Part shown: in pieces, positions 1 to 64,000 of the stretch
How the letters are laid out: each line of letters opens with the position of its first letter
How positions within the stretch are numbered: the stretch's first letter is position 1
Origin: Minisyncoccota bacterium
Lineage (GTDB): Bacteria > Patescibacteriota > Minisyncoccia > Phycocordibacterales > UBA9973
DNA length: 64,000 nucleotides
Assembly (NCBI GenBank): GCA_041665925.1
Contig: JBAYHW010000002.1
Span: forward strand, 26,838-90,837
Reading direction: 5' to 3'
The notes under the pieces: generated by a model
Told to the model about the DNA's origin: nothing
Database searches by the model: none
What the model saw: the letters and a program-made list of their open reading frames with translations, nothing else
Translations under genes and position numbers: made by a program

Positions 1-306
1 GTATACTCGGCTTTTTTTGATACTTTCTAAATCCGAATCTTTTTCTACTATGAGTAGGGTAGAGGAATCCGTATTTACGTTTCCGCAGATATCACAAAGT
101 TTTTCCGTACCTTTCTCGGCAATAAAAAATCTAAAACATTCTTTACACTGCGCAATTTCTTTTTTTAAATCTAAAATAAGCCCCGATAAATTTTCACTAT
201 AAGCAGGGCTTCTAGACATAAGAAAATACACAAAACGCTTAGCTTGCCTCTCACCAATTCCCGGAAATTCTTTAAAAACTTCTGCTAACTTATCTATAAT
301 ATCCAT
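1..306 (-). CDS. recR: Recombination protein RecR, N-terminal ~102 codons; 3' part lies beyond window start
   Basis: Minus-strand ATG at 306-304. Translation MDIIDKLAEVFKEFPGIGERQAKRFVYFL... has the RecR HhH motif (PGIG), a Cys4 zinc finger (CKEC...CDIC) and the start of the Toprim domain (LLIVEKDSD). Reading frame is open to position 1. Confidence 0.8.
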   Translation of the reverse strand, partial: MDIIDKLAEVFKEFPGIGERQAKRFVYFLMSRSPAYSENLSGLILDLKKEIAQCKECFRFFIAEKGTEKLCDICGNVNTDSSTLLIVEKDSDLESIKKSRVY

Positions 307-308
307 TG

Positions 309-1715
309 TTAAAATTCATCTAATTCTCCTCCTATTTTTGAAGGAGCGAATTCACTCAAGCTACTCTTTTCAAGGTTTAGGAATGTTGTGGTCTTTTCGT
401 CAAAGTACAAATCAATTTTCCCCGTTGGTCCATTTCTGTGTTTTTCAATTAAGATTTCGGCGATATTAGTTTTCTCAGATTCATCTTTTCCTTTATCTTC
501 GCGGTGAATAAACATTACAACGTCAGCATCTTGTTCAATGGACCCGGAGTCTCGCAAGTCTGAAAGGCGAGGTTTCCCTCCGCGAGATTCCACCGCACGA
601 GAAAGCTGAGAGAGGGCGAGGACAGGAACGTCGAGCTCTTTCGCCAGGCTTTTCAATGAGCGAGAAATCTCGGTGACCTGGTTAACCATAGAGTCATAAT
701 TTTTCGAAGTGGTCATCAGCTGTAGATAGTCTACGACAATAAGGTCTACTCCTTTTTCTGCTTTAATTCTGCGGGCTAGAGCTTTCATTCTGACAATAGA
801 GTTCCCGGGCTGGTCATCAATATAAATTTTCGCCTTAGCGAGTTTGTCTAATGAGTCGCGGAGTTGAGAAAATTCTCGGTCTGAAGAAAGGCGTCCAGTG
901 CGCAGATTCCAGGCGTTCACGCGAGACTCAGCTGAAAGCATTCTGTCTACTAGTTGCTGAGAAGACATTTCCAAAGAAAAAATTAAAACAGATTTCTCGT
1001 GAGTCGTAGAGGCCATTCGGGCAATATCAAGGGCTAGGGTAGTCTTACCCATTGATGGTCTTGCCGCAAGTATTATTAAGTCAGATTTCTGTAGACCTGA
1101 GAGCATAGTATCTAATTCTTTGAATCCTGTCGGTAGTCCGCGGAGCATTCCTTTATTCTCGTGAAGTTTTTCCATGCGCTCATAAGCCTCCGGCAAAGCG
1201 TCCTTGAGATTTACATATTTTTGATTTTTTGGACTGGAAACAACATGAAAAATTTTCTTCTCGGCCATATCTAGAATATCATCCATATGGTCATCGCCTT
1301 CTTCGAAGGCGAGCTCAGACACATAGTCTGCGGCTTCAATCAAACTTCGGAGGACATATTTCTTCTGGACAATATCAGCGTAATGTTTAACATTTGTAGA
1401 AGAGGGAACGACGTTTACAATCTCAGCCAGATATTGGTTGCCACCGATGGCGCTTAATAACTTTTGTTCACTAAGTTTAGTAGAAAGGGAGAGCATATCT
1501 ATCGGTTCGTTCTTTACCGAGAGGTCTAGCATAGCTCTGAAAATAATCTTGTGTTTTTCCACATAGAAAGATTCTGGAGTTACCATGTCTTCCACTTCAT
1601 GCATTGCGTCTTTGCGGAGCATAATTGACCCCAGAACTGCTTGTTCAGATGGGATGCTCTGTGGAGGGATGCGGAGATTAGCGTTTTTTGTAGTGCCCTT
1701 TTTTGTGATTACCAT
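309..1715 (-). CDS. dnaB: Replicative DNA helicase DnaB
   Basis: 468 aa. N-terminal PPQSIPSEQAVLGSIML matches the DnaB N-terminus. Walker A is ARPSMGKTTLALDIA, and the RecA-like C-domain motifs are present. Confidence 0.93.
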   Translation of the reverse strand: MVITKKGTTKNANLRIPPQSIPSEQAVLGSIMLRKDAMHEVEDMVTPESFYVEKHKIIFRAMLDLSVKNEPIDMLSLSTKLSEQKLLSAIGGNQYLAEIVNVVPSSTNVKHYADIVQKKYVLRSLIEAADYVSELAFEEGDDHMDDILDMAEKKIFHVVSSPKNQKYVNLKDALPEAYERMEKLHENKGMLRGLPTGFKELDTMLSGLQKSDLIILAARPSMGKTTLALDIARMASTTHEKSVLIFSLEMSSQQLVDRMLSAESRVNAWNLRTGRLSSDREFSQLRDSLDKLAKAKIYIDDQPGNSIVRMKALARRIKAEKGVDLIVVDYLQLMTTSKNYDSMVNQVTEISRSLKSLAKELDVPVLALSQLSRAVESRGGKPRLSDLRDSGSIEQDADVVMFIHREDKGKDESEKTNIAEILIEKHRNGPTGKIDLYFDEKTTTFLNLEKSSLSEFAPSKIGGELDEF

Positions 1716-1806
1716 AGAGCCATTCTAGCACAAGAGAACTATTGTCAAAGTGTTCAAGTGCGTAAAACTGTTATTAAAATGTGGAGAATTATGATAATAT
1801 ATTTGT

Positions 1807-2763
1807 ATGTCAAAAAAAGTAATTTTGTCAGGGATTCAGCCTTCTGGTAGGCCCCATATTGGGAACTATTTCGGAATGATGAAGCAACTCCTAGCCGAGC
1901 AGGAAGATTATGAAGTTTATGTGCTCATAGTGGACTATCATGCAATGAAGTCGGTACGTAGCGCAAAGGAGATGAAAGAAAACATTACTAATGTTGTGCT
2001 AGATTATTTAGCTCTTGGGCTTAATCCAGAGAAGGTTACATTTTTTAAGCAGAGTGATGTATCTGAACATACAGAGCTTTGTTGGATTTTCGATACCATT
2101 ACGACAATGCCATATCTGATGCGAGCGCACGCGTTTAAAGATGCCGAAGCCAAGAATAAAGAAATTGATGTCGGGACATTTAATTATCCGATGCTTATGG
2201 CTGCTGACATTTTATTATATAGTCCAGACATTATTCCAGTCGGCGCTGATCAAAAACAACACATTGAGATAGCTCGAGATACAGCAGAGAAATTTAATCG
2301 CACATTCGGAGAGACATTTAAACTGCCGGAAGCTATGATTATGAAAGATGTTGCCGTGGTGCCGGGCACAGATGGACGCAAGATGAGCAAGAGTTACAAC
2401 AACACCATCCCACTTTTTGCCGAGTATGAAGAAATTAAAAAGTGCGTGATGAGTATTGTCACGGACTCTGATGGAAGTTTTCCAAAAAACGTTTTTGCTA
2501 TACATATGCTTCTTCCTTTTTATTCAAATAATGAGTTGAGTAAAATTTATGAAGAACACCCTCGAGAGTATAAATTTTTAAAAGAGTTACTCATAGAAGA
2601 TTTAGAGAAATTTATTGCTCCGCTTCGTGAAAATAGAAAAGAATTTGAAAAAGATATCCCCAAAGCGCTTGCCATACTTAAAGCAGGAGGAGAAAAGGCT
2701 AAAAAGGTAGCAGAAGCGAAAATGGACGAAATTCGAGAGAAAATCGGGGTAAAGGTTTACTAA
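1807..2763 (+). CDS. trpS: Tryptophanyl-tRNA synthetase
   Basis: 318 aa. N-terminal SGIQPSGRPHIGNY is the class I HIGH-type motif. KMSKS motif is present (GRKMSKSYNN). Confidence 0.92.
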   Translation: MSKKVILSGIQPSGRPHIGNYFGMMKQLLAEQEDYEVYVLIVDYHAMKSVRSAKEMKENITNVVLDYLALGLNPEKVTFFKQSDVSEHTELCWIFDTITTMPYLMRAHAFKDAEAKNKEIDVGTFNYPMLMAADILLYSPDIIPVGADQKQHIEIARDTAEKFNRTFGETFKLPEAMIMKDVAVVPGTDGRKMSKSYNNTIPLFAEYEEIKKCVMSIVTDSDGSFPKNVFAIHMLLPFYSNNELSKIYEEHPREYKFLKELLIEDLEKFIAPLRENRKEFEKDIPKALAILKAGGEKAKKVAEAKMDEIREKIGVKVY

Positions 2764-2770
2764 GGTTTCT

Positions 2771-3067
2771 ATGGAAAAGAAAAATCCTAAAATACTAGAA
2801 TACAAAAAAGAACTTCTGGAAGTTTTTTCAAGTATTAAGGGCGATAAAAAGCTAATGGCAGAATTTTTAATAGATATTTTGACACCCGCAGAGTTCGATG
2901 ACCTGGCCCTCAGGTGGCAGTTAGTAAAAAGATTGTATAAAGGAGATACCCATAGAGCTGTAGCAGGGGAGTTGGGTTTGGGTTTAGGGAAAGTCATGAG
3001 AGGATCTAGAGAACTTCGTAATAAAAAAGGGGGGTTTAATCTAATTCTTAAAAAACTAAGTAAGTAA
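2771..3067 (+). CDS. YerC/YecD-family (TrpR-like) helix-turn-helix protein
   Basis: 98 aa. DILTPAEFDDLALRWQLVKRL...GDTHRAVAGELGLGLGKVMRGSRELRN...GGFNLILKKL matches the conserved TrpR/YerC-YecD pattern (LLTP.E...L..R, TG.S..TI.R, GG[YF].L.L). It starts 8 nt after trpS and is probably co-transcribed. Confidence 0.7.
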   Translation: MEKKNPKILEYKKELLEVFSSIKGDKKLMAEFLIDILTPAEFDDLALRWQLVKRLYKGDTHRAVAGELGLGLGKVMRGSRELRNKKGGFNLILKKLSK

Positions 3068-3099
3068 ACACGGTACAGAGATTTAAAAGTTATCCCCAG

Positions 3100-3144
3100 A
3101 TGCAATTTGCATTATTTTTTTGTCCTGCTACTATGTACTAGTAC
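3100..3144. promoter_or_regulatory. Operator-like palindromes: ATGCAA-T-TTGCAT (3100-3112) and GTACTAGTAC (3135-3144), with flanking GGTACAGA direct repeats
   Basis: Perfect 6+1+6 and 10-bp palindromes read directly from the sequence. GTACTAGTAC contains the ACTAGT half-site of the classical E. coli TrpR operator (GTACTAGTTAACTAGTAC). They lie immediately downstream of the trpS / TrpR-like pair. Confidence 0.35.
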
Positions 3145-3309
3145 ATGGGTACAGACTAAAAAGATAGATTAGGTACACATGTGACGACAATTATGAAAGA
3201 CAATAATAAAACAAATAAATTAACTAAATCATGGTGGGGTGGAGAGCTTATAGCTTTTGCGCTGTTCCGTTGATTTCTTTTCTCCTAATTTTCAAACAAG
3301 AAATTTACC

Positions 3310-3338
3310 AAATGGCGCACAAGCGCCATTTGTTCTTT
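3310..3338 (+). terminator. Putative intrinsic terminator: 9-bp perfect stem AAATGGCGC/GCGCCATTT, loop ACAA, then TTGTTCTTT
   Basis: Inverted repeat and downstream T-rich tract seen in sequence. It lies ~240 nt downstream of the TrpR-like gene stop. Confidence 0.35.
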
Positions 3339-3374
3339 ATGCCACCTCTAATAATAACTGAAAGGACCAGTGCC

Positions 3375-3548
3375 ATGGATGACAAAAGATCGGAAAATGT
3401 ATACACAGAACAGATGAAAGATGCACAAGAACTCATTTCCAAAGCCAGTGAAGCTCTGGGTGAGTTCAAATTTCGTACCGCATCCACTCTACTCAAACAA
3501 GCGACCGAACAGGTCGATGCACTGTGGGTAGACAAAACTTACTGGTAG
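3375..3548 (+). CDS. Hypothetical small protein (57 aa)
   Basis: Internal ATG of the 3231-3548 ORF, with AAAGGA upstream. The upstream part of the longer ORF looks non-protein-like. No recognisable family. Confidence 0.3.
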   Translation: MDDKRSENVYTEQMKDAQELISKASEALGEFKFRTASTLLKQATEQVDALWVDKTYW

Positions 3549-3579
3549 TTATTTTAGAAATAGAAGGGAGGTGATCCAG

Positions 3580-3609
3580 ATGTCTCTTTGGGATGACTGG
3601 TGGCAGTAG
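3580..3609 (+). CDS. Mini-ORF MSLWDDWWQ (9 codons, 3 Trp): candidate leader peptide
   Basis: Strong SD GGGAGGTGA 5 nt upstream of the ATG. Three Trp codons in nine. Followed 40 nt downstream by an intrinsic terminator. Confidence 0.3.
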   Translation: MSLWDDWWQ

Positions 3610-3647
3610 GAGCCTGATGGTAGCGGAAGTGGCTCCACCGCATCGCT

Positions 3648-3681
3648 GGTCCCGACGTAAAAATCGGGGCCATTTTTATTT
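3648..3681 (+). terminator. Intrinsic terminator: stem GGTCCCGA/TCGGGGCC (8 bp, one G-U), loop CGTAAAAA, then ATTTTTATTT
   Basis: Hairpin plus U-tract seen in sequence, directly after the Trp-rich mini-ORF. Confidence 0.5.
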
Positions 3682-3734
3682 CAGAGTAGTAGTATGATAG
3701 TATTGGGGCATTAATCAAGTTTTCCACAGGTCTA

Positions 3735-3762
3735 TTGCATTTGGTTTTTGGTATGTTATAAT
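3735..3762 (+). promoter_or_regulatory. Sigma-70-like promoter: TTGCAT (-35), 16 nt spacer, TATAAT (-10)
   Basis: Near-consensus hexamers with near-optimal spacing, upstream of the small Cys/His ORF and the GC-rich island. Confidence 0.45.
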
Positions 3763-3994
3763 ACACATGTAATGAAAATTTCACAGCGTAACAACTTTTT
3801 CTTTTTTAACTTTAGCCCTAACCTTAGAGGTCAGATATTTGCGCTGTAAAAAAGAACTTAAACAAAAACTTACAACTCAAACACCTGCCCTCTAAGGGGT
3901 GGGTGTTTTCGTTTCTGCGTGTGGCAGGAGCGAAAGGGTAAAGGGGCTACCTATCATAAAGTCCTTAATGAGTTGTTCTTTGGGAGAAATAGCC

Positions 3995-4168
3995 ATGTTT
4001 GATATCTCCACCCAAGTTGAGTGCCGCGAATGCGGCGCGAAGTTCGATCCGTTTTTCGGGCATAACTGCCCGAAGCAGAACAGCGTTGCCGTGGCGCCGA
4101 CAGCGTCGCGACGGGAACGAATCAGCTCGGATTTCCCCGACACAGGGACGTCCAACTGGTCGAAGTAA
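3995..4168 (+). CDS. Small Cys/His-containing protein (57 aa), possible zinc-ribbon
   Basis: SD GGGAGA 7 nt upstream of the ATG. MFDISTQVECRECGAKFDPFFGHNCPKQ... has CxxC...H..C. GC-rich. Flanked by its own promoter and terminator. Confidence 0.4.
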   Translation: MFDISTQVECRECGAKFDPFFGHNCPKQNSVAVAPTASRRERISSDFPDTGTSNWSK

Positions 4169-4194
4169 TTATTCGACCAGATCACAAGGAAGGA

Positions 4195-4236
4195 GGGGGC
4201 GAAGTCTTAACCGACAAGCCCCCACCCCTTTTTCTT
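4195..4236 (+). terminator. Intrinsic terminator: stem GGGGGC/GCCCCC, then ACCCC and a T-run
   Basis: Hairpin and T-tract seen in sequence, directly downstream of the small ORF's stop codon. Confidence 0.45.
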
Positions 4237-4353
4237 AAAAAATATATGAAAAATAAAATTTTAAAATATAATAATTTTTTCTTCAGCGTCAGGATTTACC
4301 CCGAGAGCTGATTTTTGCGTTTAAAAATATCCTAACAAAATATTTTAAAAACA

Positions 4354-4380
4354 AACACCAGCTCTCGTAGAGCTGGTGTT
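4354..4380. promoter_or_regulatory. Perfect 11-12 bp hairpin AACACCAGCTCT / AGAGCTGGTGTT
   Basis: Perfect inverted repeat with a 3-5 nt loop and no following U-tract, ~90 nt upstream of the fusion gene start. It could be a regulatory or processing stem-loop. Confidence 0.3.
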
Positions 4381-4467
4381 CCCGTTTAGCGGGGACATTG
4401 ATCTTTGACAAGTGAATAGTTGTTCTTTTTACGTTGGGGTCAAATCCAAAGAAAGGAGGTGAAGAAA

Positions 4468-6039
4468 ATGAATCCTACAGAAGTTAAAATTGTCATGGAG
4501 ACAATCAAAAAGTCTCTAGGCAACGGCGAGGATGGCTATAACCTGGCGGCACTTCTAAGAAGTGCAATCCAGAAGAAGGTCGCAGAGCTTGAAAAAGAAC
4601 GAAAAGAGAGGGGGGAAGAGGAAATTCAAAGGAAACTCGCTCTCCCTATTCAGCGGGCGGACAAACTTCTTTCTTCTGTTCCACGCCTAGTACTGGAAGA
4701 GATAGACAGTTACACCCGAAGTCATAAATGGGGCGAGCTGTCAGTCTCAGCCCAGCAGAAGTTGCATGAACTGGGCGTTCTCGATCTGTGGGCGAAACGC
4801 CGGACTTACGGACCGGATGGTGGAGAGAAACCTTCAGTCAGCTGGTTTGAACCATTCGGGAAAGCTCTGAAAAATCTCATCTGTAACAAGGTAGATGAGT
4901 TGCGTCGAAGTGACGCAGAGGCCACAGAGGCAGCTCGACAAGCTAGGTTGCAGCCAGCCCAAGAGCTTTTGAATGAGCTTTTAGCAAAGTCCGTCAGGCT
5001 TTCGCTCGAAGATGCAAAAGCTTGTAAGGAGGCGCTGGAGAAGTGGATCGAGGACAATGCCTACCGGCCGTACAGTGGTGGCGGCGGGGGTGGGAGTGGT
5101 TGTGTGGTTTCTGATTCGCAAGAGCCGTTCTTGCGAGGGCGATGGGGCCCGCCTATGAAGTGGCCCCCAACAAATTTTTCGGAGAGACAAATGAATCCGA
5201 TCAAAATCGCAGTGGTGGGATTCGGGGATTTCGGTTCCCGATTCGTTAGGTGGCTCCGGAAAGCGAGAGTCGGTGTCGAAACCATCGCGGTGGTAGACCC
5301 GATTCCTGGGAAAATCTGGGGCCCCGCGGGCGTTCTCGTGAGCCCCAGCATCCACGCAATCTCGCAGCGGGTCCTTTCACAGGTGCAGGTCTTCGTCGAT
5401 TGCACTTCCAAAGGGCAAGGCAAGGAGAATCTTGGTCTGTACCAAGCGCTCGGCAGACCGGCCGTGTTTCAAAACGGCGAAGACCGAGCGCTGTGTCAGT
5501 TGTTCCGCGCGGGCTCGACATTTCTTGCGGGAGCGCCGTACCTCCGCATCCCGCAGTGCTCGGCGCTGGCGACAATGAGTGTGTTTGAAGCGCTTCATCC
5601 GCTTCTCGACATTCGTTCCGTCTACACGCTCCATGCCAAGATCAACAACAAAGACAAAATGCTCGGCCTGGGCGACAAGTCTGCGGCCGACATCACCACG
5701 CTCGCAGAGATTCCGGCGGTCGTTGACGTGTGGTACTTGCGAGAGAAGCCGAAGCAGGGCCGCACGCAGTACGTCTACCACGGCAATCTGCACTTTCAGT
5801 GTGGGGGTGCAATTCCGTCGGCGGATCGCATTCGGAAAGCGCTCATGGCGTCCCGTGTGCCACTGTGTACGCAGGAGCTCGACTCGCTGATTTCACCACG
5901 TCTCACGCAGACGCACGTGGTCGCGGAGAGCATTTCGGTTCAGGGAAACAGCGTTCGCATGAACGTGATTTCCTGGACACCGGAAGTGAACTTTCCACAA
6001 AACCTGGCCGCAATCAAATTGCTGGCCAAAGTTCTTTAA
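4468..6039 (+). CDS. Fusion protein: unknown coiled-coil N-domain + poly-Gly linker + archaeal type-II GAPDH-like NAD(P)-binding dehydrogenase domain
   Basis: Strong SD AAAGGAGGTG 8 nt upstream of ATG 4468 (the track ORF starts at 4420). C-terminal half has IAVVGFGDFGSR (Rossmann), VFVDCTSKGQGKENLGLYQALGRPAVFQNGED (archaeal GAPDH signature DCTP.G.G..N...Y...G..A.FQGGE) and a conserved Cys in RIPQCSAL at the position of catalytic SCNTT. N-terminal ~230 aa has no recognisable family. Linker is SGGGGGGSG. GC is ~58% against a ~35% background. Confidence 0.6.
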   Translation: MNPTEVKIVMETIKKSLGNGEDGYNLAALLRSAIQKKVAELEKERKERGEEEIQRKLALPIQRADKLLSSVPRLVLEEIDSYTRSHKWGELSVSAQQKLHELGVLDLWAKRRTYGPDGGEKPSVSWFEPFGKALKNLICNKVDELRRSDAEATEAARQARLQPAQELLNELLAKSVRLSLEDAKACKEALEKWIEDNAYRPYSGGGGGGSGCVVSDSQEPFLRGRWGPPMKWPPTNFSERQMNPIKIAVVGFGDFGSRFVRWLRKARVGVETIAVVDPIPGKIWGPAGVLVSPSIHAISQRVLSQVQVFVDCTSKGQGKENLGLYQALGRPAVFQNGEDRALCQLFRAGSTFLAGAPYLRIPQCSALATMSVFEALHPLLDIRSVYTLHAKINNKDKMLGLGDKSAADITTLAEIPAVVDVWYLREKPKQGRTQYVYHGNLHFQCGGAIPSADRIRKALMASRVPLCTQELDSLISPRLTQTHVVAESISVQGNSVRMNVISWTPEVNFPQNLAAIKLLAKVL

Positions 6040-6160
6040 CGCAAAGCTTGCCGGCGGAATTGGCAGGTAATTACAAAGAAAGGGGCAGTCTCAAATCAAA
6101 TCATCGAGACGTAAGACCCCTTTTTCTTTTTCATTATTTTTATGCTAAAATGCCATCACA

Positions 6161-7177
6161 ATGCCGAACGCAAGTCATATTAATTTAAACCCTTACCCAC
6201 TAATGCTTTATGGCAGTCCGAGTGGAGTCAAGCATAGTCTAGTCGTTAAGGTTGCGAAGTTGTTGAAAAAACCTCTTTCCCCCTCTACTTATAAAGAATT
6301 TAAAGACGGTTCATTTTTGGTTCATCACAATGATTCAGTTCGAGATCGTGACGTTTATTTAATTCTACAACCTCGCTTTGGTAACAGAGAAATTCTTTCC
6401 TATGATTTAGACGAATGCGAATCTATGGTTTTGGCGCTAAAGCAAGGAGAGCCAAGTCGTATTACAGTCGTTATCCCATGTCTGCCATATTCAAGGCAAG
6501 ACAGAGGGTCTAATCACCGAGAGCCTGTACTAGTGCAAAAAGTTCCTATGCGTCTTCAGATGGCTGGGGCACACCGTCTCGTAACACTCCGACTACACAA
6601 TCCAGCGAGCTATAATGCCCATCCTTCTACGATACCTATTGTCGATGTGAATGTAGACGACCTTCTGGTAAAACATATTCGTTCAAAAAAGTTTGATCTA
6701 AAAAAATTTAAAATAGTCGCCCCAGACTTAGGCGCTGCTCCTTCGTGCAGAAAGCTTGCTCGCGAGCTCGGTATCCCAGAAAATATAATTATCATAAATA
6801 AGGTGCGTGATCCGAAAAAAGCAAACCACAATGAAGTCATGGAAGTGATAGGAGATGCAAAAGGTTTTAACTGCATTATTCCTGACGACATGGCCGATAC
6901 GTGCGGTACGGCTATAAAATCACTTTATGCGCTAAAAGAAAATGGAGCCAAGGATGTATATTTTACAGCGACGCACGCTGTTCTGTCTGGGACAGCTGTA
7001 CAGGATTTAAATAAGGCTCCGTTTGCCGGTATTTGGTTTACAGATTCTTGCATAGAAGGGGAAAAAGGGAAAATAAAAAATCTTGAAATAATCTCTACTG
7101 CGAAACTAATCGCAAAGATCATTGATAATTTACATAATGGCAAGTCAGTCACCGAACTTTGGCATAATGGAAAATAA
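6161..7177 (+). CDS. prs: Ribose-phosphate pyrophosphokinase (PRPP synthetase)
   Basis: 338 aa. LPYSRQDR (ribose-5-P binding loop) and IPDDMADTCGT (PRPP-binding motif DDM.DTGGT) are present. Overall collinear with Prs. Confidence 0.8.
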   Translation: MPNASHINLNPYPLMLYGSPSGVKHSLVVKVAKLLKKPLSPSTYKEFKDGSFLVHHNDSVRDRDVYLILQPRFGNREILSYDLDECESMVLALKQGEPSRITVVIPCLPYSRQDRGSNHREPVLVQKVPMRLQMAGAHRLVTLRLHNPASYNAHPSTIPIVDVNVDDLLVKHIRSKKFDLKKFKIVAPDLGAAPSCRKLARELGIPENIIIINKVRDPKKANHNEVMEVIGDAKGFNCIIPDDMADTCGTAIKSLYALKENGAKDVYFTATHAVLSGTAVQDLNKAPFAGIWFTDSCIEGEKGKIKNLEIISTAKLIAKIIDNLHNGKSVTELWHNGK

Positions 7178-7272
7178 AATTTTTGTGTTAAAATATATTT
7201 TATACCTGTCCCGTTAGAAAATCAACGGACTTGTATAAAAAAGGAAGTTTATTATTTTAATTTTTTAATGGG

Positions 7273-8622
7273 ATGAAAAATCGTATTTATATTAAAGATT
7301 TGAAAGAAAACGTGGGGCAAGAAGTTCTTATTGCCGGCTGGGTGGATGTACGTCGTGATCAAGGCAAGATGGTATTTTTTGATATGCGGGATATGACAGG
7401 CAAGGTACAATGCGTGGTTTTGCCGAATCATATGGAGGCGATAGAGCAAGCAAAAGAGGTTAGACTAGAATGGGTTCTTAAAATGACTGGAATAGTAAAC
7501 AAACGTCCAGACAAAAATGTTAAGGCGGGAGTTTTGAATGGCGATATAGAAATCGAAGTTTTAGATATTGAAGTATTGTCTGAAGCGGCGCCTTTGCCTT
7601 TTGACATGTCGCTTGATGGATACAATTTAGATTTGACCACCGAGCTTGATAATCGAGCGTTGGTTCTCCGTCAACCGAAAGTGCAAGCGGTTTTTAAAGT
7701 GCAAGAGACCGTAATCGACTCCTTCCGTGAATTTATGAAAAAAAATATGTTTTTTGAATTTCAAGCGCCGAGTATCGCCCCGGCTGTCGCCGAAGGTGGG
7801 AGTGAAGTTTTTAAAGTTGATTATTTTGACAAGAAAGCATATTTAACTCAATCACCCCAGCTTTATAAGCAAATTGTAATGTCTGCTTTTGAGCGAGTTT
7901 TTTCAGTCAACAAAGTTTTCCGAGCCGAGCCTTCTTCTACGACTAGACATTTGACTGAAATTGTTTCCCTTGATGCCGAAATGGGTTTTATTGATTCTTG
8001 GGCAGATGTTCGTGATATGGCAGAAGAAACAGTAAGATACATACTAAAACAAGTTGAACAAAAAAATTCTGAACATTTGAAAATTTTAAATGCTGAGCTT
8101 CCAAAAATGATAGAAAAAACTCCCACCATGTCTCTGCGAGAAGTTCAGCAGAAAATTTTTGAAAAATCTGGACGAGATGTACGCGGAGAAAAAGATACCA
8201 ATCCTCAAGATGAACGTGAAATTTGCGAAATAATAAAAGAAGAAACCGGCTCTGATTTTGTATTTATATATGGATATCCGACCAGGAAAAAGCCTTTTTA
8301 TGTTTATCCAAATCCAGAGGAGCCTGAATACAATGAAGGTATGGATTTAATCTGTAGAGGCGTAGAATGGCTTTCAGGTGGAAGAAGAATTAATGATTAC
8401 AATCAACTTATGAAGCATGTGGAAATCTGGAAAATGGATCCAAGTAAAGTAAAAATGTTTTTGGAAGCTTTCAAATATGGAGTACCACCTGAAGGTGGAT
8501 TTGCTTTTGGCGCTGAACGTATCACCATGCAGCTTTTGGGTCTAAAAAATGTCCGTGAAGCCTCAATGTTTCCCCGAGACATGAACAGGATAGACGATAA
8601 ACTTAACAGCGACGGATATTAA
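7273..8622 (+). CDS. aspS: Aspartyl-tRNA synthetase, archaeal/eukaryotic-type class IIb (possibly non-discriminating). AsnRS not fully excluded.
   Basis: 449 aa. N-terminal OB-fold anticodon-binding domain. QSPQLYKQ, FRAEPSSTTRHLTEIVSLD and GAERITMQLLG are class II motifs 1-3 of the Asp/Asn/Lys subclass. Confidence 0.7.
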   Translation: MKNRIYIKDLKENVGQEVLIAGWVDVRRDQGKMVFFDMRDMTGKVQCVVLPNHMEAIEQAKEVRLEWVLKMTGIVNKRPDKNVKAGVLNGDIEIEVLDIEVLSEAAPLPFDMSLDGYNLDLTTELDNRALVLRQPKVQAVFKVQETVIDSFREFMKKNMFFEFQAPSIAPAVAEGGSEVFKVDYFDKKAYLTQSPQLYKQIVMSAFERVFSVNKVFRAEPSSTTRHLTEIVSLDAEMGFIDSWADVRDMAEETVRYILKQVEQKNSEHLKILNAELPKMIEKTPTMSLREVQQKIFEKSGRDVRGEKDTNPQDEREICEIIKEETGSDFVFIYGYPTRKKPFYVYPNPEEPEYNEGMDLICRGVEWLSGGRRINDYNQLMKHVEIWKMDPSKVKMFLEAFKYGVPPEGGFAFGAERITMQLLGLKNVREASMFPRDMNRIDDKLNSDGY

Positions 8623-8632
8623 TTATTTTTTT

Positions 8633-8989
8633 ATGCAATACATATTCTCCGGCATAGTTATAAAAGGAGATGGTAACGGCAAGAAAATCGGCTATCCGAC
8701 GATAAACATAGATGAGAAAGATTTCTCATCACTAAAAAAGAAACCAGTTTTTGGTGTTTATAGTGGCAAGGTAACTTTGTCGAGTAAAGTTTATAATGCA
8801 GGGATAATCATAGGCCCTTTGGATAAAAAAGGGTTACTGAAGATTGAAGCACACTTGATAGGCTATAAGGGGAACGCCTATGGCAAGCAAGCAGTTTTCG
8901 AAGTTGCTCGCTTTTTACGCAAATTTAAAAAATTCAAAACTGAAAAAGAGCTTATCAAACAGATAGAGAAAGACTTAGAAAAGTGTTAA
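8633..8989 (+). CDS. Riboflavin kinase (monofunctional, RibF C-domain-like)
   Basis: 118 aa. GIVIKGDGNGKKIGYPTINI matches the G.V..G.G.G...G.PTAN flavokinase motif. C-terminal EAHLIGYKGNAYGKQAVFEVARFLR is also present. Confidence 0.65.
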   Translation: MQYIFSGIVIKGDGNGKKIGYPTINIDEKDFSSLKKKPVFGVYSGKVTLSSKVYNAGIIIGPLDKKGLLKIEAHLIGYKGNAYGKQAVFEVARFLRKFKKFKTEKELIKQIEKDLEKC

Positions 8990-9000
8990 GATAATATTCT

Positions 9001-9924
9001 ATGACATCATACACTGGACCTATTTTTATTATTATTGCAGCGCTGCTCTGGGCCTTTGATGGGCTTATTCGCCAGCATCTATACACACTCCCACCGATTA
9101 CAATAATATTTTTCGAGCATTTAATTGGTTTAATTATTTTATCTCCTTTTGTCCTTAAATATGTTTTAGAAACTAAACTTTCAAAACGAGAGTGGTGGCT
9201 AATAATATTGATATCAATTTTAAGCGGACTCTTCGGAACACTGTGGTTTACGACAGCGCTCGGCAAGGTGCACTTTATTTCAATTTCTGTAGTATTTCTT
9301 TTACAAAAATTACAGCCGATTTTTGCTATTACTTCGGCTCGTATTTTCTTGAAAGAAAAGCTAGATAGAAGATACATTAAATGGGCCCTCTTAGCACTCG
9401 CTTCTGCATATTTTGTAACTTTTCCGAACGGTATTGTAAATTTACAAACAGGTGAGGGGACAGTGATCGCAGCTTTATTTGCTCTCGGGGCTGCCTTTGC
9501 TTGGGGAACGTCTACCACATTTTCTAAAATGCTTTTAGGTAAGCTAGATTTTAAAGTCAGTACTTTTTATAGGTTTTTATTTACTCTTATCATCGCGTTT
9601 CCATTTGTATATATATTCGGTAGATCCTTTGGTGGATTTGAGCAAGTGCGTATATTTGCTATCCCGAGCGTATCACAATTTGCTTGGCTGGCGCTCGTCG
9701 CTGTGTCCACGGGCATGGTGGCGCTCCTCATTTATTATCGAGGGCTTGCAAAAACTTCTGTGCATGTTTCTACAATTCTAGAGCTGACGTTCCCATTCGT
9801 AGCTATTCTGCTTGATTTTACAGTAAACAACACAGTATTGTCTCTGTCACAATGGGTAGCGTCTTTTGTGCTCGTGTTTAGTATTTACCAAATAGCTCGC
9901 TTACGTGAAAATCTAAATGTCTAA
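9001..9924 (+). CDS. EamA/DMT-family membrane transporter
   Basis: 307 aa, about ten predicted TM helices arranged as two EamA-like halves. Confidence 0.55.
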   Translation: MTSYTGPIFIIIAALLWAFDGLIRQHLYTLPPITIIFFEHLIGLIILSPFVLKYVLETKLSKREWWLIILISILSGLFGTLWFTTALGKVHFISISVVFLLQKLQPIFAITSARIFLKEKLDRRYIKWALLALASAYFVTFPNGIVNLQTGEGTVIAALFALGAAFAWGTSTTFSKMLLGKLDFKVSTFYRFLFTLIIAFPFVYIFGRSFGGFEQVRIFAIPSVSQFAWLALVAVSTGMVALLIYYRGLAKTSVHVSTILELTFPFVAILLDFTVNNTVLSLSQWVASFVLVFSIYQIARLRENLNV

Positions 9925-10249
9925 TGATTTATTAAATAAAAAATGCGTACCATGCGAAGGGGGAGTGTTCCCGCTGACACGCGAAGAAATACCCCCTTAC
10001 ATGGCACAAATAAATGGCTGGGAACTTTCCGAAGACGCTACCGAGATTTCTAAGCAGTATAAATTCAAGGATTTTATCGGTGCGATAAATTTCGTGAATC
10101 ACGTAGCCGAAATTGCGGAGGCAGAAGGTCACCATCCAGACATTCATATCAATTACAATAAAGTGAAACTCGTGCTCTCCACGCACGCCATCGGCGGTCT
10201 CTCCGAGAACGACTTTATCCTAGCTGCGAAAGTAGACGCGAGCAAATAA
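9917..10249 (+). CDS. Pterin-4-alpha-carbinolamine dehydratase (PCD/DCoH)
   Basis: 110 aa. CVPCEGG...L near the N-terminus, and the EGHHPDI motif typical of PhhB/DCoH. Confidence 0.7.
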   Translation: MSNDLLNKKCVPCEGGVFPLTREEIPPYMAQINGWELSEDATEISKQYKFKDFIGAINFVNHVAEIAEAEGHHPDIHINYNKVKLVLSTHAIGGLSENDFILAAKVDASK

Positions 10250-10316
10250 AAAAAGGGCGTAGTAGTTGTGTTCCAAACTTGCTACGTCCTCTTTTGCGCG
10301 GGCCAGGCGCGATGAA

Positions 10317-10880
10317 TCAGTGAATGCCACCAGAACTTCCGCAGTAGTGCGAGTCCGATTTAAGCCGGAGTACAATGAACCCACGACGGCGAAGTTGTAA
10401 GAGAGGGTGACGGTTTCCGTTTTTGAATGCGGAAATCGACTTCTCGCGATCTCTGAGGTCTGCTCTGTACTTCTGCATGTCCGTTTTGTATTTCAGAGAG
10501 TACAGCTTGTTGATCTCGTCGATCACCTTCGAGAGTGATCTTTCCAAACCAAGAGATTTAATCTCAGAGATCCTGATTTTAATCTGGCTTCCCTCGAAAC
10601 AAACCTCATCTCTGTAAAGATACGAAGTCTTGGGATTAAATGCCCTCTCGAGCCCTTGACGAATCCATTCAACAGTGAGCTTGCTAGTACCCCGAGGACG
10701 CTTGGGACGGATAGGTTTCCGGAATAGGTCGTCGATGAGATTCTCTTCGCGCTTGTAGACCGCACATGGAATGTTCACTGATGCGAGCGTCTCATCGATT
10801 GTTCCAGTCGCATCCTTGAGTTCTTTCCAATTTCGTACGATCTTGCCGCGCTTGACCGAATATTTTTCGATACTAAGCAT
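10317..10880 (-). CDS. Hypothetical protein (187 aa), unknown family, elevated GC
   Basis: Strong SD AAAGGAGGTGA 8 nt upstream of the minus-strand ATG. GC ~47% against a ~35% background. No recognisable motifs. Lies downstream of a TrpR-like gene of similar GC. Confidence 0.55.
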   Translation of the reverse strand: MLSIEKYSVKRGKIVRNWKELKDATGTIDETLASVNIPCAVYKREENLIDDLFRKPIRPKRPRGTSKLTVEWIRQGLERAFNPKTSYLYRDEVCFEGSQIKIRISEIKSLGLERSLSKVIDEINKLYSLKYKTDMQKYRADLRDREKSISAFKNGNRHPLLQLRRRGFIVLRLKSDSHYCGSSGGIH

Positions 10881-10939
10881 CCCTTTTCACCTCCTTTCTA
10901 TTTGATTTTAAAGAACGATAGGTTTTTCCTACTAACGCA

Positions 10940-10968
10940 AAACCCCCTCCACAATGGAGGGGGTTAGG
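10940..10968. terminator. Bidirectional intrinsic terminator CCCCCTCC-ACAATG-GGAGGGGG flanked by A/T runs
   Basis: Perfect 8-bp GC stem with A-run upstream and T-run downstream (AAAACCCCCTCC...GGAGGGGGTTAGG). Sits between the two minus-strand genes. Confidence 0.5.
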
Positions 10969-10984
10969 TTCGAAATAAAAATAA

Positions 10985-11377
10985 TTACGAGCTCAAACGC
11001 AACCCTTTCCGTTGTGGAGAAGAGTTGCTGCGATGTAAACGAGAAAGAATCAAGCGGTAGCCACCGAGGGAGCCGTAAAGCCATTTGGCGATGCGGGCGA
11101 TGGTGGTGGAAGAAAGCCCCGTCGATTCGCTGATAGCTTCGTATTGGACGTCGCGAGAGAGAAGCCGTGCGGCTTCGAGGCGCTTGCTGAATTCGGTAAT
11201 TTCCGCGGGGGTCAGGAGGTCGCGGAGAAACCGCTTAGCTTCATCGGTCGTTTTCAGCTCTAAAATACCAGCCACCAGCTGCCTGGTTTCCTTGGTATTC
11301 CAATCCGCATCCGAGCCGATCTCGGTCACCAGCCGGACTGTTTTTACCTTCGTATTTTTATTCATTCCCGTACTCAT
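10985..11377 (-). CDS. YerC/YecD-family (TrpR-like) DNA-binding protein, second paralog
   Basis: 130 aa. LRDLLTPAEITEFSKRLEAARLLSRDVQYEAISESTGLSSTTIARIAKWLYGSLGGYRLILSRL matches the YerC/TrpR family pattern very closely. GC ~52%. Confidence 0.75.
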   Translation of the reverse strand: MSTGMNKNTKVKTVRLVTEIGSDADWNTKETRQLVAGILELKTTDEAKRFLRDLLTPAEITEFSKRLEAARLLSRDVQYEAISESTGLSSTTIARIAKWLYGSLGGYRLILSRLHRSNSSPQRKGLRLSS

Positions 11378-11380
11378 CCG

Positions 11381-11423
11381 TCTACTTTAGCAAACTAAAG
11401 TACTTTAGTCAAGTAAAGTAGAT
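11381..11423. promoter_or_regulatory. Operator array: four alternating half-sites TACTTTAG / CTAAAGTA, including the perfect 14-bp palindrome CTAAAGTACTTTAG
   Basis: Read directly: TCTACTTTAG-caaa-CTAAAGTACTTTAG-tcaag-TAAAGTAGA. It lies immediately upstream of the TrpR-like gene start (11377, minus strand) and in the divergent promoter region of the GNAT gene. GTAC core as in TrpR operators. Confidence 0.5.
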
Positions 11424-11475
11424 AAAAAAGGTGTGGATAACTTTTTTCTTATAATCTATTTGCTATAATGCCTGG

Positions 11476-12009
11476 ATGGCTGAAGATTTGTTTAAAATAG
11501 AAGACGCTAAGCCGGAAGATGTGGTTGGAATACGCAGTATCATCCGAGATAGCTGGCTAAAGATTTACCCCAACGAAGATTATGGAATCAAAGTTGAAGA
11601 TATTGCCACGATTGACTGGTTTAATGCTGAAAGCCTGGAGATTCGGAGAAAAGAAATTATGGAAAAAACTGATTCAGTTCACGTCTTTGTCGTAAAAAAT
11701 GACAAAAAAGATATCATGGCTTTTTGTAAAGTTTTGAGACATGACGATTGCGGGGAAATAGATGCGATATACATCGTTCCTGAATTTCAGCGAAAGGGAA
11801 TAGGCCAAAAGCTAATACAAAAAGCTTTTGAGTGGCTAGGACCTGAACTCGATATAAAATTAGTGGTAGTAAAATACAATTATCCGGCAATCGAATTCTA
11901 CAAAAAATTCGGGTTCAAAGAAACTGCGAAAAAAGTTATTTATGATGGGACCCAACTCCCGAGCGGAAAAGAAATTCCTAGAATTGAAATGGTAAGACTA
12001 AAAAATTAG
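11476..12009 (+). CDS. GNAT-family N-acetyltransferase
   Basis: 177 aa. Acetyl-CoA-binding motif QRKGIGQKL and surrounding GNAT core (IVPEFQRKGIG...). Confidence 0.7.
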   Translation: MAEDLFKIEDAKPEDVVGIRSIIRDSWLKIYPNEDYGIKVEDIATIDWFNAESLEIRRKEIMEKTDSVHVFVVKNDKKDIMAFCKVLRHDDCGEIDAIYIVPEFQRKGIGQKLIQKAFEWLGPELDIKLVVVKYNYPAIEFYKKFGFKETAKKVIYDGTQLPSGKEIPRIEMVRLKN

Positions 12010-12014
12010 ATTGG

Positions 12015-14591
12015 TCAATTAGGGGTATTTAAGAACTTTTCGATAATTTTTCGATCGCGTTTGAGCCAAACGATATTACCTTCGAGGCGTTCAAGGACCT
12101 GGGTGATGGCCCTGGAGGCCCCAGGGGCTTCGTGAATGCTGAAGAACTTACGGAAGCTATTTAGATGCTTCTGCTCGGCGCTACCGCTTATGGCCTTTAC
12201 AACCCTTGCTAGATTAAGTCCACCTTCACCGTAGCGAGATACGAGGGTTTTCCAATTCTTTTGAATAAAATTCCACCAAATGTCTCGGCCCAGGGGATTG
12301 GCTCCGATAGAAGAGAGGATGCCCATTGTGTCTTGCGGGCGGACATGTTTAGACATTGCGAATTCACAAGTTCTTTTTAATAATGTAGGACTTTTAAAAT
12401 CACCCAAAATTCCACCAATTCTATTTTTCTCTTCGTGCAGAGTTTCTTTTTTATATAAATTTATAAATTGATTGAATTCTTTTGTTCCACTGTGAGTCGC
12501 AACTATGCCGTATACTGCTCCACGAATGTCTGGAGAAATATTTTTTGTATTAAATTTCTTACGAGCTTCGGCAATTATTTTCTTATCACCGGCGTGTCCA
12601 GCACGAGAAATTGCAAGCGAGCGGAGCAATACATCCATATGGGCTTCTTTTGGTTTCTTTTGCCAGCTAAGTTTTAAAGCAAGAGGGGAGAAGAGGCCTA
12701 GAATTAATTTATTTAAATTATCTTCTGCTCCAGTTTTCACCAACAACTGCTCTAGTCGTGCTAGACCTGTGGCTATTTCTACCCAGACTGTGTAATTGTT
12801 TTCGTTTTTGTATGCTGATAAAAATTCTAAGGCATCGGTGGTGGGTATTGTTCCAGCTTCTGCCAGGGCAAATAAGTCACGAATGATTCCCAGCCTGTCG
12901 CTTGCGTTTAATTCTTTATTTTTAACTGGGGCGCGTAACTTTTCCAATAATTCCTTAGAGTAAGCGGTTCTATAAAATCCTGTTTCGCCGAAATTCAGTT
13001 TTATGTAAATATGAAAACCAAACTTTTTATCGGTACGGAATTTTTTAAGCTTAAAAATTCCTGAAGTCGGCTCGCCGTCGCTCGCCAAACCCCTAAAAAA
13101 GTTTGTTTTCATGTTCTGTATGGGAATATCCCAAACCGTTTTATTTTTGGCTTTTTTAGCAGATATTGGACTTGCAAAAAATCTTTCTTGCGACAATAGA
13201 AGTTCATTATTTTTTAGACTTGCTTTGACGACAGGGTAGCCGGGTTTGGATGTCCAATCGTGCATCATCTTAGCTACTGGTTTGCCTGAGACTTTTTCAA
13301 ATGCTTGCCATAGATGCAGAGTCGCCGTGTTTTTATAACTGTGCTTTTTTAAATAGAATCGCAGGCCGTCTCGGAAATCTTGCTCTCCTAAATAATTTGC
13401 GAGCATACGAATTATCGAGGCACCCTTGGAATACGATACCTCATCAAAAATTTCTCCAATTTCGTCTGGGTGGTGGACTTCTACTTCTATGGGGTGCGTA
13501 GTTTTAAGTGCATCAAGTCTAAGGGCAACACCAAGGTCGTTTGTGATGAACTGCGTCCAGATGTCCCACTTAGGGAAAAGTTTATCAACGGCAAGGTATT
13601 CAATGTATGAAGCGAAGCCTTCATTCAGCCATAAATGCGTCCACCATTCCATGGTTACTAAGTTGCCGAACCATTGATGGGCTAGCTCGTGGGCAACGAC
13701 AAGAGCCACCCATTGCTTATTTGATGCCGAAGAGTGGGCTTCGTCTACTAAAAGGGCGCTCTCGCGATAGGTGACTGCTCCCCAGTTCTCCATTGCCCCA
13801 GAAGAGAAGTCTGGAATCGCGATCATATCAAGAGCTGGTAAAGGATATTTAATATCAAAATACTTTTCATAAAATTCTAAAGTTTTCACAGCGCAATCAA
13901 GTGCGAACCTTGCTTGATGTTTTTTCCCTGGCACAGTAAATACTCTCACAAGGGTGCCATTTCTTGTCTTTGACTTTATATGTTCAAAATCTCCTACAAT
14001 GAAGGCTAGAAGGTAAGTGGACATCTTGGGCGTAGGGGAAAATTTAATGACATTATATCCTGATTCGTGTTCAAGCGTAGAGACCGGTAGGGTGTTTGAG
14101 ATTGCGGTTTTGCCCTTCGGCACAATAAGAGAAACGTGGAAGATAGCTTTATGTGTTGGCTCGTCAAAACAAGGAAAAGCTCGCCTAGCGTCTGTGGCTT
14201 CGAACTGGGTGGTTGCCATATGAAATTCTTTTTTATCAACGTTGTATTTACTTCTGTAAAAACCACGCATTTTGTCGTTCAAAATACCCTGGAACACGAG
14301 AGTAAGTTTTGTCTTGCCCTTAGGAATAATTTTTGGGAACGTAAATGTTGCTGTTTCGGACTTTTTGTCATATTTAATTTTTCCAAATAGTTTTTCTTTT
14401 CCAATTTCTATATCTACAGTTTCGATGTCTATTTCTTTACTATGCAACATTACTGTTATAGTTTTTTGCAAAATACTAAGATGTATAGTTTCTCGGCCAG
14501 AGAAAGTAAAGTTCTCTAGATCAGGTTTGAGCTCAATCTTATACTCGGTCGGTATGATATTTTTAGAAAGACGGACATTTTTCTTTTGCAT
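12015..14591 (-). CDS. pepN: Aminopeptidase N (M1 family zinc metallopeptidase)
   Basis: 858 aa. GAMEN exopeptidase motif (SSGAMENWG) and HEXXH-x18-E zinc motif (HELAHQWFGN...WLNEGFA). Confidence 0.9.
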   Translation of the reverse strand: MQKKNVRLSKNIIPTEYKIELKPDLENFTFSGRETIHLSILQKTITVMLHSKEIDIETVDIEIGKEKLFGKIKYDKKSETATFTFPKIIPKGKTKLTLVFQGILNDKMRGFYRSKYNVDKKEFHMATTQFEATDARRAFPCFDEPTHKAIFHVSLIVPKGKTAISNTLPVSTLEHESGYNVIKFSPTPKMSTYLLAFIVGDFEHIKSKTRNGTLVRVFTVPGKKHQARFALDCAVKTLEFYEKYFDIKYPLPALDMIAIPDFSSGAMENWGAVTYRESALLVDEAHSSASNKQWVALVVAHELAHQWFGNLVTMEWWTHLWLNEGFASYIEYLAVDKLFPKWDIWTQFITNDLGVALRLDALKTTHPIEVEVHHPDEIGEIFDEVSYSKGASIIRMLANYLGEQDFRDGLRFYLKKHSYKNTATLHLWQAFEKVSGKPVAKMMHDWTSKPGYPVVKASLKNNELLLSQERFFASPISAKKAKNKTVWDIPIQNMKTNFFRGLASDGEPTSGIFKLKKFRTDKKFGFHIYIKLNFGETGFYRTAYSKELLEKLRAPVKNKELNASDRLGIIRDLFALAEAGTIPTTDALEFLSAYKNENNYTVWVEIATGLARLEQLLVKTGAEDNLNKLILGLFSPLALKLSWQKKPKEAHMDVLLRSLAISRAGHAGDKKIIAEARKKFNTKNISPDIRGAVYGIVATHSGTKEFNQFINLYKKETLHEEKNRIGGILGDFKSPTLLKRTCEFAMSKHVRPQDTMGILSSIGANPLGRDIWWNFIQKNWKTLVSRYGEGGLNLARVVKAISGSAEQKHLNSFRKFFSIHEAPGASRAITQVLERLEGNIVWLKRDRKIIEKFLNTPN

Positions 14592-14613
14592 AAAGAAATG
14601 TTAGCATATAAGG

Positions 14614-15369
14614 GTGAATGAGCAAACTTATCAAATAAAAACCGCTGGTTTTGAGGGCCCTTTTGGCTTACTTTTGGACTTAATAGAAAAGCGCAAGCTT
14701 CATATAAATGATGTATCTTTAGCGGAAGTTACCGAGGAATACCTAGAGCATATGAATAAGATGGGCGGGTTAAGCCCCGCAGAAATTTCTAGCTTTGTGC
14801 TCGTGGCTTCGACTTTACTTTTAATCAAATCAAAATCACTCTTGCCGAATCTTGACCTTACCTCCGAAGAAGAAGGAGATATCAAGAGCCTGGAAGAAAG
14901 GCTTCGTCTGTATGAACTATTTACAAGATTGGGGGGAAATATAAAAAGTAATTTCGGAAAGAAAATAATCTTTGCTCCACTAGAAAGAAAAAATGATTTC
15001 TTGGTTTTTCTTCCTGACGACAGTATAACACCAGAATCCATGATGACTTTCGCTAGGAACGCCCTAGGAGCTATGCCGAAAAAAGTTTTCTTGCCAGAAG
15101 TGGAAGTGCGCAAGGTGATAAGTATAGAAGAAATGATAGATAATTTAACCAAAAGAATTACAAAATCACTGAAAATGAATTTCAAGGATTTACATGGCCA
15201 CAATGGTGGGGTTCATTCAAAAGAAGAAAAAATAGTTGTAATTGTTGGATTTCTTGCTATGCTTGAACTTGTAAGACAGGGGATAATGGATGCTACACAA
15301 AATGAGATTTTTGAGGATATTTTTATAGAGAAGACTGAAGTAATTATTGAAAATACAGATGAACAATAG
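14614..15369 (+). CDS. scpA: Segregation and condensation protein A (kleisin)
   Basis: 251 aa. N-terminal FEGPFGLLLDLIEKRKLHINDVSLAEVTEEYL is the conserved ScpA N-terminus. Confidence 0.85.
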   Translation: MNEQTYQIKTAGFEGPFGLLLDLIEKRKLHINDVSLAEVTEEYLEHMNKMGGLSPAEISSFVLVASTLLLIKSKSLLPNLDLTSEEEGDIKSLEERLRLYELFTRLGGNIKSNFGKKIIFAPLERKNDFLVFLPDDSITPESMMTFARNALGAMPKKVFLPEVEVRKVISIEEMIDNLTKRITKSLKMNFKDLHGHNGGVHSKEEKIVVIVGFLAMLELVRQGIMDATQNEIFEDIFIEKTEVIIENTDEQ

Positions 15370-15934
15370 TCTAGAAAACAAAATAGAAGCAATACTTTTC
15401 TTTAAGGGTGAACCGGTATCTTTTAAAAAATTAGAAGATATTTTGCAAGTTTCCAAGAACGAAATTAAAGATGCTATTTTTAATTTAAAAAATAATTTAG
15501 AAAATAGGGGAGTGGTGCTTTTAGAACAAGGTGAAGAGATAACACTTGGCACCGCACCCGAATTTTCTAAACTCATAGAACATTTACAGAAAGAAGAATT
15601 GAATAAGGAACTTTCTAAAGCATCGCTAGAAACACTTTCAATTGTTTTATATAAAAATGGAGCTAGTCGAGCAGAGATTGATTATATTCGCGGAGTAAAT
15701 TCTAGCTTCACTCTACGTGCACTTTCTGTGCGCGGGCTAGTAGAAAAGACCCTAGATCCGAAGGACAACAGGCGATATATCTATAAACCAAGCTTTGATC
15801 TTATTTCATTTATGGGAGTTACATCTGTGGAAGAACTGCCAGATTATTCAGAAGTGATCAACGGTATTGAAATCGCCACTAAGACCCTAGAAGAAGAAAC
15901 AAAAAAAGAGGAAGCAAATGCAAGCGCAAACTAA
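15347..15934 (+). CDS. scpB: Segregation and condensation protein B
   Basis: 195 aa. IEAILFFKGEPVSFKKLEDIL... and a second winged-helix GASRAEIDYIRGVNSSFTLRALSVRGLVEK, typical of ScpB. Overlaps scpA. Confidence 0.85.
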   Translation: MKIQMNNSLENKIEAILFFKGEPVSFKKLEDILQVSKNEIKDAIFNLKNNLENRGVVLLEQGEEITLGTAPEFSKLIEHLQKEELNKELSKASLETLSIVLYKNGASRAEIDYIRGVNSSFTLRALSVRGLVEKTLDPKDNRRYIYKPSFDLISFMGVTSVEELPDYSEVINGIEIATKTLEEETKKEEANASAN

Positions 15935-17669
15935 AACCTGCCAAAATTGCAAAAACGACTTCACCATAGAGCCGGACGATTTTGGATTTTATGAAAAAAT
16001 AATAGTTCCTCCACCGACCTTTTGCCCGGAGTGTAGACTGCAAAGGAGGCTCGCTTGGAGGAATGAAAAAAGTTTGTATAGTCGAGAATGTGATTTATGT
16101 AAAAAGAAGATGATTTCTATATACAGCGTAGAGGCGAAATCTTTGGTTTATTGCAATCAATGCTGGTGGGGCGATGGATGGGAAGGAAATCAGTACGCAA
16201 TGGATGTGGATTTCTCAAGACCTTTTCTGAATCAGTTTTTTGATCTTTTCCATAAAGTTCCTGCTCCCAACCTTTTTGCGTTTAGTAAAAATATGGTTAA
16301 TTCCCAATATTGCAACATGGCCAACGATATGAGAAATTGTTATTTGGTCCACGATGGAACCTTTGACGAAAACGTTTCTTATGGTAGTGGAGTTTTTCAT
16401 TCCAAAGATTCTCAAGACGTTACAATGGTTCGTAAATGTGAGCTGTGTTATGAAATTATAACCTGCATTAATTGCTACCATACTACTTTTTCACAGCAGT
16501 GTGAGGATTGCGTTGACGTACACTTTTCTTTTGGGCTAAGGGGTTGCAACAATTGTTTTGGTTGCGTGAACTTACACAAGCAGAGTTATTGTATTTTCAA
16601 TGAACAATATACCAAAGAGGAATATGAAGAAAAATTGAAATCGTTTGGAATTGATTCTTATAAAAAGGTGAATGAATTGAAAGATAAGGTACACGAGTTC
16701 TGGAAAAAATTCCCCAAGAGATATTATTTTGGTGTTCAAAATTTAAACGTAACGGGTGACTATCTTGAGCATTCTAAAAACGCAAAGTCCTGTTTTGGTG
16801 CAGCAAATTTAGAAGATTCAAAATTTTGTTCATTTGTTTCGAACGGACCAGTAAAAACAACTTATGATTTTACCCATTACGGAGATAACATAGAACTAGT
16901 CAACGAATCTTTGCAGTCAGGAGACGGCATATATAATATAAAATGTGGTTGGGGCACATGGACTAATTCAAGGAATGTGAATTACGGCATTACTTGTCCA
17001 GGAGTTTCAGATATTTTTGGATGTGTTGGGGTTAAGAAAAAACAATATTGTATTTTAAATAAACAATATACTAAAGAAGAATACAAAGAATTGGTTTCAA
17101 AAATTATTAAACATATGAATGAGATGCCTTACATTGATAAGAAAGGCAGAATTTATAAATATGGTGAATTCTTCCCAGTAGATTTTTCACCTTTTGGATA
17201 CAATGAAACGACTGCGCAAGAATATTTTCCCCTAGATCAAGCGCAAGCAATTGCAAAAGGTTACAATTGGAAAGAAAACAAGGAACGAAATTATCACATA
17301 ACAAAAGATTCAGAAGAACTTCCTGATAATATCAATGAAATTGCTGACTCACTTTTAGACGACGTAATTGGCTGTGCACACAAGGGAAGATGTGAAGATG
17401 ACTGTATGACTGCTTTTAAAATTTTATCCGAGGACTTGAAATTTTACCGACGAATGAATTTGCCCTTACCCAGACTTTGCCCCAACTGCAGACGCTACCA
17501 GAGAATAAAATTAAGGAATCCGCTCAAACTTTGGCACAGGCAATGCATGTGTGATAAAAAGCACCCTAACCACGAAGGAAAATGCGAAGTAGAATTCGAA
17601 ACTTCCTACGCACCCGATAGACCAGAAATAATTTATTGCGAAAGTTGTTATAACAAAGAAGTCTACTAA
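15918..17669 (+). CDS. Large cysteine-rich protein (583 aa, ~36 Cys mostly as CxxC pairs), unknown family; paralog A
   Basis: N-terminal zinc-ribbon module CQNC...FYEKIIVPPPTFCPECRLQRRLAWRN...CDLC. Homologous C-terminal module FYRRMNLPLPRLCPNCRRYQRIKLRNPLKLWHRQCMC. Central Cys-rich repeats end in YCIFNEQYTKEEYEE / YCILNKQYTKEEYKE. Overlaps scpB stop by 17 nt. Confidence 0.7.
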   Translation: MQAQTKTCQNCKNDFTIEPDDFGFYEKIIVPPPTFCPECRLQRRLAWRNEKSLYSRECDLCKKKMISIYSVEAKSLVYCNQCWWGDGWEGNQYAMDVDFSRPFLNQFFDLFHKVPAPNLFAFSKNMVNSQYCNMANDMRNCYLVHDGTFDENVSYGSGVFHSKDSQDVTMVRKCELCYEIITCINCYHTTFSQQCEDCVDVHFSFGLRGCNNCFGCVNLHKQSYCIFNEQYTKEEYEEKLKSFGIDSYKKVNELKDKVHEFWKKFPKRYYFGVQNLNVTGDYLEHSKNAKSCFGAANLEDSKFCSFVSNGPVKTTYDFTHYGDNIELVNESLQSGDGIYNIKCGWGTWTNSRNVNYGITCPGVSDIFGCVGVKKKQYCILNKQYTKEEYKELVSKIIKHMNEMPYIDKKGRIYKYGEFFPVDFSPFGYNETTAQEYFPLDQAQAIAKGYNWKENKERNYHITKDSEELPDNINEIADSLLDDVIGCAHKGRCEDDCMTAFKILSEDLKFYRRMNLPLPRLCPNCRRYQRIKLRNPLKLWHRQCMCDKKHPNHEGKCEVEFETSYAPDRPEIIYCESCYNKEVY

Positions 17670-17703
17670 TTCCCCCATATCAGCCATGGCGTAAATGAGG
17701 GAA

Positions 17704-18528
17704 TTACAGGCACTCGGGGTTAATACCAAGTACGTAATCGTTTACGAGATTCATTCTTTTTACGTTCTCATCACCGGCAAAACCAGCTATGTCATTATTA
17801 GTCACTAGAGCTTTATATTTTTCAGTAAACTCTTTTGCAAGAGGTAAGTAAGACCAGTGCCACTTTTCTTCATTGTAGCCAGTGGGGCGAGCTTGGCCTT
17901 TTGCAGTATACGGCTGACAGAATCCAAAGCTGGCAGCATTGACGACTAGCCACTCATAAACTTTTCTTCCTGCTTCTGTCTGGAAGTAGTAGGGGACTGT
18001 CATGTTTATATCTATATCTGTGCCCCAATGGTGCCTGGAGGTGCTAGGCACTGAGCTATATTCTAATATTTTCTTAAATCTTTCTAAGCCGTCAGGAATG
18101 GATTCATTTAATTTCTTTCCGTCAACTAAAGTAACACCTGTCCATTTATCATCCCAAATCTTTTTCTGGGAATTGAAATTTCTCACAGCAGAAACTATCT
18201 GTAGATCCACATTTTCTTTTTTAGCTGTTTCGGCCATTTGAATAAAAGCTTCTAGGGCTTCCTTTCTTAAATATGTCGTGTACCCGCTCATGTTGTATTC
18301 TTTAGGGACGTGTACGAAATCTTCTCTATCGCTCGGATTAAATTTACCCAACAAATAAAGCCTCGTTTCTGCGTCTTTTTTAAGCTGTTGCTCAATCAAT
18401 ATTTTTTGTTTAACAATTTCCTCCTCTTTTTGTTTTTTTAACGCTGAAATTGAGGAATTTATCATCATTCCGCCAATAACTACCAACAAAACCAAAGGAA
18501 AAATGTATTTTATAATATCTTTTTTCAC
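17704..18528 (-). CDS. VanY-like D-alanyl-D-alanine carboxypeptidase (peptidase M15B), membrane-anchored
   Basis: Motifs SAVRNFNSQKKIW (SxxRS..Q), SRHHWGTDIDIN (SxHxxGxAxD) and FGFCQPY...EEKWHWSY (YGF...EPWHxxY). N-terminal TM anchor. Start taken as GTG at 18528. The track ORF extends to 18735, but that stretch overlaps the neighbouring gene start and looks non-coding. Confidence 0.7.
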   Translation of the reverse strand: MKKDIIKYIFPLVLLVVIGGMMINSSISALKKQKEEEIVKQKILIEQQLKKDAETRLYLLGKFNPSDREDFVHVPKEYNMSGYTTYLRKEALEAFIQMAETAKKENVDLQIVSAVRNFNSQKKIWDDKWTGVTLVDGKKLNESIPDGLERFKKILEYSSVPSTSRHHWGTDIDINMTVPYYFQTEAGRKVYEWLVVNAASFGFCQPYTAKGQARPTGYNEEKWHWSYLPLAKEFTEKYKALVTNNDIAGFAGDENVKRMNLVNDYVLGINPECL

Positions 18529-18564
18529 TCGCAAAGAATAGCATATTTTGGTACAATTTACTAA

Positions 18565-20301
18565 ATGAAGGCGGAAATTAAAGTTTGTCAAAACTGCAAG
18601 AGTGATTTTACGGTAGAGCCGGATGATTTTGGATTTTATGAAAAAATCAAAGTTCCTCCACCGACCTTCTGTCCGGATTGTAGGAGACAGAGACGCTGGG
18701 CTTGGCGGAACAACATGTCGCTCTATAATCGACAATGTAAGTCCTGCGGCAAAGGCGTGATTTCACTTTACCATCCTGATTCAGGCCTAACTGTTTATTG
18801 TAATAAGTGTTGGTGGAGCGACAAATGGGATTCAAAAAGTTTTGGCGTAGATTATGATTTTTCAAAACCATTTTTTACTCAATTCCGAGAACTTATAGGA
18901 AAAGTTCCACACATGTCTATTGTAAATGATAATGATATTGCAAGTTTAAATTGCGAATATACCCACGACTGGTGGTTCTCTAAGAATTGCTATATGTGTT
19001 TTTCTGGGTGGAATACAGAGAATATAATGTATAGTTTTTTTATTCTTGCTGGTAGAGATATGGTTGACTGTATGAACATAAGATCAAAAAGTGAGCAGTT
19101 ATATGAATGTATTATTTGTTCGCATGGTTACCAAGTTAAAAATTCAATTTATTCTAGTTCTTGTTTGAATTCACAATTTTTATATTGGTGTAAAAATTGC
19201 AGTGATTGTTTTTTGTGTTCAGAATTAGTTGGTAAAAAATATTGTTACAAGAATGAGCAATATTCAGAAGAAGAATACGAAAAGATTTTAAAAGAATATA
19301 GATTAGATACTTGGAGCGGGGTAGAGCGGGCTCAAAAAGAATATGATGAATTTATTTTAAAATTTCCTAGAAAATATAGTAATTCTATTCGGAACTTAAA
19401 TTGTACTGGAGAGCTAGTATCTGATTCAAAGAATTCAAAAAATTGTTTTGTGACAAAAAATGCGGAAAATTGTAGATATAATGAATATTCGGGAGATGGT
19501 AATAATTCAAATAAAGATTGCTACGATATTACAACCACAGGTGGAGTATCGGAATGTTATGAATGTGTTGTTGGAGATCACTCGCAGTTTAATTTGTTTG
19601 GACTTTTTTCGGTTAAAAGTCAAGATATAAAATATTGTCAGCATTGTCATAACTGTAAACATTGTTTCGGGTGCGTCGGGTTGCGCAATGCGAATTATTG
19701 TATTTTTAATAAACAATATACCAAGAAAGAATATGAGGAGTTAGTGCCTAAAATAATTAGACATATGAATGACATGCCTTATGTCGACAAAAGAGGAAAT
19801 GAGTATAAATTTGGGGAGTATTTTCCTGTAGAGCTTTCGTATTTTGGATATAATGAATCCTGCGCAATGGAACAATTTCCCCTTGATAAACAGAAAGTCC
19901 TTGAGAACAAATATAATTGGCAAGACAATATTCAGCGAACAACAGGGAAGGAAACACTAGAATCAGACAAAATTCCCGAAAGTATAGATGAAGTAAACGC
20001 TTCAATACTGAAGGAAGTGCTAGCTTGTATAGAATGCCACAGAAACTACAAAATAGTTCCTAATGAATTAATATTCTACAGAAAAATGAAGATTCCTATT
20101 CCGAGAAAGTGTTTTTATTGTCGTCATGAGGCTAGAATTAAAAGAAATAATCCTTTTAAACTCTGGCATAGGCAATGTATGTGTGATAAGAAACATCCAC
20201 ATCACGAAAAGAAGTGCGGGATAGAATTTGAGACGAGTTACGCACCCGATAGACCGGAGATAGTGTACTGTGAAAAATGTTATCAAGCGGAAGTTTATTA
20301 G
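18565..20301 (+). CDS. Large cysteine-rich protein (578 aa), paralog B of 15918-17669
   Basis: Collinear with paralog A. MKAEIKVCQNCKSDFTVEPDDFGFYEKIKVPPPTFCPDCRRQRRWAWRN... at the N-terminus and ...NPFKLWHRQCMCDKKHPHHEKKCGIEFETSYAPDRPEIVYCEKCYQAEVY at the C-terminus are near-identical to A. Central CxxC repeats with YCIFNKQYTKKEYEE. Confidence 0.7.
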   Translation: MKAEIKVCQNCKSDFTVEPDDFGFYEKIKVPPPTFCPDCRRQRRWAWRNNMSLYNRQCKSCGKGVISLYHPDSGLTVYCNKCWWSDKWDSKSFGVDYDFSKPFFTQFRELIGKVPHMSIVNDNDIASLNCEYTHDWWFSKNCYMCFSGWNTENIMYSFFILAGRDMVDCMNIRSKSEQLYECIICSHGYQVKNSIYSSSCLNSQFLYWCKNCSDCFLCSELVGKKYCYKNEQYSEEEYEKILKEYRLDTWSGVERAQKEYDEFILKFPRKYSNSIRNLNCTGELVSDSKNSKNCFVTKNAENCRYNEYSGDGNNSNKDCYDITTTGGVSECYECVVGDHSQFNLFGLFSVKSQDIKYCQHCHNCKHCFGCVGLRNANYCIFNKQYTKKEYEELVPKIIRHMNDMPYVDKRGNEYKFGEYFPVELSYFGYNESCAMEQFPLDKQKVLENKYNWQDNIQRTTGKETLESDKIPESIDEVNASILKEVLACIECHRNYKIVPNELIFYRKMKIPIPRKCFYCRHEARIKRNNPFKLWHRQCMCDKKHPHHEKKCGIEFETSYAPDRPEIVYCEKCYQAEVY

Positions 20302-20339
20302 GTATTTCTTAAAAAAGGTTAAAATGATATGATATATCC

Positions 20340-21395
20340 ATGCTTTTGAATTTGGTTAAAATTTCAATACCGACAGCTTTTGCTTTCTTTCTTGGCTTTT
20401 TACTTACTCCCATTGCCACGCATTTCTTCTACAAATACAAAATGTGGAAGAAGTATTCTAGGAACCTAGATGCTAAGGCACAGGATTTTCATAAAATACA
20501 CAACGAGCAAGATGAGCTTAAAACCCCACGAGTAGGAGGAATAATTATTTGGTTTTCTGTTCTATGCACTACACTCGTTTTTTATTTATTGTTTATTTTT
20601 TTTCCTTCGACCAGCTCCGCGAAGATGAATTTCTTAAGTCGTAATCAAACCTTGATACCATTTTTTACTTTACTGCTTGGGTCACTCATTGGGCTCTGGG
20701 ACGATTTGATACAAATATATGGAAAAGGAAAATTTGCTCGAGATGATAAGTCGTGGCGAATTTGGAAAATTATATTGGTATCAGTTATGTCATTTTTTAT
20801 TGGCTTTTGGTTTTTCTATAAGCTGGGGATGGATTCTTTTCACATTCCATTCGGGGGAGAAATTTTTATTGGTATTTTAATTATTCCATTTTTTATGTTG
20901 GTGGCCTTGGCGACATTTTCCGGTGGAGTTATCGATGGCATTGACGGTCTTTCCGGTGGAGTTCTATCTTCAATCTTTGGCGCTTATGCAGTGATAGCTC
21001 TCGCCAATAATCAGATAGACCTGGCAGCATTTTCGGGAGTTATAATGGGGGCGATTTTGGCATTTTTGTGGTTTAATATTCCGCCGGCGAGATTTTATAT
21101 GGGAGAGACAGGGATAATGGGGCTGACTATTACCCTAGCTACGCTCGCATTTCTGACTGATTCGATTTTAATTTTGCCAATAGTTGCATTACCACTTGTT
21201 ATAACCTCGGCTTCTGTGATTCTTCAACTTGTTTCTAAAAAATTCCGAGGGGGGAAAAGATTGTTTAAGCTGGCACCACTTCACCACCACCTAGAAGCTA
21301 TCGGGTGGTCTTCTTATAAAATTACTATGCGTTTTTGGATTTTCTCAGTCATGTTTGCGGTCGTAGGAATTATTTTAGCAATTATTAGTCGATAG
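20340..21395 (+). CDS. mraY: Phospho-N-acetylmuramoyl-pentapeptide transferase
   Basis: 351 aa polytopic membrane protein. DGIDGLSGG (MraY DG.DGLA motif) and LAPLHHHLEAIGW (PIHHHFE.GW). Confidence 0.88.
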   Translation: MLLNLVKISIPTAFAFFLGFLLTPIATHFFYKYKMWKKYSRNLDAKAQDFHKIHNEQDELKTPRVGGIIIWFSVLCTTLVFYLLFIFFPSTSSAKMNFLSRNQTLIPFFTLLLGSLIGLWDDLIQIYGKGKFARDDKSWRIWKIILVSVMSFFIGFWFFYKLGMDSFHIPFGGEIFIGILIIPFFMLVALATFSGGVIDGIDGLSGGVLSSIFGAYAVIALANNQIDLAAFSGVIMGAILAFLWFNIPPARFYMGETGIMGLTITLATLAFLTDSILILPIVALPLVITSASVILQLVSKKFRGGKRLFKLAPLHHHLEAIGWSSYKITMRFWIFSVMFAVVGIILAIISR

Positions 21396-21412
21396 ATAAT
21401 TTAGTGAGATAA

Positions 21413-22513
21413 ATGAAAGAAAAAAAAGTAGATAAATTTTTCTTAATAATTATATTTATTTTACTCGCCTTTGGCGTGGCAATGTTTATTTCGGCGTCTT
21501 TAGGGGTTCTGGCGAAAAATGCAAATATTTTTTATTCCATACTTTTTAGTCAGCTGATCCTAGGGCTTGGGCTGGGATTGGTAGGTATGTACATTGCTTC
21601 AAAAATACATTATAAAGTTTGGCGTAATTTTTCTTTTCTAATTTTTTTGGCATCCATACTTCTAACTGCTGCGGTTTTTATACCTTCTTTTGGGTGGAGT
21701 CATGGAGGAGCCCAGAGGTGGATACAGATAGGAGGTTTTACTTTTCAACCTGTTGAATTTTTAAAATTTGGTTTTGTGATTTATTTTGCAGCATGGTTAT
21801 CTTGGGTGAAAACCAGGGTAGGGGATTTCAGATTTGGAATCTTACCCTTCGGTATTATGTTAGCGGTTATTGCCTTTGTTTTATTAAAGCAACCAGATAC
21901 AAAAAGCTTTATTTTGATTACAATTACTGGGATTTCCATGCTTTTCCTTTCTGGGGTTCCGATTAAATATATTTTCGGTGTTGGCTTTGGGGTAGTATTT
22001 TTATTGGCTGGGCTTGTGTATTATAAACCATACTTACAAGATAGGGTTAAAACTTATATTAATCCAAGTGCAGATGCTCGAGGATCTTCTTATCAAATTC
22101 AGCAATCGTTTATTGCTCTCGGCTCGGGCGGGGTATTAGGAAGGGGATTTGGTCAAAGCGTTCAGAAATTCGGCTACCTTCCTGAACCGCAAGGAGATTT
22201 TATTTTTGCTGTTATGGGAGAAGAACTTGGTTTTGTCGGCGGGCTGGTGACTATATTTTTATATCTTTTATTTTTATTGCGAGGGTTTCGTATTGCGAAC
22301 AGGTCGCCAGATTTGTTCAGTGGACTTTTAGTCTACGGAATTGTTATACTCATTACTGTACAGTCGTTTATGCACATTGCTTCGGTTACTGGAGTGTTCC
22401 CGTTGACGGGGGTGCCCCTAGTTTTTATGAGTCAGGGGGGGACTTCGCTTATGGTATATCTGGTCGCAATAGGTATTGTATTTAACGTATCAAAATTTCA
22501 AAAAAATTTATGA
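21413..22513 (+). CDS. ftsW: SEDS-family peptidoglycan glycosyltransferase FtsW/RodA
   Basis: 366 aa, ~10 TM helices. Conserved FIFAVMGEELGFVGG and the MSQGG.S motif typical of FtsW/RodA. Confidence 0.85.
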   Translation: MKEKKVDKFFLIIIFILLAFGVAMFISASLGVLAKNANIFYSILFSQLILGLGLGLVGMYIASKIHYKVWRNFSFLIFLASILLTAAVFIPSFGWSHGGAQRWIQIGGFTFQPVEFLKFGFVIYFAAWLSWVKTRVGDFRFGILPFGIMLAVIAFVLLKQPDTKSFILITITGISMLFLSGVPIKYIFGVGFGVVFLLAGLVYYKPYLQDRVKTYINPSADARGSSYQIQQSFIALGSGGVLGRGFGQSVQKFGYLPEPQGDFIFAVMGEELGFVGGLVTIFLYLLFLLRGFRIANRSPDLFSGLLVYGIVILITVQSFMHIASVTGVFPLTGVPLVFMSQGGTSLMVYLVAIGIVFNVSKFQKNL

Positions 22514-23640
22514 AAATAGTTTTTACAGGAGGAGGCACCGGAGGACATTTCTATCCAATAATTGCTGTCGTCCAAAAAGTAAATCAAATCATTGATCGGG
22601 AGCACATAGTCGGTGCAAAATTATACTATATTTCTGATAGTCCTTACGACAAAGAAGTTTTAATGGAAAACGGGCTGCTATACGAAGGAATAATTACCGG
22701 CAAGATGCGGACGTACTTTTCCTTTAAAAACTTTTCCGATGTTTTTAAAATATTTTTCGGCACTATCAATGCAATTTATAAATTGTTTTCTATTTATCCA
22801 GATGTGGTTTTCGGTAAGGGCGGATATGCGTCATTTCCGACAATCTGCGCGGCGAGATTTTTACGTATTCCTGTTATTATCCATGAATCTGATTCTGCTC
22901 CAGGACGGGTAAATAGATGGGCAGGAAAATTTGCTAAAAAAATTGCCGTCTCGTTTCCTGAGGCCGTAGAATATTTCCCCAAAGATCGCACAGCTTGGAC
23001 AGGGCAACCAATAAGAACTGAAATAGAAAACAGAGCTCCTAGAGAAGAAGCTCTAGAATATTTCAAACTTGAATCAAACTTGCCAGTGATTTTTATTACT
23101 GGAGGTTCACAAGGGGCAGAACTAATAAATAATGCCATCCTAGACGCCTTGCCAAAACTAGTAGAAAATTATCAGGTTATTCATCAAACTGGAGTGAAAA
23201 ATTTCCCTACGACTTCAGGACAAGCCGAGGTGGTTCTCTCTGGCAATAAACATAAATCTAGATACTTACCTTTTCCTTTTTTAAACGTTCTACAGATGAA
23301 AATGGCGGCTGGGGCAGCAACTATAATAATTTCACGCGCCGGATCTACGCTGTTTGAAATTGCGGCTTGGAACGTACCCTCAATTTTAATTCCTTTTACG
23401 AATTCCAATGCTGATCATTCTAAGAAAAATGCTTTTAATTACGCTAGAGCCGGAGCATGTAGTGTCATAGAAGAAGCAAATATGACTGCCAATATTCTAA
23501 ATTCTGAAATTGAGAGAATTTTAACTGATAAGCAAGGTTATGAACAAATGAAGCAGAGCGCTATAGCTTTCAATAAACCTGGTGCGGCGGAAAAAATCGC
23601 CCGTGAAATAGTAGATATTGCTCTCAGCCACGAGAAGTAA
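22510..23640 (+). CDS. murG: UDP-N-acetylglucosamine--N-acetylmuramyl-(pentapeptide) pyrophosphoryl-undecaprenol N-acetylglucosamine transferase
   Basis: 376 aa. N-terminal VFTGGGTGGHFYPIIAV and C-terminal GT-B fold region (ISRAGSTLFEIAAWNVPSILIP). Confidence 0.88.
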   Translation: MKIVFTGGGTGGHFYPIIAVVQKVNQIIDREHIVGAKLYYISDSPYDKEVLMENGLLYEGIITGKMRTYFSFKNFSDVFKIFFGTINAIYKLFSIYPDVVFGKGGYASFPTICAARFLRIPVIIHESDSAPGRVNRWAGKFAKKIAVSFPEAVEYFPKDRTAWTGQPIRTEIENRAPREEALEYFKLESNLPVIFITGGSQGAELINNAILDALPKLVENYQVIHQTGVKNFPTTSGQAEVVLSGNKHKSRYLPFPFLNVLQMKMAAGAATIIISRAGSTLFEIAAWNVPSILIPFTNSNADHSKKNAFNYARAGACSVIEEANMTANILNSEIERILTDKQGYEQMKQSAIAFNKPGAAEKIAREIVDIALSHEK

Positions 23641-23705
23641 CTCTTGCTTTTTTCAATAATTGTGATATAATATATTTAATCAAACTGTACATTTAGGAGG
23701 AGACG

Positions 23706-24182
23706 ATGTTTCAGAAGTTCGTGTCTCTGGGGGAGTTCAGCAAACTCTCACATAAAGACAAAACGGTTGTGATGACCACTGGGGTGTTTGACGTGCCACA
23801 CGTAGGGCATCCACGCTACTTATACACGGCAAGGATGCTGGGCGACCTGCTCGTGGTCGGAGTGCATTCCGACGAGCTGGTTCGCCAGAGGAAGGGTGAA
23901 GGACGACCGATTTACCCACTGGAAGAGCGGGTGGAGTTGTTGTCTTATTACGGTTGCGTGGACTTCATCCTGGAACTCAAAGACCAGGAAGATGTCTATG
24001 GGACGATCCGGACCGTAAGGCCAAAAATCCTAGTGGTGTCGACGACCACTGAGGACGAGGCCAACAGCCCGGCCACCATGAGCTCAATGTTCGGCGACAG
24101 CATGGCGGTTGCCGTACTCGGGCCACAGTCATTCCGACACACGACAGATCTCGTCGAAAAACAGGAGGTGATCGAAAAATGA
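23706..24182 (+). CDS. Cytidylyl/adenylyltransferase-like protein (RfaE domain II / TagD-like nucleotidyltransferase), GC-rich
   Basis: 158 aa. TTGVFDVPHVGHPRYLYTARMLGDLLVVGVHSDELVRQRKGEGRPIYPLEERVELL matches the HIGH-type nucleotidyltransferase core of heptose-1-P adenylyltransferase / glycerol-3-P cytidylyltransferase. SD GGAGGAG upstream. GC ~54% against ~35% in the flanks. Confidence 0.65.
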   Translation: MFQKFVSLGEFSKLSHKDKTVVMTTGVFDVPHVGHPRYLYTARMLGDLLVVGVHSDELVRQRKGEGRPIYPLEERVELLSYYGCVDFILELKDQEDVYGTIRTVRPKILVVSTTTEDEANSPATMSSMFGDSMAVAVLGPQSFRHTTDLVEKQEVIEK

Positions 24183-24255
24183 GCCTATCGAGGGAAGACT
24201 ATGCTTTCTTTGGTAGGCTTTTCTCATTTTCATATAAAAATGCTAAAATGGACAT

Positions 24256-25671
24256 ATGTCAGATAAAGTAGTAACAAGATTTGCGCCTTCGCCTACGGGT
24301 TTTATGCATGTGGGTGGAGTACGAACGGCTCTTTATGCTTGGCTTTTAGCCAAGAAAGAAAACGGACAGTTTATTTTACGTATTGAAGATACTGATAAAG
24401 AAAGAGAAGTGGAGGGGTCTATTGGCCATATTCAAGAGTCATTAAAATGGCTTGGGCTTAATTGGGATCAAGGTCCTGATATTGGCGGGCCACATGCTTC
24501 ATATATTCAATCTGAAAGATTAGATTTATATAAAAAATACGGTGAGCAACTTATCGAAAAAAATTTCGCCTATGCTGATCCTTATACAGAAGAAGAAATA
24601 GAAAATTTTAGAAAAAAATCTGAAGAAGATAAAAAGCCATTTTTATATCGCGAGCACAGACCCGAGAATCCGCCAATGTGGGATGGCACAAAGCCTCTTC
24701 GTTTTAAAGTTTCTGAATTAAAACGTACAGAATGGAAAGACATTGTCTGGGGAGATTTATCCGCAGGACCAGAAGCTCTAGATGATTTTATTTTAATAAA
24801 GAGTGACGGGTATCCGACTTATAACTTTGCCCACGTGGTGGACGACATAGAGATGGGAGTGACACACGTAATGCGTGGACAAGAATTTATTTCTTCTACG
24901 CCGAAGTTTCTGGCATTATACGAAGCGCTAGGTGCTACACCGCCACTTTTTGCTACGACTCCGCCAATAATGGGCCCTGATGGCAAGAAAAAGCTTTCTA
25001 AGCGTGATGGAGCGAAGGATCTACTGGATTATGAAAAAGAAGGCTACCTACCGGAAGCAATGATAAACTACCTTGCTTTTCTCGGTTTTAATCCCGGCGG
25101 AGAAAAAGAAATTTATACGCCAGAAGAATTGATAAAAGTTTTTGATTTAACTAAAATCCAACGCTCTGGTGCGAGATGGGACGACGAGAAATTAAACTGG
25201 ATGAATAAGGAACATATTAAATTACTTCCTAAAGAAGAAATTGAGAAAAACATTTTAGCTATATTGCCAGAGAGCATGCAAAATCCGAAACTTGTTCCAG
25301 TAATCTTAGAGAGGATTTCCAAATGGGGAGATGTAAAAGATATGGTAGCAAGAGGGGAGTTAGATCTATTTTTTAAAGCGCCTGAATTTGAGAAAAACAA
25401 ACTTATTTTTAAGAATACTTCACCCGAAAAAATAACTGAGAATTTAAATTCCGCAATTCAAACACTTTCTTCTTTGGAAGAAAAGAATTTTACGTATGAA
25501 AATATTAAAAACTCTCTGATGTCAATAGCCGATAAATTAGAGAGTAGGGGAGAGGTGCTTCATCCGGTGCGCTATGCCCTCTCAGGAAAAGATAAATCTC
25601 CAGATCCGTTTATTATTGCCGAGATTTTAGGAAAAAATGAAACTTTATCAAGACTACAAAACGCTATTTAA
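24256..25671 (+). CDS. gltX: Glutamyl-tRNA synthetase
   Basis: 471 aa. RFAPSPTGFMHVGGVRTALY (HIGH region) and KLSKRDG (KMSKS). Confidence 0.92.
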   Translation: MSDKVVTRFAPSPTGFMHVGGVRTALYAWLLAKKENGQFILRIEDTDKEREVEGSIGHIQESLKWLGLNWDQGPDIGGPHASYIQSERLDLYKKYGEQLIEKNFAYADPYTEEEIENFRKKSEEDKKPFLYREHRPENPPMWDGTKPLRFKVSELKRTEWKDIVWGDLSAGPEALDDFILIKSDGYPTYNFAHVVDDIEMGVTHVMRGQEFISSTPKFLALYEALGATPPLFATTPPIMGPDGKKKLSKRDGAKDLLDYEKEGYLPEAMINYLAFLGFNPGGEKEIYTPEELIKVFDLTKIQRSGARWDDEKLNWMNKEHIKLLPKEEIEKNILAILPESMQNPKLVPVILERISKWGDVKDMVARGELDLFFKAPEFEKNKLIFKNTSPEKITENLNSAIQTLSSLEEKNFTYENIKNSLMSIADKLESRGEVLHPVRYALSGKDKSPDPFIIAEILGKNETLSRLQNAI

Positions 25672-26899
25672 TATAATACTTTTATTGATTTTGGCTATAG
25701 CTCCGGTGGGTTTTTCTTATGCGCAGACTGCTGAAGAAATAAGAAATATGATTAATCAGAAAGATAATGACATAGCGGCGCTAGAAAAAGAAATTTCTTC
25801 CTACCAAAATCAACTTGAAACTCTAGGAAAACAGAAAAGCTCTCTGGCAAGCTCTATTAAACAACTTGATTTAACCAAGAAGAAATTGACGGCAGACATT
25901 GCAGTTACTCAAAATAAAATTGATAAAACAAATTTAAAAATAAAAAATCTAAGTTCGGATATAGGAACCAAAGAGAATTCTATTAATACCAACTTAGACT
26001 CAATTAAACTTGAAATAAGGAATACCAATGAATATGAACAAGAGAGCCTAGTGCAGAGTATCTTGTCCCAAGATGACTTTAGCCTTGTCTGGAACGATAT
26101 AGACAACATTGCTACTATAAGAGACAGGCTTAGGTCAAATATTGTGACCTTAAAACAGATGAAAGGTGAACTAGAAGATACTAGGCAGGTTACTATTGAT
26201 GCTAAAAATGAACTTACTAAATTAAAATCTCAACTTTCCGCTCAACATAAAATAGTTATCCAGAATACAAACGAGAAAAATAAATTACTTCAACAAACAA
26301 AAAACAATGAAGCCAACTATCAAACTTTATTGAAAGACAGAATTGCAAAGAAAGAAGCATTCGAAAAGGAGCTTAGTGATTATGAAGATCAACTTAAATT
26401 TATCCTAGATCCGTCCCAGCTTCCCAAGGGGCGGGTTTTAAGTTGGCCACTCGATAAGATACTGGTGACTTCGCCTTATGCTCCTAGATGGGGGGGCTTT
26501 CACAGAGGGACTGACTTTAGGGCTTCTATAGGTACTCCAGTGAAAGCTATGGCCGATGGGGTAGTAAAAGGGGCTGGAGATACGGATTTATGCTGCCCAG
26601 GAGCCTCCTATGGTAAATGGATCTTCATTGAATACAACAATGGGCTTTCTAGTACCTTCGGGCACCTTTCTCTTATTTCTGTTTCTTCTGGACAAAGGGT
26701 CAAAAGAGGACAAGTGGTTGGATATAGCGGGAATACAGGATCTTCTACAGGACCACATCTGCATGTTTCTTTATATGTCTCAAGTGGAGTTAAGGTAGAT
26801 TCATTTCCTAGTAAATCCTATAAAGGCAAGACACTAATTCAGCCAATTTCAGCGATAGAAGCCTACATTGATCCTATGAAGTATCTTCCTCCACTATAA
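25637..26899 (+). CDS. M23-family peptidase with long N-terminal coiled coil (EnvC-like)
   Basis: 420 aa. Signal peptide, ~250 aa heptad-rich region, then an M23 domain with HRGTDF...GTPVKAMADGVV and GNTGSSTGPHLHVS. Confidence 0.8.
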   Translation: MKLYQDYKTLFNIILLLILAIAPVGFSYAQTAEEIRNMINQKDNDIAALEKEISSYQNQLETLGKQKSSLASSIKQLDLTKKKLTADIAVTQNKIDKTNLKIKNLSSDIGTKENSINTNLDSIKLEIRNTNEYEQESLVQSILSQDDFSLVWNDIDNIATIRDRLRSNIVTLKQMKGELEDTRQVTIDAKNELTKLKSQLSAQHKIVIQNTNEKNKLLQQTKNNEANYQTLLKDRIAKKEAFEKELSDYEDQLKFILDPSQLPKGRVLSWPLDKILVTSPYAPRWGGFHRGTDFRASIGTPVKAMADGVVKGAGDTDLCCPGASYGKWIFIEYNNGLSSTFGHLSLISVSSGQRVKRGQVVGYSGNTGSSTGPHLHVSLYVSSGVKVDSFPSKSYKGKTLIQPISAIEAYIDPMKYLPPL

Positions 26900-26945
26900 G
26901 CAAAATCATTTGCCACTTTTAAATATTTAGTGGTAAAATATAGGC

Positions 26946-27098
26946 ATGAAACATAAATTAAAAAATAATCAGCAAGGGGGGTTCCTTCAATTAATTCTCT
27001 TTATTGTTATTGCATTACTTATAATGAAATATTTTAATATTACTATCTCTGACATCATTAACTGGTTTCAATCTTTATTTGGAAGTGTTTTACGATAA
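26946..27098 (+). CDS. Possible small membrane peptide (50 aa)
   Basis: Unannotated ORF MKHKLKNNQQGGFLQLILFIVIALLIMKYFNITISDIINWFQSLFGSVLR with a single hydrophobic helix. No strong RBS. Confidence 0.2.
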   Translation: MKHKLKNNQQGGFLQLILFIVIALLIMKYFNITISDIINWFQSLFGSVLR

Positions 27099-27119
27099 AT
27101 TAATAATTTAATTTAAAAA

Positions 27120-27443
27120 ATGAAAAATTATAATAAAAATGCAGGGCTAAGTATACTAGGAATCCTGTTTTTAGGAGTTATTATTATTCTTGTATTAAGT
27201 TACTTCAACATTAGCATAAAATCGGTGGTAGACAGCCCTACAGCCCAAGAAAACATCGATTATGTCGGGGGAGGCACCAAGAGCCTTTGGACGACCTATT
27301 TGGCGGAACCCGCAGATTATCTTTGGAATGATATCTGGTTGCCAATTTTTTGGAGACCATTTGTTTCTAACATGGAGCGCATTCGTGATGGATTGCCTAC
27401 AGATGTAGATCGAGCGGCTAATAACCTCCAAATTCAGCAATAA
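27120..27443 (+). CDS. Hypothetical single-pass membrane protein (107 aa)
   Basis: N-terminal TM helix (LSILGILFLGVIIILVLSYF). No recognisable domain. Confidence 0.4.
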   Translation: MKNYNKNAGLSILGILFLGVIIILVLSYFNISIKSVVDSPTAQENIDYVGGGTKSLWTTYLAEPADYLWNDIWLPIFWRPFVSNMERIRDGLPTDVDRAANNLQIQQ

Positions 27444-27534
27444 TTGAGGGGAGGGCTTTTCTATATTAGCACTTCAATACTTGTTACCCAACATATATTG
27501 TGCGACACGTACCTATATTATAAACACGGCTCCC

Positions 27535-27864
27535 CTAATACATTTGGCTCTTTATCTTTTTCAATTCTGCGATAATGTTTTCATCAGTAATTTTTGTAAA
27601 TCTTTTTATAGTTTTATTTTCTTTTATTACATTCCCCATCCACATTTCGAGTGGTCTTAGGTCATAAAATTTTCCAGCCTTGAAAGCCTTACTTTCATAA
27701 ATTGGCATGTATACTGCCATGTTCGCATCTTCAGGCCTACAATCATCTTCACTATGTATCCCCACCCCTATTAGCTCATAAGCGTAGTTGTTTATAGAAA
27801 TGGTTGGATCATGCTTATAATGATAGTAGAAACCTTTCTCTGGAATTTTTTCTGGAACTTTCAT
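27535..27864 (-). CDS. DUF1653-like small protein
   Basis: 109 aa. GFYYHYKHDP...YAYELIGVGIHSE...VYMPIYE resembles the DUF1653 consensus (YRHYKG..Y.V.G.A.HTE...VVYR.LY). Confidence 0.45.
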   Translation of the reverse strand: MKVPEKIPEKGFYYHYKHDPTISINNYAYELIGVGIHSEDDCRPEDANMAVYMPIYESKAFKAGKFYDLRPLEMWMGNVIKENKTIKRFTKITDENIIAELKKIKSQMY

Positions 27865-27870
27865 ATTGTT

Positions 27871-28254
27871 TTAATTACACGAGGTTGATAAGGTATAACC
27901 AGCTTGTTCTGCCTGTTCAGCTGTTGCAAAATATACTCTATTTTCTTGTTTGATAGTTTTTCCTGCTGAGCAACCCAAAGAATAATACTTACTCCCCCTA
28001 CTGGAGGCAAAGAAACTTTTGTCAATTCCGGAAGTTTGGTTTTCAGTACTCGGAACACTAGAAATAATATTTGCTGACTGATTTGATATAGCCTTACCAT
28101 ACTGGTCTGTATATTCTATTTTGAGGCCTGAAGTATCATTTTGTTTAGATAATCTACCGAGTTCAAAGGACCCTAACCCTACTAAAATGACTATAAGCAC
28201 AATTAGGATGTCCTTCCCTTTCTCGCTTGTGATAAATTGCTTGATTTTTTCCAT
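27871..28254 (-). CDS. Membrane-anchored hypothetical protein with C-terminal Ada-Zn-binding-like motif
   Basis: Start moved to MEKIKQF (ATG 28254). One TM helix. C-terminal KYYSLGCSAGKTIKQENRVYFATAEQAEQAGY resembles the Ada metal-binding fold pattern but has only 2 Cys. Confidence 0.4.
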   Translation of the reverse strand: MEKIKQFITSEKGKDILIVLIVILVGLGSFELGRLSKQNDTSGLKIEYTDQYGKAISNQSANIISSVPSTENQTSGIDKSFFASSRGSKYYSLGCSAGKTIKQENRVYFATAEQAEQAGYTLSTSCN

Positions 28255-28311
28255 ATAATTGGCTATACTCCTTTTGCTAGTAATTTTAACATTAAATAAG
28301 ACAAAGACAAT

Positions 28312-28584
28312 ATGGCACATAGAAAAGCCGGCGGAACCGCCAAAAACTTAAGAGACTCAAACCCAAAATACCTCGGTATTAAGCTTGCAGACGGGCAAAT
28401 GGCTCAAGCGGGCTCTATAATCGTACGTCAGCGCGGGACAGCCATTATGGCCGGTACAAACGTATCTGTAGGTAAAGATCATACCCTATTTGCCCTTAAA
28501 CCTGGAGTTGTAAAATTCGGCTCTAAGCGTAAAACCTCCTTCCATGGGAAATCCGCAGTCAAGAAAACAGTAAACGTAATTTAA
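28312..28584 (+). CDS. rpmA: 50S ribosomal protein L27
   Basis: 90 aa. [24 protein letters not shown]...[26 protein letters not shown] is the canonical L27 sequence pattern. Confidence 0.92.
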
Positions 28585-28625
28585 ACTAAAAATCCCCACT
28601 AAGGGGATTTTTAGTTTGGGTATCT

Positions 28626-29405
28626 TTACTGGCTGGAGCTTGAAAATAATTCTTTTGCGCGGGGTAATTCCCCTGGCGCACCTGGTTTTTTGTGGAGTCG
28701 CAAGGAAGATTTACCCACTTGCACCTCAACTTCTGGGCATTTTTCTGAGAGCGCCTTGGCCCAAGCTTTAACCTTGGGTTCTGTAATCGGAGGTATCTCA
28801 TTTAAACCTTCAAACTGCACAAAGATAAGACCGTTTTCATTTAACAGCTTATACCAACTTCGGATTGTGTGATCTAGGATAGCTGAATCCATTCTCATGT
28901 CGTAAAGAGGCGCTACGATTCTAGAAATTATCAAATCAACTTTTTGTGTGTTGAGGGTGTGTTTAAGTCGGATAAAAGTTTTAACATCAAAAATATCGCC
29001 TGCAACTATAGTATGGTGATACATTTCGTCGATGACCTTCTCTTTTGTTTTGCGCACATCTTTAAGACAAATTCCAGCAGTACGGTTAAAAAATCCTTCA
29101 GAGAAAGATCTAAACAATGCCGAGCCTGGGCCACCGAGCTCTATGGCGATGTTGTGCCCAGAATTCTGGAGAACCTGCTCGATGTATTGTCTAAACATTT
29201 CCGCTATTTGCTGAAGACCTGGTTCTCTAGAATCATAAAGTTTCTGGTACGGCGGTAAGACTTCTTTAAAAGTTGAAGCGAATCTCTCTATCGGGGAATC
29301 GTAAGCTGACCAACTACCCTCTTCCTTTTTTTGTTTTTCTGCAGTATCCCGGTTGATCCTTACAGCTCTTCTTAGCTTGCTGAAATTATTAGTTTCTAAG
29401 GCCAT
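28626..29405 (-). CDS. Class I SAM-dependent methyltransferase-like protein with basic C-terminal tail
   Basis: 259 aa. Motif I IELGGPGS, post-I CLKD, motif II VAGDIFD, motif III VDLIISR. Substrate unknown. Confidence 0.5.
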   Translation of the reverse strand: MALETNNFSKLRRAVRINRDTAEKQKKEEGSWSAYDSPIERFASTFKEVLPPYQKLYDSREPGLQQIAEMFRQYIEQVLQNSGHNIAIELGGPGSALFRSFSEGFFNRTAGICLKDVRKTKEKVIDEMYHHTIVAGDIFDVKTFIRLKHTLNTQKVDLIISRIVAPLYDMRMDSAILDHTIRSWYKLLNENGLIFVQFEGLNEIPPITEPKVKAWAKALSEKCPEVEVQVGKSSLRLHKKPGAPGELPRAKELFSSSSQ

Positions 29406-29413
29406 AATTATTC

Positions 29414-29857
29414 TTAAAACTTCAAAATTATTAGTTTAAACGAAGATTTTTTGTGTTTGATTTCAATTGGAATTTCAAACTCCCCTATTTCTTTCAGCGG
29501 TTTTTCTAGTATTATGAATTCAGCGCTAATGTCGGCGTGATTTTGTTTTTTCATTTCTTCTACGATTTCTTTCGTATGGATGCCTTTAAAAAGGTGTCCT
29601 TTTTCATCTGCCTTAGCCTTTATGGTGAGGACTTTGCCTTTGATTTCTTCTAAATTTTTCATTAAAAGATCTTCTTGCACTTCCCTCTCTATTTCAATAT
29701 TTTTCTTTCTTTTTTCTAAATCAGCGACAGCTTTCGGCGTGGCAATTTCTGCAAGTTTTCTCGGAATTAAAAAATTCATAACGTAACCGTCATTTACTTC
29801 TTTTATGTCATGCCTCTTCCCTACTCTAGGCACATCTTGTAAAAAAATTACACGCAT
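29414..29857 (-). CDS. rplI: 50S ribosomal protein L9
   Basis: 147 aa. MRVIFLQDVPRVGKRHDIKEVNDGYVMNFLIPRKLA is the conserved L9 N-domain. Confidence 0.88.
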   Translation of the reverse strand: MRVIFLQDVPRVGKRHDIKEVNDGYVMNFLIPRKLAEIATPKAVADLEKRKKNIEIEREVQEDLLMKNLEEIKGKVLTIKAKADEKGHLFKGIHTKEIVEEMKKQNHADISAEFIILEKPLKEIGEFEIPIEIKHKKSSFKLIILKF

Positions 29858-29861
29858 ATTT

Positions 29862-31100
29862 TTATTTCAATAATAATTCTACTGCCTTACTAAGTTGTGG
29901 ATCTATTTTTGCTTCTACATCTTTGGCCGTAACCTTTACCTCATAGTCTGGGGTCAAGCCCTTTTCGGAAATAGAAGTTCCATCTGGAGTTAACCATTTG
30001 GCTACAGTAATTTTTAAAAGAGTATCAGGGGTTAGCTTAACAACTTCTTGCACGGAGCCTTTACCGAAGCTCTGGGTCCCTACGAGTTTAGCTTTGCCAT
30101 TGTTCTGTAGCGCTCCCGCTAGAATTTCCGAAGCTGATGCCGAGCCACCATCTATCAAAATAACAAATTTTAATTTATCATTGAATATATCGTAGCCTTT
30201 GCTCCTATAAATATCCTGCTCTTTCTTGTCACCATAATCTTCAGTGACAACCACTTTCCCGTTTGGTAGGAACCAGCTGGCCATGCTTACAGCCGCATCC
30301 AAGTATCCTCCCGGGTTGCCTCGTAAATCAAGTAAAAGTTTATCGGTCTTGGCTTCGACAAATTCTTTCATCGCAGCTCGGAAAAGGTTGGCTGATGTTG
30401 CCGAAAAACTATAAAGTTTAATTACAAAAATTCCATCCTTGCGTAATTCTGTATCTAAAGTTGGAATACTGACTGTGTCGCGGACTATAACCACGTCTTT
30501 CGGTTGTTTTTCTCCTTCACGAAAAATCGTAAGAGTAACTGTCGATCCCTTTGGTCCTCGAATTAACTTTATAGCCCCGTCAATTCCTAAATCTGATGTA
30601 GAGGTATTGTTGATTTTTAAAATTTTATCACCAGACTTAATTCCAGCTCGGTAGGCCGGAGTATCTTTAAGTGGAGCTATGACCGTGAGGACATTATCTT
30701 TTATGCCTACTTCCATTCCTATTCCTTCAAAATTGCCGGAGATCTCTTCTTCGAAGGATTTAGCTTCTGTGGGTTTGAAAAACACAGTGTAGGGGTCATT
30801 TAAAGCGCCCACAAGCCCTGAAATTGCGCCGTAAACCCTATCTTGGTCGGTTATCTTATCAGCACTTAAGGACTTCTCATTGAGCGTATTCCAAGCTTTC
30901 CAAAATGGCGCGAAATCAGCCGTTGTAGTTACCGCAGTTTCCTTACCTGAAATGCCTGCAACTTTTTCTATCTCTGATCTATTTTGAATACCCACATAAA
31001 CACCTGCAATAAAAAACAATCCTATCAATATGACAGTAATTAAATATTGTTTTGTTTTAGAAAAATTCTCCATGTTGCATCTATTCTTCTGTAGCTTCAA
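29862..31100 (-). CDS. ctpA: Carboxyl-terminal processing protease (S41, tail-specific protease)
   Basis: 412 aa. TM anchor, PDZ domain, and the S41 catalytic region LDLRGNPGGYLDAAVSMASWF. Confidence 0.85.
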   Translation of the reverse strand: MKLQKNRCNMENFSKTKQYLITVILIGLFFIAGVYVGIQNRSEIEKVAGISGKETAVTTTADFAPFWKAWNTLNEKSLSADKITDQDRVYGAISGLVGALNDPYTVFFKPTEAKSFEEEISGNFEGIGMEVGIKDNVLTVIAPLKDTPAYRAGIKSGDKILKINNTSTSDLGIDGAIKLIRGPKGSTVTLTIFREGEKQPKDVVIVRDTVSIPTLDTELRKDGIFVIKLYSFSATSANLFRAAMKEFVEAKTDKLLLDLRGNPGGYLDAAVSMASWFLPNGKVVVTEDYGDKKEQDIYRSKGYDIFNDKLKFVILIDGGSASASEILAGALQNNGKAKLVGTQSFGKGSVQEVVKLTPDTLLKITVAKWLTPDGTSISEKGLTPDYEVKVTAKDVEAKIDPQLSKAVELLLK

Positions 31101-31350
31101 TAACTACCTCTTCTTCAATTACGGCGTCATTAAAATTGTTTTCTTTAAAATTGTCGAAGGGTCTATCCTGCAATTCTTTTATTTTGTGTTCTTTGTAGAT
31201 TGTGTAGCTGAAATAAGCTAAGGCTAATCCGGAAAGAGTAGTCAGTATGTCTTTCCATGAATATGGGAAACCCGTGTAGGGTATAATAGCTACCCAAATA
31301 CCCAAAATTAAAAGTGTTCGTGCTTTTTTCATACCTATAGTATATTTCAC
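31081..31350 (-). CDS. Hypothetical small membrane protein (89 aa)
   Basis: Two predicted TM helices and an acidic C-terminal tail. Overlaps ctpA start. Confidence 0.4.
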   Translation of the reverse strand: MKYTIGMKKARTLLILGIWVAIIPYTGFPYSWKDILTTLSGLALAYFSYTIYKEHKIKELQDRPFDNFKENNFNDAVIEEEVVIEATEE

Positions 31351-31373
31351 GTTGGCTTTTAATGCAAATAGGT

Positions 31374-33068
31374 TTATTTAAAATATTCTGGGGTATTTAT
31401 CGACATCCAATCAATAAGTTGGCGCATTACCGAAGATGCTCCCACGCTATTCGTATTAGGTCCAGCTTCCATCATTATGGCAAAAGCGTACCTTGGATTT
31501 TCGTATGGGAAAAAGCCAATTACCCAGGAATTTACCTTGTTCTTGTTGACTCCAAGCTGCGCAGTACCTGTCTTCGCAGCAATTTTTACATAAGGTACAT
31601 TGAGAGATGTCGCGGTGCCGAATGTAACGGTGCCTCGCATCCCTTCATGGATAAAATTGTAATATTCTTGACTTAAATCAAGAGTAGTAAATTTATTTTC
31701 TTTTTCTTTATCACCTAGCACTAAGTGTGGGGTTAAAAGTTTTCCTCTATTCGCTATGGCGCCAGTAGCTCGAACCATCTCTATTGGAGTAACCTGGAAG
31801 CCATATTGCCCTATGGCTGTATGATAAGTATCTCCAATGCGCCAGGGGTCTCCTTTAAAATTTTTTAGTTTCCATTCTGGGCTTGGAATAGTCCCCTGTT
31901 TCTCATCAGGTAAATCTATTCCTGTTTTTTCTCCAAAACCGAAAAGTCTCGCATATTTTTCTATGTTGGCAATACCTAAACCTTTTTGACCTTCAAATCC
32001 TCCGCCAACTTCGTAAAAATATATGTCTGACGACACAGCTATAGCTTCCATCATATTAGTCCAGCCGTTAACTCTCCAGTCCTTAAAGACAGTTTTCTGG
32101 TCTGGGAAATACGGGTTTGGAATAGATATGGAGCCCGTGGATAAAATTTTCTTATAAGGATCAATAACTCCTTCCGCTAAAGCCCCGATTGCAAAGAACG
32201 GTTTCACTATTGACCCAGGAGTATAAAGTCCAGAAATATCCCTGTCTAAGAAAACTTTCCTCTTGTCATTAAAATAATTTTTTATCGTTGGAGCATCTTT
32301 TCCTATTGATAATATTTCTGAGCTATATTCTGGAAAGCTTGTGGAAGTAATAATTTCTCCATTTGTGGCATCCATTATTATTCCCGATCCTCCCGTAAAG
32401 GCTTTATCAGTAGAAAGATTGCCAATCAATTTAAATAATTCTTTTTGTATTCTGGAGTCTATGGTTGTAATTAGGTCTGTGCCTTGTTTTGGAGCGTTGA
32501 CAATGTTTTCTGAGTATACCTTACCTAGGGCATCTGTTTCTATTATTTTTGCTCCGTTTTCTCCTTTAAGAGTATTATTATATTGTTTTTCTAAGCCGTC
32601 TTTTCCTATAAATTCTCCCTGCCAAAAGTTGCCAGTCTTATCTTTTGTTGGGTAACTTACATATCCCATTACATGAGAAAACCCTGGGGACAAATATGCC
32701 CGAGTGGGTACGGTGTCTAACTCCTCTTTCTTGTTCCAGACCATTGCTGTCTTATTGCGATCATAAATTATTCCCCTATCGGTAAAGATTATTGCTTTTT
32801 CTAGAACATTGTTTTGACTTCGATTAAAATATGCCTCACCTTTTTCTATCTGTAGATATATAAGTCGAGTCCCGAAAATTCCAGTAAAAAATAAAAATAA
32901 AATTCCAAGAAGTAGAATCGTCTTTTTTGGAATAGGTCTTTCTATGCGTCCTTCAAATTGCTGACTGTCAAAATTCTGGAGATTCCTTGAATCTAGAAAA
33001 ATTTCATCGGGTTCGACGAACGTGTTCTTTGTTCTTAGGCTATTTTTCTTAATTATTCTGGTTATCAT
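31374..33068 (-). CDS. Class B penicillin-binding protein (PBP2/FtsI-type transpeptidase)
   Basis: 564 aa. N-terminal TM anchor and dimerisation domain. Transpeptidase motifs SIVKP (SxxK), SSD (SxN-like) and KTGTAQ. Confidence 0.85.
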   Translation of the reverse strand: MITRIIKKNSLRTKNTFVEPDEIFLDSRNLQNFDSQQFEGRIERPIPKKTILLLGILFLFFTGIFGTRLIYLQIEKGEAYFNRSQNNVLEKAIIFTDRGIIYDRNKTAMVWNKKEELDTVPTRAYLSPGFSHVMGYVSYPTKDKTGNFWQGEFIGKDGLEKQYNNTLKGENGAKIIETDALGKVYSENIVNAPKQGTDLITTIDSRIQKELFKLIGNLSTDKAFTGGSGIIMDATNGEIITSTSFPEYSSEILSIGKDAPTIKNYFNDKRKVFLDRDISGLYTPGSIVKPFFAIGALAEGVIDPYKKILSTGSISIPNPYFPDQKTVFKDWRVNGWTNMMEAIAVSSDIYFYEVGGGFEGQKGLGIANIEKYARLFGFGEKTGIDLPDEKQGTIPSPEWKLKNFKGDPWRIGDTYHTAIGQYGFQVTPIEMVRATGAIANRGKLLTPHLVLGDKEKENKFTTLDLSQEYYNFIHEGMRGTVTFGTATSLNVPYVKIAAKTGTAQLGVNKNKVNSWVIGFFPYENPRYAFAIMMEAGPNTNSVGASSVMRQLIDWMSINTPEYFK

Positions 33069-33337
33069 TTTCGTAAGAATTCTAAATTTGAGCTTCTTTT
33101 AAAAGCTTCGACTAAAAGGATTACTATTATAGAAATAAAAAAAGAAACAAAAATCATTCCTGAAAACTTCGCCTCTTTTACTCCATAAAGTACATCAGAC
33201 AACAAAAGCAGTGTCACAGCCTCCCAATAGTGTGAGAAATATACCATTCCCACTATGGCTAGCAAAACAGATAGCCAAAAAGGCCAAAAAATGACAGAAA
33301 TAAAAAGTAAAATTGAGAAAAGAATTCTGGGTACCAT
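33065..33337 (-). CDS. Hypothetical small membrane protein (90 aa), possibly MreD-like
   Basis: Three hydrophobic helices. Translationally coupled upstream of the PBP2 gene, the position MreD usually occupies. No sequence motif to confirm. Confidence 0.35.
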   Translation of the reverse strand: MVPRILFSILLFISVIFWPFWLSVLLAIVGMVYFSHYWEAVTLLLLSDVLYGVKEAKFSGMIFVSFFISIIVILLVEAFKRSSNLEFLRK

Positions 33338-33346
33338 ATACCCATA

Positions 33347-34714
33347 TTACAAGGATGCGAGTTTTGGTGCAAGGCCTACGTAGTTTTCTGGAGTAATTCC
33401 CAGAAGCTCTTTTTTTATTTTATCGCTGACATTCAGGGAGCGTATGAATTGATGGATGTCTTCTAGTGTAACTTTTTTCCCACGAGTAAGATCCTTCAAT
33501 TTTTCATACGGTGTTTCTACTCCTTCTCTGCGCAATATAGTCTGAATAGCTTCAGTAATGACCTCAGGGTGTTCCAATAAAGTCTTCACAACTTTCTCTT
33601 TATTAACTTCTATTCTAGATAATCCACTTAGTAAATATTCATATGCAATAAGTGAGTGTGCGAAGGCTACGCCGAAATTTCTTTCTACTGTAGAGTCAGA
33701 TAGGTCACGCTGTAGACGCGAAATCGGAAGTTTTCTAGCGAAAAATTCAAAGAGAGAATTAGCTAACCCAAAATTTCCTTCACTGTTTTCAAAGAAAATC
33801 GGATTTATTTTATGTGGCATTGTAGATGATCCTACTTCCCCTGCTTTTGGTTTCTGGACTACCCATTCGTCAGAAATATATCTCCAGATATCTTGGTTGA
33901 AATCAAGTAAAATTGTGTTTATTCTCCTGAGCGTATCGAAAATTGCTACATAACTATCATGGCATTCAATCTGGGTGGTAATAAGATTTGGCGCTAGCTT
34001 CTGTGTTCTTTTTTTATTAAAGCTCTCAATATATTTTTTACTGAATTCTATCCAATTTACATGTGGGTATGCTGACATGTGAGCATTAAAATTTCCCGTT
34101 GCCCCGTTTAACTTAGCTGCAATTTTTATGCTTTCTAATCCTTCCAATCTTTTCTCTATCCTTGTGGCGAAAACTTTCATTTCTTTGCCGAAAGTTGTAG
34201 GAGAAGCAGGCTGTCCATGGGTGCGAGCTAGCATGGGTAGATTTTTGTATTTTTTTGCAAGTAGATTTAATTCTGAGATTATCTTTTCAATTTTAGGAAT
34301 TAAAACATTTTCTAGAGAACCTGAAAGCATTAAGGCGTAAGCTATGTTGTTCGTATCTTCGGAAGTTAAAGCAAAATGTACCCACTCCACACTATCCTTG
34401 AGGGAAGTTTTTTCCAATTTTTCTTTAATAAAGTATTCTACAGCTTTAACGTCGTGATTTGTGGTATTTTCTATTTCTTTTATATTTTTATATGAAACTT
34501 CATTAAATTTTTCAGAAAGGTTTCTGATAATTTTTATTTCAGCTGGAGTAAATTTTCTTAGAGCTGTTTTCCTGGAAAGCGAAAGAGCAATTAAGTATTC
34601 ACCCTCCATCAATACTCGATATTTCATTAAAGCCTCTTCGGAGAAATAAGCCGCAAGCGCGTGAGTTTTTTCAAAATATCTTCCATCTATTGGACTGATA
34701 ACATTATTATACAT
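33347..34714 (-). CDS. purB: Adenylosuccinate lyase
   Basis: 455 aa. SPIDGRY N-terminus and fumarate-lyase signature SSTMPHKINP. Confidence 0.9.
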   Translation of the reverse strand: MYNNVISPIDGRYFEKTHALAAYFSEEALMKYRVLMEGEYLIALSLSRKTALRKFTPAEIKIIRNLSEKFNEVSYKNIKEIENTTNHDVKAVEYFIKEKLEKTSLKDSVEWVHFALTSEDTNNIAYALMLSGSLENVLIPKIEKIISELNLLAKKYKNLPMLARTHGQPASPTTFGKEMKVFATRIEKRLEGLESIKIAAKLNGATGNFNAHMSAYPHVNWIEFSKKYIESFNKKRTQKLAPNLITTQIECHDSYVAIFDTLRRINTILLDFNQDIWRYISDEWVVQKPKAGEVGSSTMPHKINPIFFENSEGNFGLANSLFEFFARKLPISRLQRDLSDSTVERNFGVAFAHSLIAYEYLLSGLSRIEVNKEKVVKTLLEHPEVITEAIQTILRREGVETPYEKLKDLTRGKKVTLEDIHQFIRSLNVSDKIKKELLGITPENYVGLAPKLASL

Positions 34715-34766
34715 ACATATATTATACCATAATTATTAATATTTTACAAGTACTCCAGAAAACCCA

Positions 34767-35759
34767 TTATTTTTTCAAATTTTTAGTAATTCTTTCTAAG
34801 ACGGGCATACTAAAATCATGGTTGAAAGGTTGACCAGTAATCATTTCGTAAATTTCTATATAACGACGGGAAAGCTCAGCTACTAGCTCAACTGGGGCAG
34901 GAGGCAAAACTTCATCTTTGTACGGATCGCAATGCTCCTTAAACCAAAGCCTAAGAAATTCTTTGTCGAAATATTCTGGTTCTTCTCCTTGTTGAAATCG
35001 GGCCTCATAACTTTCTGCTTTCCAGTATCGAGAAGAGTCGGGGGTATGAATCTCGTCTATTAACATTAACTTCCCGTTTTCATCTATTCCCATCTCATAT
35101 TTTGTATCCACCAGTATTAATCCCCTACTAAGAGCAACTTCTTGACCCCTCTTGAAAAGTTTTAAGGCTGTTTCAGACATTTCCGCCCATAATTCTTTTG
35201 AAACTATATTTTCTTCTATAATTTCTGCCGAGGTAATTGGGCGGTCGTGTTCATCGGACTTTGTAGTCGGAGTCAAAACCGGAGTGTCTAATTTTTGGTT
35301 TTTCTTCATTCCTTCTGGCAATGTGAAGTCTCCGAAATTTCTCTGTCCGTTATTATAAATAGTCCAGAGAGAAGTATTTGTTGAGCCAGTAATGTAGCCA
35401 CGAACCACCATTTCTATCGGAATTACCTTGCATTTTTTTGCTACTAAGACATTCGGGTCAGGTGTACTTAGAACATGATTTTGAACAATGTCTTTTGTTT
35501 TTTCAAACCAGAATAAACTTATTTGATTTAAGACTTCCCCTTTGAAAGGTATGGAGGCTATATTTCTATCGAATGAAGAATGTCTGTCGGTGGAGATAAG
35601 GGTAATGTGATCTTGGGCGACATAAATATCTCTTACTTTACCTATCTTCCTTTCACCGAGTTCGGGAAAATTAGTTTCTTTTAATACATCATCTATATGT
35701 TCCTTAATTTTACCTATGTCCATATTAAAAAATTTATTTATAAATAATAATTTTACCAA
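34767..35759 (-). CDS. purC: Phosphoribosylaminoimidazole-succinocarboxamide synthase (SAICAR synthetase), long form
   Basis: 330 aa. IGKVRDIYVAQDHITLISTDRHSSFD matches the PurC ATP-binding N-terminus. Long (eukaryote/Gram-positive-like) form. Confidence 0.85.
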   Translation of the reverse strand: MVKLLFINKFFNMDIGKIKEHIDDVLKETNFPELGERKIGKVRDIYVAQDHITLISTDRHSSFDRNIASIPFKGEVLNQISLFWFEKTKDIVQNHVLSTPDPNVLVAKKCKVIPIEMVVRGYITGSTNTSLWTIYNNGQRNFGDFTLPEGMKKNQKLDTPVLTPTTKSDEHDRPITSAEIIEENIVSKELWAEMSETALKLFKRGQEVALSRGLILVDTKYEMGIDENGKLMLIDEIHTPDSSRYWKAESYEARFQQGEEPEYFDKEFLRLWFKEHCDPYKDEVLPPAPVELVAELSRRYIEIYEMITGQPFNHDFSMPVLERITKNLKK

Positions 35760-36894
35760 GTGTAAGTTTTGAATTTACTAAAACTCTTGGCTCATCTTCT
35801 TTTGTAATTTTACCGGCAATTTTTGCTTTTATGGAAAAATCCTTAGCTCTTTTGATGCAATAATCCGCATCTTTTTCATCCACTACTATCAACATACCTT
35901 GTCCCCCATTCCATACTTCATAAAATTCTTCATCGGAGATGTTGTGCCACAAGGCGCACTTCTTCATAATTTCTGGAGGTTCCCACAGATCAAAAAGTTC
36001 TGCGGACAGTTTTTTCGAGAAAAGAATATCTTTTGCAAGTTTCTCTTTAAGTGCTCCTCCTGAAAGGTGAACAATAGATTTTATTTCTATTTCAGATTTA
36101 AAATTGGGATCATACCATCCATGTAAAGTATTAATAAATACATCATACAGTACAGATGGGCATGCTGCTTGTTTGATACTTGTTTGTGCTTCTGGGTTTT
36201 CCCACCATTTTGTCCCGAATTTATCTTGAAATGCTTTTCTCACTGAAGTTCCGCCATTACACCTGAAACCTTCTTCTTTTAGGGCTATTATCACTTGTCC
36301 TGGTTTTAATTTATCCCCAGTTATCATTTTCAGAGGATGGTAAGCTCCGATCATTACTCCAGACCAATTAAATTTTGTTTGCGATCCAATTATCTCTGAA
36401 CCTAGAGCATCTTTTACTTGGGCAGTCTCCCCCTTGAGTGCTACTATATTGCTAATTTTTGTGACTTCACCTAAACCTCGCAAAAGATTTTTATAAGTTT
36501 CACTAACTTCATTTCCGGCTTGCCCTATGCCGTTGGTATCCAAGATATTAAGAAAAACTAAAGGTATGCCTCCATAACGGGTTACATCGCTTGCGGTCAT
36601 GGCGATAATATCATAAGCTGCCGTTCTGTGCATTTTAGCTGCGTCTACCAGAATACCCTTAGTTCCCATACCATCAGCTGTTGCCTCAATAAAATATCCT
36701 TCTGGTAAATTTTTAAAAACAAAAGGCCTAGGACCCCTAAAATTACCTTCAGATAAATCTTTTACTTCTACGTATGGAGAATTGTTATAACTTTCTTTAC
36801 AAATAGACCCAGCAAAACTACTAAACGCTGCTTCTTCATCAATGTCTACACCATCCTGCGAAGAAATTTTTGTTTTGGTAGTGTTTTCATCCAT
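35734..36894 (-). CDS. purM: Phosphoribosylformylglycinamidine cyclo-ligase (AIR synthetase)
   Basis: 386 aa. TADGMGTKGILV (DGVGTK motif), with PurM N- and C-domains collinear. Confidence 0.85.
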   Translation of the reverse strand: MDENTTKTKISSQDGVDIDEEAAFSSFAGSICKESYNNSPYVEVKDLSEGNFRGPRPFVFKNLPEGYFIEATADGMGTKGILVDAAKMHRTAAYDIIAMTASDVTRYGGIPLVFLNILDTNGIGQAGNEVSETYKNLLRGLGEVTKISNIVALKGETAQVKDALGSEIIGSQTKFNWSGVMIGAYHPLKMITGDKLKPGQVIIALKEEGFRCNGGTSVRKAFQDKFGTKWWENPEAQTSIKQAACPSVLYDVFINTLHGWYDPNFKSEIEIKSIVHLSGGALKEKLAKDILFSKKLSAELFDLWEPPEIMKKCALWHNISDEEFYEVWNGGQGMLIVVDEKDADYCIKRAKDFSIKAKIAGKITKEDEPRVLVNSKLTLGKIIIYK

Positions 36895-36897
36895 GTT

Positions 36898-37413
36898 TTA
36901 TTTCTCTAAATATTTCTTATATCCAATTTCTGAAAGCTTATCACCTTTAGTGGTCTGCTCGTCGCTCATTTTTATTTTATAATCCTTTAATTTTTCTTCT
37001 AGATCTTTGTCTTCAGTAGCAAGGATCTGTATTGCTAGAAGCCCCGCATTTTTCCCTGCATTGATACCTACCGTGGCAACAGGAATTCCTGGAGGCATTT
37101 GAACTGTTGAGAGAAGTGAATCTAATCCGTCTAAGCTTTTGGCTTTTACAGGCAAGCCGATAACTGGGAGCGTCGTATGCGCGGCGATAACTCCAGCTAA
37201 GTGTGCTGCGCCTCCTGCGCCAGCAATTAAAACTTTGATCCCACGTTCTCTGGCACCAGAGGAATATTTTTGCGCTCTTTCTGGGGCGCGATGGGCAGAA
37301 CCGACTGTCATGTCGTAAGTTACCCCAAATTCTTCAATAATTTTTGCCGCTTCAGCGAAGACTTCTAAATCCGAATCCGAACCCATTATTATGCCAACTT
37401 TTGGATTTTTCAT
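36898..37413 (-). CDS. purE: N5-carboxyaminoimidazole ribonucleotide mutase
   Basis: 171 aa. VGIIMGSDSDLEV and the conserved GGAAHLAGV loop. Confidence 0.88.
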   Translation of the reverse strand: MKNPKVGIIMGSDSDLEVFAEAAKIIEEFGVTYDMTVGSAHRAPERAQKYSSGARERGIKVLIAGAGGAAHLAGVIAAHTTLPVIGLPVKAKSLDGLDSLLSTVQMPPGIPVATVGINAGKNAGLLAIQILATEDKDLEEKLKDYKIKMSDEQTTKGDKLSEIGYKKYLEK

Positions 37414-37491
37414 CCCAGTATCAAAAATTTAAAATTTATAATATGACCTTTAACTTACCTCCGTAGATTTTGATACGGGACAGGTATAAAT

Positions 37492-38778
37492 TTACTTTAA
37501 CATTTTTAACGCATTTTCGCCAATATCTTTTCTGTATTGCATTCCTTCAAATGAAATTTTTTCTATTGCTGCATACGCTTTGTTTAAAGCTTCTTCTAAA
37601 GTATTTCCCGAGGCGCTAATGCCGAGTACTCGGCCTCCATTTGTGACCAAGTTATCATTTTCAATTTTTGTTCCAGCATGAAAAATAACAATATCAGAAA
37701 AGAGTTCGGCATCTTTTATTCCAGAAATGATTTTACCTTTTTCGTAGTTGCCAGGGTAGCCACCGGATGCCAGGATTACTGTGCAAGCGAAAAGTTTTGT
37801 CCACTTAACTTCTATTTTATCCAAGGTTCCGTCAATACACGCGTCAAAAATGTCTAAAATATCTGAATCGAGCAATCTCATATAAGTCTGGGTTTCAGGA
37901 TCACCAAAACGTGCATTGTATTCTAAAATTTTTGGACCATCTTTTGTTAACATTAGCCCTGGGTATAAAACTCCCGCGAAGGGGGTGCTCATTCCTGCCA
38001 TTGAGGAAATCGTTTTCAAGACAATATTTTCTTCTATTTCCTTCACTAATTCTTGTGATACGAACGGGAGTGGAGCAATTGTTCCCATGCCTCCAGTATT
38101 TAACCCCGTATCTCCCTCTCCGATTTTTTTATGATCTTGGGAAGGTGGGAACATTAGATAATTTTTACCATCAGAAAATGCATGAATAGAAATTTCTGGG
38201 CCGGCTAAAAATTTCTCTATAACAATTTCTCTCCCCGCATCACCGAAGACTTTTTTGATAAAAATTTCTTCAAGTGTTTTATCTACGTCTTCCCGAGTCT
38301 CACAGATGATTACACCCTTACCTAAAGCAAGCCCGCTTGCTTTTATTACCAAGGGCAACATTTCACTAGCGGCATATCTCTTCGCATTTTCATAGTCATT
38401 AAATATTTCAAATTTAGCCGTAGGCAAGCCATTTTTAGCCATAAATTCTTTAGAAAAAGCCTTGGACCACTCGAGCCGAGCAGCAGCCTTGGTGGGGCCC
38501 CAGATGCGTAGACCAGCGTCCTTAAAAGTGTCTACTATTCCTAAGGCGAGTGGGTCATCGGGTAAGGCTAAAGTTAAATCAATCTTTTCTTTTTTAGCAA
38601 AATCTAAAAGCCCCTTAATGTCTGTGGCTTTCAAGTCTACGTTGGTGCCAAGTTTTGAAGTACCAGCATTACCAGGAGCAAAAAATATATCTCCGGCTCG
38701 GAGTGATTGCTTCACTTTCCAGCCAATGGAGTGTTCCCTACCACCACTACCTATTATTAAAATTTTTATTTTTCCCAT
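37492..38778 (-). CDS. purD: Phosphoribosylamine--glycine ligase (GAR synthetase)
   Basis: ATP-grasp. Start placed at MGKIKILIIGSGGREHS (the track ORF extends 17 codons further). C-terminal EGMQYRKDIG. Confidence 0.85.
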   Translation of the reverse strand: MGKIKILIIGSGGREHSIGWKVKQSLRAGDIFFAPGNAGTSKLGTNVDLKATDIKGLLDFAKKEKIDLTLALPDDPLALGIVDTFKDAGLRIWGPTKAAARLEWSKAFSKEFMAKNGLPTAKFEIFNDYENAKRYAASEMLPLVIKASGLALGKGVIICETREDVDKTLEEIFIKKVFGDAGREIVIEKFLAGPEISIHAFSDGKNYLMFPPSQDHKKIGEGDTGLNTGGMGTIAPLPFVSQELVKEIEENIVLKTISSMAGMSTPFAGVLYPGLMLTKDGPKILEYNARFGDPETQTYMRLLDSDILDIFDACIDGTLDKIEVKWTKLFACTVILASGGYPGNYEKGKIISGIKDAELFSDIVIFHAGTKIENDNLVTNGGRVLGISASGNTLEEALNKAYAAIEKISFEGMQYRKDIGENALKMLK

Positions 38779-38783
38779 ATCTT

Positions 38784-39497
38784 CTATATTATAACTTTTT
38801 GAGTTTCTTGTAACTTTTTTTCGTAACATTCATCAATTTTTTCGATAAAATCTGCGGATGAAAAGGTGTCGATATTGTTGTAGAAAAACTCACTCAACAT
38901 TATTCTAACTTGTCTTAAATTATTATACACGGTTTCAAAAGAGGGTTCAGCTTTTTTTAAATTATCAAAATCTCCTATTACAAAATCCAAAGTTCTTGGC
39001 TCCTGTTTACTTAATAAAAAGAAATATATATCTGCTACAGCAAATTTAAAACCTTTTGCAGCCGCATCTAATGCTTCTTGAAAACACGCATTTAAAAAAA
39101 ATTCTAAAGCAACAGTTTTTTTCATGAACTCTTCGCCATAACGATACATATTAAATCTACCGTTGCTTCCTATGCAAATTTGATCATTGAGAAAACCATC
39201 AGTCATTAAAATACTTTTCCCGTCTGTCCCTATCCTGAAAGTTGGAAAAACTTTTAATCCACTATTTTTTGCCAGTACGTACATTTCAAATGCATGCCGT
39301 ACTAATTCCTGTGATTTTTTTTCTGAAAAATAACTCTTATTATACTTTTTTATAACAAATTGTTTGGGCTTACCTCTAACGTTGACGATGGAAGTAAATA
39401 TATTTCCCATTCCTCCTGTGTCATCTAGGAGTTTCTCTTCAGAAATTTGTACAGCAGTTTCTTTTCCTGTATGTTTTTGAAAAATTTCTTCTTGCAT
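38784..39497 (-). CDS. Hypothetical protein (237 aa) embedded in the pur operon; weak protein-kinase-like motifs
   Basis: No confident family. FVIKKY (VAIK-like), ILMTDGF and VIGDFDNL (DFG-like) hint at a kinase-like fold. Tightly packed between purD and purN. Confidence 0.45.
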   Translation of the reverse strand: MQEEIFQKHTGKETAVQISEEKLLDDTGGMGNIFTSIVNVRGKPKQFVIKKYNKSYFSEKKSQELVRHAFEMYVLAKNSGLKVFPTFRIGTDGKSILMTDGFLNDQICIGSNGRFNMYRYGEEFMKKTVALEFFLNACFQEALDAAAKGFKFAVADIYFFLLSKQEPRTLDFVIGDFDNLKKAEPSFETVYNNLRQVRIMLSEFFYNNIDTFSSADFIEKIDECYEKKLQETQKVII

Positions 39498-39561
39498 TTT
39501 TATTTAAATGTTATAACAAATTTGAGAACAAGGTGATGAAGTAGTCATCACTATTATTATT

Positions 39562-40191
39562 CTATGATGCTGTTAATTTTTCTAAAACTTCTACATACAA
39601 AGCGTTTTCTTTTTTCTTCAACCTAGAGTATAAAGATTCAACATTGTCGTAATCCTCAATTTTTTCAAAACATCTTCCCAAGACAGGGCCGAAATCAAAA
39701 TTTAAAGTAAGGAAATGAATAGAACTTCCGGCAAAAGTTGCTTTTTTGTCTAAAAAGTTACCTATAGCTTTGGTGGTTAACATTCCTTTATTCCAAAGGG
39801 CCAGAGTGTTATCGGGACTTTTTACACTCCCGTTTTCAGTATCAGGAATTAAACCAGGATGTAGATTTAAGATTTTATTAGGAAATGTTTGTATAACCTC
39901 GTCTAAAATAATTTGTTTCCAACCAGCCAAACAAACATAATCCAAATTTAATTTCAATAAAAGTGGTAGCAATTCTTCCTTTGTCGAACAGATTTCAATA
40001 GGTAAATTATGTTTTCGCGCACGCTCTAATCCTTGCGCCTCAGTTTTGTCTGAAATCACTATGGCGATCTCTGCTTGGATTTTTCCATTTTCAATGCCGT
40101 CAATTATAGCCTGAAGATTCGTGCCGGTACCTGTGTCGGAAATAAGAACTGCCAGCCTTAATAATTTTTTCGTATTATTTATTTGGGACAT
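39562..40191 (-). CDS. purN: Phosphoribosylglycinamide formyltransferase
   Basis: 209 aa. LAVLISDTGTGTNLQAII N-terminus and the NLHPGLIP motif region of formyltransferases. Confidence 0.8.
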   Translation of the reverse strand: MSQINNTKKLLRLAVLISDTGTGTNLQAIIDGIENGKIQAEIAIVISDKTEAQGLERARKHNLPIEICSTKEELLPLLLKLNLDYVCLAGWKQIILDEVIQTFPNKILNLHPGLIPDTENGSVKSPDNTLALWNKGMLTTKAIGNFLDKKATFAGSSIHFLTLNFDFGPVLGRCFEKIEDYDNVESLYSRLKKKENALYVEVLEKLTAS

Positions 40192-41569
40192 CGTAATTTA
40201 TTTCTTTTCGACGTTCTTTTAAATCAATAGGATACTCTCCCGTAAAAAAAGAGGTGGATAGTTCATTTTTGGGTAATCCGATAGATTTAATTAAACCGTC
40301 GAGAGATAAATAATGCAGCGATGTAGCTCCGAGGAATTTCCTGATTTCTTCAACTGTTTTATTTGATGCAATTAATCCTTTTTGATTTGGGGTATCAATG
40401 CCGTAAAAATCTGGGAATCGGATAGGTGGAGATGATACTAAGAAGTGTACTTCTTTCGCTCCAGCCTCAAATAAAGTTTTAACTATTCCTCTACTAGTCG
40501 TCCCCCTAACTATAGAATCATCAATAACAGCTATACTTTTATCTTTCAACGCTTCATTTAAAGGTATGAGCTTAAGAGCCACAGAATGTTCTCGCGATTT
40601 TTGGTCCGGCTCGATAAATGTTCTGTGCACATATCTATTTTTTACTAAAGCCATTTCAATGGGGATTCCTGAAATTTCACTATATCCTAGAGCCACTGGA
40701 GTTGCTGTGTCAGGTACTGGAACTATCGCATCAACCTTCAATTTATATTCTCGAGCGAGTTCTCGACCGAAGTTTTTCCTGACGTTGTAAATTAATTTTC
40801 CTTCTAGGATGCTATCTGGGCGAGAAAAATACACATATTCAAATATGTCATGTTTAGGGTTCGGTTCTGCTAATTTGATGCTCTTCAAACCTTTACTATT
40901 TATTACAATCATTTCTCCTGGAATGACCTCTCTTATAAAATTAGCCCCAATGGTTGCAAGCGCGCATGTTTCGGATGCCACCACATAACCCTTCTTAATT
41001 TTTCCCAGCACTAGTGGACGCATTCCATATTCGTCTCTCACAGCGACTAAATTATCTTTATCCATCATCACTAGAGAGAAAGCTCCTGTTATTAAAGGGA
41101 AAACTTTTGTCAGGGCGTCGGGTACGGTGTTCCCATTTTTTATGTAAAAATCAATAGCGTCAGTAACAAGCTCTGAGTCCATCCTATTTTTCTGGAGAGT
41201 CTTATGTGAAGATAAGAATTTTTCAAGTGCCTTGACGCTGGGAAGATTTCCATTATGTGCTAAAGCAAAAGAATGTTCTTTATTGATAACAGGTTGAGCG
41301 TGATCTAGGGCTCCACCACCGGAAGTAGAATATCTATTGTGTCCTATCCCAATATATCCTTTTAAATTTTCTATATCTTGCTCTTTATAAACCTGAGCAA
41401 CGAGACCAGCGCCTTTATGGTTATGTAATTTCTTCCCATCACTTGTGGTTATTCCAGAAGCTTCTTGTCCCCTATGCTGCAGTGCAAAAAGAGAAAAAAA
41501 CGCCAATCTTGAAACTGGTAATCCTTTACCGTATATTCCTACGATTCCACATTTTTCTTTTAGTTCCAT
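40175..41569 (-). CDS. purF: Amidophosphoribosyltransferase
   Basis: 464 aa. N-terminal nucleophile CGIVGIYG directly after Met. PRTase domain follows. Confidence 0.88.
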   Translation of the reverse strand: MELKEKCGIVGIYGKGLPVSRLAFFSLFALQHRGQEASGITTSDGKKLHNHKGAGLVAQVYKEQDIENLKGYIGIGHNRYSTSGGGALDHAQPVINKEHSFALAHNGNLPSVKALEKFLSSHKTLQKNRMDSELVTDAIDFYIKNGNTVPDALTKVFPLITGAFSLVMMDKDNLVAVRDEYGMRPLVLGKIKKGYVVASETCALATIGANFIREVIPGEMIVINSKGLKSIKLAEPNPKHDIFEYVYFSRPDSILEGKLIYNVRKNFGRELAREYKLKVDAIVPVPDTATPVALGYSEISGIPIEMALVKNRYVHRTFIEPDQKSREHSVALKLIPLNEALKDKSIAVIDDSIVRGTTSRGIVKTLFEAGAKEVHFLVSSPPIRFPDFYGIDTPNQKGLIASNKTVEEIRKFLGATSLHYLSLDGLIKSIGLPKNELSTSFFTGEYPIDLKERRKEINYDVPNK

Positions 41570-42322
41570 TTATTTATTAAAGTATTTAATTGCGTTTCTA
41601 AATATCTGTAAGCCTTGCCCTTCTCTGGCTCCTTTTTTATTAATGTACCAAAGCGGACTTTGATGTGAAAACATTCCTCGTTCTGGGTGCGGCATTAGGC
41701 CTAGAACTCTGCCATTATACGACAAAACTCCAGCAATGTCATAGTCTGAACCGTTTGGATTTTTTTCTAGATTTTGGAATTTACATATGTTTCCCTTTTC
41801 GTAAACAAAAGCAATTTGTTTACTTTTTTGCATTTTTGCGTACTCATGAGCTGAAATAACATAATGTCCTTCTCCGTGGGCTATCGGAAGAGATAATTTC
41901 TTAATCCCCATAAGCCAAGGACTTTCTCCGGTTACTTTTAGATCCACCCACCTATCTATGTATTTCCCGTTTTTATTAAAAGTAAGTCCACCTGGCAAAA
42001 TTCCGAGGTTGGTCGCAATCTGAAATCCGTTACAAATACCTATTACTAAAGTATCGCGAGATAAAAATTCTTGGAGTTCTTTCGCTAAATGATTTTTAAA
42101 TTTATTTGCATAAGCTTTCCCACTTCCCGTGTCGTCTCCATAAGAAAATCCTCCAGGGAAAGCAAGAACCTGATAATCTTTTAAGATTTTCGGTTTAGAG
42201 ATTAAATCATTCAAATGCACAATATCAGCCTGTCCTCCAGCCCACTCAAAAGCAAACTTCGTTTCCTCTTCACAATTGAGCCCATACCCCGACATTATTA
42301 TAATTTTTGGCTTTTGTTTCAT
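41570..42322 (-). CDS. purQ: Phosphoribosylformylglycinamidine synthase, glutamine amidotransferase subunit
   Basis: 250 aa. IIIMSGYGLNCEEE...GICNGFQI (catalytic Cys in a GATase1 fold) and the MPHPER motif. Confidence 0.85.
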   Translation of the reverse strand: MKQKPKIIIMSGYGLNCEEETKFAFEWAGGQADIVHLNDLISKPKILKDYQVLAFPGGFSYGDDTGSGKAYANKFKNHLAKELQEFLSRDTLVIGICNGFQIATNLGILPGGLTFNKNGKYIDRWVDLKVTGESPWLMGIKKLSLPIAHGEGHYVISAHEYAKMQKSKQIAFVYEKGNICKFQNLEKNPNGSDYDIAGVLSYNGRVLGLMPHPERGMFSHQSPLWYINKKGAREGQGLQIFRNAIKYFNK

Positions 42323-45210
42323 TTGTTTTTATTAGAGAAATTATGGTATATGGTGTGCAATTTTTTTGCGTTTAATTCAGCTAATTTCATTTTATCTGTG
42401 ATTACGAAATTCTTGTCTTTGGAGACTTTTCCGATCTTAGCATGTGGAATATTTTTGATAATTTTTTCAAACGCAGAAACGTTTTTGTGTGACACAGACA
42501 CAAGGATTCTTCCTTGGCTTTCAGAAAAAAGTTTCACTTCTGGTGAACTTGCTGTTCCTGGAAGATTTTTTATTGAAACATTACAGCCAATCATACCGCC
42601 TAGGCTTGCCTTTGCTAAGGCTATAGCAAGCCCCCCAGAATTTATAGAAATCGCAGAGGCTACCAATTCTTTTTCGATTGTTTGCTCTAATGCTTTATAA
42701 ATTTTTATATGCTTCCTTACATCAACTTTAGGAACAGCGTTACCTACATAACCCAGCATCTTAAAATATTCTCCACCACCGAGCTCATCGTAAGTTTCTC
42801 CAAGAATATAAATTACATCGCCACTGCTTTTAAATTCTGGCGATACGGTTTTGTTAAAGTTTGGCATTACACTCAAGGCCGAAATTAGGAGAGTTGGAGG
42901 GACAGAAATAGCCACAGGATTCCCTTTTTCGTCGTACCCTTTGAAATCGTTAAACATGCTATCTTTTCCGGAAATAAAAGGTGTGCCGAAGCCTACAGCA
43001 GTGTCGTAGCAAGCTTTTACAGCCTCTGTGAGCTGATATAAACGCTTAGGGTCATTTGAGCTACACCAGCAGAAATTGTCTAAAATAGCGATATTTGAGA
43101 GCTTCCCACCAGCTGATATGGTGTTCCGGATGGCAGTATCTATAGCACAAGAGGCCATATCATAGGTGCTAATGTCGCCATATGAAGGATAAGTACTGGA
43201 AGTTACTACAATCCCCTTTTTTGAATTTAGGACAGGGTTGAAAACTTGAGCGTCAGTATTTATGCGTCCCTGACCAGAGAGTGGTTTTAAAACAGAGGAC
43301 GCTTGAACTTCGTGATCGTATTGCCCTGAGACGAACGAAAATCCACTAATGTTTTTTTGTCCAAGTAACCTTTCAAGTTCAGCTGTGTAAGATTTTTTGT
43401 TATTAAGTACAGGCTCCGAATGTTTTTCTATGAAGGGTGAAGTTAGTAATTGGTGTTTCGGTAATCCGTCGTGTAGGAAATCCATGTCAATATCCATGAT
43501 TTTTTTACCTTTGTATTCCACAATACATTTTTCAGAATCTGTAAATGTACCTACGATTGTAGCTTCTACTCCGCGGCTATCCATTAAATTTTTAAATATT
43601 TTCCATTTTGATTTTGGTATCGAGAGAGTCATACGCTCTTGAGATTCTGAAATCCAAATTTCCCACGGACGTAAGCCAGGATACTTGAGGGGCACCTTTT
43701 CTAGGTCAACTTTCGCTCCACCACACTCCTTTGCCATTTCTGCAATTGAGCAAGAGATTCCTCCAGCGCCATTATCGGTGATGCTATTATATAAACCCAA
43801 GTCTCGCACCTCTTTCACTATCGCATCACTTAATTTCTTTTGAGTTATTGGGTCACCAATTTGCACCGCAGCAGCAGGAGAATTTGAATCCGTAGCCACA
43901 GAAGAAAATGTCGCTCCATGAATACCATCTAGCCCAACTCTTCCTCCAGCGACTACAATATAATCCCCCACCTTAGCTTTCTTGAGGTGAGAAAGCTTCC
44001 CATTAATTTTTCTTGGAATTAACCCTATAGTACCAGCGAAGACCAAAGGTTTCCCGCGATAACGATCATCGAATTTTAAAAATCCATTTAAAGTAGGAAT
44101 ACCTGAACAATTCCCCCCAGAATTTATTCCTTTAACTACGCCATCCATTATACGTTTAGGAGGTAGCATCAGTTGGGTTAAACTTTTATCCCTATAAAAT
44201 TTCCGCTTATCTTCAGGATTTCCAAAACAGAAACCGTATACATTTGCTACCGGCTTAGCTCCCATGCCGAAACCAATAGTATCTCGGTTTACGCCCACAA
44301 TACCAGTAATAGCTCCCCCGAAAGGATCTAAGGCCGATGGGCTGTTGTGGGTTTCTACTTTATGGGTTATTAAATAATCATTATCGAAAATTATTCCGCC
44401 AGAATTATCACTAAATACCGAGACACAGAAATCCTTCTTCCCTTTTTGTTTGCGAATTAAGTTCGTAGCACCTTTGATGTACGTTTTATATAAACCATCT
44501 TTAATGTCATCAATAGGATTTGCAAAAATAGTGTGCTTGCAGTGTTCTGACCACGTCTGCGCCAATGCCTCGAGCTCGATATCTATAGGATTCCTCTTTA
44601 AACCAAGGAAGTGTTCTTTGATTACCTGCATTGAAGGTAAATCGAGGGCAAGTGGGCCACGTCGGGAACCATTTCTATCTAAAATTCCAAGCTTACCGGT
44701 GTTTTCTAGTTCTTCATCTGTAAAATTTTTGAGTGGGACTTCAATTACTGGAAGAGTTTTTTCTAAAATTACTTGAGGGGCTTTCAGGGGCAGACCCTTT
44801 GTTTTTTGTATCTCTGAAAAACTAGCAATATACGAGCGTTCAATTAATGGATTATGTAGAGAAAGCGCAATTTTCTTTACTTCTTCTGGTTTACTAGATT
44901 TCGAAATAATAAATATCTTTGAAGCATAGACGGCAAACTGCCCATCATTTTTCATGTGAAATAAATCGCAGATAGTTTCTTCAGTAGTGTGTCCGACATT
45001 ATCGGTGACTCCAGGCTTGTATCCAATTTCAATAACGTATGAAAATTTAATAATTTTAGGGAATTTGTTTATAGAAAAGTCTTCAAGGACGGGGTTCGTC
45101 AGAGCTTTCGCTATTTTTTGAATTTTTTCATTAGAGAATTTGTGCGTTATGAGATAGGAGTCAACGAAGTTGGCTTTTCCCTTAGATATCACATATATCC
45201 TTGAAATCAT
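42319..45210 (-). CDS. purL: Phosphoribosylformylglycinamidine synthase, PurS-like N-terminal duplication fused to PurL
   Basis: 963 aa. Two N-terminal PurS-like units (KPGVTDNVGHTTEETICDLF; LTNPVLEDFSI / LHNPLIERSYI) followed by the full PurL AIRS/AIRS-C repeats. Confidence 0.8.
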   Translation of the reverse strand: MISRIYVISKGKANFVDSYLITHKFSNEKIQKIAKALTNPVLEDFSINKFPKIIKFSYVIEIGYKPGVTDNVGHTTEETICDLFHMKNDGQFAVYASKIFIISKSSKPEEVKKIALSLHNPLIERSYIASFSEIQKTKGLPLKAPQVILEKTLPVIEVPLKNFTDEELENTGKLGILDRNGSRRGPLALDLPSMQVIKEHFLGLKRNPIDIELEALAQTWSEHCKHTIFANPIDDIKDGLYKTYIKGATNLIRKQKGKKDFCVSVFSDNSGGIIFDNDYLITHKVETHNSPSALDPFGGAITGIVGVNRDTIGFGMGAKPVANVYGFCFGNPEDKRKFYRDKSLTQLMLPPKRIMDGVVKGINSGGNCSGIPTLNGFLKFDDRYRGKPLVFAGTIGLIPRKINGKLSHLKKAKVGDYIVVAGGRVGLDGIHGATFSSVATDSNSPAAAVQIGDPITQKKLSDAIVKEVRDLGLYNSITDNGAGGISCSIAEMAKECGGAKVDLEKVPLKYPGLRPWEIWISESQERMTLSIPKSKWKIFKNLMDSRGVEATIVGTFTDSEKCIVEYKGKKIMDIDMDFLHDGLPKHQLLTSPFIEKHSEPVLNNKKSYTAELERLLGQKNISGFSFVSGQYDHEVQASSVLKPLSGQGRINTDAQVFNPVLNSKKGIVVTSSTYPSYGDISTYDMASCAIDTAIRNTISAGGKLSNIAILDNFCWCSSNDPKRLYQLTEAVKACYDTAVGFGTPFISGKDSMFNDFKGYDEKGNPVAISVPPTLLISALSVMPNFNKTVSPEFKSSGDVIYILGETYDELGGGEYFKMLGYVGNAVPKVDVRKHIKIYKALEQTIEKELVASAISINSGGLAIALAKASLGGMIGCNVSIKNLPGTASSPEVKLFSESQGRILVSVSHKNVSAFEKIIKNIPHAKIGKVSKDKNFVITDKMKLAELNAKKLHTIYHNFSNKNK

Positions 45211-45249
45211 ACAAATATAGTATAATATATAAGCACTAAAGACAAATTT

Positions 45250-46227
45250 ATGAAAAACATCGTAACCGTAGGAGGAGGTACAGGTAGCTATACAATTTTG
45301 TCCGGATTAAAAAATCTTCCGGACGTTTCTTTGACTGCGCTTGTGTCTATGGCTGACGATGGAGGGTCTGGCGGAGCACTTCGAAATGAACTTGGAGTTC
45401 TTCCCCCAGGAGATGTAAGACTATGCCTCGTAGCTTTATCTGAACACAGCAATATAATGCGTGAACTTATGAATTATAGGTTTAAAGAAGGAACATTAAG
45501 GGGGCATAGTTTTGGAAATTTATTTTTAGCCGCATTTGAAAAAATTACAGGAGATTTTGCAAAAGGTGTGGAAGCAGCTTCGGAAATTCTAAAAATCAAA
45601 GGTAATGTAATACCTGTGACAAAGGACAAAGCAGAATTAGTTGTTGTGCTTTTGGATGGTAAAAAATTTGAAGGAGAAAACAACATACAAGATGCCGACT
45701 TGCAGTCTGTAGGGCTTAAGGAAGTTTTTTACAAAAACGACGTTTTCTTAAATGAACATGCCAAGCTCGCAATACTAAAGGCAGATTATATTATTTTAGG
45801 TCCTGGGAATTATTTTTGCTCTATTGTGCCCAACCTAATAGTTAAAGGTTTTAAAGAGGCAGTCTCAGAAAGTAAAGCTAAGATTATTTTACCTTTAAAT
45901 TTAACAAACAAATCAGGCCACACTAAGAACTGGAAAGTAAGTAGCTATATAACTGATATAGAGAAATACCTAGAAAAACCAGTAGATTTCATCTTAGTGA
46001 ATAAAGATGAACTATCTCACGAACAAATTGAACGCTATAAACAAGAAGAAGGAGAAGGAGTTATCATCGAAGACGACTTTAATGATACTCGGGTTATTCG
46101 GGCTTCCCTGCTCTCCAGTGTTATATTTGAAAAAGCTAAAGAAGATGTACTCCCAAGTACTAAAGGTTTCATTCGTCACGATTCGGAAAAATTAGCAGAA
46201 TGTATAAATAAAATAATAAATAAATAA
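45250..46227 (+). CDS. YvcK / CofD-like family protein (UPF0052; gluconeogenesis factor / 2-phospho-L-lactate transferase family)
   Basis: 325 aa. NIVTVGGGTGSYTILSGLKN...VSMADDGGSGGALRNELGVLPPGDVRLCLVALSE matches the YvcK/CofD signature nearly residue for residue. Confidence 0.8.
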   Translation: MKNIVTVGGGTGSYTILSGLKNLPDVSLTALVSMADDGGSGGALRNELGVLPPGDVRLCLVALSEHSNIMRELMNYRFKEGTLRGHSFGNLFLAAFEKITGDFAKGVEAASEILKIKGNVIPVTKDKAELVVVLLDGKKFEGENNIQDADLQSVGLKEVFYKNDVFLNEHAKLAILKADYIILGPGNYFCSIVPNLIVKGFKEAVSESKAKIILPLNLTNKSGHTKNWKVSSYITDIEKYLEKPVDFILVNKDELSHEQIERYKQEEGEGVIIEDDFNDTRVIRASLLSSVIFEKAKEDVLPSTKGFIRHDSEKLAECINKIINK

Positions 46228-46228
46228 T

Positions 46229-46849
46229 ATGGCAAAGTATAAATACATTTTTGACTTCGACGATACATTATTTAAAAACACAGAACTGCTCAAACCACGC
46301 ATTTTTAGCATGATTTCGAAGGCTACTGGTACATCAGAAAAAGACATTGAAACTCGATACTATACTCCAGCTATCCGGGATCATTTTTCATTGATTGAAT
46401 TTATTCAAGAATTTTTTACCCAGAAAGGTATCCCCCAAGACGGAGTCGACTCACTTTTTAAAGAAATAATGAGCGAAAGTCACAAATTTTTAAATGTTGA
46501 ATTATTAGAAGAAATAAAAAAAATCCCCCCTGAAGACTGTTATATCGTTACCACTGGACGACAAGATTGGAACTGGAGCAAACTAGCATATAGTGGTATT
46601 TTAGAATATTTTATTCCACAAAATATTGTTGTTGTTCCGGGGAAAAAGAGTAGATCCATTAGAAATATTTGTCACGAGAATAAAGATTTCACTGTTATTT
46701 TCATTGATGATAAATCAAGGTTCATTGAAGAGTTAAAACAAGAAAAAGTACCTAACCTTCAATGTCTTTTATATAAAGGAGAAAATTTGACAGAATTGGT
46801 AAAAAAAATTGAAGGATATAGGTCTAGTGAACTACGTGGACTAAAATAA
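46229..46849 (+). CDS. HAD-superfamily hydrolase
   Basis: 206 aa. Motif I FDFDDTL, motif II IVTTG, motif IV IFIDDK. Confidence 0.65.
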   Translation: MAKYKYIFDFDDTLFKNTELLKPRIFSMISKATGTSEKDIETRYYTPAIRDHFSLIEFIQEFFTQKGIPQDGVDSLFKEIMSESHKFLNVELLEEIKKIPPEDCYIVTTGRQDWNWSKLAYSGILEYFIPQNIVVVPGKKSRSIRNICHENKDFTVIFIDDKSRFIEELKQEKVPNLQCLLYKGENLTELVKKIEGYRSSELRGLK

Positions 46850-48238
46850 CTACCAATATCTCTCTACTACATGATGCTCTTCGGGTCCAGTGCCGACGTA
46901 GATGATTTTAGCATTTAGGATTTTTTCTAGAAATTTAACATACTCAAGTGCTTCTTTGGGCAACTTGCTACCATGGTCTGATAGTTTTCCTTTCCAGCCA
47001 GGAAAAGTTCTATAGATACATTTTATTTTTTCTCTAGAGAGATCAAAAGGGACTTCCTCGGTTTTTTTACCGTTAATTATATAACTAGTACAAACTTTAA
47101 TTTTCTTTAGACCAGAAAGTACGTCCAATTTTGTCAACACGAGGTCAGTAGCGTAGTTCATTTCTATCGCATATTTTAATAAAGGAATATCAATCCATCC
47201 AGTTCTCCTTAATCTGCCAGTGGTGGCCCCTATCTCATTTCCAGCGCGCCTTATAGCTACGCCCTGCTCAAATTCATTTTCACTATTTAAGTTAGGCATA
47301 GGGAATTTTGCTTTTTCTTCAGAATATTTTTTATCTCTACACCATACGGCCGACCTCTCTCCTCCAAGTTCCGTTGGGAAAGGCCCTTCTCCTACTTTTG
47401 TAACATAAGCTTTCATTATACCTATAGCTCCTCCGACATATGACGGAGGAATTCCTAGCCCTGTGCCTACTCCACTAGCTATTGTGTGTGATGAAGTAAC
47501 ATACGGATAATGACCAAATCGGACATCTAAAAGCGCTCCTTGTGCTCCTTCAGCTATGACTACATTTCCACGAGCTAAGGCGTCCCCTACTATCTTCGCA
47601 GAGTCTACTAGTTGTATTGATCGTAGAAATTTAATTCCTTTGAAAAATTGCTCTTCATTTTTCTTTAGTTCATTATCCGGAACCTCATAATCAAAAACTT
47701 TTTTTAATGTATCTCTGTGTTCCGCCGTTAAAGCCTTGTATTTCTTTTCAAAATCTTTATAGAAGATATCTCCAACGCGCAATGCTCGCCTTAAGGTCAG
47801 GTCAGTATAAGATGGGGAAATTCCCTTCCCTGTTGAACCAATTTTCTTTTTACCTTTTGTCTTTTCTGATACGGAATCTAAAATTAAATGAGTCGGTATT
47901 GTCAGAACCGCATGCGGAGAAACAGACATTCTCTTCAGGAATGAGATTTCTCTAGGAATCATCTTTACCTCTTCAGCAAGCGCCCCAGGATTTATGACCA
48001 TCCCCGCGCCTAGATGAATTTGTGCTTTACCAAAAACTCCGGACGGAATTAAATGAAAGACATAGCAAATCCCCTTATGCCAGATTGTATGCCCAGCATT
48101 ATTTCCTCCTTGGAATCTTACTATTAAATCTTTGTTTGATAAACCTGAAGCTATCTTAGCGACACCTTTCCCTTTCCCTTCATCTCCCCACTGTAAGCCG
48201 ATCAGAGGAGTAATTTTAGATCTCTTTTTTTTTATCAT
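46850..48238 (-). CDS. purA: Adenylosuccinate synthetase
   Basis: 462 aa. GLQWGDEGKGKGV P-loop and FQGGNNAGHT. Confidence 0.92.
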   Translation of the reverse strand: MIKKKRSKITPLIGLQWGDEGKGKGVAKIASGLSNKDLIVRFQGGNNAGHTIWHKGICYVFHLIPSGVFGKAQIHLGAGMVINPGALAEEVKMIPREISFLKRMSVSPHAVLTIPTHLILDSVSEKTKGKKKIGSTGKGISPSYTDLTLRRALRVGDIFYKDFEKKYKALTAEHRDTLKKVFDYEVPDNELKKNEEQFFKGIKFLRSIQLVDSAKIVGDALARGNVVIAEGAQGALLDVRFGHYPYVTSSHTIASGVGTGLGIPPSYVGGAIGIMKAYVTKVGEGPFPTELGGERSAVWCRDKKYSEEKAKFPMPNLNSENEFEQGVAIRRAGNEIGATTGRLRRTGWIDIPLLKYAIEMNYATDLVLTKLDVLSGLKKIKVCTSYIINGKKTEEVPFDLSREKIKCIYRTFPGWKGKLSDHGSKLPKEALEYVKFLEKILNAKIIYVGTGPEEHHVVERYW

Positions 48239-49707
48239 TGTTTTTTGTAATTGGGCGCTGGGCTAACCATAAAGATATCGTGGACATGACTTTCATTTAA
48301 GCCAGCAGAAGTAATAGTATAGAAAGAAGCATCGCGAAGTTCAGTAATATTTCGAGCTCCCAAATAACCCATTCCTGCACGCAACCCTCCCATGTATTGA
48401 TGGATTATTTCTGAAAGTGCTCCTTTATAAGAAACATGACCAGAAACTCCTTCGGGGACTAATTTTGTTGAATCATTCTGATCTTCCTGAAAGTATCTAT
48501 CTTTAGATCCTCTTTGCATTGCGCCGAGAGATCCCATGCCTCGATATTTTTTAAATTTTTGATCGTTCATGGTTATAGTATCTCCGGGGGCTTCATCGGT
48601 GCCAGCGAACATACTACCAGCCATTACCACGTCCGCACCAAAAGCGAGCGCCTTAACAACATCTCCGCTGTGTTTTATCCCACCATCGGCAATAACAGGA
48701 ATATTTAGTTTTTTACAAGCTTCATAAACAGACGAAACGGCAGAAAGTTGTGGAACTCCAACCCCAGATACTATGCGTGTAGTACAAATTGAACCTGGGC
48801 CAATACCAACTTTTATTGCGTTTGCTCCTGCCTTTATTAAATCTAGAGCAGCTTTCCCTGTGGCTACATTGCCAGCAATAATATCTAATTTAGGGTATGC
48901 TTTTCGTATTTTTTTAACTGCCTCGAGTACACCTTTAGAGTGGCCGTGAGCAGTGTCTACACATACTGCGTCTACATTACTTTTTACTAATGCATCTACT
49001 TGAGCTAGAACATCAGATCCAGCCCCCACAGCAGCCCCGACGCAAAGTCGGCCGAGCTTGTCTTTTGTTGCTAATGGGTATTCTTTTGATTTCGCAATAT
49101 CTCGATAAGTAATCAATCCGACTAATCTATTATTTTTATCAACCAAAGGAAGTTTCTCTATGCCATATTTGCTAAATAAATTATTTGCTTCCTCTATGGT
49201 AGTGTTCGGTCCACCAGTTATGAGTTTAGTGGTCATTATTTTTTCTATTGGAGTTGCAGCATCTTTCTGAAAACGCATATCTCTATTGGTGACTATACCT
49301 ACCAATAAACCATTTTTATCAACTACCGGGAACCCCCCAAAGTGATACTTTTTTTGTATTTCAAATACGTCACCAGCCGTAGCTTCGACTGGAATCGTAA
49401 CTGGATCGGTAATTCGTCCCGACTCGTAACGTTTTACTCGTTCTACTTCATGGGCTTGATCGATGATAGAAAGATTTTTGTGAATAATGCCCATCCCCCC
49501 TAGCTCTGCCATAGCTATAGCCATTTTTGATTCTGTCACGGTATCCATAGCGGCTGACATGAATGGGATATTGAGGCTAATATTTTTCGTAAGTTGAGTT
49601 TTAGTTATTACGTTTTTTGGTAAAACTTCACTATAATTTGGCACCAGTAAAATATCATCAAAAGTAAGTCCTTGTCCAAGATTTTTTGGGGAAGAGTTTT
49701 TTGGCAT
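48235..49707 (-). CDS. guaB: Inosine-5'-monophosphate dehydrogenase
   Basis: 490 aa. [17 protein letters not shown]-terminus, tandem CBS domains, and catalytic loop [11 protein letters not shown]. Confidence 0.92.
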
Positions 49708-49727
49708 ATATTCTTTATAACATATAA

Positions 49728-50147
49728 TTATTTTTTTACCAAAAATTTATCCAAACACCAGGAATCTATTCCATAAAGGAATATTGATATTGTGGCCATT
49801 GAAAGTCCAAAGTCACGAACTCCAATACCGTTATACCCAACTGTAAATGTTATATGCAACATATGAAGAGCTAGAAGAAACGCCGTAGCTTTTGTAAAAT
49901 AACCCATAAGTAAACATAACCCAAACACGATTTCAAACGCTCCATTAAAATGCACGAAACCAACAGCACTAATTCCAGAGATAGAGGTAATCCATGAAGG
50001 AATAAGATTAACCCACGCACTTGTGTTAATTATTTGCTGAGTCCCAAACCACAAAAACACAACCGCTAAACCTAAGCGAACGACTATTGGAGCAAAACGC
50101 TTCATCTTTACTTCTAATGTTTCGCTAACAAGATTTATTTCATTCAT
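49728..50147 (-). CDS. DoxX-family membrane protein
   Basis: 139 aa, four TM helices. RLGLAVVFLWFGTQ resembles the DoxX N-terminus. Confidence 0.5.
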   Translation of the reverse strand: MNEINLVSETLEVKMKRFAPIVVRLGLAVVFLWFGTQQIINTSAWVNLIPSWITSISGISAVGFVHFNGAFEIVFGLCLLMGYFTKATAFLLALHMLHITFTVGYNGIGVRDFGLSMATISIFLYGIDSWCLDKFLVKK

Positions 50148-50157
50148 ATGGTTTAAG

Positions 50158-50553
50158 TTATTTTGTATAGCTTCCTATTTTAAAACTATTTAATACATTT
50201 TCAGGATTTTGTTGTCCTCCGTGTTGGCCCAGGAAAGCAATGGTTGCATCCTTCCCACATGTACTGATAATTGCTTCTGACCCACCAGGATGTTGAGTTA
50301 TCCAAGCCGTCAAATCATATACGTTATTTTTTACAACTGTCCAACAATTAGATGCACTTGAATGTGCTTTTACTTGAGCTAAAGTGTAACTCGTAGTTTC
50401 TATTTTGGTAACTATCGATATATTTTTATCTACGGGTTTATATGAACTAGCAGATCTATTAGAAATATTATTGGCTAATAAGGTAATAATAATTACTACT
50501 AAAAACGAAATTATTAAAAACGAAATTATTGATTTAATTTTTTTGCTTTCCAT
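50158..50553 (-). CDS. Membrane-anchored cytochrome b5-like heme-binding domain protein
   Basis: 131 aa. N-terminal TM helix, then TLAQVKAHSSASNCWTVVKNNVYDLTAWITQHPGGSEAIISTCGKDATIAFLGQHGG. This matches cyt-b5 pattern Y.L.E...H...W..VYD.T.F...HPGG.E.I....G.DAT..F...H, with both His ligands. Confidence 0.6.
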   Translation of the reverse strand: MESKKIKSIISFLIISFLVVIIITLLANNISNRSASSYKPVDKNISIVTKIETTSYTLAQVKAHSSASNCWTVVKNNVYDLTAWITQHPGGSEAIISTCGKDATIAFLGQHGGQQNPENVLNSFKIGSYTK

Positions 50554-50565
50554 ATATTTATTATA

Positions 50566-50859
50566 TCACAACATCACACCTTCTTTAAGAAGTAAGTTCA
50601 TCTTTTGTTTTATCCCGCCCTTTCCTGAATATCCCCCAAGGGTTCCATTACTGCGAATTACCCTATGGCACGGAATATTTGGAGCCATGGGGTTTACCCC
50701 CACAGCATTCGCTACAGCACGAATAGCTCTTGGTCTGCCGATCTTTTTAGCTAATTCTTTATAAGTTATGGTCTTCCCTTTCGGAATACCCAACAAAGCT
50801 CTCCAAACTTTTTTTTGAAATTTAGTACCTTTCAGTTTTTCAATTTCAATTTTCTGCAT
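50566..50859 (-). CDS. ogt: Methylated-DNA--protein-cysteine methyltransferase, C-terminal domain only
   Basis: Start placed at MQKIEIEKL (the track ORF starts 15 codons earlier in low-complexity sequence). FQKKVWRALLGIPKGKTITYKELA...NPMAPNIPCHRVIRSNGTLGGY with the PCHR active site. Confidence 0.8.
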   Translation of the reverse strand: MQKIEIEKLKGTKFQKKVWRALLGIPKGKTITYKELAKKIGRPRAIRAVANAVGVNPMAPNIPCHRVIRSNGTLGGYSGKGGIKQKMNLLLKEGVML

Positions 50860-50892
50860 ATAAAAATAATATATCATAAAATATGAAATATA

Positions 50893-50921
50893 AAAATACC
50901 CCATAATTAGAGGGGTATTTT
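50893..50921 (-). terminator. Intrinsic terminator AAAATACCCC-ATAATTAGA-GGGGTATTTT
   Basis: Perfect 10-bp stem plus T-tract on the minus strand, directly after the stop of the 50940-52130 gene. Confidence 0.5.
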
Positions 50922-50939
50922 TATATTGATTTACAGCAA

Positions 50940-52130
50940 CTAAGGTTTAGTCATGAAAGATAAGCTACTCCCATAGTCTGTTCCATATTGATTCTTTGCG
51001 ACAACTCGAAAAAAGTATTTTGTATTTTTACTTAATCCGGCAATATTTGCTTCTACACTCACCGCACTAGTTCCTGCGGCAAGCGTTTTAACAGTTGTTC
51101 CTCCCCCTATGATTATTCCAAATAATGAATCTTCGCTATACTCAAACCAGTATGTTGTGTCGACACCATTAGGATTAACACGACCGTTAAGTGTTGCCTT
51201 AGAGTTAGCGATATCAGAAGCTTGAATAGTTGTGGCAGTTGGAGAGCTAGGATCAGCGGGACCTTTGGTAATGAAATTCAAAGTGGCACCATTTACTGTT
51301 CCGAATTTATTTTGAGCATTTACTCGGAAGTAATATTTCGTTAGGGGTTCTAGATTCGAAAGATTGATCGATACTACTAATTTTGAGTTAAGATCTGAAT
51401 CATTTGTTATAGATTTAATAGAATCTACGTTACCGAAGTTGGTGTCAGTACCATACTCAAACCAATAATTTGTTGCCCATCCATTAGGACTAACTTCACC
51501 GTTTAATGTTGCAGTCGTTCGTAATATAGCCGTAGCTGCTCTTGTGCGAGGAGTTGGGATAGCTGCCTTTGGTTCAGGGTCACTATTAGTTTTTAGACTA
51601 AAGATTTCACCATTCATAGTTCCAAAACTGTTATTCGCACTTAAGCGAAAATAATAGACAGTGTCTGATTTCAACCCAGTTATATAAGCAGGGGTAGAAA
51701 TTGAAGCAAAACTTGAGCCAATTGCTTGCGCTTTAGTCTTGGTCCCAAGTGTGTTAGATGTGCCGTATTCAAACCAATAAGTCGTCGGCATACCATTTGG
51801 AATAACTAATCCATTGACTAGAGCTGTAGAAATTGAAGCGGAAAAATTTGGGCTGGTTTCTACTTTTGGTACTCCTTGTATTGGAGTTTGATTTTGCGAT
51901 GGAGTGACTACTGAAGAAGGATTTTCTGTTATTACCGGTTCAGCGGTTGAAGGCGTTGTATTATCTTTCAATAAAAAATAACCACCAACAATAAGAACTA
52001 TTACAACTAATATTCCAATAATAATGTTTTTATTCATAAGATTTAGAAAATAAATTTTTTGATTAATAAAAAACGTAATAATATAGACAGCTCGACCTTC
52101 GCCAACCATAATGACGAAAAGATAGAGCAA
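50940..52130 (-). CDS. Membrane-anchored surface protein with three tandem fibronectin-III-like repeats
   Basis: 396 aa. N-terminal TM helix, then three ~95-aa repeats each with PNG..T.YWFEYG...YYFR(V/L).A.N..GT..G. Confidence 0.6.
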   Translation of the reverse strand: MLYLFVIMVGEGRAVYIITFFINQKIYFLNLMNKNIIIGILVVIVLIVGGYFLLKDNTTPSTAEPVITENPSSVVTPSQNQTPIQGVPKVETSPNFSASISTALVNGLVIPNGMPTTYWFEYGTSNTLGTKTKAQAIGSSFASISTPAYITGLKSDTVYYFRLSANNSFGTMNGEIFSLKTNSDPEPKAAIPTPRTRAATAILRTTATLNGEVSPNGWATNYWFEYGTDTNFGNVDSIKSITNDSDLNSKLVVSINLSNLEPLTKYYFRVNAQNKFGTVNGATLNFITKGPADPSSPTATTIQASDIANSKATLNGRVNPNGVDTTYWFEYSEDSLFGIIIGGGTTVKTLAAGTSAVSVEANIAGLSKNTKYFFRVVAKNQYGTDYGSSLSFMTKP

Positions 52131-52146
52131 TTATTACATATAGACT

Positions 52147-53232
52147 CTATTTTATAATCTCTATCAGGGCTGGTTCTATGTTTGTAGAGACAAGATTAAA
52201 CCGTAAGTGACCTATATTTTGACCTTGGGCTGTTTTAACGCTAACTCTCCATTTTCCTGGAGCTAAGTCTATGCGCATAGAATAAGTACGGAATCCACCG
52301 TCTCGTCCTCCAACGACCAGTAGATTCACCTTGCTTTCAGTTACCCACTCTTTCAAAGTTTCATTATAGTGTTGCCATTCATGCACTATCGTCAAATTAA
52401 GGCCTTTGGGTGAAAATATAGCACTGTACGCAAACACTGCAGCACCAGGTAAAACATTAAAATCAGGGTAAAGCTGAAAATATCTTTTCCAGCCATTTTT
52501 TTCATACTGCACTAGATAATTCCCATCTTTATTTTTCTGAATTAAATGAAAAGCTCCAGCATCCTTTAAAGACAGCGGAATTGGAGGGATTAAATTTATA
52601 AAATATAGAAAATTTACCGTTACGAAAATACCTAAAATTAATAAAATTAATTTTTTGCTTTCAGTAAATTTCTCTTTTGCGAAATGGAACAGAACTAAAA
52701 TAAATATAGTAATAAAAATCAAACTTACTAAACCTGAAAGGAGGAACACACCAGTCCCGATTTTATGCAAGATAACTGGTACCAGGAAGATTGTAAAGGA
52801 ATAAACTGAAAGGAAAAATAAACTTATTTGAAAACTTAACCTCGCGTGGTGTTTTTTTAAGGATTCATTTGCCCAGAATGCCACCGCAAGTATTAACACG
52901 AACGGCCAAACCACGAAAATATCAGCACTTCTAAAATATAGAACCAAATTAGCTGAGAGAACCCCACCGAAACAAAATTGTAAGATAACTAAATACCAAA
53001 AATGAGTCCGCTCTGAGTTTTGTTCTTTCCCACTAGTAGCCTCTTCTCTGTGAAGAAGTAAAATAAAAATTCCTATTAGTATAATATATCCGAGTATCCA
53101 CAAATTTTCCCAAAGTTTATCCGCCCGCTTGATAGTTAAAGCGTCAATAATAAATCCAAGAATTAGAAACAACGAAGAAACCTGATGCTCATAACGACCA
53201 TAGAAATTTCGAATTGGTTCAATAAAAAACAT
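52147..53232 (-). CDS. Polytopic membrane protein with C-terminal extracytoplasmic domain (unknown family)
   Basis: 361 aa. ~7 TM helices followed by a ~140 aa soluble domain. Part of an operon with the ECF sigma factor. Confidence 0.45.
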   Translation of the reverse strand: MFFIEPIRNFYGRYEHQVSSLFLILGFIIDALTIKRADKLWENLWILGYIILIGIFILLLHREEATSGKEQNSERTHFWYLVILQFCFGGVLSANLVLYFRSADIFVVWPFVLILAVAFWANESLKKHHARLSFQISLFFLSVYSFTIFLVPVILHKIGTGVFLLSGLVSLIFITIFILVLFHFAKEKFTESKKLILLILGIFVTVNFLYFINLIPPIPLSLKDAGAFHLIQKNKDGNYLVQYEKNGWKRYFQLYPDFNVLPGAAVFAYSAIFSPKGLNLTIVHEWQHYNETLKEWVTESKVNLLVVGGRDGGFRTYSMRIDLAPGKWRVSVKTAQGQNIGHLRFNLVSTNIEPALIEIIK

Positions 53233-53256
53233 TTTTGTATTATAACACTTTATAGT

Positions 53257-53955
53257 TTAATCTTCTGTGGCATTTCTCTCTTCATGTTTTATATTTTCTT
53301 CATTTTTCTGTTTGTTTTCTTTTCTATTTCGTACTCTTTCAATAACAGATTCTAAGGCTTGTTTGTTTTCTTCCCTCTCTTTTTCGCGTATTTTCTTAAT
53401 TTTCTCGGAATGTTGCTCTAGACTTACTTCTAATTCTCCTTCAAGACGATTAATGTTATTATTATCTTTCGCTCTTTCTCTGATCTGACGTATATTTTCG
53501 TCAAAATCATTAAAGTTTTTATTTAAATCTTTTTCAATTCTTTCTGTTTTTTCTTTAGTCAATTTTCCTTTTGCTGATAATCGTTCAAATTCATCTACTC
53601 TGTTTTCTATTTTCTTAAAGCTGTACTCTGCTCTGCTTTCTGGGGTGAAGTAGATAAAATTTGGAATTTTTTCGACAAAATTTGTTTTAACTCCATACAA
53701 CACATCTCCAGGTAGTGCATCCAAGGAAGCGAAGGCTGTCGCACTAGTAATTGATAGTAAAAAAATTGCAGAAAATCCAACTTTCAAGAAACTGCTACGA
53801 ATCGAAAAAGAAAAAAACGGGCTAGGTATTGAATAAGATAACTTAGTATCTGAATCCTTTTTCAAGATAGTATTGGAAATACGCTTAAAAAGCTCTTTTT
53901 TCTCAAGATCTGATAATTTTATATCTTTTAATTTTTTTAATTCGTGCATTTTCAT
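53257..53955 (-). CDS. Putative anti-sigma factor (single TM helix, charged coiled-coil C-domain)
   Basis: 232 aa. Cytoplasmic N-terminus, TM helix (VGFSAIFLLSITSATAF), K/E/R-rich coiled coil. Immediately downstream of the ECF sigma gene. Confidence 0.45.
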   Translation of the reverse strand: MKMHELKKLKDIKLSDLEKKELFKRISNTILKKDSDTKLSYSIPSPFFSFSIRSSFLKVGFSAIFLLSITSATAFASLDALPGDVLYGVKTNFVEKIPNFIYFTPESRAEYSFKKIENRVDEFERLSAKGKLTKEKTERIEKDLNKNFNDFDENIRQIRERAKDNNNINRLEGELEVSLEQHSEKIKKIREKEREENKQALESVIERVRNRKENKQKNEENIKHEERNATED

Positions 53956-53961
53956 TTTATA

Positions 53962-54477
53962 TTATATATGAAGTAACGATTTAAGTAAGCTGACTCCCCG
54001 ATTTATTCTGACAGATATCACGTTTGAGGATACTCCCAGTATCTCGGCGATTTCTTTGGGTGACAATTCTTCGACATACCGTAAGTAAACAGCTTCTCTA
54101 TATATTGGCTCTAAGCCCGCCATCTTTTCAATTATCATTTTAGCTTCGAGCTTGACGTCTACTCCTATAATATTGCCTTCAAACATATCCATGAAGACTT
54201 CAGTTTTTTCAGAATTTTCTCCAGCAAATGTCTGTACGGGTATACTTTTCTTCTTTTTATACCAATCGATCACTAAATTCCTTGCTATTCGATAAAGTAA
54301 GGCTCTTGGTTCAAGCACGGCCTCCTTTTGTAAGGTCTGCCAAAATCTGAGATAAGTATCTTCAACTATATCTAAGGCTTGATCTTTATCCGACACTCTA
54401 TATAAGACGAAACGAAAAAGGGCATCGGTATTTTCTCTATAGGCTTTTTCAAATAATTTTGACAAATGTGGATTCAT
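53962..54477 (-). CDS. ECF-subfamily RNA polymerase sigma-70 factor
   Basis: 171 aa. Region 2 (DIVEDTYLRFWQTL, ARNLVIDWYKKKK) and region 4 HTH (LSPKEIAEILGVSSNVISVRINRG). Confidence 0.8.
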   Translation of the reverse strand: MNPHLSKLFEKAYRENTDALFRFVLYRVSDKDQALDIVEDTYLRFWQTLQKEAVLEPRALLYRIARNLVIDWYKKKKSIPVQTFAGENSEKTEVFMDMFEGNIIGVDVKLEAKMIIEKMAGLEPIYREAVYLRYVEELSPKEIAEILGVSSNVISVRINRGVSLLKSLLHI

Positions 54478-54641
54478 AAGAGCTGACGACGTAGGATCGT
54501 ATAACTTACTATATTAACATTAAATTACAGAAAATTATAGATTCAGTAAGTTTATCAGCCATAAGTCGTCTTTATCTGTAGGGAGATTAATTTTTGATCT
54601 TCCTACATTATTAACATTATAAATTAACGTAGAAAAATATT

Positions 54642-55448
54642 ATGAACAAAATAAAAAACATCACGAAAGGTTTCCTTGTATTAGCCCTCTTGGCAGGTGC
54701 CTTTATGGCAACTCCAGTGAGAGCTGAAGATAACAATAGTGGGAATGAATTCTCTAATGCCCGCGCATCTTTAAAAGCTGATGCGATGATTAGATTAGAT
54801 AATTCAGTAGGAGTAGTTATGGGTTCCAACAACGCGATTAGAGTTATGGGTGCGAAAGTCACTGCTGTATCTGGTAATGACATAAGCGTAACTGTTCCAT
54901 TCGGAAATAGTTCTCTCAACTTCGTCGTGAAAACTAATACCCAAACTAAAGTAAACGGTAAATTACTATCTGATCCATCTGTGCTCGCTTTGCTTAAAGT
55001 TGGGAATAAAATCAGCTTCGCTGGTATAATTTCATCTTCTTCTAGCTCTTCTATCACCGTAGATGGAAGTCATGTAGTCAGTCAGGATCTTTATAGTAAT
55101 GGTAGACCAGAAAATAAAACTTCTTTCCAGGGTGAAGTAAAAGCAATCAACGTTGCTGATAATTCATTTACGCTTAAACTAAAAAGTGGCGTATCTGTAA
55201 AGGTAGCTCTCTCAAGTGCTGCTGTTATCACTCTAGATGGAACAGTTAAAACTTTAGCTTCATTAAACGTAGGAGATGAAGTGAAGTTAATTGGTGAATT
55301 GAATTCTGATGGAACAGTTATCACTGCGTCAAAAGTTATCATAGATAGTAATGACGATAATAATGATAACGACAACAACGGAAAAAATGATGAAGGAAAA
55401 GAAAATAAGAGCTGGTTCGGAAAGTTCCGAAACTGGTTTTGGAACTAA
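54642..55448 (+). CDS. Secreted beta-rich repeat protein with D/N-rich stretch and aromatic C-terminus
   Basis: 268 aa. Signal peptide (LVLALLAGAFMATPVRA). Two or three similar ~60-aa units (e.g. VTAVSGNDISVTV / VKVALSSAAVITLDG). C-terminal DDNNDNDNNGKNDEGKENKSWFGKFRNWFWN. Confidence 0.5.
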   Translation: MNKIKNITKGFLVLALLAGAFMATPVRAEDNNSGNEFSNARASLKADAMIRLDNSVGVVMGSNNAIRVMGAKVTAVSGNDISVTVPFGNSSLNFVVKTNTQTKVNGKLLSDPSVLALLKVGNKISFAGIISSSSSSSITVDGSHVVSQDLYSNGRPENKTSFQGEVKAINVADNSFTLKLKSGVSVKVALSSAAVITLDGTVKTLASLNVGDEVKLIGELNSDGTVITASKVIIDSNDDNNDNDNNGKNDEGKENKSWFGKFRNWFWN

Positions 55449-55510
55449 TCATCTCTGATATATCCTAAATATATCTTAACAAAAAGAGCCCATCTGGGCT
55501 CCTTTTGTGT

Positions 55511-56104
55511 TTATTGTGCTAATGCGGTATTTACAATATCCTCTAATTCTTGTTCGTTAGTGAATAAATATGATTTAATCCCTAAACTCTGAGCTACATC
55601 TATGTGTTTTTGTTGATCATCAAAATATATGCAATCTCCTGGTTTAAGATTATTTTCAGCTAATACTAATTCCCAAGCTCTTTTGTCAGGTTTTTTAAAT
55701 CCAGTTTGCCAAGAAAAATAGACTTTATCTACTGCTTCGTGGACCCAAGAATAATGTCCGTAGTATTCTGATCGTTCCTTAAAATTATTAGAAAGAATAA
55801 AAACCTTAATCCCCTTTTCTCTAAGAGATTTTGCAAATTCTATCATTTGCTCTGAAGATTTTTCTGCCTGAAACCAATAATCCCAGAATTCTTTTTCAGA
55901 AAAATTAATTTTCCATTTTTCTAAATATGGTTTCCAATATTGAAAAGCAGGCCCAGCATCTGGCTGTCTTACTTTAGTCATTATCTCTAATAAGATAGGT
56001 TTAAATTCAGATTTTGGAATATTGAAATCCTTTTCAAACCTGTCACTTAGTTTGGGACTTTGTAAAAATATTCCATTTAGATCAAAAATTACTGCTTTTA
56101 TCAT
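55511..56104 (-). CDS. HAD-superfamily (subfamily IA-like) hydrolase
   Basis: 197 aa. Motif I VIFDLNGIF (variant), motif II ILSNN, motif III K in KKPD, motif IV IYFDDQ. Confidence 0.55.
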   Translation of the reverse strand: MIKAVIFDLNGIFLQSPKLSDRFEKDFNIPKSEFKPILLEIMTKVRQPDAGPAFQYWKPYLEKWKINFSEKEFWDYWFQAEKSSEQMIEFAKSLREKGIKVFILSNNFKERSEYYGHYSWVHEAVDKVYFSWQTGFKKPDKRAWELVLAENNLKPGDCIYFDDQQKHIDVAQSLGIKSYLFTNEQELEDIVNTALAQ

Positions 56105-56246
56105 TATCTTAATATATTTTTTTGCAATTCTTTCAGGAACATAAAATTTTAATATAAAAACTTGGTATCTGATACTATATTGAAGTAGTTTTACCTTAAA
56201 ATTCCAATACCTACCAACAGCTGATCAATTAATTTAAATATATCGG

Positions 56247-56927
56247 TCAATTTATAAGCTTCGTACTGGGCTTCAAACATTTTTTTACCTTATGTGTTTG
56301 TTTCATTATTTCACTTAATACCTGAGGTTGCACTAAGCGATTCGCTAGTGTAGCGATACCATCTTTCGTATCAATTTCCCTATCTTCAAAATCGTCTATT
56401 AATTGAATAAGGAAACCGAGTTCCTCGTAGCAATTTTGTTTTTTTATATCCATATGGGGGCTTACCTCAAGGGCAAGCATTAAGGCAGCCTTGCCTCCTT
56501 TTCTTTTGGTTATGTCACGGATCGTGTTTAAAGAAATACCCTTCTCTCTTTGTTGTATAGAGTCTATTTGAGCTTTAGTTAAATCTACAAGTACAGCCAA
56601 GGATTCTGTGGTTAGGTTTTCTTGTGCCAATACCAAGGCGCGATTTAAATAAGAATCTAAATGTGGAGATTTTGTTTCCCTTTCAGTAATTACTCGCAAT
56701 ATCTCTCTTCCTCTAAGTTTAGCGGTTTGTGTGTTTTTTTGATCGAAAGCAGAATCAAAAGTTCTCTCTGCTCCTCCAATAATTGCTGCAGCATTTTTTT
56801 GATTTTTATTTAATTTAACACCTTCTAATTCGGAAATAATTTTTGCTACTCGCACTGATTTTTCAGCGCTAATTACTTCAGCGCCAAGTTCAGGTGCTAT
56901 AACTTTTGATGGTTCGATTTCTCTCAT
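56247..56927 (-). CDS. Polyprenyl synthetase-like protein, N-terminally short (lacks first DDxxD region)
   Basis: 226 aa. Second aspartate-rich motif FLIQLIDDFED and KGGKAALMLALE resemble the C-terminal two-thirds of trans-isoprenyl diphosphate synthases. No FARM-type first motif. The start abuts a tRNA gene. Confidence 0.45.
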   Translation of the reverse strand: MREIEPSKVIAPELGAEVISAEKSVRVAKIISELEGVKLNKNQKNAAAIIGGAERTFDSAFDQKNTQTAKLRGREILRVITERETKSPHLDSYLNRALVLAQENLTTESLAVLVDLTKAQIDSIQQREKGISLNTIRDITKRKGGKAALMLALEVSPHMDIKKQNCYEELGFLIQLIDDFEDREIDTKDGIATLANRLVQPQVLSEIMKQTHKVKKCLKPSTKLIN

Positions 56928-56949
56928 GATTTTGTCATATTAAACTTAC

Positions 56950-57023
56950 TGGCTGGGAGACTTGGAATCGAACCAAGATTCACGGCTTCAAAGGCCGCTG
57001 TCCTACCGTTAGACGATCTCCCA
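56950..57023 (-). tRNA. tRNA-Gln (anticodon UUG), CCA encoded
   Basis: Manual fold of the reverse complement: acceptor UGGGAGA/UCUCCCA (7 bp), D-stem GUCU/GGAC, anticodon stem GCGGC/GCCGU with loop CUUUGAA (U33, anticodon UUG, A37), T-arm CUUGG-UUCGAUU-CCAAG, discriminator G, CCA. Confidence 0.8.
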
Positions 57024-57064
57024 ATAACACACATCTAGATTAACATAATTCTCTCCATAAATCA

Positions 57065-57508
57065 TTATTGATATTTTTTGTATTTACGCAAGAATTTTTT
57101 CAACTTTTTTGTTAGAATTCCTATTCTATACTTGTTGATCTCAAACATTTCCTTTTCTTGATTTGTACTTTCATTGGTGTAAGTAGCCCAAGATCGTTCA
57201 TAACGTTTTAGCATGTCCTCTATATTCTTCAAAGTAACATCGGCGTTCACTAAGGCTGTTTTTAAGTCAAAAATTTCTAAACCTTTAATTTGTTTTTCCC
57301 AATTTGATATATTTTTTTCAAAACTTTGTAAAAAGACCCTCGAAGGTATATCTCGATTTTCTAATTCTAGTGGGCTTAAAGCTGAATCGTCTCCAGCCAT
57401 CCAGTCTACAGCCGCATTCATTTCGTCAGGTGAAGCATTTTCCTGCCCAGTAAGATGTAATGATAGTTTCTCCTTTGGATCTTCCTTTTTGGGCTGTTTT
57501 TCTTTCAT
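57065..57508 (-). CDS. Hypothetical protein (147 aa)
   Basis: Overlaps dnaX stop. Charged, with a K-rich C-terminus. Not YbaB-like. Confidence 0.4.
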   Translation of the reverse strand: MKEKQPKKEDPKEKLSLHLTGQENASPDEMNAAVDWMAGDDSALSPLELENRDIPSRVFLQSFEKNISNWEKQIKGLEIFDLKTALVNADVTLKNIEDMLKRYERSWATYTNESTNQEKEMFEINKYRIGILTKKLKKFLRKYKKYQ

Positions 57509-58551
57509 TTTATTTTTTTTTCTTCTAAAATCTTTATTAACGCAAGTTCGAGTGGGAGTTCAGCTATAAAAGCATTATCTATGTTTTGATAAGCTTCTAG
57601 GAGAACAGAGAGCGCCCCAGAACGAAGCATACCTTCCTTGTCTTCTTTCACCAGGTCTTTTAGAAATTCTAAATCTCCTTCCGACAACTCCCCCATCATT
57701 GTATCTTTTAATTTCGGTGCATAGCGTAAAATTATCGCCATTCGGAATTTCTGGATTACGAGTTTGAAATATAATTTAATGTCTAAATTGTCTCCAGAAA
57801 CATTTTTAAGAACCGCAATCCCTTTTTCTAAATCCTTGTGAGCTATGGCCGAAATAAACTCATTAACCAGGGTCGTCTTCGGTGCCCCAGTAATCTTCTC
57901 CACGTCTTCTCTTTTGATTTTCTTTCCTTTGGCGAAGTTTAAAACTTTTTGTAACTCTCCCAAAGCATCACGAAACGAGCCGTCAGCCAAGATAGATAGG
58001 AGTTCTGCAGATCCAGCGTCTAGCTCGAATCCCTCCTGCTCTGCGACATCTAAAATAATTTTTCTTAAAATCACTTCAGTTGGCTTTTTGAAAGTGAAAA
58101 CCTGACAGCGAGAAATTATTGTTTCGGGTACCTTGTGAAATTCAGTAGTCGCTAAAATAAATATCACGTGCTTCGGAGGTTCTTCTAGCGTTTTAAGTAA
58201 TGCGCCCCAAGCATCCTTGGAAAGCATGTGTACCTCATCAATAATGTAGACCTTGTACTTTGAATCAAATGGTAATACCCGGACTCCATCTCGAAGCTCT
58301 TTAATATCCTCTATGCCTCTATTGGAAGCAGCGTCTATTTCATAGAGATCATTAACTGATACACCAATTTTATCAGCAAAAATTCTAGCCACTGAGGTCT
58401 TCCCCGTACCCCGAGAACCAACGAATAGATACGCATGAGAGACTTTATTCGTCTCTACTGAGCTTTCTAGGACCTTGACGATATGATCCTGACCTAAAAC
58501 TTCCTTGAAGTTTTTCGGCCTGTATTTACGGTATAAAGCTAAATCATGCAT
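57505..58551 (-). CDS. dnaX: DNA polymerase III subunit gamma/tau (short form)
   Basis: 348 aa. KYRPKNFKEVLGQDHIV...HAYLFVGSRGTGKTSVARIFA (AAA+ clamp-loader Walker A) and a sensor/SRC region. Confidence 0.85.
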   Translation of the reverse strand: MHDLALYRKYRPKNFKEVLGQDHIVKVLESSVETNKVSHAYLFVGSRGTGKTSVARIFADKIGVSVNDLYEIDAASNRGIEDIKELRDGVRVLPFDSKYKVYIIDEVHMLSKDAWGALLKTLEEPPKHVIFILATTEFHKVPETIISRCQVFTFKKPTEVILRKIILDVAEQEGFELDAGSAELLSILADGSFRDALGELQKVLNFAKGKKIKREDVEKITGAPKTTLVNEFISAIAHKDLEKGIAVLKNVSGDNLDIKLYFKLVIQKFRMAIILRYAPKLKDTMMGELSEGDLEFLKDLVKEDKEGMLRSGALSVLLEAYQNIDNAFIAELPLELALIKILEEKKIK

Positions 58552-58587
58552 AAAATCATTCTAGCAAATTATTATGTAAAAATCACT

Positions 58588-59490
58588 TTATTTTCGCAAG
58601 ATCGTAATCATATATACCCATAATCTTTCCCTAAAAGCATAAGGCATTAGATAACCCGCTGGTATGTTATAAAGAAATTTTTTAGGTAAAATTATTTTTA
58701 ACAACTTAGCCAACAAAGGGCGGTGAAAATACCTATCAGCTAAACGTTCCATTCTTTTACTAGAGGGTATTAGGTATAAAGAAACATCTTCTTCTTTAAT
58801 AATTGTAAAATTATTTTTTTGAATTATGTTTTTAAAACCTTTATATGTTTCAAGTTTATTCAATGCTAATCCTCTCTCAATTAATTTCATAGCCAATAAC
58901 TCATTAGATGAATATTTTTCTTCTTCATTTCGATAACCATCAAAAATAACAAAAAAACCACCCGGCTTAAGAACACGATGAACTTCAGATACCACCTGAT
59001 TTTTATCTTCACTATGACACAAAGCTTCGATAACGAAAACTATATCGAAGGAAGAAGATTTAAAAGATTTAAGGTTGTGGTAATCCTCATTTTTTAAGTG
59101 AAAATTCCGCACTTTCGCTGTTTTTTCATAAGCATGAGTTAATTGAGCATTAGAGATATCTATTCCATAAAATTCTGTATGAGGAAATTTGTTTGATAAA
59201 TAAAAAGAATTAGAACCTCTTCCTGTGGCTAACTCAAGCACTTTTGTTGAATGATTTTCTTTTATTATGTTTTGAATAATTCTAGCTTGTTCTAATAAGT
59301 CTGATTCTTTATAGATACCGTCTCGACTTATACCAAAATGTATATAATCTTTATTATAGAAAAATGTGTAAGGAGTCTGATTAATTTTATAATATTTCTG
59401 AATATATGACTCATCGCTTTTTAATTTAATTATGGCTTCCACATCAAACACATTTTTTATTGTATTAAGTTTTGTTTCTAGTTCGTTCAT
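58588..59490 (-). CDS. Class I SAM-dependent methyltransferase
   Basis: 300 aa. Motif I VLELATGRGSNSFYL, acidic YGIDIS, motif IV-like LKPGGFFVIFD. Very AT-rich gene. Confidence 0.6.
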   Translation of the reverse strand: MNELETKLNTIKNVFDVEAIIKLKSDESYIQKYYKINQTPYTFFYNKDYIHFGISRDGIYKESDLLEQARIIQNIIKENHSTKVLELATGRGSNSFYLSNKFPHTEFYGIDISNAQLTHAYEKTAKVRNFHLKNEDYHNLKSFKSSSFDIVFVIEALCHSEDKNQVVSEVHRVLKPGGFFVIFDGYRNEEEKYSSNELLAMKLIERGLALNKLETYKGFKNIIQKNNFTIIKEEDVSLYLIPSSKRMERLADRYFHRPLLAKLLKIILPKKFLYNIPAGYLMPYAFRERLWVYMITILRK

Positions 59491-60446
59491 ATAGCATTTA
59501 AAAAATCATTAGTAATATTTTCCACCTGTGAAGCATCTTCGGCTTCCATTAACTTCATGCGGAGTTCTTTGGCGCCATCGAAACCGTTCACGTATGCTTT
59601 GTAGTGCTTTTTCATGATTGCAAAATTTTTATACTCACCTAATAGTTCTTCGAAAAGTTTCGTATGCTCAACCATTACTTGTAACTTTTCTTTAAGTGAT
59701 GGAATCCTGCCACTAAAAAGCCACGGGTTCCCAAAAATTGCTCTACCGAGCATCACTCCATCACAACCAGTTTCTTCTACTTTTCTTTTTGCATCTTCTA
59801 GGTCAACTACATCACCATTTCCGAAAATTAAAGTGTTCGGACTCACCTCATCTCTAATTTCAACAATACGTTTCATCAGATCCCAGTGTGCAGGCACGTC
59901 CGACATTTCTTTACGAGTTCGCAAATGCACAGTCAATACTGCTAAGTCTAGAGAGAGGAGCTCACGAATCCAAGTCTCGATTTCGTTCTTATTGTATCCA
60001 ATTCGTGTTTTTACAGATACAGGTAATCCTCCTCCGCCTTCTTTCGCAGCTTTTATTATTTCTTTTGCTAAATGTGGATCTTTAATACATGCAGCACCAG
60101 CACTTTGTTTTTCTACAGATTTATCAGGACATCCCATATTTATGTCTATGCCATCAAAACCGAGCTCCTTACAAAGCTTGGATGCCTCTTTTATATTTTC
60201 TGGTTTACCCCCGAATATCTGCGCGATTATCGGATGTTCGTTTCCCGCATACTTCAAATCAATTAGAAGTTTTTCCCGGGCTTGGGGGTGCGAGAGCCCA
60301 TCCGCAGATACGAATTCAGTCCAGAACACGTCTGGTTTACCGTATTTATTAATAATCTGCCTGAAGGCACAGTCAGTCACGTCCGCCATCGGAGCCAAAA
60401 CAAAAACTGGTTTCTGTAATTTTCCCCAAAAGCCCAAATAACTCAT
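59487..60446 (-). CDS. tRNA-dihydrouridine synthase
   Basis: 319 aa. VFVLAPMADVTDCAFRQI N-terminus, TIM-barrel FMN site (DINMGCP), and catalytic Cys region. Confidence 0.85.
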   Translation of the reverse strand: MSYLGFWGKLQKPVFVLAPMADVTDCAFRQIINKYGKPDVFWTEFVSADGLSHPQAREKLLIDLKYAGNEHPIIAQIFGGKPENIKEASKLCKELGFDGIDINMGCPDKSVEKQSAGAACIKDPHLAKEIIKAAKEGGGGLPVSVKTRIGYNKNEIETWIRELLSLDLAVLTVHLRTRKEMSDVPAHWDLMKRIVEIRDEVSPNTLIFGNGDVVDLEDAKRKVEETGCDGVMLGRAIFGNPWLFSGRIPSLKEKLQVMVEHTKLFEELLGEYKNFAIMKKHYKAYVNGFDGAKELRMKLMEAEDASQVENITNDFLNAI

Positions 60447-61318
60447 TGGAATTTGTTGTAAACCTTATTCCCAAACCTTAGATCAATGTATAAAAGTGAA
60501 GACAAATTATTTTTTAATTTAGACTTTAGAGGTTCTGTGCTAATCGCTGCTTGTAAATTTTCTGCTACTTTCTCTAAGTCATCGTCTAGTTTAAAAATTA
60601 TTTTTCCACCTACTCCTGGTTCCTTAGAAAGAGCAAAATTTCCATTACCCGAATTGTCAGACCAGAAAGCGGTCGGGCTAGGCATCATTTTTTCAATTGC
60701 TATTTTAAATTTCACTACCTCCGCGAACTTATTTTTAAGGAAATAAAATCCCAAAGGAGTTTCAGCACTTAAATTTTCAATAGAACCATAGAATTTAAAA
60801 TAAACTCCTCCGGAAAAATATGGCGCTTCATCAAAGATATATCCATCGGCATCCATAAAATAACATTTTTGATTATCGACACTACTTAAAACTGGCACAA
60901 TTTCCCCGCACCAAGTATATTTAGCTTCCCGCTCAGTTATCGTAACTTCTAAAATTTTATTATCTTTTATTGTTAGGGTGATATCTTTAATTCTTTTAAA
61001 TCTATCATGCAGTGCATTTTTTATTGATTCTTTGGAATAGTATAGAATATTTGTTTTTGGGAATAGCCAGAGATGCTTACCTGCGAGTTTGTCTTTGATG
61101 GAACTTTTTAATATTTCACTATCTAGAACTTTATTACCGACAATTTGAATTTCTCCAATATTAATATTTTTAAGACTAGAGACGTATGCCAACCCCCCGA
61201 AAATTACCACTAATCCTATCAGTAAAATTAAAAATTTATTCAAAACAGCTAAACGGCGTCTTTTTTTCAACTCTGAAAGACGTGGTGAGCTTAAAACATT
61301 TCGTCTCTTTGTCCTCAT
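60443..61318 (-). CDS. Cell division protein FtsQ/DivIB-like (POTRA)
   Basis: 291 aa. Basic N-terminus, one TM helix, then POTRA-like IGEIQIVGNKVLDSEILKSSIKDKLAGKHLWLF. Confidence 0.5.
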   Translation of the reverse strand: MRTKRRNVLSSPRLSELKKRRRLAVLNKFLILLIGLVVIFGGLAYVSSLKNINIGEIQIVGNKVLDSEILKSSIKDKLAGKHLWLFPKTNILYYSKESIKNALHDRFKRIKDITLTIKDNKILEVTITEREAKYTWCGEIVPVLSSVDNQKCYFMDADGYIFDEAPYFSGGVYFKFYGSIENLSAETPLGFYFLKNKFAEVVKFKIAIEKMMPSPTAFWSDNSGNGNFALSKEPGVGGKIIFKLDDDLEKVAENLQAAISTEPLKSKLKNNLSSLLYIDLRFGNKVYNKFQ

Positions 61319-62601
61319 TTAATGAATTGCTTACCTCCCATATATGGTACTAAAACATCTGGAATTTTAATTGAACCGTCTTCTTGTTGATAGTTTTCTA
61401 CTATTTGGCAAATTATTCTAGGCATAGCGAGAGCGGTGTTGTTGAGTGAATGTACAAAACGAAGCTTACCATCATCGTCTTTATATCGAATACTTAATCT
61501 CCTAGTCTGAAAATCATGAAAATAAGATGAGGAGTGTGTTTCTCTATATTTGCCATCACTCGGCATCCAGGCTTCTATGTCATATTTTTTTACTTGTCCG
61601 AGGCCTAAGTCTCCTCCACAATTCACAACTACATGATATGGTAGCTTTAACTCTTGCAGTAGAGCTTCGGAATTTAAAGTAAGCTCTTCATGTAGACGCA
61701 CAGACTCTTCGTGAGATGCTTCACATAAAACGACTTGTTCATATTTTACAAATTCATGAATTCTAAATATTCCTTTAGTATCCTTACCGTGACTCCCCGC
61801 TTCTCGTCGAAAACATGGAGAAGAAGAGAAAAATTTAATCGGTAAATCTTTCTTATCAATTATTTCATTCATATAGTAACCCATCGTAGAAACTTCAGCC
61901 GTCCCAGCAAGGTAGTCAGAATCTTGAGTTTTATATAAATCCTCTTCACTTTGAGGTAAATACCCAGTACCGACGAAAGGCTCTCGACGAAGAAGCGAAG
62001 GTACAACCATAGGTGTAAATCCTTCGCGATTCATAAAACGATCTTCTACGAAATGCATCAATGCCCATTCTAGTCGCGCGCCATCGTTCTTCATAAAATA
62101 TCCTCGAAATCCTGCAACTTTACTCCCTCGCTCGTAGTCTGCCATGTCGTGCATGAGCATCAGCTCCACGTGACTTTTGGGAGTAAAAGAAAAATTTGGT
62201 TTTTCTCCCCAGGCTCGTACCTCCACATTTTCCTCATCTGAAGCGCCTTCTGGTACTGACATATCTGGAATATTTGGTACCTGAACCATTAATTTCTGCC
62301 AATCTTCCATCAAAACTTTCAATTTTTCTTCTTTGGTTTTTGTTTCTTCTTTAACTGCGCGCATTTCCTCGATGAGTTGAATTTTAAGTGCTGGGTCTTG
62401 ATCGCGAGCAATGTCGTTAGAAACTCTATTGACTTCGCTTCGAAGTTCTTCTACTTCTTTTAAGACTGCCAGCCTCTCATCATCTAATTTTATCAAGGCT
62501 TCAATGTCTATGTCTATACGCTTTTTCTTGGCGCCTGCCTGTACTATGTCTTTATTTTCACGAATGAATTTGATATCTAACATATTTGTATTGTATAACA
62601 A
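61315..62601 (-). CDS. serS: Seryl-tRNA synthetase
   Basis: 428 aa. N-terminal coiled-coil arm (MLDIKFIRENKDIV...) and class II core motifs. Confidence 0.9.
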   Translation of the reverse strand: MLYNTNMLDIKFIRENKDIVQAGAKKKRIDIDIEALIKLDDERLAVLKEVEELRSEVNRVSNDIARDQDPALKIQLIEEMRAVKEETKTKEEKLKVLMEDWQKLMVQVPNIPDMSVPEGASDEENVEVRAWGEKPNFSFTPKSHVELMLMHDMADYERGSKVAGFRGYFMKNDGARLEWALMHFVEDRFMNREGFTPMVVPSLLRREPFVGTGYLPQSEEDLYKTQDSDYLAGTAEVSTMGYYMNEIIDKKDLPIKFFSSSPCFRREAGSHGKDTKGIFRIHEFVKYEQVVLCEASHEESVRLHEELTLNSEALLQELKLPYHVVVNCGGDLGLGQVKKYDIEAWMPSDGKYRETHSSSYFHDFQTRRLSIRYKDDDGKLRFVHSLNNTALAMPRIICQIVENYQQEDGSIKIPDVLVPYMGGKQFIK

Positions 62602-63479
62602 AATGTTATAATCACAAAGTGGAAATCAGAAAGTTACCAAAACAAAAATTTCCTAAAGCGTTATTGGAAATTCCTCAGCCCCCGAAGGATCTATGGGTAA
62701 TGGGCGAAATGCCTCCCGAAGATTTAATTTATCTGTGTGTGGTTGGATCTAGGAAATTTACTTCGTATGGACGTGAAGCTTGTGAGAAAATTATTTCGGG
62801 ACTAAAGGGTTATCCGATAGTTATCGTGTCTGGTCTAGCTATGGGTATCGACGCTATCGCACATAAAAAAGCTCTATCTGTGGGTCTGCGAGCTCTTGTA
62901 TTCCCCGGTTCTGGACTTTCCCCCGAAGCAATGTATCCGAAGACTAATGTAAAATTAGCAAATGAAATTCTAGCCGAAGGTGGGTGTTTAATTTCAGAAT
63001 TTGAACCCGACTTCAAGGCAACGTTGTGGGGTTTCGGAAGGCGCAATAGATTAATGGCAGGAATTTCTAAAGCTGTCCTAATTATAGAGGCCGAAGAAAA
63101 GTCAGGCACACTCATAACCGCTCGCTTGACTACGGAATATAATAGAGATCTCCTTGTTGTCCCTGGTTCCATATTTTCACCAAATTCTAAAGGTGTAAAT
63201 AAATTATTACGAATGGGAGCAACGCCCATAACCTCAAGCGAAGATGTTTTAGAAGCACTTGGCTTCGAACTTCCGAAAGATGAAGAAAAACAAGCAAAAT
63301 TATTTTTAGATTTATTACCTGAAGAAAAAATGGTAGTTAATTTACTTCGTGAGCCACTTCCTCGAGATGATTTAATTCGTGCGATGAAAATGCCCACCCC
63401 CACAGCGAACGCCCTACTTTCCGTAATGGAAATTAAGGGATTGATAAAAGAAGAACTCGGAGAAATACAATTATCATAA
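62586..63479 (+). CDS. dprA: DNA processing protein DprA/Smf
   Basis: 297 aa. VVGSRKFTSYGREACEKII...IVIVSGLAMGIDAIAHKKAL Rossmann-like DprA core, and a C-terminal winged-helix domain. Confidence 0.85.
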   Translation: MYCITKCYNHKVEIRKLPKQKFPKALLEIPQPPKDLWVMGEMPPEDLIYLCVVGSRKFTSYGREACEKIISGLKGYPIVIVSGLAMGIDAIAHKKALSVGLRALVFPGSGLSPEAMYPKTNVKLANEILAEGGCLISEFEPDFKATLWGFGRRNRLMAGISKAVLIIEAEEKSGTLITARLTTEYNRDLLVVPGSIFSPNSKGVNKLLRMGATPITSSEDVLEALGFELPKDEEKQAKLFLDLLPEEKMVVNLLREPLPRDDLIRAMKMPTPTANALLSVMEIKGLIKEELGEIQLS

Positions 63480-63530
63480 TTTGCTAAAAAAATAGATTTC
63501 GTGTAATACTTGGTCAATAGATACATAAGT

Positions 63531-64000
63531 ATGAAATTATTAATTGTAGAATCACCAAGTAAAGCCAAGACTATCGAGAAGTATCTCAAGGGGGCTTTTA
63601 CCGTGCGAGCATCCGTCGGACACATTCGCGATTTACCAAAATCAAATAAACAAGCGATAGATATTGAAGGTGGATTTATCCCACATTATGAAATTTCCAA
63701 AGGCAAAGAAAAAGTCGTGCATGAACTTCAAGGACTAGCAGAAAAAGCGACAGAGATTCTCTTAGCCACAGACCCTGATCGTGAAGGAGAAGCAATTGCT
63801 TGGCACATAGAGACACTTTTAAAATTAGATAAAAAACTCAAAGCGCCGATGGAACGAGTAACCTTTCATGAAATTACTAAAGAAGCAGTGGAAGAAGCAC
63901 TGAAATATCCGAGGAAAATTGACACAGCCTTGCGTAAAGCTCAAGAAGCTCGCAGAGTACTAGACAGGCTCGTGGGTTATGATTTATCGGGTCTAATATG
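63531..64000 (+). CDS. topA: DNA topoisomerase I, N-terminal part (continues beyond window end)
   Basis: MKLLIVESPSKAKTIEKYLKG...VGHIRDLP (Toprim), ATDPDREGEAIAWHI (DxD), and RVLDRLVGYDLSGL. No stop codon before the window end. Confidence 0.88.
   Translation, partial: MKLLIVESPSKAKTIEKYLKGAFTVRASVGHIRDLPKSNKQAIDIEGGFIPHYEISKGKEKVVHELQGLAEKATEILLATDPDREGEAIAWHIETLLKLDKKLKAPMERVTFHEITKEAVEEALKYPRKIDTALRKAQEARRVLDRLVGYDLSGLI

Follow-up and report, generated by a model that had tools for sequence, protein, structure and literature searches.

The locus analyzed here raises the question of whether two adjacent genes, one encoding a TrpR-like regulator and the other a 187-aa protein, represent a transferable regulator-effector cassette, as claimed in the original prediction, or a resident regulator followed by a newcomer. 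The second answer is preferred, at a probability of roughly 60%: a resident and autoregulated hisR gene, whose 3' end would act as a ribosome-mediated his attenuator, is followed by a slot that holds a lineage-specific, probably foreign orphan gene. The two open reading frames are given below, with positions referring to the window, i.e., the whole 64-kb stretch of DNA that was analyzed, from a host genome that is a Candidatus Paceibacterota.

10985-11377, minus strand: hisR, 130 aa, a YerC/YecD-family, TrpR-like histidine repressor, assigned from Pfam and NCBIfam matches, synteny and GC
10317-10880, minus strand: gene for a 187-aa near-orphan protein, GC 0.473, SD-led, the lineage-specific occupant of a variable slot

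Both open reading frames, the TrpR-family (YerC/YecD) assignment and the high GC content proved to be real, as judged from PF01371, TIGR02531 and GC counts, and the pair is located, as had been claimed, between a PCD gene (9917-10249) and a GNAT gene (11476-12009). The hisR open reading frame matches Pfam Trp_repressor PF01371 (4e-16; 59.3 bits, cut-off 27) and NCBIfam TIGR02531 yecD_yerC (5.8e-17; 61.9 bits, cut-off 42.2), while the best PDB match of its product is 3G1C (4.9e-11), a TrpR-like protein of E. eligens that is named HisR in PMC9413887. Against the TrpR equivalog model its score is 17.3 bits, far under the cut-off of 67.25, and a better TrpR candidate than hisR is provided by another TrpR-like gene at 2771-3067, directly after trpS, which exhibits 31% identity to hisR over 67 aa. 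E. coli TrpR shares with hisR the Pfam family, the fold class, palindromic promoter-overlapping operators and (in hisR as predicted below) autoregulation, yet the hisR operator is of the HisR type and not of the GTACTAGT type, and the equivalog score sets the two apart.

More than 1394 homologs of hisR were found, with identities of 70-87% across Parcubacteria, and the gene order ScpB-ScpA-PepM1-hisR-[slot]-PCD-EamA-flavokinase-AspRS is unchanged in relatives. The closest relatives of hisR are those of two loci (L001 and L006), which are also the closest for the flanking genes, and a distant donor for hisR was ruled out on this basis. Judged by family matches and gene order, the 130-aa gene is thus a resident ortholog, in its syntenic place, of the highly conserved Paceibacteria YerC/YecD (HisR) gene, and the view of the regulator as a horizontally acquired extra paralog was not upheld.

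The control region of hisR comprises the following elements:

11383-11402 and 11401-11420, no strand assigned: two overlapping perfect 20-bp HisR-type operators, TACTTTA-N6-TAAAGTA, from a motif scan
11384-11412, minus strand: hisR promoter, with -35 TTGACT (11407-11412), a spacing of 17 nt and -10 TAAAGT (11384-11389), from a promoter scan

This operator pair represents the sole sites with at most two mismatches in the 64-kb window, and agrees with the published HisR consensus cacTTTAnnnnnnTAAAgtg, a 20-bp palindrome of the type cacTTTA-N6-TAAAgtg (PMC9413887). The 38-nt operator array is present, with up to six mismatches, in 68 of 82 loci, and the promoter/operator region is kept in relatives, being near-invariant in ~80 loci. 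Since the -10 box stops 6 nt ahead of the ATG, the hisR mRNA is predicted to be leaderless, and since the promoter sits inside two HisR operators the gene is predicted to be autoregulated; binding of HisR to the operators at 11383-11420, which are themselves recognized at the sequence level, is what we infer from the family. TTGTTCTTTGA was also considered as a promoter and dropped, as its hexamers and spacing were unsuitable in the promoter scan and in the sequence. No histidine genes lie beside hisR in the window, nor was a further HisR operator found in the 64 kb.

As described for HisR (B. subtilis YerC/YecD; PMC9413887), the Paceibacteria protein passes the family cut-offs, the operator is of the same type and is located upstream of the regulator's own gene, which implies autoregulation, and linkage to hisG, hisI or hisS is seen in some relatives. 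The Paceibacteria protein differs in its length (~130 aa as opposed to ~100), with a clade-specific, conserved N-terminal extension of ~28 aa and a conserved C-terminal tail of ~16 aa; it also differs in having two overlapping operators over a leaderless promoter, and in that most Paceibacteria, the window included, possess no adjacent histidine gene. The HisR survey in PMC9413887 left out CPR genomes. Gene regulation in Parcubacteria/CPR organisms is almost unexplored; for one of their most conserved small regulators, the present analysis proposes a function as HisR, together with a binding motif and a regulatory mode.

The original prediction had placed a bidirectional terminator between both genes; a GC-stem terminator is indeed present at 10941-10966, but the terminator scan indicates that it works on the minus strand only. 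It is near-invariant in ~80 loci and conserved in 68, and an inverted repeat joins the last hisR codons to the terminator arm. The elements of the candidate attenuator are, in the order in which they would be transcribed:

11033-11035, minus strand: single His codon CAT (H115), the remnant of a His run, the window reading CAT CGC AGC where relatives read CAT CAT CAC
11018-11027, minus strand: region 1, CAACUCUUCU, codons N-S-S, partner of region 2, from covariation and folding
10993-11010, minus strand: region 2, GGAAAGGGUUG (codons R-K-G-L, 11000-11010) and GUUUGA (10993-10998), partner of region 1 or region 3
10956-10973, minus strand: region 3, UCGAAC and UAACCCCCUCC, the terminator 5' arm and antiterminator 3' arm
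10934-10950, minus strand: region 4, GGAGGGGGUU (10941-10950) and a U tract (10934-10940), forming with region 3 the intrinsic terminator of hisR

Helices 1:2, 2:3 and 3:4 are mutually exclusive and all are present in the window; full-length folds yield 1:2 and 3:4, and folds truncated before region 4 yield 2:3. Across 63 loci, helix 1:2 is 86.9% paired (37-60% in slid controls), helix 2:3 is 86.3% paired (36-62%) and helix 3:4 is 97.6% paired, the slid controls for the three helices ranging from 36 to 78%. Compensatory changes were observed in helix 1:2 (CG<->UA in 15 sequences) and in helix 3:4 (UA<->CG in 13 sequences and CG<->UA in 16), while the covariation in helix 2:3 includes a Lys AAA <-> Arg AGA exchange that tracks the terminator stem. 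Double-change cells in helix 2:3 number 63 as compared with 21.6 +/- 5.6 in shuffles, a count that is to be read in the light of the fact that kinship of the sequences alone can beat shuffles without structure and that region 2 is also coding-constrained. Codon usage in the tail is strongly skewed, Gly being encoded by GGG in 68% of cases (8.5% elsewhere) and Leu by TTG in 95% (14% elsewhere), and the duplex between the tail and region 3 has a mean of -15.9 kcal/mol as compared with -5.6 for other windows of the open reading frame, no other window pairing better in 82% of 77 loci. At least two consecutive His codons occur in the last 28 codons in 72 of 84 relatives, and at least three in 41; the His run of the relatives extends up to the first base of region 1, while the window keeps one His codon. 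No family for the hisR 3' element is present in Rfam 15.

From these structures, the codon bias and the gene context we infer an attenuation switch, which would operate as follows. Relatives carry 2-4 consecutive His codons directly 5' of region 1. When histidine is plentiful, the ribosome would clear the His codons and helices 1:2 and 3:4 would form, leading to termination after hisR; when His-tRNA is scarce, the ribosome would stall at the His codons and mask region 1, so that helix 2:3 would form and transcription would read through to the next gene. Of region 2, a ribosome positioned on the stop codon shields no more than the 3' portion, and the model consequently relies on helix 1:2 re-forming behind the ribosome. 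The slot is occupied by hisG, hisI or hisS in some relatives, diverse accessory genes having taken over in most Paceibacteria.

It could be argued that no attenuation takes place at all: the tail and its His run would then serve the protein (e.g., in metal/ligand binding or oligomerisation), transcripts of hisR would be strictly monocistronic, with the slot genes expressed independently of it, and the complementarity of tail and terminator would merely stabilise the mRNA 3' end or reflect chance inheritance. Such a view, which we regard as rather unlikely, is in line with the conservation of the tail at the amino-acid level, the strength of the hisR terminator, the possible -10 box of the 187-aa gene of the window, the majority of slot genes that are unrelated to histidine and the shuffle controls that relatedness alone may exceed. 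However, the synonymous sites of the tail are much more constrained than the rest of hisR, both alternative helices show compensatory changes, including the K<->R exchange that follows the terminator stem, and the distance from the His codons to region 1 downstream is exactly half a ribosome footprint. Furthermore, HisI (five), HisG (three) or HisRS (three) is encoded directly downstream of hisR in 11 of 65 relatives, with an SD and without a promoter.

The attenuation reading is the one retained, and the element resembles the enterobacterial his and trp leader attenuators in that, in relatives, the run of cognate codons is positioned immediately 5' of region 1, and in its four regions, with a 1:2 helix, a 2:3 antiterminator and a 3:4 terminator followed by a U tract. 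As in his attenuators, histidine genes are located downstream in some lineages, and, as in the trp operon, attenuation would be combined with control by a repressor. In contrast to leader-peptide attenuators, the sensing codons are located in the C-terminal tail of a full-length regulator and not in a dedicated short leader ORF, regions 1 and 2 lie within the hisR coding sequence, the run is short (2-4 His codons, one in the window) and the regulated gene is variable; Firmicutes his attenuators possess 3-5 His codons (PMC9413887). Because regions 1 and 2, like the sensing codons, fall within the last 16 hisR codons, the element is classified as a variant of the attenuators and not as a member. 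No description of an attenuator in which the repressor of the pathway supplies the sensing peptide through its C-terminal tail was found in the literature, and attenuator searches restricted to short leader ORFs would overlook elements of this type.

In the present genome the sensor is, from its sequence, degenerate, as only one His codon is left and helix 2:3 carries an additional A.C mismatch. The minimum free energy structure of the full 3' region of the window is a single long hairpin of -44.6 kcal/mol, in which helix 2:3 is joined by pairing between region 4 and a segment further upstream, for which reason the switch in the window may be altered or non-functional.

The region behind hisR is a slot of 430-4229 bp in relatives, with mostly unrelated open reading frames; except for the 11 cases given above, most genes directly downstream of hisR are unrelated to histidine, and the post-hisR genes possess an SD and mostly lack a promoter. 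In the window, the slot is bordered by the following:

10881-10933, minus strand: leader of the 187-aa gene, with the motif GTTCTTTAA (10908-10916), a -10-like TAAAAT (10905-10910) and the SD GGAGGTG (10888-10894)
10255-10296, no strand assigned: hairpin common to the convergent PCD and 187-aa genes, GGGCGTAGTA ... TGCTACGTCC and a T run, read from the sequence

The hairpin between the PCD and 187-aa genes is native, kept in relatives and truly bidirectional over 10255-10289. DNA that is unique to the present genome is confined to ~10315-10933, and positions 10016-10314 align to locus L006 at 83% DNA identity. GTTCTTT at the slot boundary was examined as an integron attC-like site and dropped, being unlike GTTRRRY, the integron attC motif.

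In 19 loci, the stretch that separates the hisR terminator from the SD of the next gene contains a post-terminator motif, TTGTTCTTT[GA]A, a ~127-fold enrichment. The strong SD that had been described for the 187-aa gene is present as GGAGGTG, while the promoter scan called no canonical promoter in the leader at 10881-10933 and the motif scan of the window found no HisR operator ahead of the gene. Expression of the 187-aa gene would depend on polymerase passing the hisR terminator or on a weak, -10-only promoter of its own, and, given the -10-like TAAAAT, it may be independent of read-through.

The slot is similar to the variable hotspots of pangenomes in its conserved flanks (the hisR terminator and the PCD terminator), its content, which is unrelated from genome to genome, and its inserts of atypical composition. 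It differs from them in that it has no integrase, tRNA or repeats, and in that it is located directly behind a conserved terminator/antiterminator and leader motif. Because of this adjacency, genes inserted in the slot would inherit a regulated expression site, and landing in a pre-regulated slot may be how foreign genes gain expression there.

The 187-aa protein has a pI of 9.95 and is predicted to be soluble. In agreement with the claim that it belongs to no known family, nothing significant was returned by Pfam, PHROGs or NCBIfam, and PADLOC returned only PbeA, with an insignificant E-value of 0.014. An exhaustive phmmer search, the scope being 1.84 billion representatives and 15 billion proteins, identified a sole homolog (P0122) of 194 aa with 35% identity over the full length (E 3.4e-15); a word-indexed search returned only the protein itself, a later profile search made no additions, and the records yielded no contig for P0122. 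Another candidate, P0123, was ruled out as a compositional match, being a repetitive low-complexity protein. Profile-derived scans of genome contigs and viral contigs for relatives of the protein returned nothing, degenerate patterns run on metagenome and viral contigs gave only chance matches to the motif itself, a sequence profile search of the PDB was equally negative, and the AF2 model (pLDDT 69) was without a fold match. Decay from the HAD, PNP or other slot genes of relatives was considered as an origin of the open reading frame and dropped, there being no similarity.

This near-orphan status, the lack of family and fold matches and the scarcity of stop codons in GC-rich DNA would be compatible with a chance open reading frame in GC-rich non-coding DNA, yet P0122 aligns over its full length with the same start and end and with conservative substitutions, the SD is strong and correctly spaced, and the AF2 confidence rose from 41 to 69 upon the addition of that one sequence; we therefore consider it highly improbable that the frame is not a gene. 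On sequence grounds, the 187-aa gene is instead an orphan in a hypervariable slot, where transcription running past the hisR terminator would reach it.

As to composition, hisR has a GC content of 0.534 and a GC3 of 0.618, the 187-aa frame 0.473 and 0.543, respectively, against a window average of 0.379. The claim of a foreign composition was confirmed in so far as both genes are atypical as compared with the 58 other open reading frames of the window (z = 4.0 for GC and 4.2 for GC3 in hisR; 2.5 and 3.1 in the 187-aa frame). The GC content of hisR exceeds that of its flanks by 0.155, where 84 related loci exhibit a mean of +0.020 (sd 0.040) and a maximum of +0.096. Regarding start signals, a -10 box abuts the start in 25 of 61 open reading frames of the window and AGGAGG precedes only three; the SD frequency is 42% in frames at least 0.10 above their own locus in GC, as opposed to 1-4% in typical frames and ~2% in control internal ATGs. 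The high GC content of the 187-aa gene and its SD stand out in an AT-rich genome with largely leaderless mRNAs, and make a foreign origin of this gene probable. Its arrival may have brought along the GC-rich hisR allele, both being acquired through homologous recombination with a close relative of higher GC; the homology arms would in that case have been the promoter array, which is invariant, and the PCD end. The best DNA identity of the GC-rich segment to any sampled relative is 83%. Such a recombinational import gains no support from the HisR phylogeny, which is congruent with that of the flanks.

The GC-rich patch could also be an assembly artefact, i.e., a chimeric contig in which the hisR region of a higher-GC relative was joined into the MAG. 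The GC excess of hisR is the largest among 85 loci, the conservation of hisR and its control elements between species could mislead an assembler, and a Logan contig breaks inside hisR. An artefact is nevertheless very improbable, as an independent Logan assembly shows the same 187aa-PCD-EamA junction, no conserved stretch comes near the length of the k = 141 that the contig name points to, DNA identity to any sampled relative is at most 83%, and two further GC-rich, SD-led frames are embedded elsewhere in the window.

These observations also bear on the cassette proposed originally, in which a 187-aa effector under an acquired YerC-like regulator would move with it as a unit. Both genes are GC-rich, adjacent and on the same strand, the regulator possesses its own operators and terminator, and the start signal of the 187-aa gene is of a non-native type. 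However, hisR occupies a conserved syntenic place with nearest relatives that match those of its flanks. The description of a self-contained module is correct in so far as an operator array and a terminator are present, but both are ancestral and near-invariant in ~80 loci, and for that reason they are no marks of a cassette. The pairing of the YerC-like gene with the 187-aa gene is not recurrent, since none of the 84 related hisR loci encodes a relative of the 187-aa protein and the whole protein search yielded one homolog; furthermore, the 187-aa gene lacks a preceding HisR operator, and no mobility genes or flanking repeat pair were found around the locus in the window, where the neighbours are housekeeping genes. 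A two-gene transferable cassette is thus quite implausible, and the outcome for that idea is deflationary: no mobile regulator-effector pair is seen, and the 187-aa protein stays an orphan.

A broader proposal, to which we give somewhat less than even odds, is that a single ORF serves Paceibacteria as both histidine repressor and his leader peptide, the HisR tail with its His run and regions 1 and 2 being the sensor of a classical attenuator, that the slot behind hisR became a landing pad after the loss of histidine biosynthesis, and that foreign, SD-led, GC-rich genes, the 187-aa orphan among them, have thereby come under histidine-starvation control in genomes whose mRNAs are otherwise leaderless. 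If true, a single gene would deliver both repression and attenuation; if confirmed, ribosome-mediated attenuation would operate in ultra-small bacteria with mostly leaderless mRNAs, and would be embeddable in ordinary coding sequence.

Upstream of the operator array, one more element was observed:

11432-11440, minus strand: TTATCCACA, a perfect DnaA-box consensus, ~11 nt upstream of the operator array

It occurs as a single exact copy in the window, and is present, exactly or with one mismatch, in 50 of 68 loci, the spacing being 9-12 nt in 45 of these.

The locus is composed of a class-wide hisR unit and an orphan gene that occupies the variable slot behind it, i.e., the stretch between the hisR terminator and the PCD gene (9917-10249). 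The window stems from a Candidatus Paceibacterota (CPR) MAG, and the following features are relevant:

2771-3067: first TrpR-like gene, directly after trpS; 31% identical over 67 aa to the hisR product
10317-10880 (-): 187-aa gene, with a strong SD upstream of its start
10985-11377 (-): hisR, 130 aa; Pfam Trp_repressor 4e-16; NCBIfam yecD_yerC 61.9 bits, cut-off 42.2
11383-11402 and 11401-11420: two perfect, overlapping HisR-type operators TACTTTA-N6-TAAAGTA (sequence match)
Enclosed by the two operators: hisR promoter, -35 TTGACT, 17 nt, -10 TAAAGT
11432-11440 (-): perfect DnaA-box consensus TTATCCACA, 9-12 nt 5' of the operators

The two ORFs, the TrpR-family nature of the regulator and the raised GC content, all part of the original prediction, are real, as the Pfam and NCBIfam matches and the composition indicate. 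GC and GC3 are 0.534 and 0.618 for hisR and 0.473 and 0.543 for the 187-aa ORF, against a window GC of 0.379; with z-scores of 4.0 and 4.2, and 2.5 and 3.1, respectively, relative to 58 other window ORFs, both genes are atypical. The 187-aa product (NCBI MFA6520256.1) is indeed without a recognisable family, no significant match being returned by four libraries. The trpS-linked gene scores better with the TrpR than with the YerC model.

The regulator had been proposed to be an acquired second copy; it is instead a resident core gene, given its conserved synteny and the fact that its nearest relatives are those of its flanks. Relatives display the gene order ScpB-ScpA-PepM1-[regulator]-[variable]-PCD-EamA-flavokinase-AspRS, which the window carries in reverse, and among 84 related loci, 80 of them from GTDB species representatives, PepM1 (32), PCD (29), EamA (34) and AspRS (47) are retained within 6 kb of hisR; the trpS-linked gene is also retained, in 22 of the 84. 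The best 120 of more than 1394 hisR homologs are 64-87% identical and all carry PF01371, and the few among these 120 with an organism-named source belong to the Parcubacteria group. Two related loci, L001 and L006, are closest for the regulator (87% and 80% identity, respectively) as well as for PepM1 (79% and 78%), PCD (78% and 81%) and EamA (83% in both), and there is thus no sign of a distant hisR donor. DNA similarity to relatives spans 11446-10934 (hisR promoter, ORF and terminator) and 10314-10016 (PCD and terminator; 83% to L006); only ~10315-10933, i.e., the 187-aa ORF and a short leader, is unique to the window.

A GNAT gene at 11476-12009 (+), of native composition and with a leaderless-type promoter (TATAAT 6 nt before ATG), is inserted between hisR and PepM1, which abut in the closest relatives, L001 and L122, and also in L036. 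The syntenic AspRS (7273-8622) falls into two classes across loci L004-L036, with 81-89% versus 38-52% identity to the window protein, which suggests at sequence level that the synthetase type was replaced in some lineages. In relatives, a VanY gene lies beyond ScpB.

The regulator is identified by sequence likeness as HisR. The yerC gene of B. subtilis encodes HisR, a TrpR-family histidine repressor that has cacTTTAnnnnnnTAAAgtg as its motif across Firmicutes, Actinobacteria and Synergistetes; approximately half of hisR genes have a HisR site upstream of themselves, and the E. eligens TrpR-like protein 3G1C, the best solved relative of the hisR product, has been named HisR (PMC9413887). Because the -10 box ends 6 nt before the ATG, the hisR mRNA is expected to be leaderless. 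The operator array claimed for the presumed cassette does exist, and no other HisR-type site with up to two mismatches occurs in the 64-kb window; since the 38-nt array recurs with up to six mismatches in 68 of 82 loci, it is thus ancestral to hisR in this class and no cassette mark. A second HisR array, frequently almost identical to the one at the promoter, is located at the far slot end beside the PCD 3' end in at least 20 loci (e.g., L004 7211-7248, L012 3242-3279, L036 7934-7971, L019 7457 and L023 8011), preceding a leaderless EamA-like gene in L019 and a PNP gene in L023; none was found in the window, L001, L003 or L006. The DnaA box, the only exact TTATCCACA in the window, is exact or has one mismatch upstream of hisR in 50 of 68 loci, and falls within the last codons of PepM1 (K-L-I-H-T) where that gene abuts hisR. 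In E. coli, DnaA is reportedly connected with attenuation of the his operon (PMC10989985).

In two loci (L011 ~7080-7130, L036 ~7990-8050), the interval that separates the second HisR array from the PCD stop contains a cluster of at least three copies of the palindrome TTACGTAA. The 3' flank of the trpS-linked gene carries TTATCCCCA and the perfect palindrome GTACTAGTAC, at 3090-3098 and 3135-3144 (+). This palindrome is similar to the E. coli trp operator core and may serve the trpS-linked regulator as its operator.

The slot behind the hisR terminator is hypervariable. In 28 loci the hisR-PCD interval measures 430-4229 bp and its ORFs are mostly unrelated, comprising a HAD-like family (nine ORFs in seven loci), three PNP ORFs and many singletons; across 65 loci the first slot gene is also often a SLOG/LOG-like protein (nine), a methyltransferase or a GNAT. 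The 187-aa protein has no relative in any of the 84 hisR loci, a result at odds with a mobile regulator-effector module. Only one true homolog was found among 1.84 billion cluster representatives, namely P0122 (194 aa, from a soil read set and without a recorded contig), which aligns end to end at 35% identity (E 3.4e-15). That the ORF is a real gene is supported by this co-linear protein similarity, by the SD and by the AF2 confidence, which goes up from 41 to 69 when a single sequence is added. Its product is a soluble, basic protein (pI 9.95, net charge ~+17). In the AF2 model, an alpha/beta domain at the N-terminus is followed by a disordered basic linker and, at the C-terminus, by a long helix, and no significant fold match was obtained; that it might act as an accessory protein binding nucleic acids is no more than a guess based on its charge.

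The motif TTGTTCTTT[GA]A (~127-fold enriched) occurs in 19 loci in the stretch from terminator to SD, and is also present after other terminator hairpins. Similarly, (T)TTTGTTCTTTGA is positioned immediately after terminator-like hairpins at several unrelated sites in many loci, ahead of SD-led genes, and may be an extended U tract or leader element. Its sites in the window are:

10908-10916 (-), 3330, 3973 and 4420: (T)TTTGTTCTTTGA

One of the places where it occurs is 3' of the trpS-linked gene, in the window and in L010, L014, L027, L044 and L082. Two 57-aa ORFs, 3375-3548 (+) and 3995-4168 (+), the second with a GC of 0.575 and a CxxC...C motif, each have TTGTTCTTT upstream, and the slot of L006, the closest relative, holds similar small Cys-containing, SD-led ORFs (6513-6794, 6658-6981).

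Most genes of this genome have no SD, and 25 of 61 window ORFs are of the leaderless type, in which only 5-11 nt separate the end of a -10 box from the start codon. AGGAGG precedes three ORFs only (4468-6039, 10317-10880 and 23706-24182), which are the three GC-rich ones, and the first two have nearly the same leader (AGAAAGGAGGTGAA). A survey of 756 ORFs, drawn from the window plus 83 related loci, gave SD frequencies of 1-4% for ORFs of typical composition, 42% for those at least 0.10 GC above their locus and ~2% in an internal-ATG control; because SD use is concentrated in ORFs that are GC-rich for their locus, the 187-aa gene belongs to a class that looks imported. The hisR gene carries native signals, but its GC excess is +0.155, against a maximum of +0.096 in 84 relatives; among higher-GC clade members, L122 and L123 have a hisR GC of 0.51, and L122 is 83% DNA-identical. 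Homologous recombination may have imported the stretch that runs from the invariant promoter array to the PCD end, which would account for this excess, and no sampled genome matches as its donor. The GC-rich patch could also represent a chimeric assembly, which is unlikely given that the 187aa-PCD-EamA junction recurs in an independent Logan assembly.

A second GC-rich island, 4468-6039 (+) (GC 0.55, up to 0.60), encodes 523 aa that match type II GAPDH weakly and in part, and none of the 84 loci has a relative of it; its leader (4398-4467) contains a hairpin as well as ATTGATCTTTGA / TTGTTCTTT motifs, and the SD region is nearly identical to that of the 187-aa gene. The third GC-rich SD-led gene, 23706-24182 (+) (158 aa, GC 0.541, GC3 0.673), fits the same class; its product resembles by eye a cytidylyltransferase, and the preceding gene appears MurG-like from its translation.

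A repeat search revealed that the last ten hisR codons (11019-10993) are complementary to 10973-10947, which includes the 5' arm of the conserved hisR terminator. From 63 aligned loci the following layout was drawn:

His codons, hisR tail: usually CAT CAT CAC
Region 1: AACUCUUCC, codons N-S-S
Loop between regions 1 and 2: 7 nt
Region 2: GGAAAGGGUUG, codons R/L-K-G-L
Between regions 2 and 3: four codons and the stop, then an AT-rich spacer
Region 3: UCGAA..AACCCCUUCC, then a loop
Region 4: GGAAGGGGUU and a U tract

We interpret this element as a ribosome-mediated attenuator of the his type in which the HisR C-terminal tail takes the place of the 'leader peptide', apparently a fusion of repressor and attenuator sensor that has so far not been described. 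The helices and their conservation are observed, and the switch is our inference. As in classical attenuators, regions 1 and 3 are alike, and so are regions 2 and 4. Helix 1:2 is 86.9% paired (slid controls 37-60%), the antiterminator 2:3 86.3% (36-62%) and the terminator 3:4 97.6%. Changes on both sides of helix 2:3 number 63 cells versus 21.6 +/- 5.6 in shuffles, a control that kinship of the sequences alone can exceed, and the main weight is therefore placed on slid controls, codon bias and gene context. For Gly in the tail, GGG is used in 68% of genes, versus 8.5% of Gly codons elsewhere in hisR; for Leu in the tail, TTG is used in 95% versus 14%. The tail:region-3 duplex averages -15.9 kcal/mol, versus -5.6 in the remaining 33-nt windows of that ORF, and ranks first among them in 82% of 77 loci. 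Helix 2:3 exchanges AU and GC in 11 sequences, Lys AAA becoming Arg AGA exactly when the terminator stem changes; helix 1:2 exchanges CG and UA in 15, a synonymous Asn change being paired with Gly GGG->GGA. Full-length L001 and L070 RNAs fold as 1:2 plus 3:4 and, if cut before region 4, as 2:3. At least two consecutive His codons occur in the tail in 72 of 84 loci and at least three in 41; the run stops at the first base of region 1, which a ribosome stalled there would thus cover. The gene directly 3' of hisR, typically SD-led and without a promoter, is hisI (five), hisG (three) or histidyl-tRNA synthetase (three) in some of 65 loci. No Rfam family matches the hisR 3' element.

In the window all three helices are present and the tail:region-3 duplex reaches -19.3 kcal/mol (z -6.1); what remains of the His run reads CAT CGC AGC, and an A.C mismatch occupies pair 35-105. 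The most stable fold of the full 3' region is one long hairpin (-44.6 kcal/mol, z -6.4), consisting of helix 2:3 plus an upstream segment paired to region 4. A -10-like TAAAAT without a -35 lies 5 nt upstream of the SD region of the 187-aa gene, which, judged from these signals, may be expressed by read-through, a weak promoter or both. Elsewhere in the window, two paralogous Cys-rich proteins of ~580 aa (15918-17669 and 18565-20301, +), alike at their N- and C-termini (..CQNCK.DFT.EPDDFGFYEKI.. and ..EFETSYAPDRPEI.YCE.CY..EVY), flank an opposite-strand 343-aa ORF (17704-18735).

Follow-up and report, generated by a model that had tools for sequence, protein, structure and literature searches.

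A probable double operator of a HisR (YerC/YecD)-type regulator, interleaved with a predicted leaderless promoter, in Paceibacterota

Our analysis indicates that an array of alternating half-sites in the window, that is, the whole 64-kb stretch of DNA analysed here, is probably a double operator for the adjacent HisR (YerC/YecD)-type repressor, embedded in a predicted leaderless promoter. This reading draws on the sequence of the array and its conservation, on the family to which the regulator belongs, on the identity of the motif with a known operator, on a spacing rule and on the linkage of the regulator to his genes in relatives. The self-regulation circuit is already known in other phyla, and the array is a new example of it in the Candidate Phyla Radiation (Paceibacterota). 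The features discussed below are listed in Table 1.

Table 1. Positions in the window of the array, its two operators, the predicted promoter and the associated features.
Feature	Position	Strand	Remarks
Whole array	11381..11422	.	42-nt near-palindrome with two HisR-type 20-bp operators; inverted repeat and direct repeat
Promoter-proximal operator	11383..11402	.	plus strand TACTTTAGCAAACTAAAGTA, gene orientation TACTTTAGTTTGCTAAAGTA; -25..-6 from the predicted start
Promoter-distal operator	11401..11420	.	plus strand TACTTTAGTCAAGTAAAGTA, gene orientation TACTTTACTTGACTAAAGTA; -43..-24
Predicted -35, TTGACT	11407..11412	-	inside the 6-nt spacer of the distal operator
Predicted extended -10, TGcTAAAGT	11384..11392	-	TG in the spacer of the proximal operator; from the promoter scan
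ATG start	11375..11377	-	predicted transcription start at its A (11377); the mRNA would be leaderless
YerC/YecD (HisR-type) TrpR-family regulator gene, 130 aa	10985..11377	-	presumed binder of the array
Terminator-like hairpin and T-run	10943..10960	-	25 nt past the regulator stop codon
Perfect DnaA-box sequence, TTATCCACA	11432..11440	-	-63..-55 relative to the predicted start; precedes the array by 11 nt

On the plus strand of the window, the array reads TCTACTTTAG-CAAA-CTAAAGTACTTTAG-TCAAG-TAAAGTAGA and occupies positions 11381-11422. The initial annotation had located it correctly at its beginning and ran one base too far at its end (11423), since the array is 42 nt long. The element TACTTTAG occurs eight times in the window against 3.07 expected, a count reached in none of 100 shuffles, and three of its copies fall inside 26 nt of the array, at 11383 on the plus strand, 11395 on the minus strand and 11401 on the plus strand. 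A repeat finder paired 11381-11401 with 11402-11422 as 21-nt arms, 81% complementary and without a loop, and also returned an 18-nt direct repeat at a spacing of 18 nt. When the 20-mer pattern TACTTTAG-N4-CTAAAGTA was searched for with up to three mismatches, its sole matches in the 64 kb were the proximal operator at 11383-11402, with no mismatch, and the distal operator at 11401-11420, with one. The array is far from chance, and the observation on which the initial annotation was built is confirmed. We considered that it might be a dispersed repeat of the REP type and rejected this because the window holds no other copies of the array.

By sequence comparison, the array is made up of two abutting 20-bp palindromes of the form TACTTTA-N6-TAAAGTA, set in an 18-bp register. 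The proximal operator is a perfect 8+4+8 palindrome and the distal operator a 7+6+7 inverted repeat; the two overlap by 2 bp (TA) and their centres lie 18 bp apart. In 435 kb of related DNA from which the self arrays were excluded, ACTTTA-N6-TAAAGT is present in 29 copies, against approximately 0.08 expected from the frequency of the half-site, and every other spacing of ACTTTA and TAAAGT from 0 to 15 is present in zero or one copy each; the inverse arrangement, TAAAGT-N0-ACTTTA, occurs four times in the same DNA. Since N6 is the only enriched spacing, the array is best described as two 20-bp palindromes and not as a 14-bp core with half-sites on either side. The relatives carry tandem pairs of the 20-mer whose junction has precisely the TAAAGT-N0-ACTTTA form, and the 14-bp AGTACT palindrome with two flanking half-sites, previously taken as the binding unit, is a mere junction of two such 20-mers.

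The comparison with relatives was based on a scan of one genome per species, which yielded 80 loci from Paceibacterota, Nomurabacteria, Kaiserbacteria and other Patescibacteria that encode relatives 55-75% identical to the 130-aa query; taken over all orthologs with a conserved array, protein identity is no more than 55-87%. Absence of the motif upstream of orthologs had been put forward as an argument against an operator; when this was examined, at least one site was found upstream in 77 of the 78 ortholog loci and two sites in the 18-bp register in 66 of the 78, the exception having two perfect sites about 280 nt upstream. An alignment of 67 rows, consisting of the window and the 66 loci within six mismatches of its array, has 19 invariant columns among the 38 of the array and 15 more that are at least 90% conserved, with a pairwise identity of 0.91 in the array versus 0.33-0.36 in the flanks. 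In most relatives, the upstream layout in gene orientation is (A)GTTATCCACAcc-N10-cTACTTTAsTTGACTAAAGTACTTTAsTTTGmTAAAGTr-N6-ATG. Five distant relatives of higher GC content keep TTGAC and the proximal palindrome alone, and the proximal operator is retained even in the most distant orthologs. A scan of metagenomes with TACTTTA-N6-TAAAGTA, in which chance matches from unrelated organisms predominate, added at least eight informative loci among the 120 listed: four of these are arrays and, among the matches listed, four others have a site beside hisR or hisZG. The comparison upholds the earlier proposal of a protein-binding operator, here a predicted one, that belongs to the adjacent TrpR-family gene; autoregulation, likewise proposed before, is predicted by the position of the array upstream of its own gene.

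The open reading frame of the regulator starts 3 nt past the array and encodes a 130-aa protein of the Pfam Trp_repressor family (PF01371, E 4e-16). The label 'TrpR-like' that this protein had received does not suit it, as it is not TrpR proper: it passes the YerC/YecD model of NCBIfam (TIGR02531, 61.9 bits for a cutoff of 42.2), fails the TrpR equivalog model (TIGR01321, 17.3 bits for a cutoff of 67.25), and its presumed site fits the HisR and not the TrpR operator. The protein has 1394 homologues and is the same in sequence as the database entry 'YerC/YecD family TrpR-related protein, Candidatus Paceibacterota'. Its nearest solved relatives, both by sequence and by predicted fold, are the HisR-type structures 3G1C, 3FRW and 3KOR, behind which E. 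coli TrpR ranks. The recognition-helix pattern of these three proteins, TG-S--TI-R, is kept, as are four of the five acidic positions common to solved HisR-type proteins. The position of R52 is acidic (E/D) in the three solved HisR-type sequences and an invariant arginine in this clade, and the effector may thus differ from histidine. The protein further has an N-terminal extension of about 25 aa and a conserved C-terminal tail. Its AlphaFold monomer is of moderate quality (pLDDT 66.7), with neither extension resolved, and a moderate monomer score is expected of an intertwined dimer. A second TrpR-family paralog of 98 aa is encoded at 2771..3067, 8 nt past trpS; it scores closer to TrpR than to YerC and its recognition helix differs from that of the 130-aa protein. 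Given these opposite affinities, the two paralogs of the window are most likely different kinds of regulator. An operator for the 98-aa protein was sought upstream of trpS, where no inverted repeat was found.

YerC of B. subtilis has been renamed HisR, a TrpR-family histidine repressor, whose operator in Firmicutes, Actinobacteria and Synergistetes is the 20-bp palindrome cacTTTAnnnnnnTAAAgtg, validated in vitro with R. gnavus HisR and L-histidine (Ashniev et al., BMC Genomics 2022, PMC9413887). Its sites precede hisR itself in 183 genomes; the tryptophan-contacting residues of TrpR are not conserved in HisR-type proteins, and the TrpR motif differs from the HisR motif (PMC9413887). Both 20-mers of the array fit cacTTTAnnnnnnTAAAgtg exactly, a consensus that was derived from Firmicutes, Actinobacteria and Synergistetes, and the proximal operator is two to three nucleotides off HisR sites listed for Bacillaceae, for example tacattagcaaactaaagtg and catattagcaaactaaagta. 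A HisR site is expected in the promoter region of a regulated gene, from -350 to +50 of the start, and the two operators, at -43..-6 from the ATG, fall within this range before their own gene.

Little credence can be given to the possibility that a TrpR-like protein instead occupies four alternating 8-nt half-sites in the manner of the E. coli GNACT operators, with overlapping dimers on three dyads spaced at 9 bp, the 14-bp AGTACT palindrome serving as core site. The three dyads can indeed be read in the sequence, the 130-aa protein does fall within Pfam Trp_repressor, and there is weak symmetric co-variation at the outer positions of the array (C at column 9 in nine arrays, with G at column 46 in seven of the nine). 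Outside the self arrays, however, the zero-spacing palindrome is far outnumbered by the N6 form and has the form of the junctions that tandem 20-mers create; the sites of other genes have the single 20-bp N6 form; and the protein falls on the YerC/YecD side of the family, for which the known motif is not that of the TrpR operator. The tandem binding of dimers earlier inferred from the example of TrpR holds in part: a double operator for the HisR-type protein would likely be occupied by two tandem dimers, but the 8-bp tandem geometry of the E. coli GNACT sites does not apply. As the centres are 18 bp apart, the two dimers would lie on different faces of the helix, and cooperativity is therefore not guaranteed.

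Upstream of the array lies a DnaA-box sequence, TTATCCACA, which matches TTWTNCACA and is the sole perfect copy in the 64 kb. In the 35-45 nt that precede the array, 42-43 of 77 loci have an exact TTWTCCACA, compared to 0% of random windows, and 53 of the 77 have a copy with at most one mismatch, compared to 0.9%; the box is absent from about one third of the loci that keep the array. Its orientation is fixed in 42 of 44 cases, and 32 loci have 10-11 nt between box and array while five have 0-1 nt, one helical turn separating the two classes. Among the 53 boxes scored, 42 are TTATCCACA or TTTTCCACA, with A at the third position in 30 and T in 12, and the remaining 11 deviate at another position, so that variation resides mainly at the degenerate third position. 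The conservation of the box suggests a second input from DnaA; to our knowledge, no link between DnaA and a HisR-type regulator has been reported. A replication origin at the box was considered and rejected, there being one perfect DnaA box in the 64 kb and no cluster. Several relatives have a third palindrome, at offsets of -36 to -38, that overlaps the box.

The presence of a TrpR-family paralog in the window, and of a conserved DnaA box 11 nt from the array, raises the question of whether a different binder is at work, either the 98-aa protein on the array itself or DnaA exerting the main control through the adjacent box. The chance of this appears very slim: the 98-aa paralog is TrpR-like rather than YerC-like and has a different recognition helix, the array always travels with the gene for the 130-aa protein, and the box is separate from the half-sites and dispensed with by the minority of array-keeping loci mentioned above.

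A promoter scan returned, on the minus strand from 11412 to 11384, TTGACT-17 nt-TAAAGT with an upstream TG, a promoter that would be interleaved with the two operators. In the 67 arrays, the TTGA of the -35 is invariant and the C and T that follow are at least 98% conserved, while the TAAAGT of the -10 (11384-11389), which also serves as right half-site for the proximal operator, does not vary in any of the 67. Spacers are variable at the non-self sites of relatives and free in the HisR consensus; here both are conserved, as would follow from the location of promoter elements inside them. The -10 is separated from the ATG by 6 nt without a Shine-Dalgarno sequence, and by 6-7 nt in most orthologs. 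The same layout, TGnTAnnnT-6-ATG without Shine-Dalgarno, precedes dnaB, trpS, the M1 aminopeptidase gene, the GNAT gene and at least eight more operon-first genes of the window, which suggests that a leaderless start, at 11377 in the case of the regulator, is the default of this genome. Transcription would accordingly begin at the A of the ATG.

It is scarcely credible that the array is nothing but a strong promoter, composed of an upstream element, a -35 and an extended -10, whose palindromy is incidental and to which no repressor binds. Although TTGACT-17-TGcTAAAGT is a good promoter match and both hexamers are among the most invariant columns, the same degree of invariance is seen in columns that belong to no promoter element, those of ACTTTA before the -35 and of AAAGTACTTTA within the spacer. 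As its -10 the array always has TAAAGT, in contrast to the TATAAT, TAGAAT or TAAAAT of other genes here; the palindrome recurs away from promoters and, with different spacers, at other genes; and the 20-mer of the array equals a known operator. Hardly conceivable, too, is a role of the palindrome as a nucleic-acid structure, such as a DNA cruciform or, in read-through transcripts, an RNA hairpin that acts as attenuator or terminator: the fold of the array as RNA (-14.2 kcal/mol, z = -3.9) is a by-product of palindromy, and copies at operon ends in some relatives do have A/T runs on their flanks like bidirectional terminators, but no T-run follows the array hairpin here, an Rfam scan of the whole window gave one tRNA elsewhere and no match to the array, compensatory changes were not seen in the 67 arrays (pair 21-34, an inner one, is disrupted in 21 of them and most pairs never vary), and a leaderless start would place the array outside the regulator mRNA.

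We therefore return to the double operator of the HisR-type repressor and propose that RNA polymerase would be kept out once the array is occupied by two repressor dimers. The operators span -43 to -6 and are interleaved with the predicted promoter, so that bound repressor should occlude the polymerase; this exclusion would result in negative autoregulation. To judge from HisR, the repressor probably needs histidine or a related ligand in order to bind. The terminator-like hairpin downstream of the regulator gene, a segment conserved at this position in several relatives, suggests that the gene is monocistronic in this genome. With a monocistronic gene and no other site in the window, the circuit visible here would be one of pure self-control; in relatives, the same promoter may also drive his or other genes.

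The plus-strand neighbour, a GNAT acetyltransferase gene at 11476..12009, does not share the promoter of the regulator as had been supposed: it has its own -10 (TGcTATAAT-6-ATG at 11462-11478), and it is absent from the orthologous loci, where upstream neighbours vary. Regulation of GNAT by the array was rejected on the same two grounds. A homologue search with the 187-aa ORF downstream found only the ORF itself, and both it and the GNAT gene are particular to this genome. In approximately 25 loci the order is M1 peptidase, regulator, pterin dehydratase, EamA and AspRS. A search for the motif elsewhere, which the initial annotation had recommended as a way to define a regulon, was run within the 64 kb; it gave no further operator sites, matches with two to three mismatches being at the level of chance, and no regulon can be defined from it. 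The window has neither his genes nor any of those that accompany the regulator in relatives.

Directly downstream of the regulator, about 14 of the 78 related loci have hisI, hisG, hisD, hisS/Z or prs, for instance in the order regulator-hisI-hisG-hisD (L047); the genes that come next in other loci are of the SLOG-cluster-4, phosphoribosyltransferase-like or other kinds. At AstE/AspA-like genes (L069-L076) and at a SLOG4 gene (L028), perfect non-self sites precede the leaderless ATG by 6-8 nt. EamA genes likewise have non-self sites upstream, as do genes named LysE-like and nucleoside-phosphorylase-like from sequence alone. Many of the sites in relatives are at the far end of the regulator operon, opposite the 3' end of a pterin dehydratase or EamA gene that converges on it. 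At operon 3' ends, some of the palindrome copies have runs of A and T on their flanks and resemble terminators, suggesting that the sequence can have another use.

The array is unusual in its near-invariance across a large uncultured clade, its tandem 18-bp register, its interleaving with a promoter and its conserved DnaA box, through which a metabolic repressor might be tied to DnaA, the initiator of replication. A broader reading, in which the HisR-type regulator of Paceibacteria is broadly conserved and untied from histidine synthesis, with coupling to DnaA, distal operators and another regulon, is unlikely in our estimation. If it were true, a near-invariant module (DnaA box, gap of 10-11 nt, double operator and leaderless start) would couple the level of the regulator to DnaA and thereby tie it to the state of replication or growth; the additional operators at the distal end of the operon would permit DNA looping or roadblocking; and genomes without linked his genes would have a different set of regulated genes and possibly a different ligand. 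There is almost no experimental knowledge of transcription control in bacteria of the Candidate Phyla Radiation, and the array and its presumed binder offer a concrete, testable regulator-operator pair, with a small protein that should purify easily and a 38-nt site that is nearly identical in many uncultured genomes. For annotation, 'TrpR-like' should become 'HisR/YerC-type' here, and the two TrpR-family genes of the window would be functionally distinct. The double operator of the HisR-type regulator would also bring a new superphylum into the concept of the HisR regulon.

Several elements of the predicted circuit have counterparts in known systems. Leaderless genes with a -10 located 6-7 nt before the start codon are found in Actinobacteria and Deinococcus. 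They resemble the regulator gene in that the -10 is followed, after 6 nt, by the ATG without a Shine-Dalgarno sequence, and differ from it in that here the -10 doubles as an operator half-site. Promoters with a DnaA box are known for dnaA and nrdAB of E. coli and for the DnaA regulon of B. subtilis, and share with the regulator promoter a single consensus box in fixed phase upstream. In work attributed to Lawson and Carey in 1993 (PDB 1TRR), E. coli TrpR reportedly binds as tandem dimers to the trp, aroH and trpR operators. It has in common with the 130-aa protein the fold family, a palindromic operator of about 20 bp, control of its own gene and, as predicted here, more than one dimer per operator. 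In contrast to the GNACT half-sites and the overlapping dimers 8 bp apart of E. coli TrpR, the array has ACTTTA half-sites separated by N6 and would place its dimers 18 bp apart, and the 130-aa protein, unlike E. coli TrpR, is not recognised by the TrpR equivalog model.

The closest parallel is HisR. The taxa of the HisR study did not include Patescibacteria (Paceibacterota), to which the present host belongs, and the study described single sites per operon and no tandem sites, whereas there are two here in a fixed 18-bp register (PMC9413887). The sites here are further distinguished by their interleaving with a predicted leaderless promoter, the regulator by its N-terminal extension and conserved C-terminal tail, and the locus by the conserved DnaA box upstream, with his genes and a second target absent from the 64-kb window. 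The likenesses concern the core of the circuit: the two regulators belong to the same YerC/YecD family within TrpR, their sites are the same 20-bp palindrome, cACTTTA-N6-TAAAGTg, and in both cases a site precedes the regulator's own gene, with linkage to his genes in some of the relatives of the gene studied here.

The array of two predicted HisR-type operators that precedes the regulator gene (encoding a 130-aa YerC/YecD protein of the TrpR family) is accompanied by a DnaA box, TTATCCACA, which is the sole perfect copy in the 64-kb window. This box is kept in most of the related Patescibacteria loci that encode regulator orthologs (L numbers), in a fixed orientation and at a distance of either 10-11 nt or 0-1 nt from the array. 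Upstream of the array, at a distance of 36-38 nt, L009, L016, L027, L036, L050 and L061 carry a third HisR-type palindrome whose right half-site extends into the beginning of the DnaA box (TAAAGTTATCCACA), so that binding of the predicted repressor and of DnaA would be mutually exclusive; only AAAAGT is retained at this position in the window. In the window, the DnaA box shares bases with the -35 region of the promoter of the neighbouring GNAT acetyltransferase gene as well.

Partial duplicates of the promoter module, consisting of a DnaA box, a 10-nt gap and the distal palindrome of the array with its TTGAC, occur further upstream in some relatives. In L023 and L034 they adjoin an additional gene that separates the M1 peptidase gene from the regulator by insertion. 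The duplicates suggest that rearrangements have taken place at the conserved array. In relatives, the far end of the regulator operon carries more copies of the 20-bp operator, some of them paired in tandem, which adjoin the 3' end of a convergent gene. Some are lengthened to GCTACTTTA...TAAAGTAGC with runs of A and T, and resemble bidirectional terminators. These predicted far-end operators could act as looping partners, roadblocks or terminators.

In the region 9950-11377, the GC content of the regulator gene is 53%, compared to 38% for the window, and this excess ends sharply at the array; in relatives, the regulator gene exceeds its flanks by only about 2%. The gene may have been replaced by lateral transfer, in which case the conserved array would mark one boundary of the recombination. 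A variable GC-rich cassette separates the predicted regulator terminator from the pterin dehydratase gene; its end is formed by a conserved stretch of some 65 nt (window 10250-10314). Its ORFs have strong Shine-Dalgarno sequences, and its content differs between genomes: it includes ORFs rich in Cys ('HNHCWG') and one of 229 aa, which we take, by the look of its sequence, to be VanX-like; the cassette site therefore looks like an insertion hot spot. The 187-aa ORF of the window's copy is an ORFan, for which a homologue search found nothing but itself. A second GC-rich ORF shares with it the ribosome-binding site AAAGGAGGTGAA, in contrast to the leaderless genes on either side, and may likewise be foreign, with an origin in common with the 187-aa cassette.

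Across the window, most operon-first genes have TGnTAnnnT placed 6 nt before the ATG and no Shine-Dalgarno sequence, and leaderless mRNAs seem to be the default of this genome. In four Nomurabacteria loci (L004, L006, L007 and L009), an insert of about 72 nt between the conserved promoter and the ATG gives their regulator genes a predicted leader that is absent from the other loci.

Locations of the features discussed in the window and in related loci
Feature	Location	Strand	Detail
DnaA box (perfect)	window 11432-11440	minus	TTATCCACA; 11 nt upstream of array
Partial module duplicates	L004 2791; L023 1385; L034 2169		
Far-end operator copies	L009 3815; L017 4307; L039 5032; L049 5742		
Far-end operator copies	L031 4935/4953; L007 3243/3261; L006 4032/4050		
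GC-rich cassette	window 10250-10984	minus	also L001 3405-4065, L006 3425-4035, L036 3330-4450
Second GC-rich ORF	window 4420-6039	plus	523-539 aa; ribosome-binding site AAAGGAGGTGAA
TGnTAnnnT-6 nt-ATG (examples)	window 1715, 1807, 11476, 14591, 20340, 24256, 34714, 50553, 53232, 58551, 62583		
~72-nt insert	L004 2915-3000; equivalent position in L006, L007, L009		hairpin GTCCCGTA...TACGGGAC
First TrpR-family gene	window 2771-3067	plus	98 aa

The window's first TrpR-family gene begins 8 nt after trpS, so the two are probably co-transcribed; the region upstream of trpS (window 1716-1806) yielded no inverted repeat. The protein it encodes is closer to the TrpR type than to the YerC type.

Follow-up and report, generated by a model that had tools for sequence, protein, structure and literature searches.

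The window, a 64-kb stretch of DNA analyzed as a whole, contains exactly two genes of the family considered here, A and B, both of which are on the plus strand and encode soluble proteins that lack a signal peptide or transmembrane segment. The preliminary description of this DNA had presented them as cysteine-rich paralogs lying on either side of a VanY-like peptidase, downstream of scpB and directly upstream of mraY-ftsW-murG, and the open reading frames and their setting were confirmed, as follows.

14614-15934, plus strand: scpA (14614-15369) and scpB (15347-15934), directly upstream of A (PF02616, PF04079)
15918-17669, plus strand: family member A, 583 aa, 36 Cys; identical to NCBI entry WCT44_01490, "hypothetical protein," Candidatus Paceibacterota
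17704-18528, minus strand: VanY-type M15 D-Ala-D-Ala carboxypeptidase with an N-terminal membrane anchor (PF02557, E value of 2e-30)
18565-20301, plus strand: family member B, 578 aa, 42 Cys; identical to WCT44_01500, with the architecture of A but in a separate orthogroup
20340-23640, plus strand: mraY (20340-21395), ftsW (21413-22513), and murG (22510-23640), from ORFs and the Pfam assignments of orthologs at syntenic loci

A and B are 45% identical (63% positives) over their full length by BLASTP, and their N and C termini are, as had been reported, nearly identical. The last 17 nt of scpB already belong to A, ATG included, an overlap that is not kept in relatives (L001 and L082 have gaps of 18 to 23 bp), and B is separated from mraY by 38 nt. 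In the window's clade, an M23 peptidase also occurs near these dcw-type genes (VanY, mraY, ftsW, and murG). The gene between A and B indeed encodes an M15 peptidase with a hydrophobic N-terminal anchor; said to be convergently oriented, it is convergent relative to A but divergent relative to B. Based on the sequence and on homolog lengths of 270 to 282 aa, its translation most likely begins with the GTG at 18528, which gives a protein of 274 aa and leaves a 36-bp divergent intergenic region before B. A mechanically called ORF reaching 18735, which would imply an overlap with B, was dropped in favor of this start.

Modular architecture and cysteine content

Both proteins are built from the same series of modules (a double Cys4 finger, a solenoid with a helix, a second solenoid with a helix, an acidic domain, and another double finger), which in A are placed as follows.

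15918-16202, plus strand: N-terminal double-finger module, aa 1-95 (sub-threshold Pfam matches; all-or-none Cys co-occurrence), with finger 1 at C8/C11/C36/C39 (CxxC-x24-CxxC, zf_Tbcl-like) and finger 2 at C58/C61/C79/C82 (CxxC-x17-CxxC, zf_Tbcl_2-like)
16278-16712, plus strand: beta-solenoid half 1, aa 121-265, with the cap CNNCFGCVNL..YCIFN and the helix YTKEEYEE
16713-17123, plus strand: beta-solenoid half 2, aa 266-402, with the cap FGCVG..YCILN and a helix
17124-17357, plus strand: conserved acidic alpha/beta domain, aa 403-480, with the motif MPYxDxxGxxYxYGEFFP..FGYNET (conservation profile)
17358-17666, plus strand: C-terminal double-finger module, aa 481-583, with finger 3 at C486/C496/C521/C524 and finger 4 at C543/C556/C574/C577

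The N- and C-terminal double-finger modules are homologous to one another (hhalign, 99.1%, E value of 4e-19), and the two 12-residue Cys-ladder beta-solenoids within each protein are likewise mutually homologous, reflecting an internal duplication; the previously noticed motif YCI[FL]N.QYTK.EYEE is present in two copies in each protein. Residues 361 to 402 of A rank with the best-conserved stretches of the family. The AF2 model of A has a pLDDT of 83.4 and a pTM of 0.83, with the acidic domain (median net charge of -7) mostly above a pLDDT of 90 and the solenoid turns of only moderate confidence (pLDDT of 58 to 74). The whole protein is acidic (pI of 6.3), its sole net-basic parts being the finger modules, which are mildly so (pI of about 8.3 to 8.4, net charge of +2/+3), and a conserved basic motif, RxxRR..RN, follows fingers 1 and 3. 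Such mild basicity (pI of about 8.3) says little about the nature of a docking partner.

The estimate of about three dozen cysteines per protein is accurate (6.2% of residues in A and 7.3% in B, compared to 1.2% in the other long ORFs of the window), and across the family, proteins contain 22 to 45. That almost all of them fall in CxxC pairs was an overstatement, in that such pairs hold 21 of the 36 cysteines of A and 29 of the 42 of B. The term "multi-zinc-ribbon giants" is apt for the four Cys4 fingers, which account for 16 cysteines, but not for the other 20 or so, which lie in the two beta-solenoids and do not act like discrete metal sites. By cysteine co-occurrence, the four fingers are all-or-none Cys4 units, whereas the solenoid cysteines are individually dispensable and uncorrelated (r ≤ 0.43), as in a degenerate ladder. 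A CxxC-x17-CxxC domain in small proteins of Methanosarcina binds Zn, as measured by ICP-MS (PMC12704099).

Distribution, arrays, and recurrent neighbors

Sequence comparison places A and B, as anciently diverged members, in a chromosomal family that is very large and unnamed; clustered at 50% identity, it comprises no fewer than 4,858 clusters (E ≤ 1e-3), or 2,130 at E ≤ 1e-30, and its best 150 clusters are all full length (550 to 600 aa). A has at least 7,970 matches and B at least 6,395, every named one from Patescibacteria; the GTDB species genomes contain at least 589 relatives, and 77 of 78 listed loci are labeled Patescibacteria, CPR-type, or unassigned. The view of the family as lineage specific is upheld, nearly all of it being found in the tiny-genome Patescibacteria. 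It is also uncharacterized, as proposed, and not part of a well-characterized family: Pfam, NCBIfam, PDB, PADLOC, PHROG, and the literature yielded no curated family, solved structure, or other match, and the phages, plasmids, and viral contigs searched contain no members.

The claim of a tandem duplication does not hold. Because A and B are only 45% identical and fall into separate orthogroups, each with its own orthologs (70 to 80% identity for A and 64 to 73% for B), they are ancient paralogs and not products of local duplication; synonymous sites between them are saturated, which places dN/dS beyond computation. The dN of A and B orthologs (0.14 to 0.22) equals that of murG, scpA, and ftsW in the same genome pairs. 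Same-strand groups of 2 to 11 family copies occur at 49 of 81 loci, and in other genomes, ancient paralogs of the family lie back to back in operon-like sets numbering 2 to 11 or more (median gap of 6 bp, with 38% overlapping). Median best identity is 44% within a locus versus 59% between loci, and for 94% of copies, the nearest relative lies outside their own array, in another genome. Solenoid identity is 0.58 to 0.81 within a subfamily versus 0.29 to 0.30 between A and B (ratio of 2.3 to 2.5), and finger identity is 0.68 to 0.74 versus 0.57 to 0.60 (ratio of 1.2 to 1.3); 17 of 27 subfamily-specific fixed positions are in the solenoids and none are in the N-terminal fingers.

With F denoting a family gene, the order scpA-scpB-[F]-VanY(-)-F-mraY-ftsW-murG recurs at L009, L021, L082, L083, and L084, with a variant at L001, and scpA-scpB followed by a family gene is found at L001, L009, L082, L083, and L084. 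The synteny is conserved beyond this genome but confined to a Nomurabacteria-like clade, and most family members across Patescibacteria lack these neighbors. The slot between VanY and mraY is filled by a B ortholog in L082, L083, and L084, such that the VanY-divergent slot holds the B subfamily in 4 of 4 genomes having B (the window included); L009 and L021 have different subfamilies in the equivalent slots, though their neighboring genes are 70 to 80% identical to those of the window. Orthologs of A also occur elsewhere, after dnaJ in L004 and in another place in L025.

Family-wide, the specific neighbors are a soluble VirD4/TraG-like (T4CP-like) ATPase and CutA1. T4CP-like genes are present at 28 of 82 loci, where 27 of 38 directly adjoin a family gene and 37 of 38 are no more than two genes away from one; among long-form genes, 14 of 15 adjoin. 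These 27 adjacencies compare to 15.3 ± 2.4 expected, and those of CutA1 ("divalent ion tolerance"), 9 of 9, to 3.9 ± 1.2, each value being reached in 0 of 2,000 shuffles, although the loci are phylogenetically non-independent and the number of independent events is accordingly overstated. The ATPase passes the Pfam thresholds for TrwB_AAD_bind, DUF87, TraG-D_C, and T4SS-DNA_transf, is encoded on the same strand as the family genes, and has no signal peptide or transmembrane segment; its long form carries the CxxC-x17-CxxC finger common to the family. The slot next to it is not tied to any single subfamily. Because a T4CP-like gene is absent within 10 kb at 54 of 82 loci, and from the entire 64-kb window, the ATPase is not an obligatory neighbor. 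Neither virB4 nor other T4SS genes are among the recurrent neighbors, and orphan VirD4-like genes are known to be abundant in Patescibacteria and rarely near virB4 (PMC12102498).

Candidate functions

We tentatively favor the explanation that the family constitutes a repertoire of cytoplasmic recognition adaptors or scaffolds that have zinc-finger handles in common and that probably serve the VirD4-like ATPase. This reading follows from solenoids that are conserved within but divergent between subfamilies, while fingers are shared. The finger modules and the core at residues 361 to 480, common to all paralogs, would act as constant handles docking on a common partner, and the two solenoid surfaces would determine which client or ligand each paralog recognizes; gene order only is what suggests such clients and points to the adjoining ATPase as the most likely partner. 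In the window's clade, two members may have settled at scpAB/VanY/mraY-ftsW-murG, a clade-specific location and not a defining partnership. Solenoid conservation by subfamily would also be compatible with specific interfaces in homo- or hetero-oligomers.

We consider it rather unlikely that the proteins bind or bridge nucleic acids, with each double-finger module binding DNA or RNA and a rigid solenoid core setting the spacing or adding sequence or structure specificity, for chromosome organization or RNA handling alongside SMC-ScpAB and FtsK/TraG-type translocases. The fingers are of the zinc-ribbon/treble-clef kind and are followed by the RxxRR..RN motif, homologs carry the label "Zn ribbon nucleic-acid-binding protein" in one source, the start of A lies inside the end of scpB (with scpB also preceding a family gene in L001, L009, and L082), and the most specific neighbor is an ATPase of the VirD4/TrwB type, which are DNA-dependent translocases. 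But the fingers, albeit the only net-basic parts, are mildly so in an acidic protein, DNA- and RNA-binding families gave no match at any threshold, adjacency to scpAB is found in one clade only (with A orthologs placed elsewhere in L004 and L025), and many zinc ribbons mediate protein-protein contacts.

Bactofilin-like structural or cytoskeletal elements, in which paralogs form homo- or heteropolymers or scaffolds that organize division, wall synthesis, or chromosome segregation in cells without many canonical divisome parts, would accord with the dcw-cluster setting of the window's clade (including the nearby M23 peptidase), with the housekeeping-level constraint, and with solenoid surfaces that could be polymer interfaces. 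We judge this improbable: Pfam Bactofilin does not match, the dcw context is clade limited, and the conserved motifs, helices, and finger modules that close off the solenoid at each end speak against open-ended, head-to-tail stacking.

Still more doubtful is a role as cytoplasmic Zn/Cu buffers, stores, or metallochaperones. The 22 to 45 cysteines, the four Cys4 sites, and the CutA1 adjacency (9/9) would suit it, as would the occurrence of cysS in the wider neighborhood at 10 loci, yet cysS is directly adjacent at 0 of 10, the dispensable, uncorrelated solenoid cysteines (r ≤ 0.43) do not form discrete binding sites, and the proteins, unlike metallothionein-type stores, have many conserved aromatic and polar residues other than Cys, as well as conserved surfaces specific to each subfamily. 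Nor does buffering need a set of ten or more ancient paralogs.

Patescibacteria are episymbionts, and the tight adjacency to a T4CP-like ATPase, together with multigene arrays that recall effector or antigenic-variation families, could suggest that family members are substrates of the coupling protein, either translocated effectors or variable proteins acting at the surface or in host interaction. This is very unlikely in light of arrays that are ancient and show no recent duplication, orthologs whose pace of evolution is as slow as that of MurG and FtsW, C termini that are conserved, folded zinc fingers and not disordered secretion signals, the lack of signal peptides or transmembrane segments in both the family and the ATPase, the absence of virB4 or other T4SS genes among recurrent neighbors, and mobile elements without the family. 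Equally unlikely is the original proposal, in which A and B arose by local tandem duplication and make up a dedicated system together with the VanY peptidase, scpAB, and mraY, despite the recurring gene order and the B subfamily's hold on the VanY-divergent slot, given the 45% identity and separate orthogroups of A and B, the other subfamilies occupying the slots of L009 and L021, and the small minority of sampled loci with VanY/scpAB adjacency.

Comparison with known systems

Fingers 2 and 4 share the exact CxxC-x17-CxxC spacing and the signature ..P...[RK]P.[VI]YC..C of zf_Tbcl_2/TIGR04272, and fingers 1 and 3 share the CxxC-x24-CxxC pattern of zf_Tbcl (PF13451), at Pfam and NCBIfam scores below the curated cut-offs (15 to 20 versus 24 to 27 bits). 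Known CxxC-x17-CxxC proteins (e.g., in Methanosarcina mazei) are small and stand alone, whereas here, four fingers make up about one-third of a 580-aa protein.

The solenoids were compared with the Cys-ladder antifreeze proteins of Tenebrio molitor (1ezg) and spruce budworm (1m8n) and with other flat or triangular beta-solenoids (ice-binding 3ult, curli CsgA 8c50, LbetaH acyltransferases, gamma-carbonic anhydrase, and bactofilin), whose structures have 2 to 16% sequence identity to A over at most 137 of 583 residues. In contrast to these, the family has no TxT ice-binding motif, hexapeptide or pentapeptide Pfam match, or signal peptide, and its solenoid occurs in duplicate, with finger modules on either side; because the protein is cytoplasmic, disulfides are unlikely.

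Like partners of VirD4/TraG/TraD-type T4CPs and of HerA/FtsK-type ATPases, the family adjoins a T4CP-like ATPase on the same strand and with statistical specificity, but this ATPase, unlike known T4CPs, lacks an N-terminal transmembrane anchor and has neither virB4 nor other T4SS genes beside it (PMC12102498), and none of the known T4CP partners (relaxase, TraM, or effector) resembles the family. Although they have no sequence or fold relationship to it, the F-box/LRR, PPR, and pentapeptide-repeat adaptors would offer an analogy in evolutionary pattern, with shared terminal modules, repeat surfaces conserved within subfamilies and divergent between them, and many paralogs per genome.

The two genes and the family they belong to

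The preliminary description had placed two large cysteine-rich ORFs on the plus strand, and both, which we call A and B, are present as follows.

15918-17669, + strand: ORF A, 583 aa, 36 Cys (6.2%)
18565-20301, + strand: ORF B, 578 aa, 42 Cys (7.3%)

Against 1.2% cysteine in the window's other long ORFs, their cysteine richness holds, but just 58-69% of these residues lie in CxxC motifs, not almost all as had been thought. The two proteins are 45% identical over their whole length, with the near-identical termini described earlier, and tblastn finds exactly two family copies in the 64-kb window; a 564-aa ORF (31374-33068) considered as a third paralog proved to encode a PBP transpeptidase. The neighbourhood likewise proved as described, with a VanY/M15 peptidase gene (PF02557, E 2e-30) on the minus strand between A and B, ScpA and ScpB encoded upstream, and MraY, FtsW and MurG downstream. 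The peptidase gene converges on A, but it diverges from B, and the overlap of A with scpB, 17 nt in the window, is not kept in relatives. The peptidase probably starts at a GTG at 18528 (minus strand), leaving a 36-bp divergent intergenic region (18529-18564) before the ATG of B at 18565; comparably short gaps of 30-58 bp occur in three loci of the same arrangement (L082-L084). Since a TACAAT hexamer (18552-18557) lies ~7 nt ahead of that ATG, B could be transcribed with little or no leader. A promoter and terminator scan of 14400-20500 returned fewer sites than in shuffled controls.

The order M1 peptidase (minus strand), scpA, scpB, zero to three family genes, VanY (minus strand), one family gene, zero or one more, mraY, ftsW, murG, gltX and M23 recurs within one clade, in loci L009, L021, L082, L083 and L084, with L001 showing a variant of it. 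The B subfamily occupies the slot divergent from VanY in 4/4 genomes that have it, and A orthologs lie elsewhere in L004 and L025. Locus L001 (GCA_028718635.1) carries, on top of three copies after scpB, a family gene at 15732-17483 between ftsW and murG, within an otherwise invariant mraY-ftsW-murG block; family genes can therefore occupy different dcw-cluster slots. Between murG and gltX, the window also holds a small cytidylyltransferase-like gene (CTP_transf_like, 23706-24182, + strand). It is absent from L082-L084, and similar genes of 144-149 aa stand at the head of, or within, long family arrays in two unrelated genomes (L003 11782-12216 and the JGI contig of P0090), which may be a recurrent association. 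Elsewhere in the window, a 539-aa ORF without Pfam match (4420-6039, + strand), whose C-terminal half is Rossmann-like in appearance (KIAVVGFGDFG), sits in a GC-rich block (~3900-6000, 50-60% GC vs ~37% in the rest of the window). Its flanking genes, a class-I tRNA synthetase gene (1807-2763) and prs (6161-7177), adjoin each other in the syntenic locus L084, and the ORF is probably a horizontally acquired insertion.

The earlier view of the family as uncharacterised is borne out by curated libraries and PDB sequence searches, which gave no significant match: Pfam returned sub-threshold finger matches only (zf_Tbcl and zf_Tbcl_2), NCBIfam, PADLOC and PHROGs nothing significant, and the PDB no match to single-protein or profile queries. 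All database names of relatives are "hypothetical" or "uncharacterized," and the searchable literature describes neither the family nor the finger Pfam families; a lead named "Knotted Solenoid" (PNAS 2026) was rejected, as it concerns small, unrelated pentapeptide-like proteins of Brevundimonas. A word-indexed search found at least 7,970 relatives for A and at least 6,395 for B, and an exhaustive profile search found 4,858 clusters (50% identity) at E<=1e-3, including an uninspected tail of weak matches, and 2,130 at E<=1e-30. Every one of the top 150 clusters is full-length, at 550-600 aa.

Named matches from sequence searches and genome loci all belong to Patescibacteria (Paceibacterota, Nomura-, Staskawicz-, Jorgensen-, Giovannoni-, Wolfe-, Lipton-, Sungii- and Magasanikbacteria, and Minisyncoccia), and some loci are labelled merely "bacterium" or "uncultured bacterium." The sole locus with a non-CPR label is L027 (CAYJLM010000079.1, 7.4 kb, a TPA assembly, GC 46%), ascribed to "uncultured Gammaproteobacteria," whose two family genes have a PolX/PHP polymerase and a VapBC-like pair for neighbours; the contig may have been binned wrongly, or the family may truly occur beyond this lineage. 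No family relatives turned up in collections of phages, plasmids or IMG/VR viral sequences.

A and B each form their own orthogroup, with ortholog identities of 70-80% and 64-73%, respectively, which overturns the proposal of a local tandem duplication. Taken over identical genome pairs, their orthologs show the same dN (0.14-0.22) as murG, scpA and ftsW, which amounts to housekeeping-level constraint; the comparison was made on dN alone because synonymous sites are saturated in almost every pair. Between the paralogs, dN/dS is meaningless at 45% identity.

Within +/-10 kb, 49/81 loci hold 2-11 same-strand copies, the maximum being in L003, and one JGI contig has an uninterrupted run of 8; consecutive copies are separated by a median of 6 bp, and 38% overlap. 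The best identity inside a locus (median 44%, maximum 61%) compares with 59% for relatives in other genomes. For 94% of copies, a closer relative exists in another genome than in their own locus, and two members of one >=55% cluster co-occur in just 4/48 multi-copy loci. These patterns indicate that the arrays are old and combine distinct subfamilies that have been differentially retained. Flanking genes in L009 and L021 share 70-80% identity with those of the window, but the family members occupying the corresponding slots share only 45-50% with A or B.

Domain architecture and regional conservation

Profile-profile comparison reveals two duplications within the protein: the N-terminal module (residues 10-83, fingers 1 and 2) is homologous to the C-terminal module (495-578, fingers 3 and 4; 99.1%, E 4e-19), and central half 1 (113-242) to half 2 (264-395; 99.6%, E 6e-24). 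An AlphaFold2 model from a 117-sequence alignment reached a pLDDT of 83.4 and a pTM of 0.83, with pLDDT above 90 in the finger modules and residues 360-480 and 58-74 in the repetitive coils. Cys-Cys spacings in the central halves keep strictly to a 3-residue lattice and peak at 3, 9 and 12, which fits a solenoid coil of ~12 residues with an internal cysteine ladder.

Cysteine co-occurrence over 189 full-length members resolves the 16 finger cysteines into four all-or-none quartets.

Completeness of the predicted fingers among 189 members
Finger 1: complete in 182/189; loss rare
Finger 2: complete in 108/189; C61/C79/C82 go missing together (r 0.98-1.00)
Finger 3: complete in 164/189; C496/C521/C524 go missing together (r 0.93-0.95)
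Finger 4: complete in 186/189; loss rare

The predicted fingers thus behave as Cys4 structural zinc sites generally do, their ligands being conserved and lost as a unit, whereas solenoid cysteines correlate weakly (r<=0.43 in the same 189 members). The multi-zinc-ribbon interpretation offered earlier survives for the four Cys4 fingers but not for the solenoid halves, and the protein is predicted to be a zinc-finger-capped double beta-solenoid rather than a chain of zinc ribbons. Signal peptide and transmembrane segments are both absent.

These parts separate sharply when identity is compared region by region, inside each of the A and B orthogroups and across the two.

Regional identity in the A and B subfamilies
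Solenoid halves: within subfamily 0.58-0.81; between A and B 0.29-0.30; ratio 2.3-2.5
Finger modules: within subfamily 0.68-0.74; between A and B 0.57-0.60; ratio 1.2-1.3

Conservation within subfamily A is highest in solenoid half 1 (0.81), and half 2 (0.76) falls just under the cap and helix at 361-402 (0.77); between subfamilies, the halves are the least conserved regions. Fixed differences between A and B fall in the solenoids at 17/27 positions and in the N-terminal fingers at none. High conservation within and low conservation between subfamilies, together with these fixed positions, indicate that the solenoids are constrained, subfamily-specific surfaces, not relaxed spacers. Because the within/between ratio is low in the fingers and in the 361-480 core (~1.3; 1.26-1.27) relative to the solenoids, fingers and core would appear to do something common to all paralogs.

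Neighbouring ATPase genes and a proposed role

Unbiased clustering of 1,098 flanking ORFs, called by a simple longest-ORF heuristic, identified a VirD4/TraG-like ATPase as the commonest neighbour family-wide, above Pfam thresholds for TrwB_AAD_bind, DUF87, TraG-D_C and T4SS-DNA_transf and present in 28/82 loci; the 64-kb window itself contains none. Among 38 such genes, 27 directly adjoin a family gene and 37 lie within two genes of one. When non-family genes were shuffled within loci 2,000 times, adjacency was expected for 15.3 +/- 2.4 ATPase genes and no shuffle reached the observed 27, and the CutA1 gene (PF03091) adjoined a family gene in 9/9 cases against an expected 3.9 +/- 1.2 (0/2,000 shuffles), all these counts coming from phylogenetically non-independent loci. 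Genes for DnaK, DnaJ, CysS, PerM, agmatinase and a sigma-like protein recur nearby, with adjacency no greater than chance in the shuffles, and other neighbours are ordinary housekeeping genes. CutA1 genes beside a family gene occur in L005, L008, L017, L045, L050, L062, L075 and others, often in the order short ATPase, CutA, family gene.

Two forms of this soluble ATPase are seen across loci L004-L081: a short one of ~490 aa (e.g., L029 11837-13375) and a long one of ~700-830 aa (e.g., L029 4560-6746). Three features present in the long form but not in the short one are a CxxC-x17-CxxC finger (at ~residues 455-478) resembling family fingers 2 and 4, a disordered, K/P/E-rich tail of 200-350 aa and a conserved C terminus (...EVPEDVLKKVLE). 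Long-form genes lie between dnaK and a family gene, and short-form genes lie just ahead of dnaJ or CutA. No dedicated pairing of a subfamily with the ATPase was seen, and finger 2 loss downstream of a finger-bearing long form was not significantly different (4/10 vs 101/179, Fisher p = 0.34). Upstream of the short form, L005, L017, L045, L050, L051 and L079 share a cassette in which a gene for a sigma70-region-4 and HARE-HTH protein is followed by c10 (463 aa, N-terminally membrane-anchored), c13 (172 aa) and the ATPase gene; c10 and c13 have no Pfam match, and the cassette proteins may be further parts of the same system.

On the evidence of regional conservation, ancient multi-paralog sets and ATPase adjacency, we tentatively favour a reading in which the family is a repertoire of cytoplasmic adaptors or scaffolds. 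All paralogs would bind one partner, most probably the VirD4-like ATPase, through their common zinc-finger handles, and each would have solenoid faces of its own. Architecture, distribution, constraint and linkage are what we observe; from these we infer docking and clients.

Among other explanations, nucleic-acid binding or bridging by the predicted fingers is unlikely: the finger modules, once suspected of being strongly basic, are mildly so, in a protein that is mildly acidic overall and strongly acidic at 383-480. A structural role like that of bactofilins, in division or segregation, would fit a solenoid fold and, in the window's clade, genes in the dcw cluster, and it is more unlikely still; bactofilins are recognised by polymer formation and by a profile match to PF04519, which the family does not give. 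Metal handling, which the cysteine content might suggest, is quite improbable. Metallothioneins are small, with ~20-30% cysteine, few aromatics and clustered thiolate sites, and these proteins have 6-7% cysteine, many invariant aromatics and uncorrelated solenoid cysteines. That the proteins are translocated effectors, as VirD4-like neighbours might imply, is very improbable, given a C terminus that is a conserved folded finger rather than the disordered or charged signal of effectors, a housekeeping rate of evolution instead of rapid lineage-specific change, ancient paralogs and no type IV secretion genes (virB4 or others) among the recurrent neighbours of family loci. The local VanY/scpAB system first envisaged is just as improbable, its scpAB/VanY/mraY synteny recurring in one clade while the ATPase leads family-wide.

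Patescibacteria constitute a large share of bacterial diversity, with genomes of ~1 Mb or less, and their biology is mostly inferred from absences. Up to ~19 kb (11 genes) is given over to the family in one of these genomes. The family is as well conserved as cell-wall and division enzymes, and since it has no name, Pfam model, solved structure or literature mention, it likely marks a core process specific to the lineage. The adaptor reading can be extended, doubtfully, to a hitherto unrecognised cytoplasmic machine in which orphan soluble VirD4/TraG-like hexameric ATPases would work with zinc-finger-capped beta-solenoid adaptors, as many as a dozen per genome and often joined by CutA1, each adaptor bringing its own client to the motor, whether protein, nucleic acid or envelope precursor. 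A survey of 2,918 Patescibacteria genomes counted 5,713 VirD4-like genes, of which just 148 are near virB4 (PMC12102498). If such a machine exists, it would comprise the orphan ATPases that make up most of these genes without a link to a type IV secretion system, and it would represent a core, lineage-defining process of minimal cells, built on a Cys-ladder solenoid fold that has no solved counterpart. The tight linkage offers a testable handle both on abundant ATPases without a secretion system and on the cysteine-rich proteins; the duplicated solenoid, with homologous double zinc fingers at both ends, is well suited to structure determination, and thousands of genomes would be better annotated with a newly curated family model.

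Comparison with known fingers, folds and families

At the level of predicted fold, the model belongs to the beta-solenoid class, with stacked short beta-strand coils of regular period. The proteins fall outside the left-handed beta-helix hexapeptide transferases and gamma-carbonic anhydrases, which are marked by a hexapeptide-repeat Pfam signature and catalytic residues, and they give no hexapeptide Pfam match. They are also distinct from insect Cys-rich antifreeze beta-helices of the TmAFP type, which are secreted and have 12-residue TCTxSxxCxxAx coils, one disulfide per coil and a TxT ice-binding face. With no relatives in the phage, plasmid and IMG/VR collections and no significant PADLOC or PHROG match, the family does not group with anti-phage defence or phage-encoded proteins.

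The fingers come closer to known domains. Residues 5-44 of A score 15.2 bits (E 0.021) against zf_Tbcl (PF13451), under its 24-bit gathering score; 4/18 members match (best E 0.003), and the CxxC...CxxC pattern and quartet behaviour fit. Residues 54-84 of B score 20.2 bits against zf_Tbcl_2 (PF23477; E 5e-4, cut-off 27) and 11.9 bits against TIGR04272 (cut-off 36). In fingers 2 and 4, exactly 17 residues separate C61 from C79 and C556 from C574, a spacing identical to that of the CxxC-x17-CxxC domain, which binds zinc in small proteins of Methanosarcina (PMC12704099). The closest known elements thus appear to be the zf_Tbcl and CxxC-x17-CxxC fingers, at scores under their cut-offs, and the generic beta-solenoid fold class. 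The family as a whole rates as categorically new, no characterised family, fold or system accounting for A and B, and the parts from which its proteins are assembled, zinc fingers and solenoid, are known structural elements.
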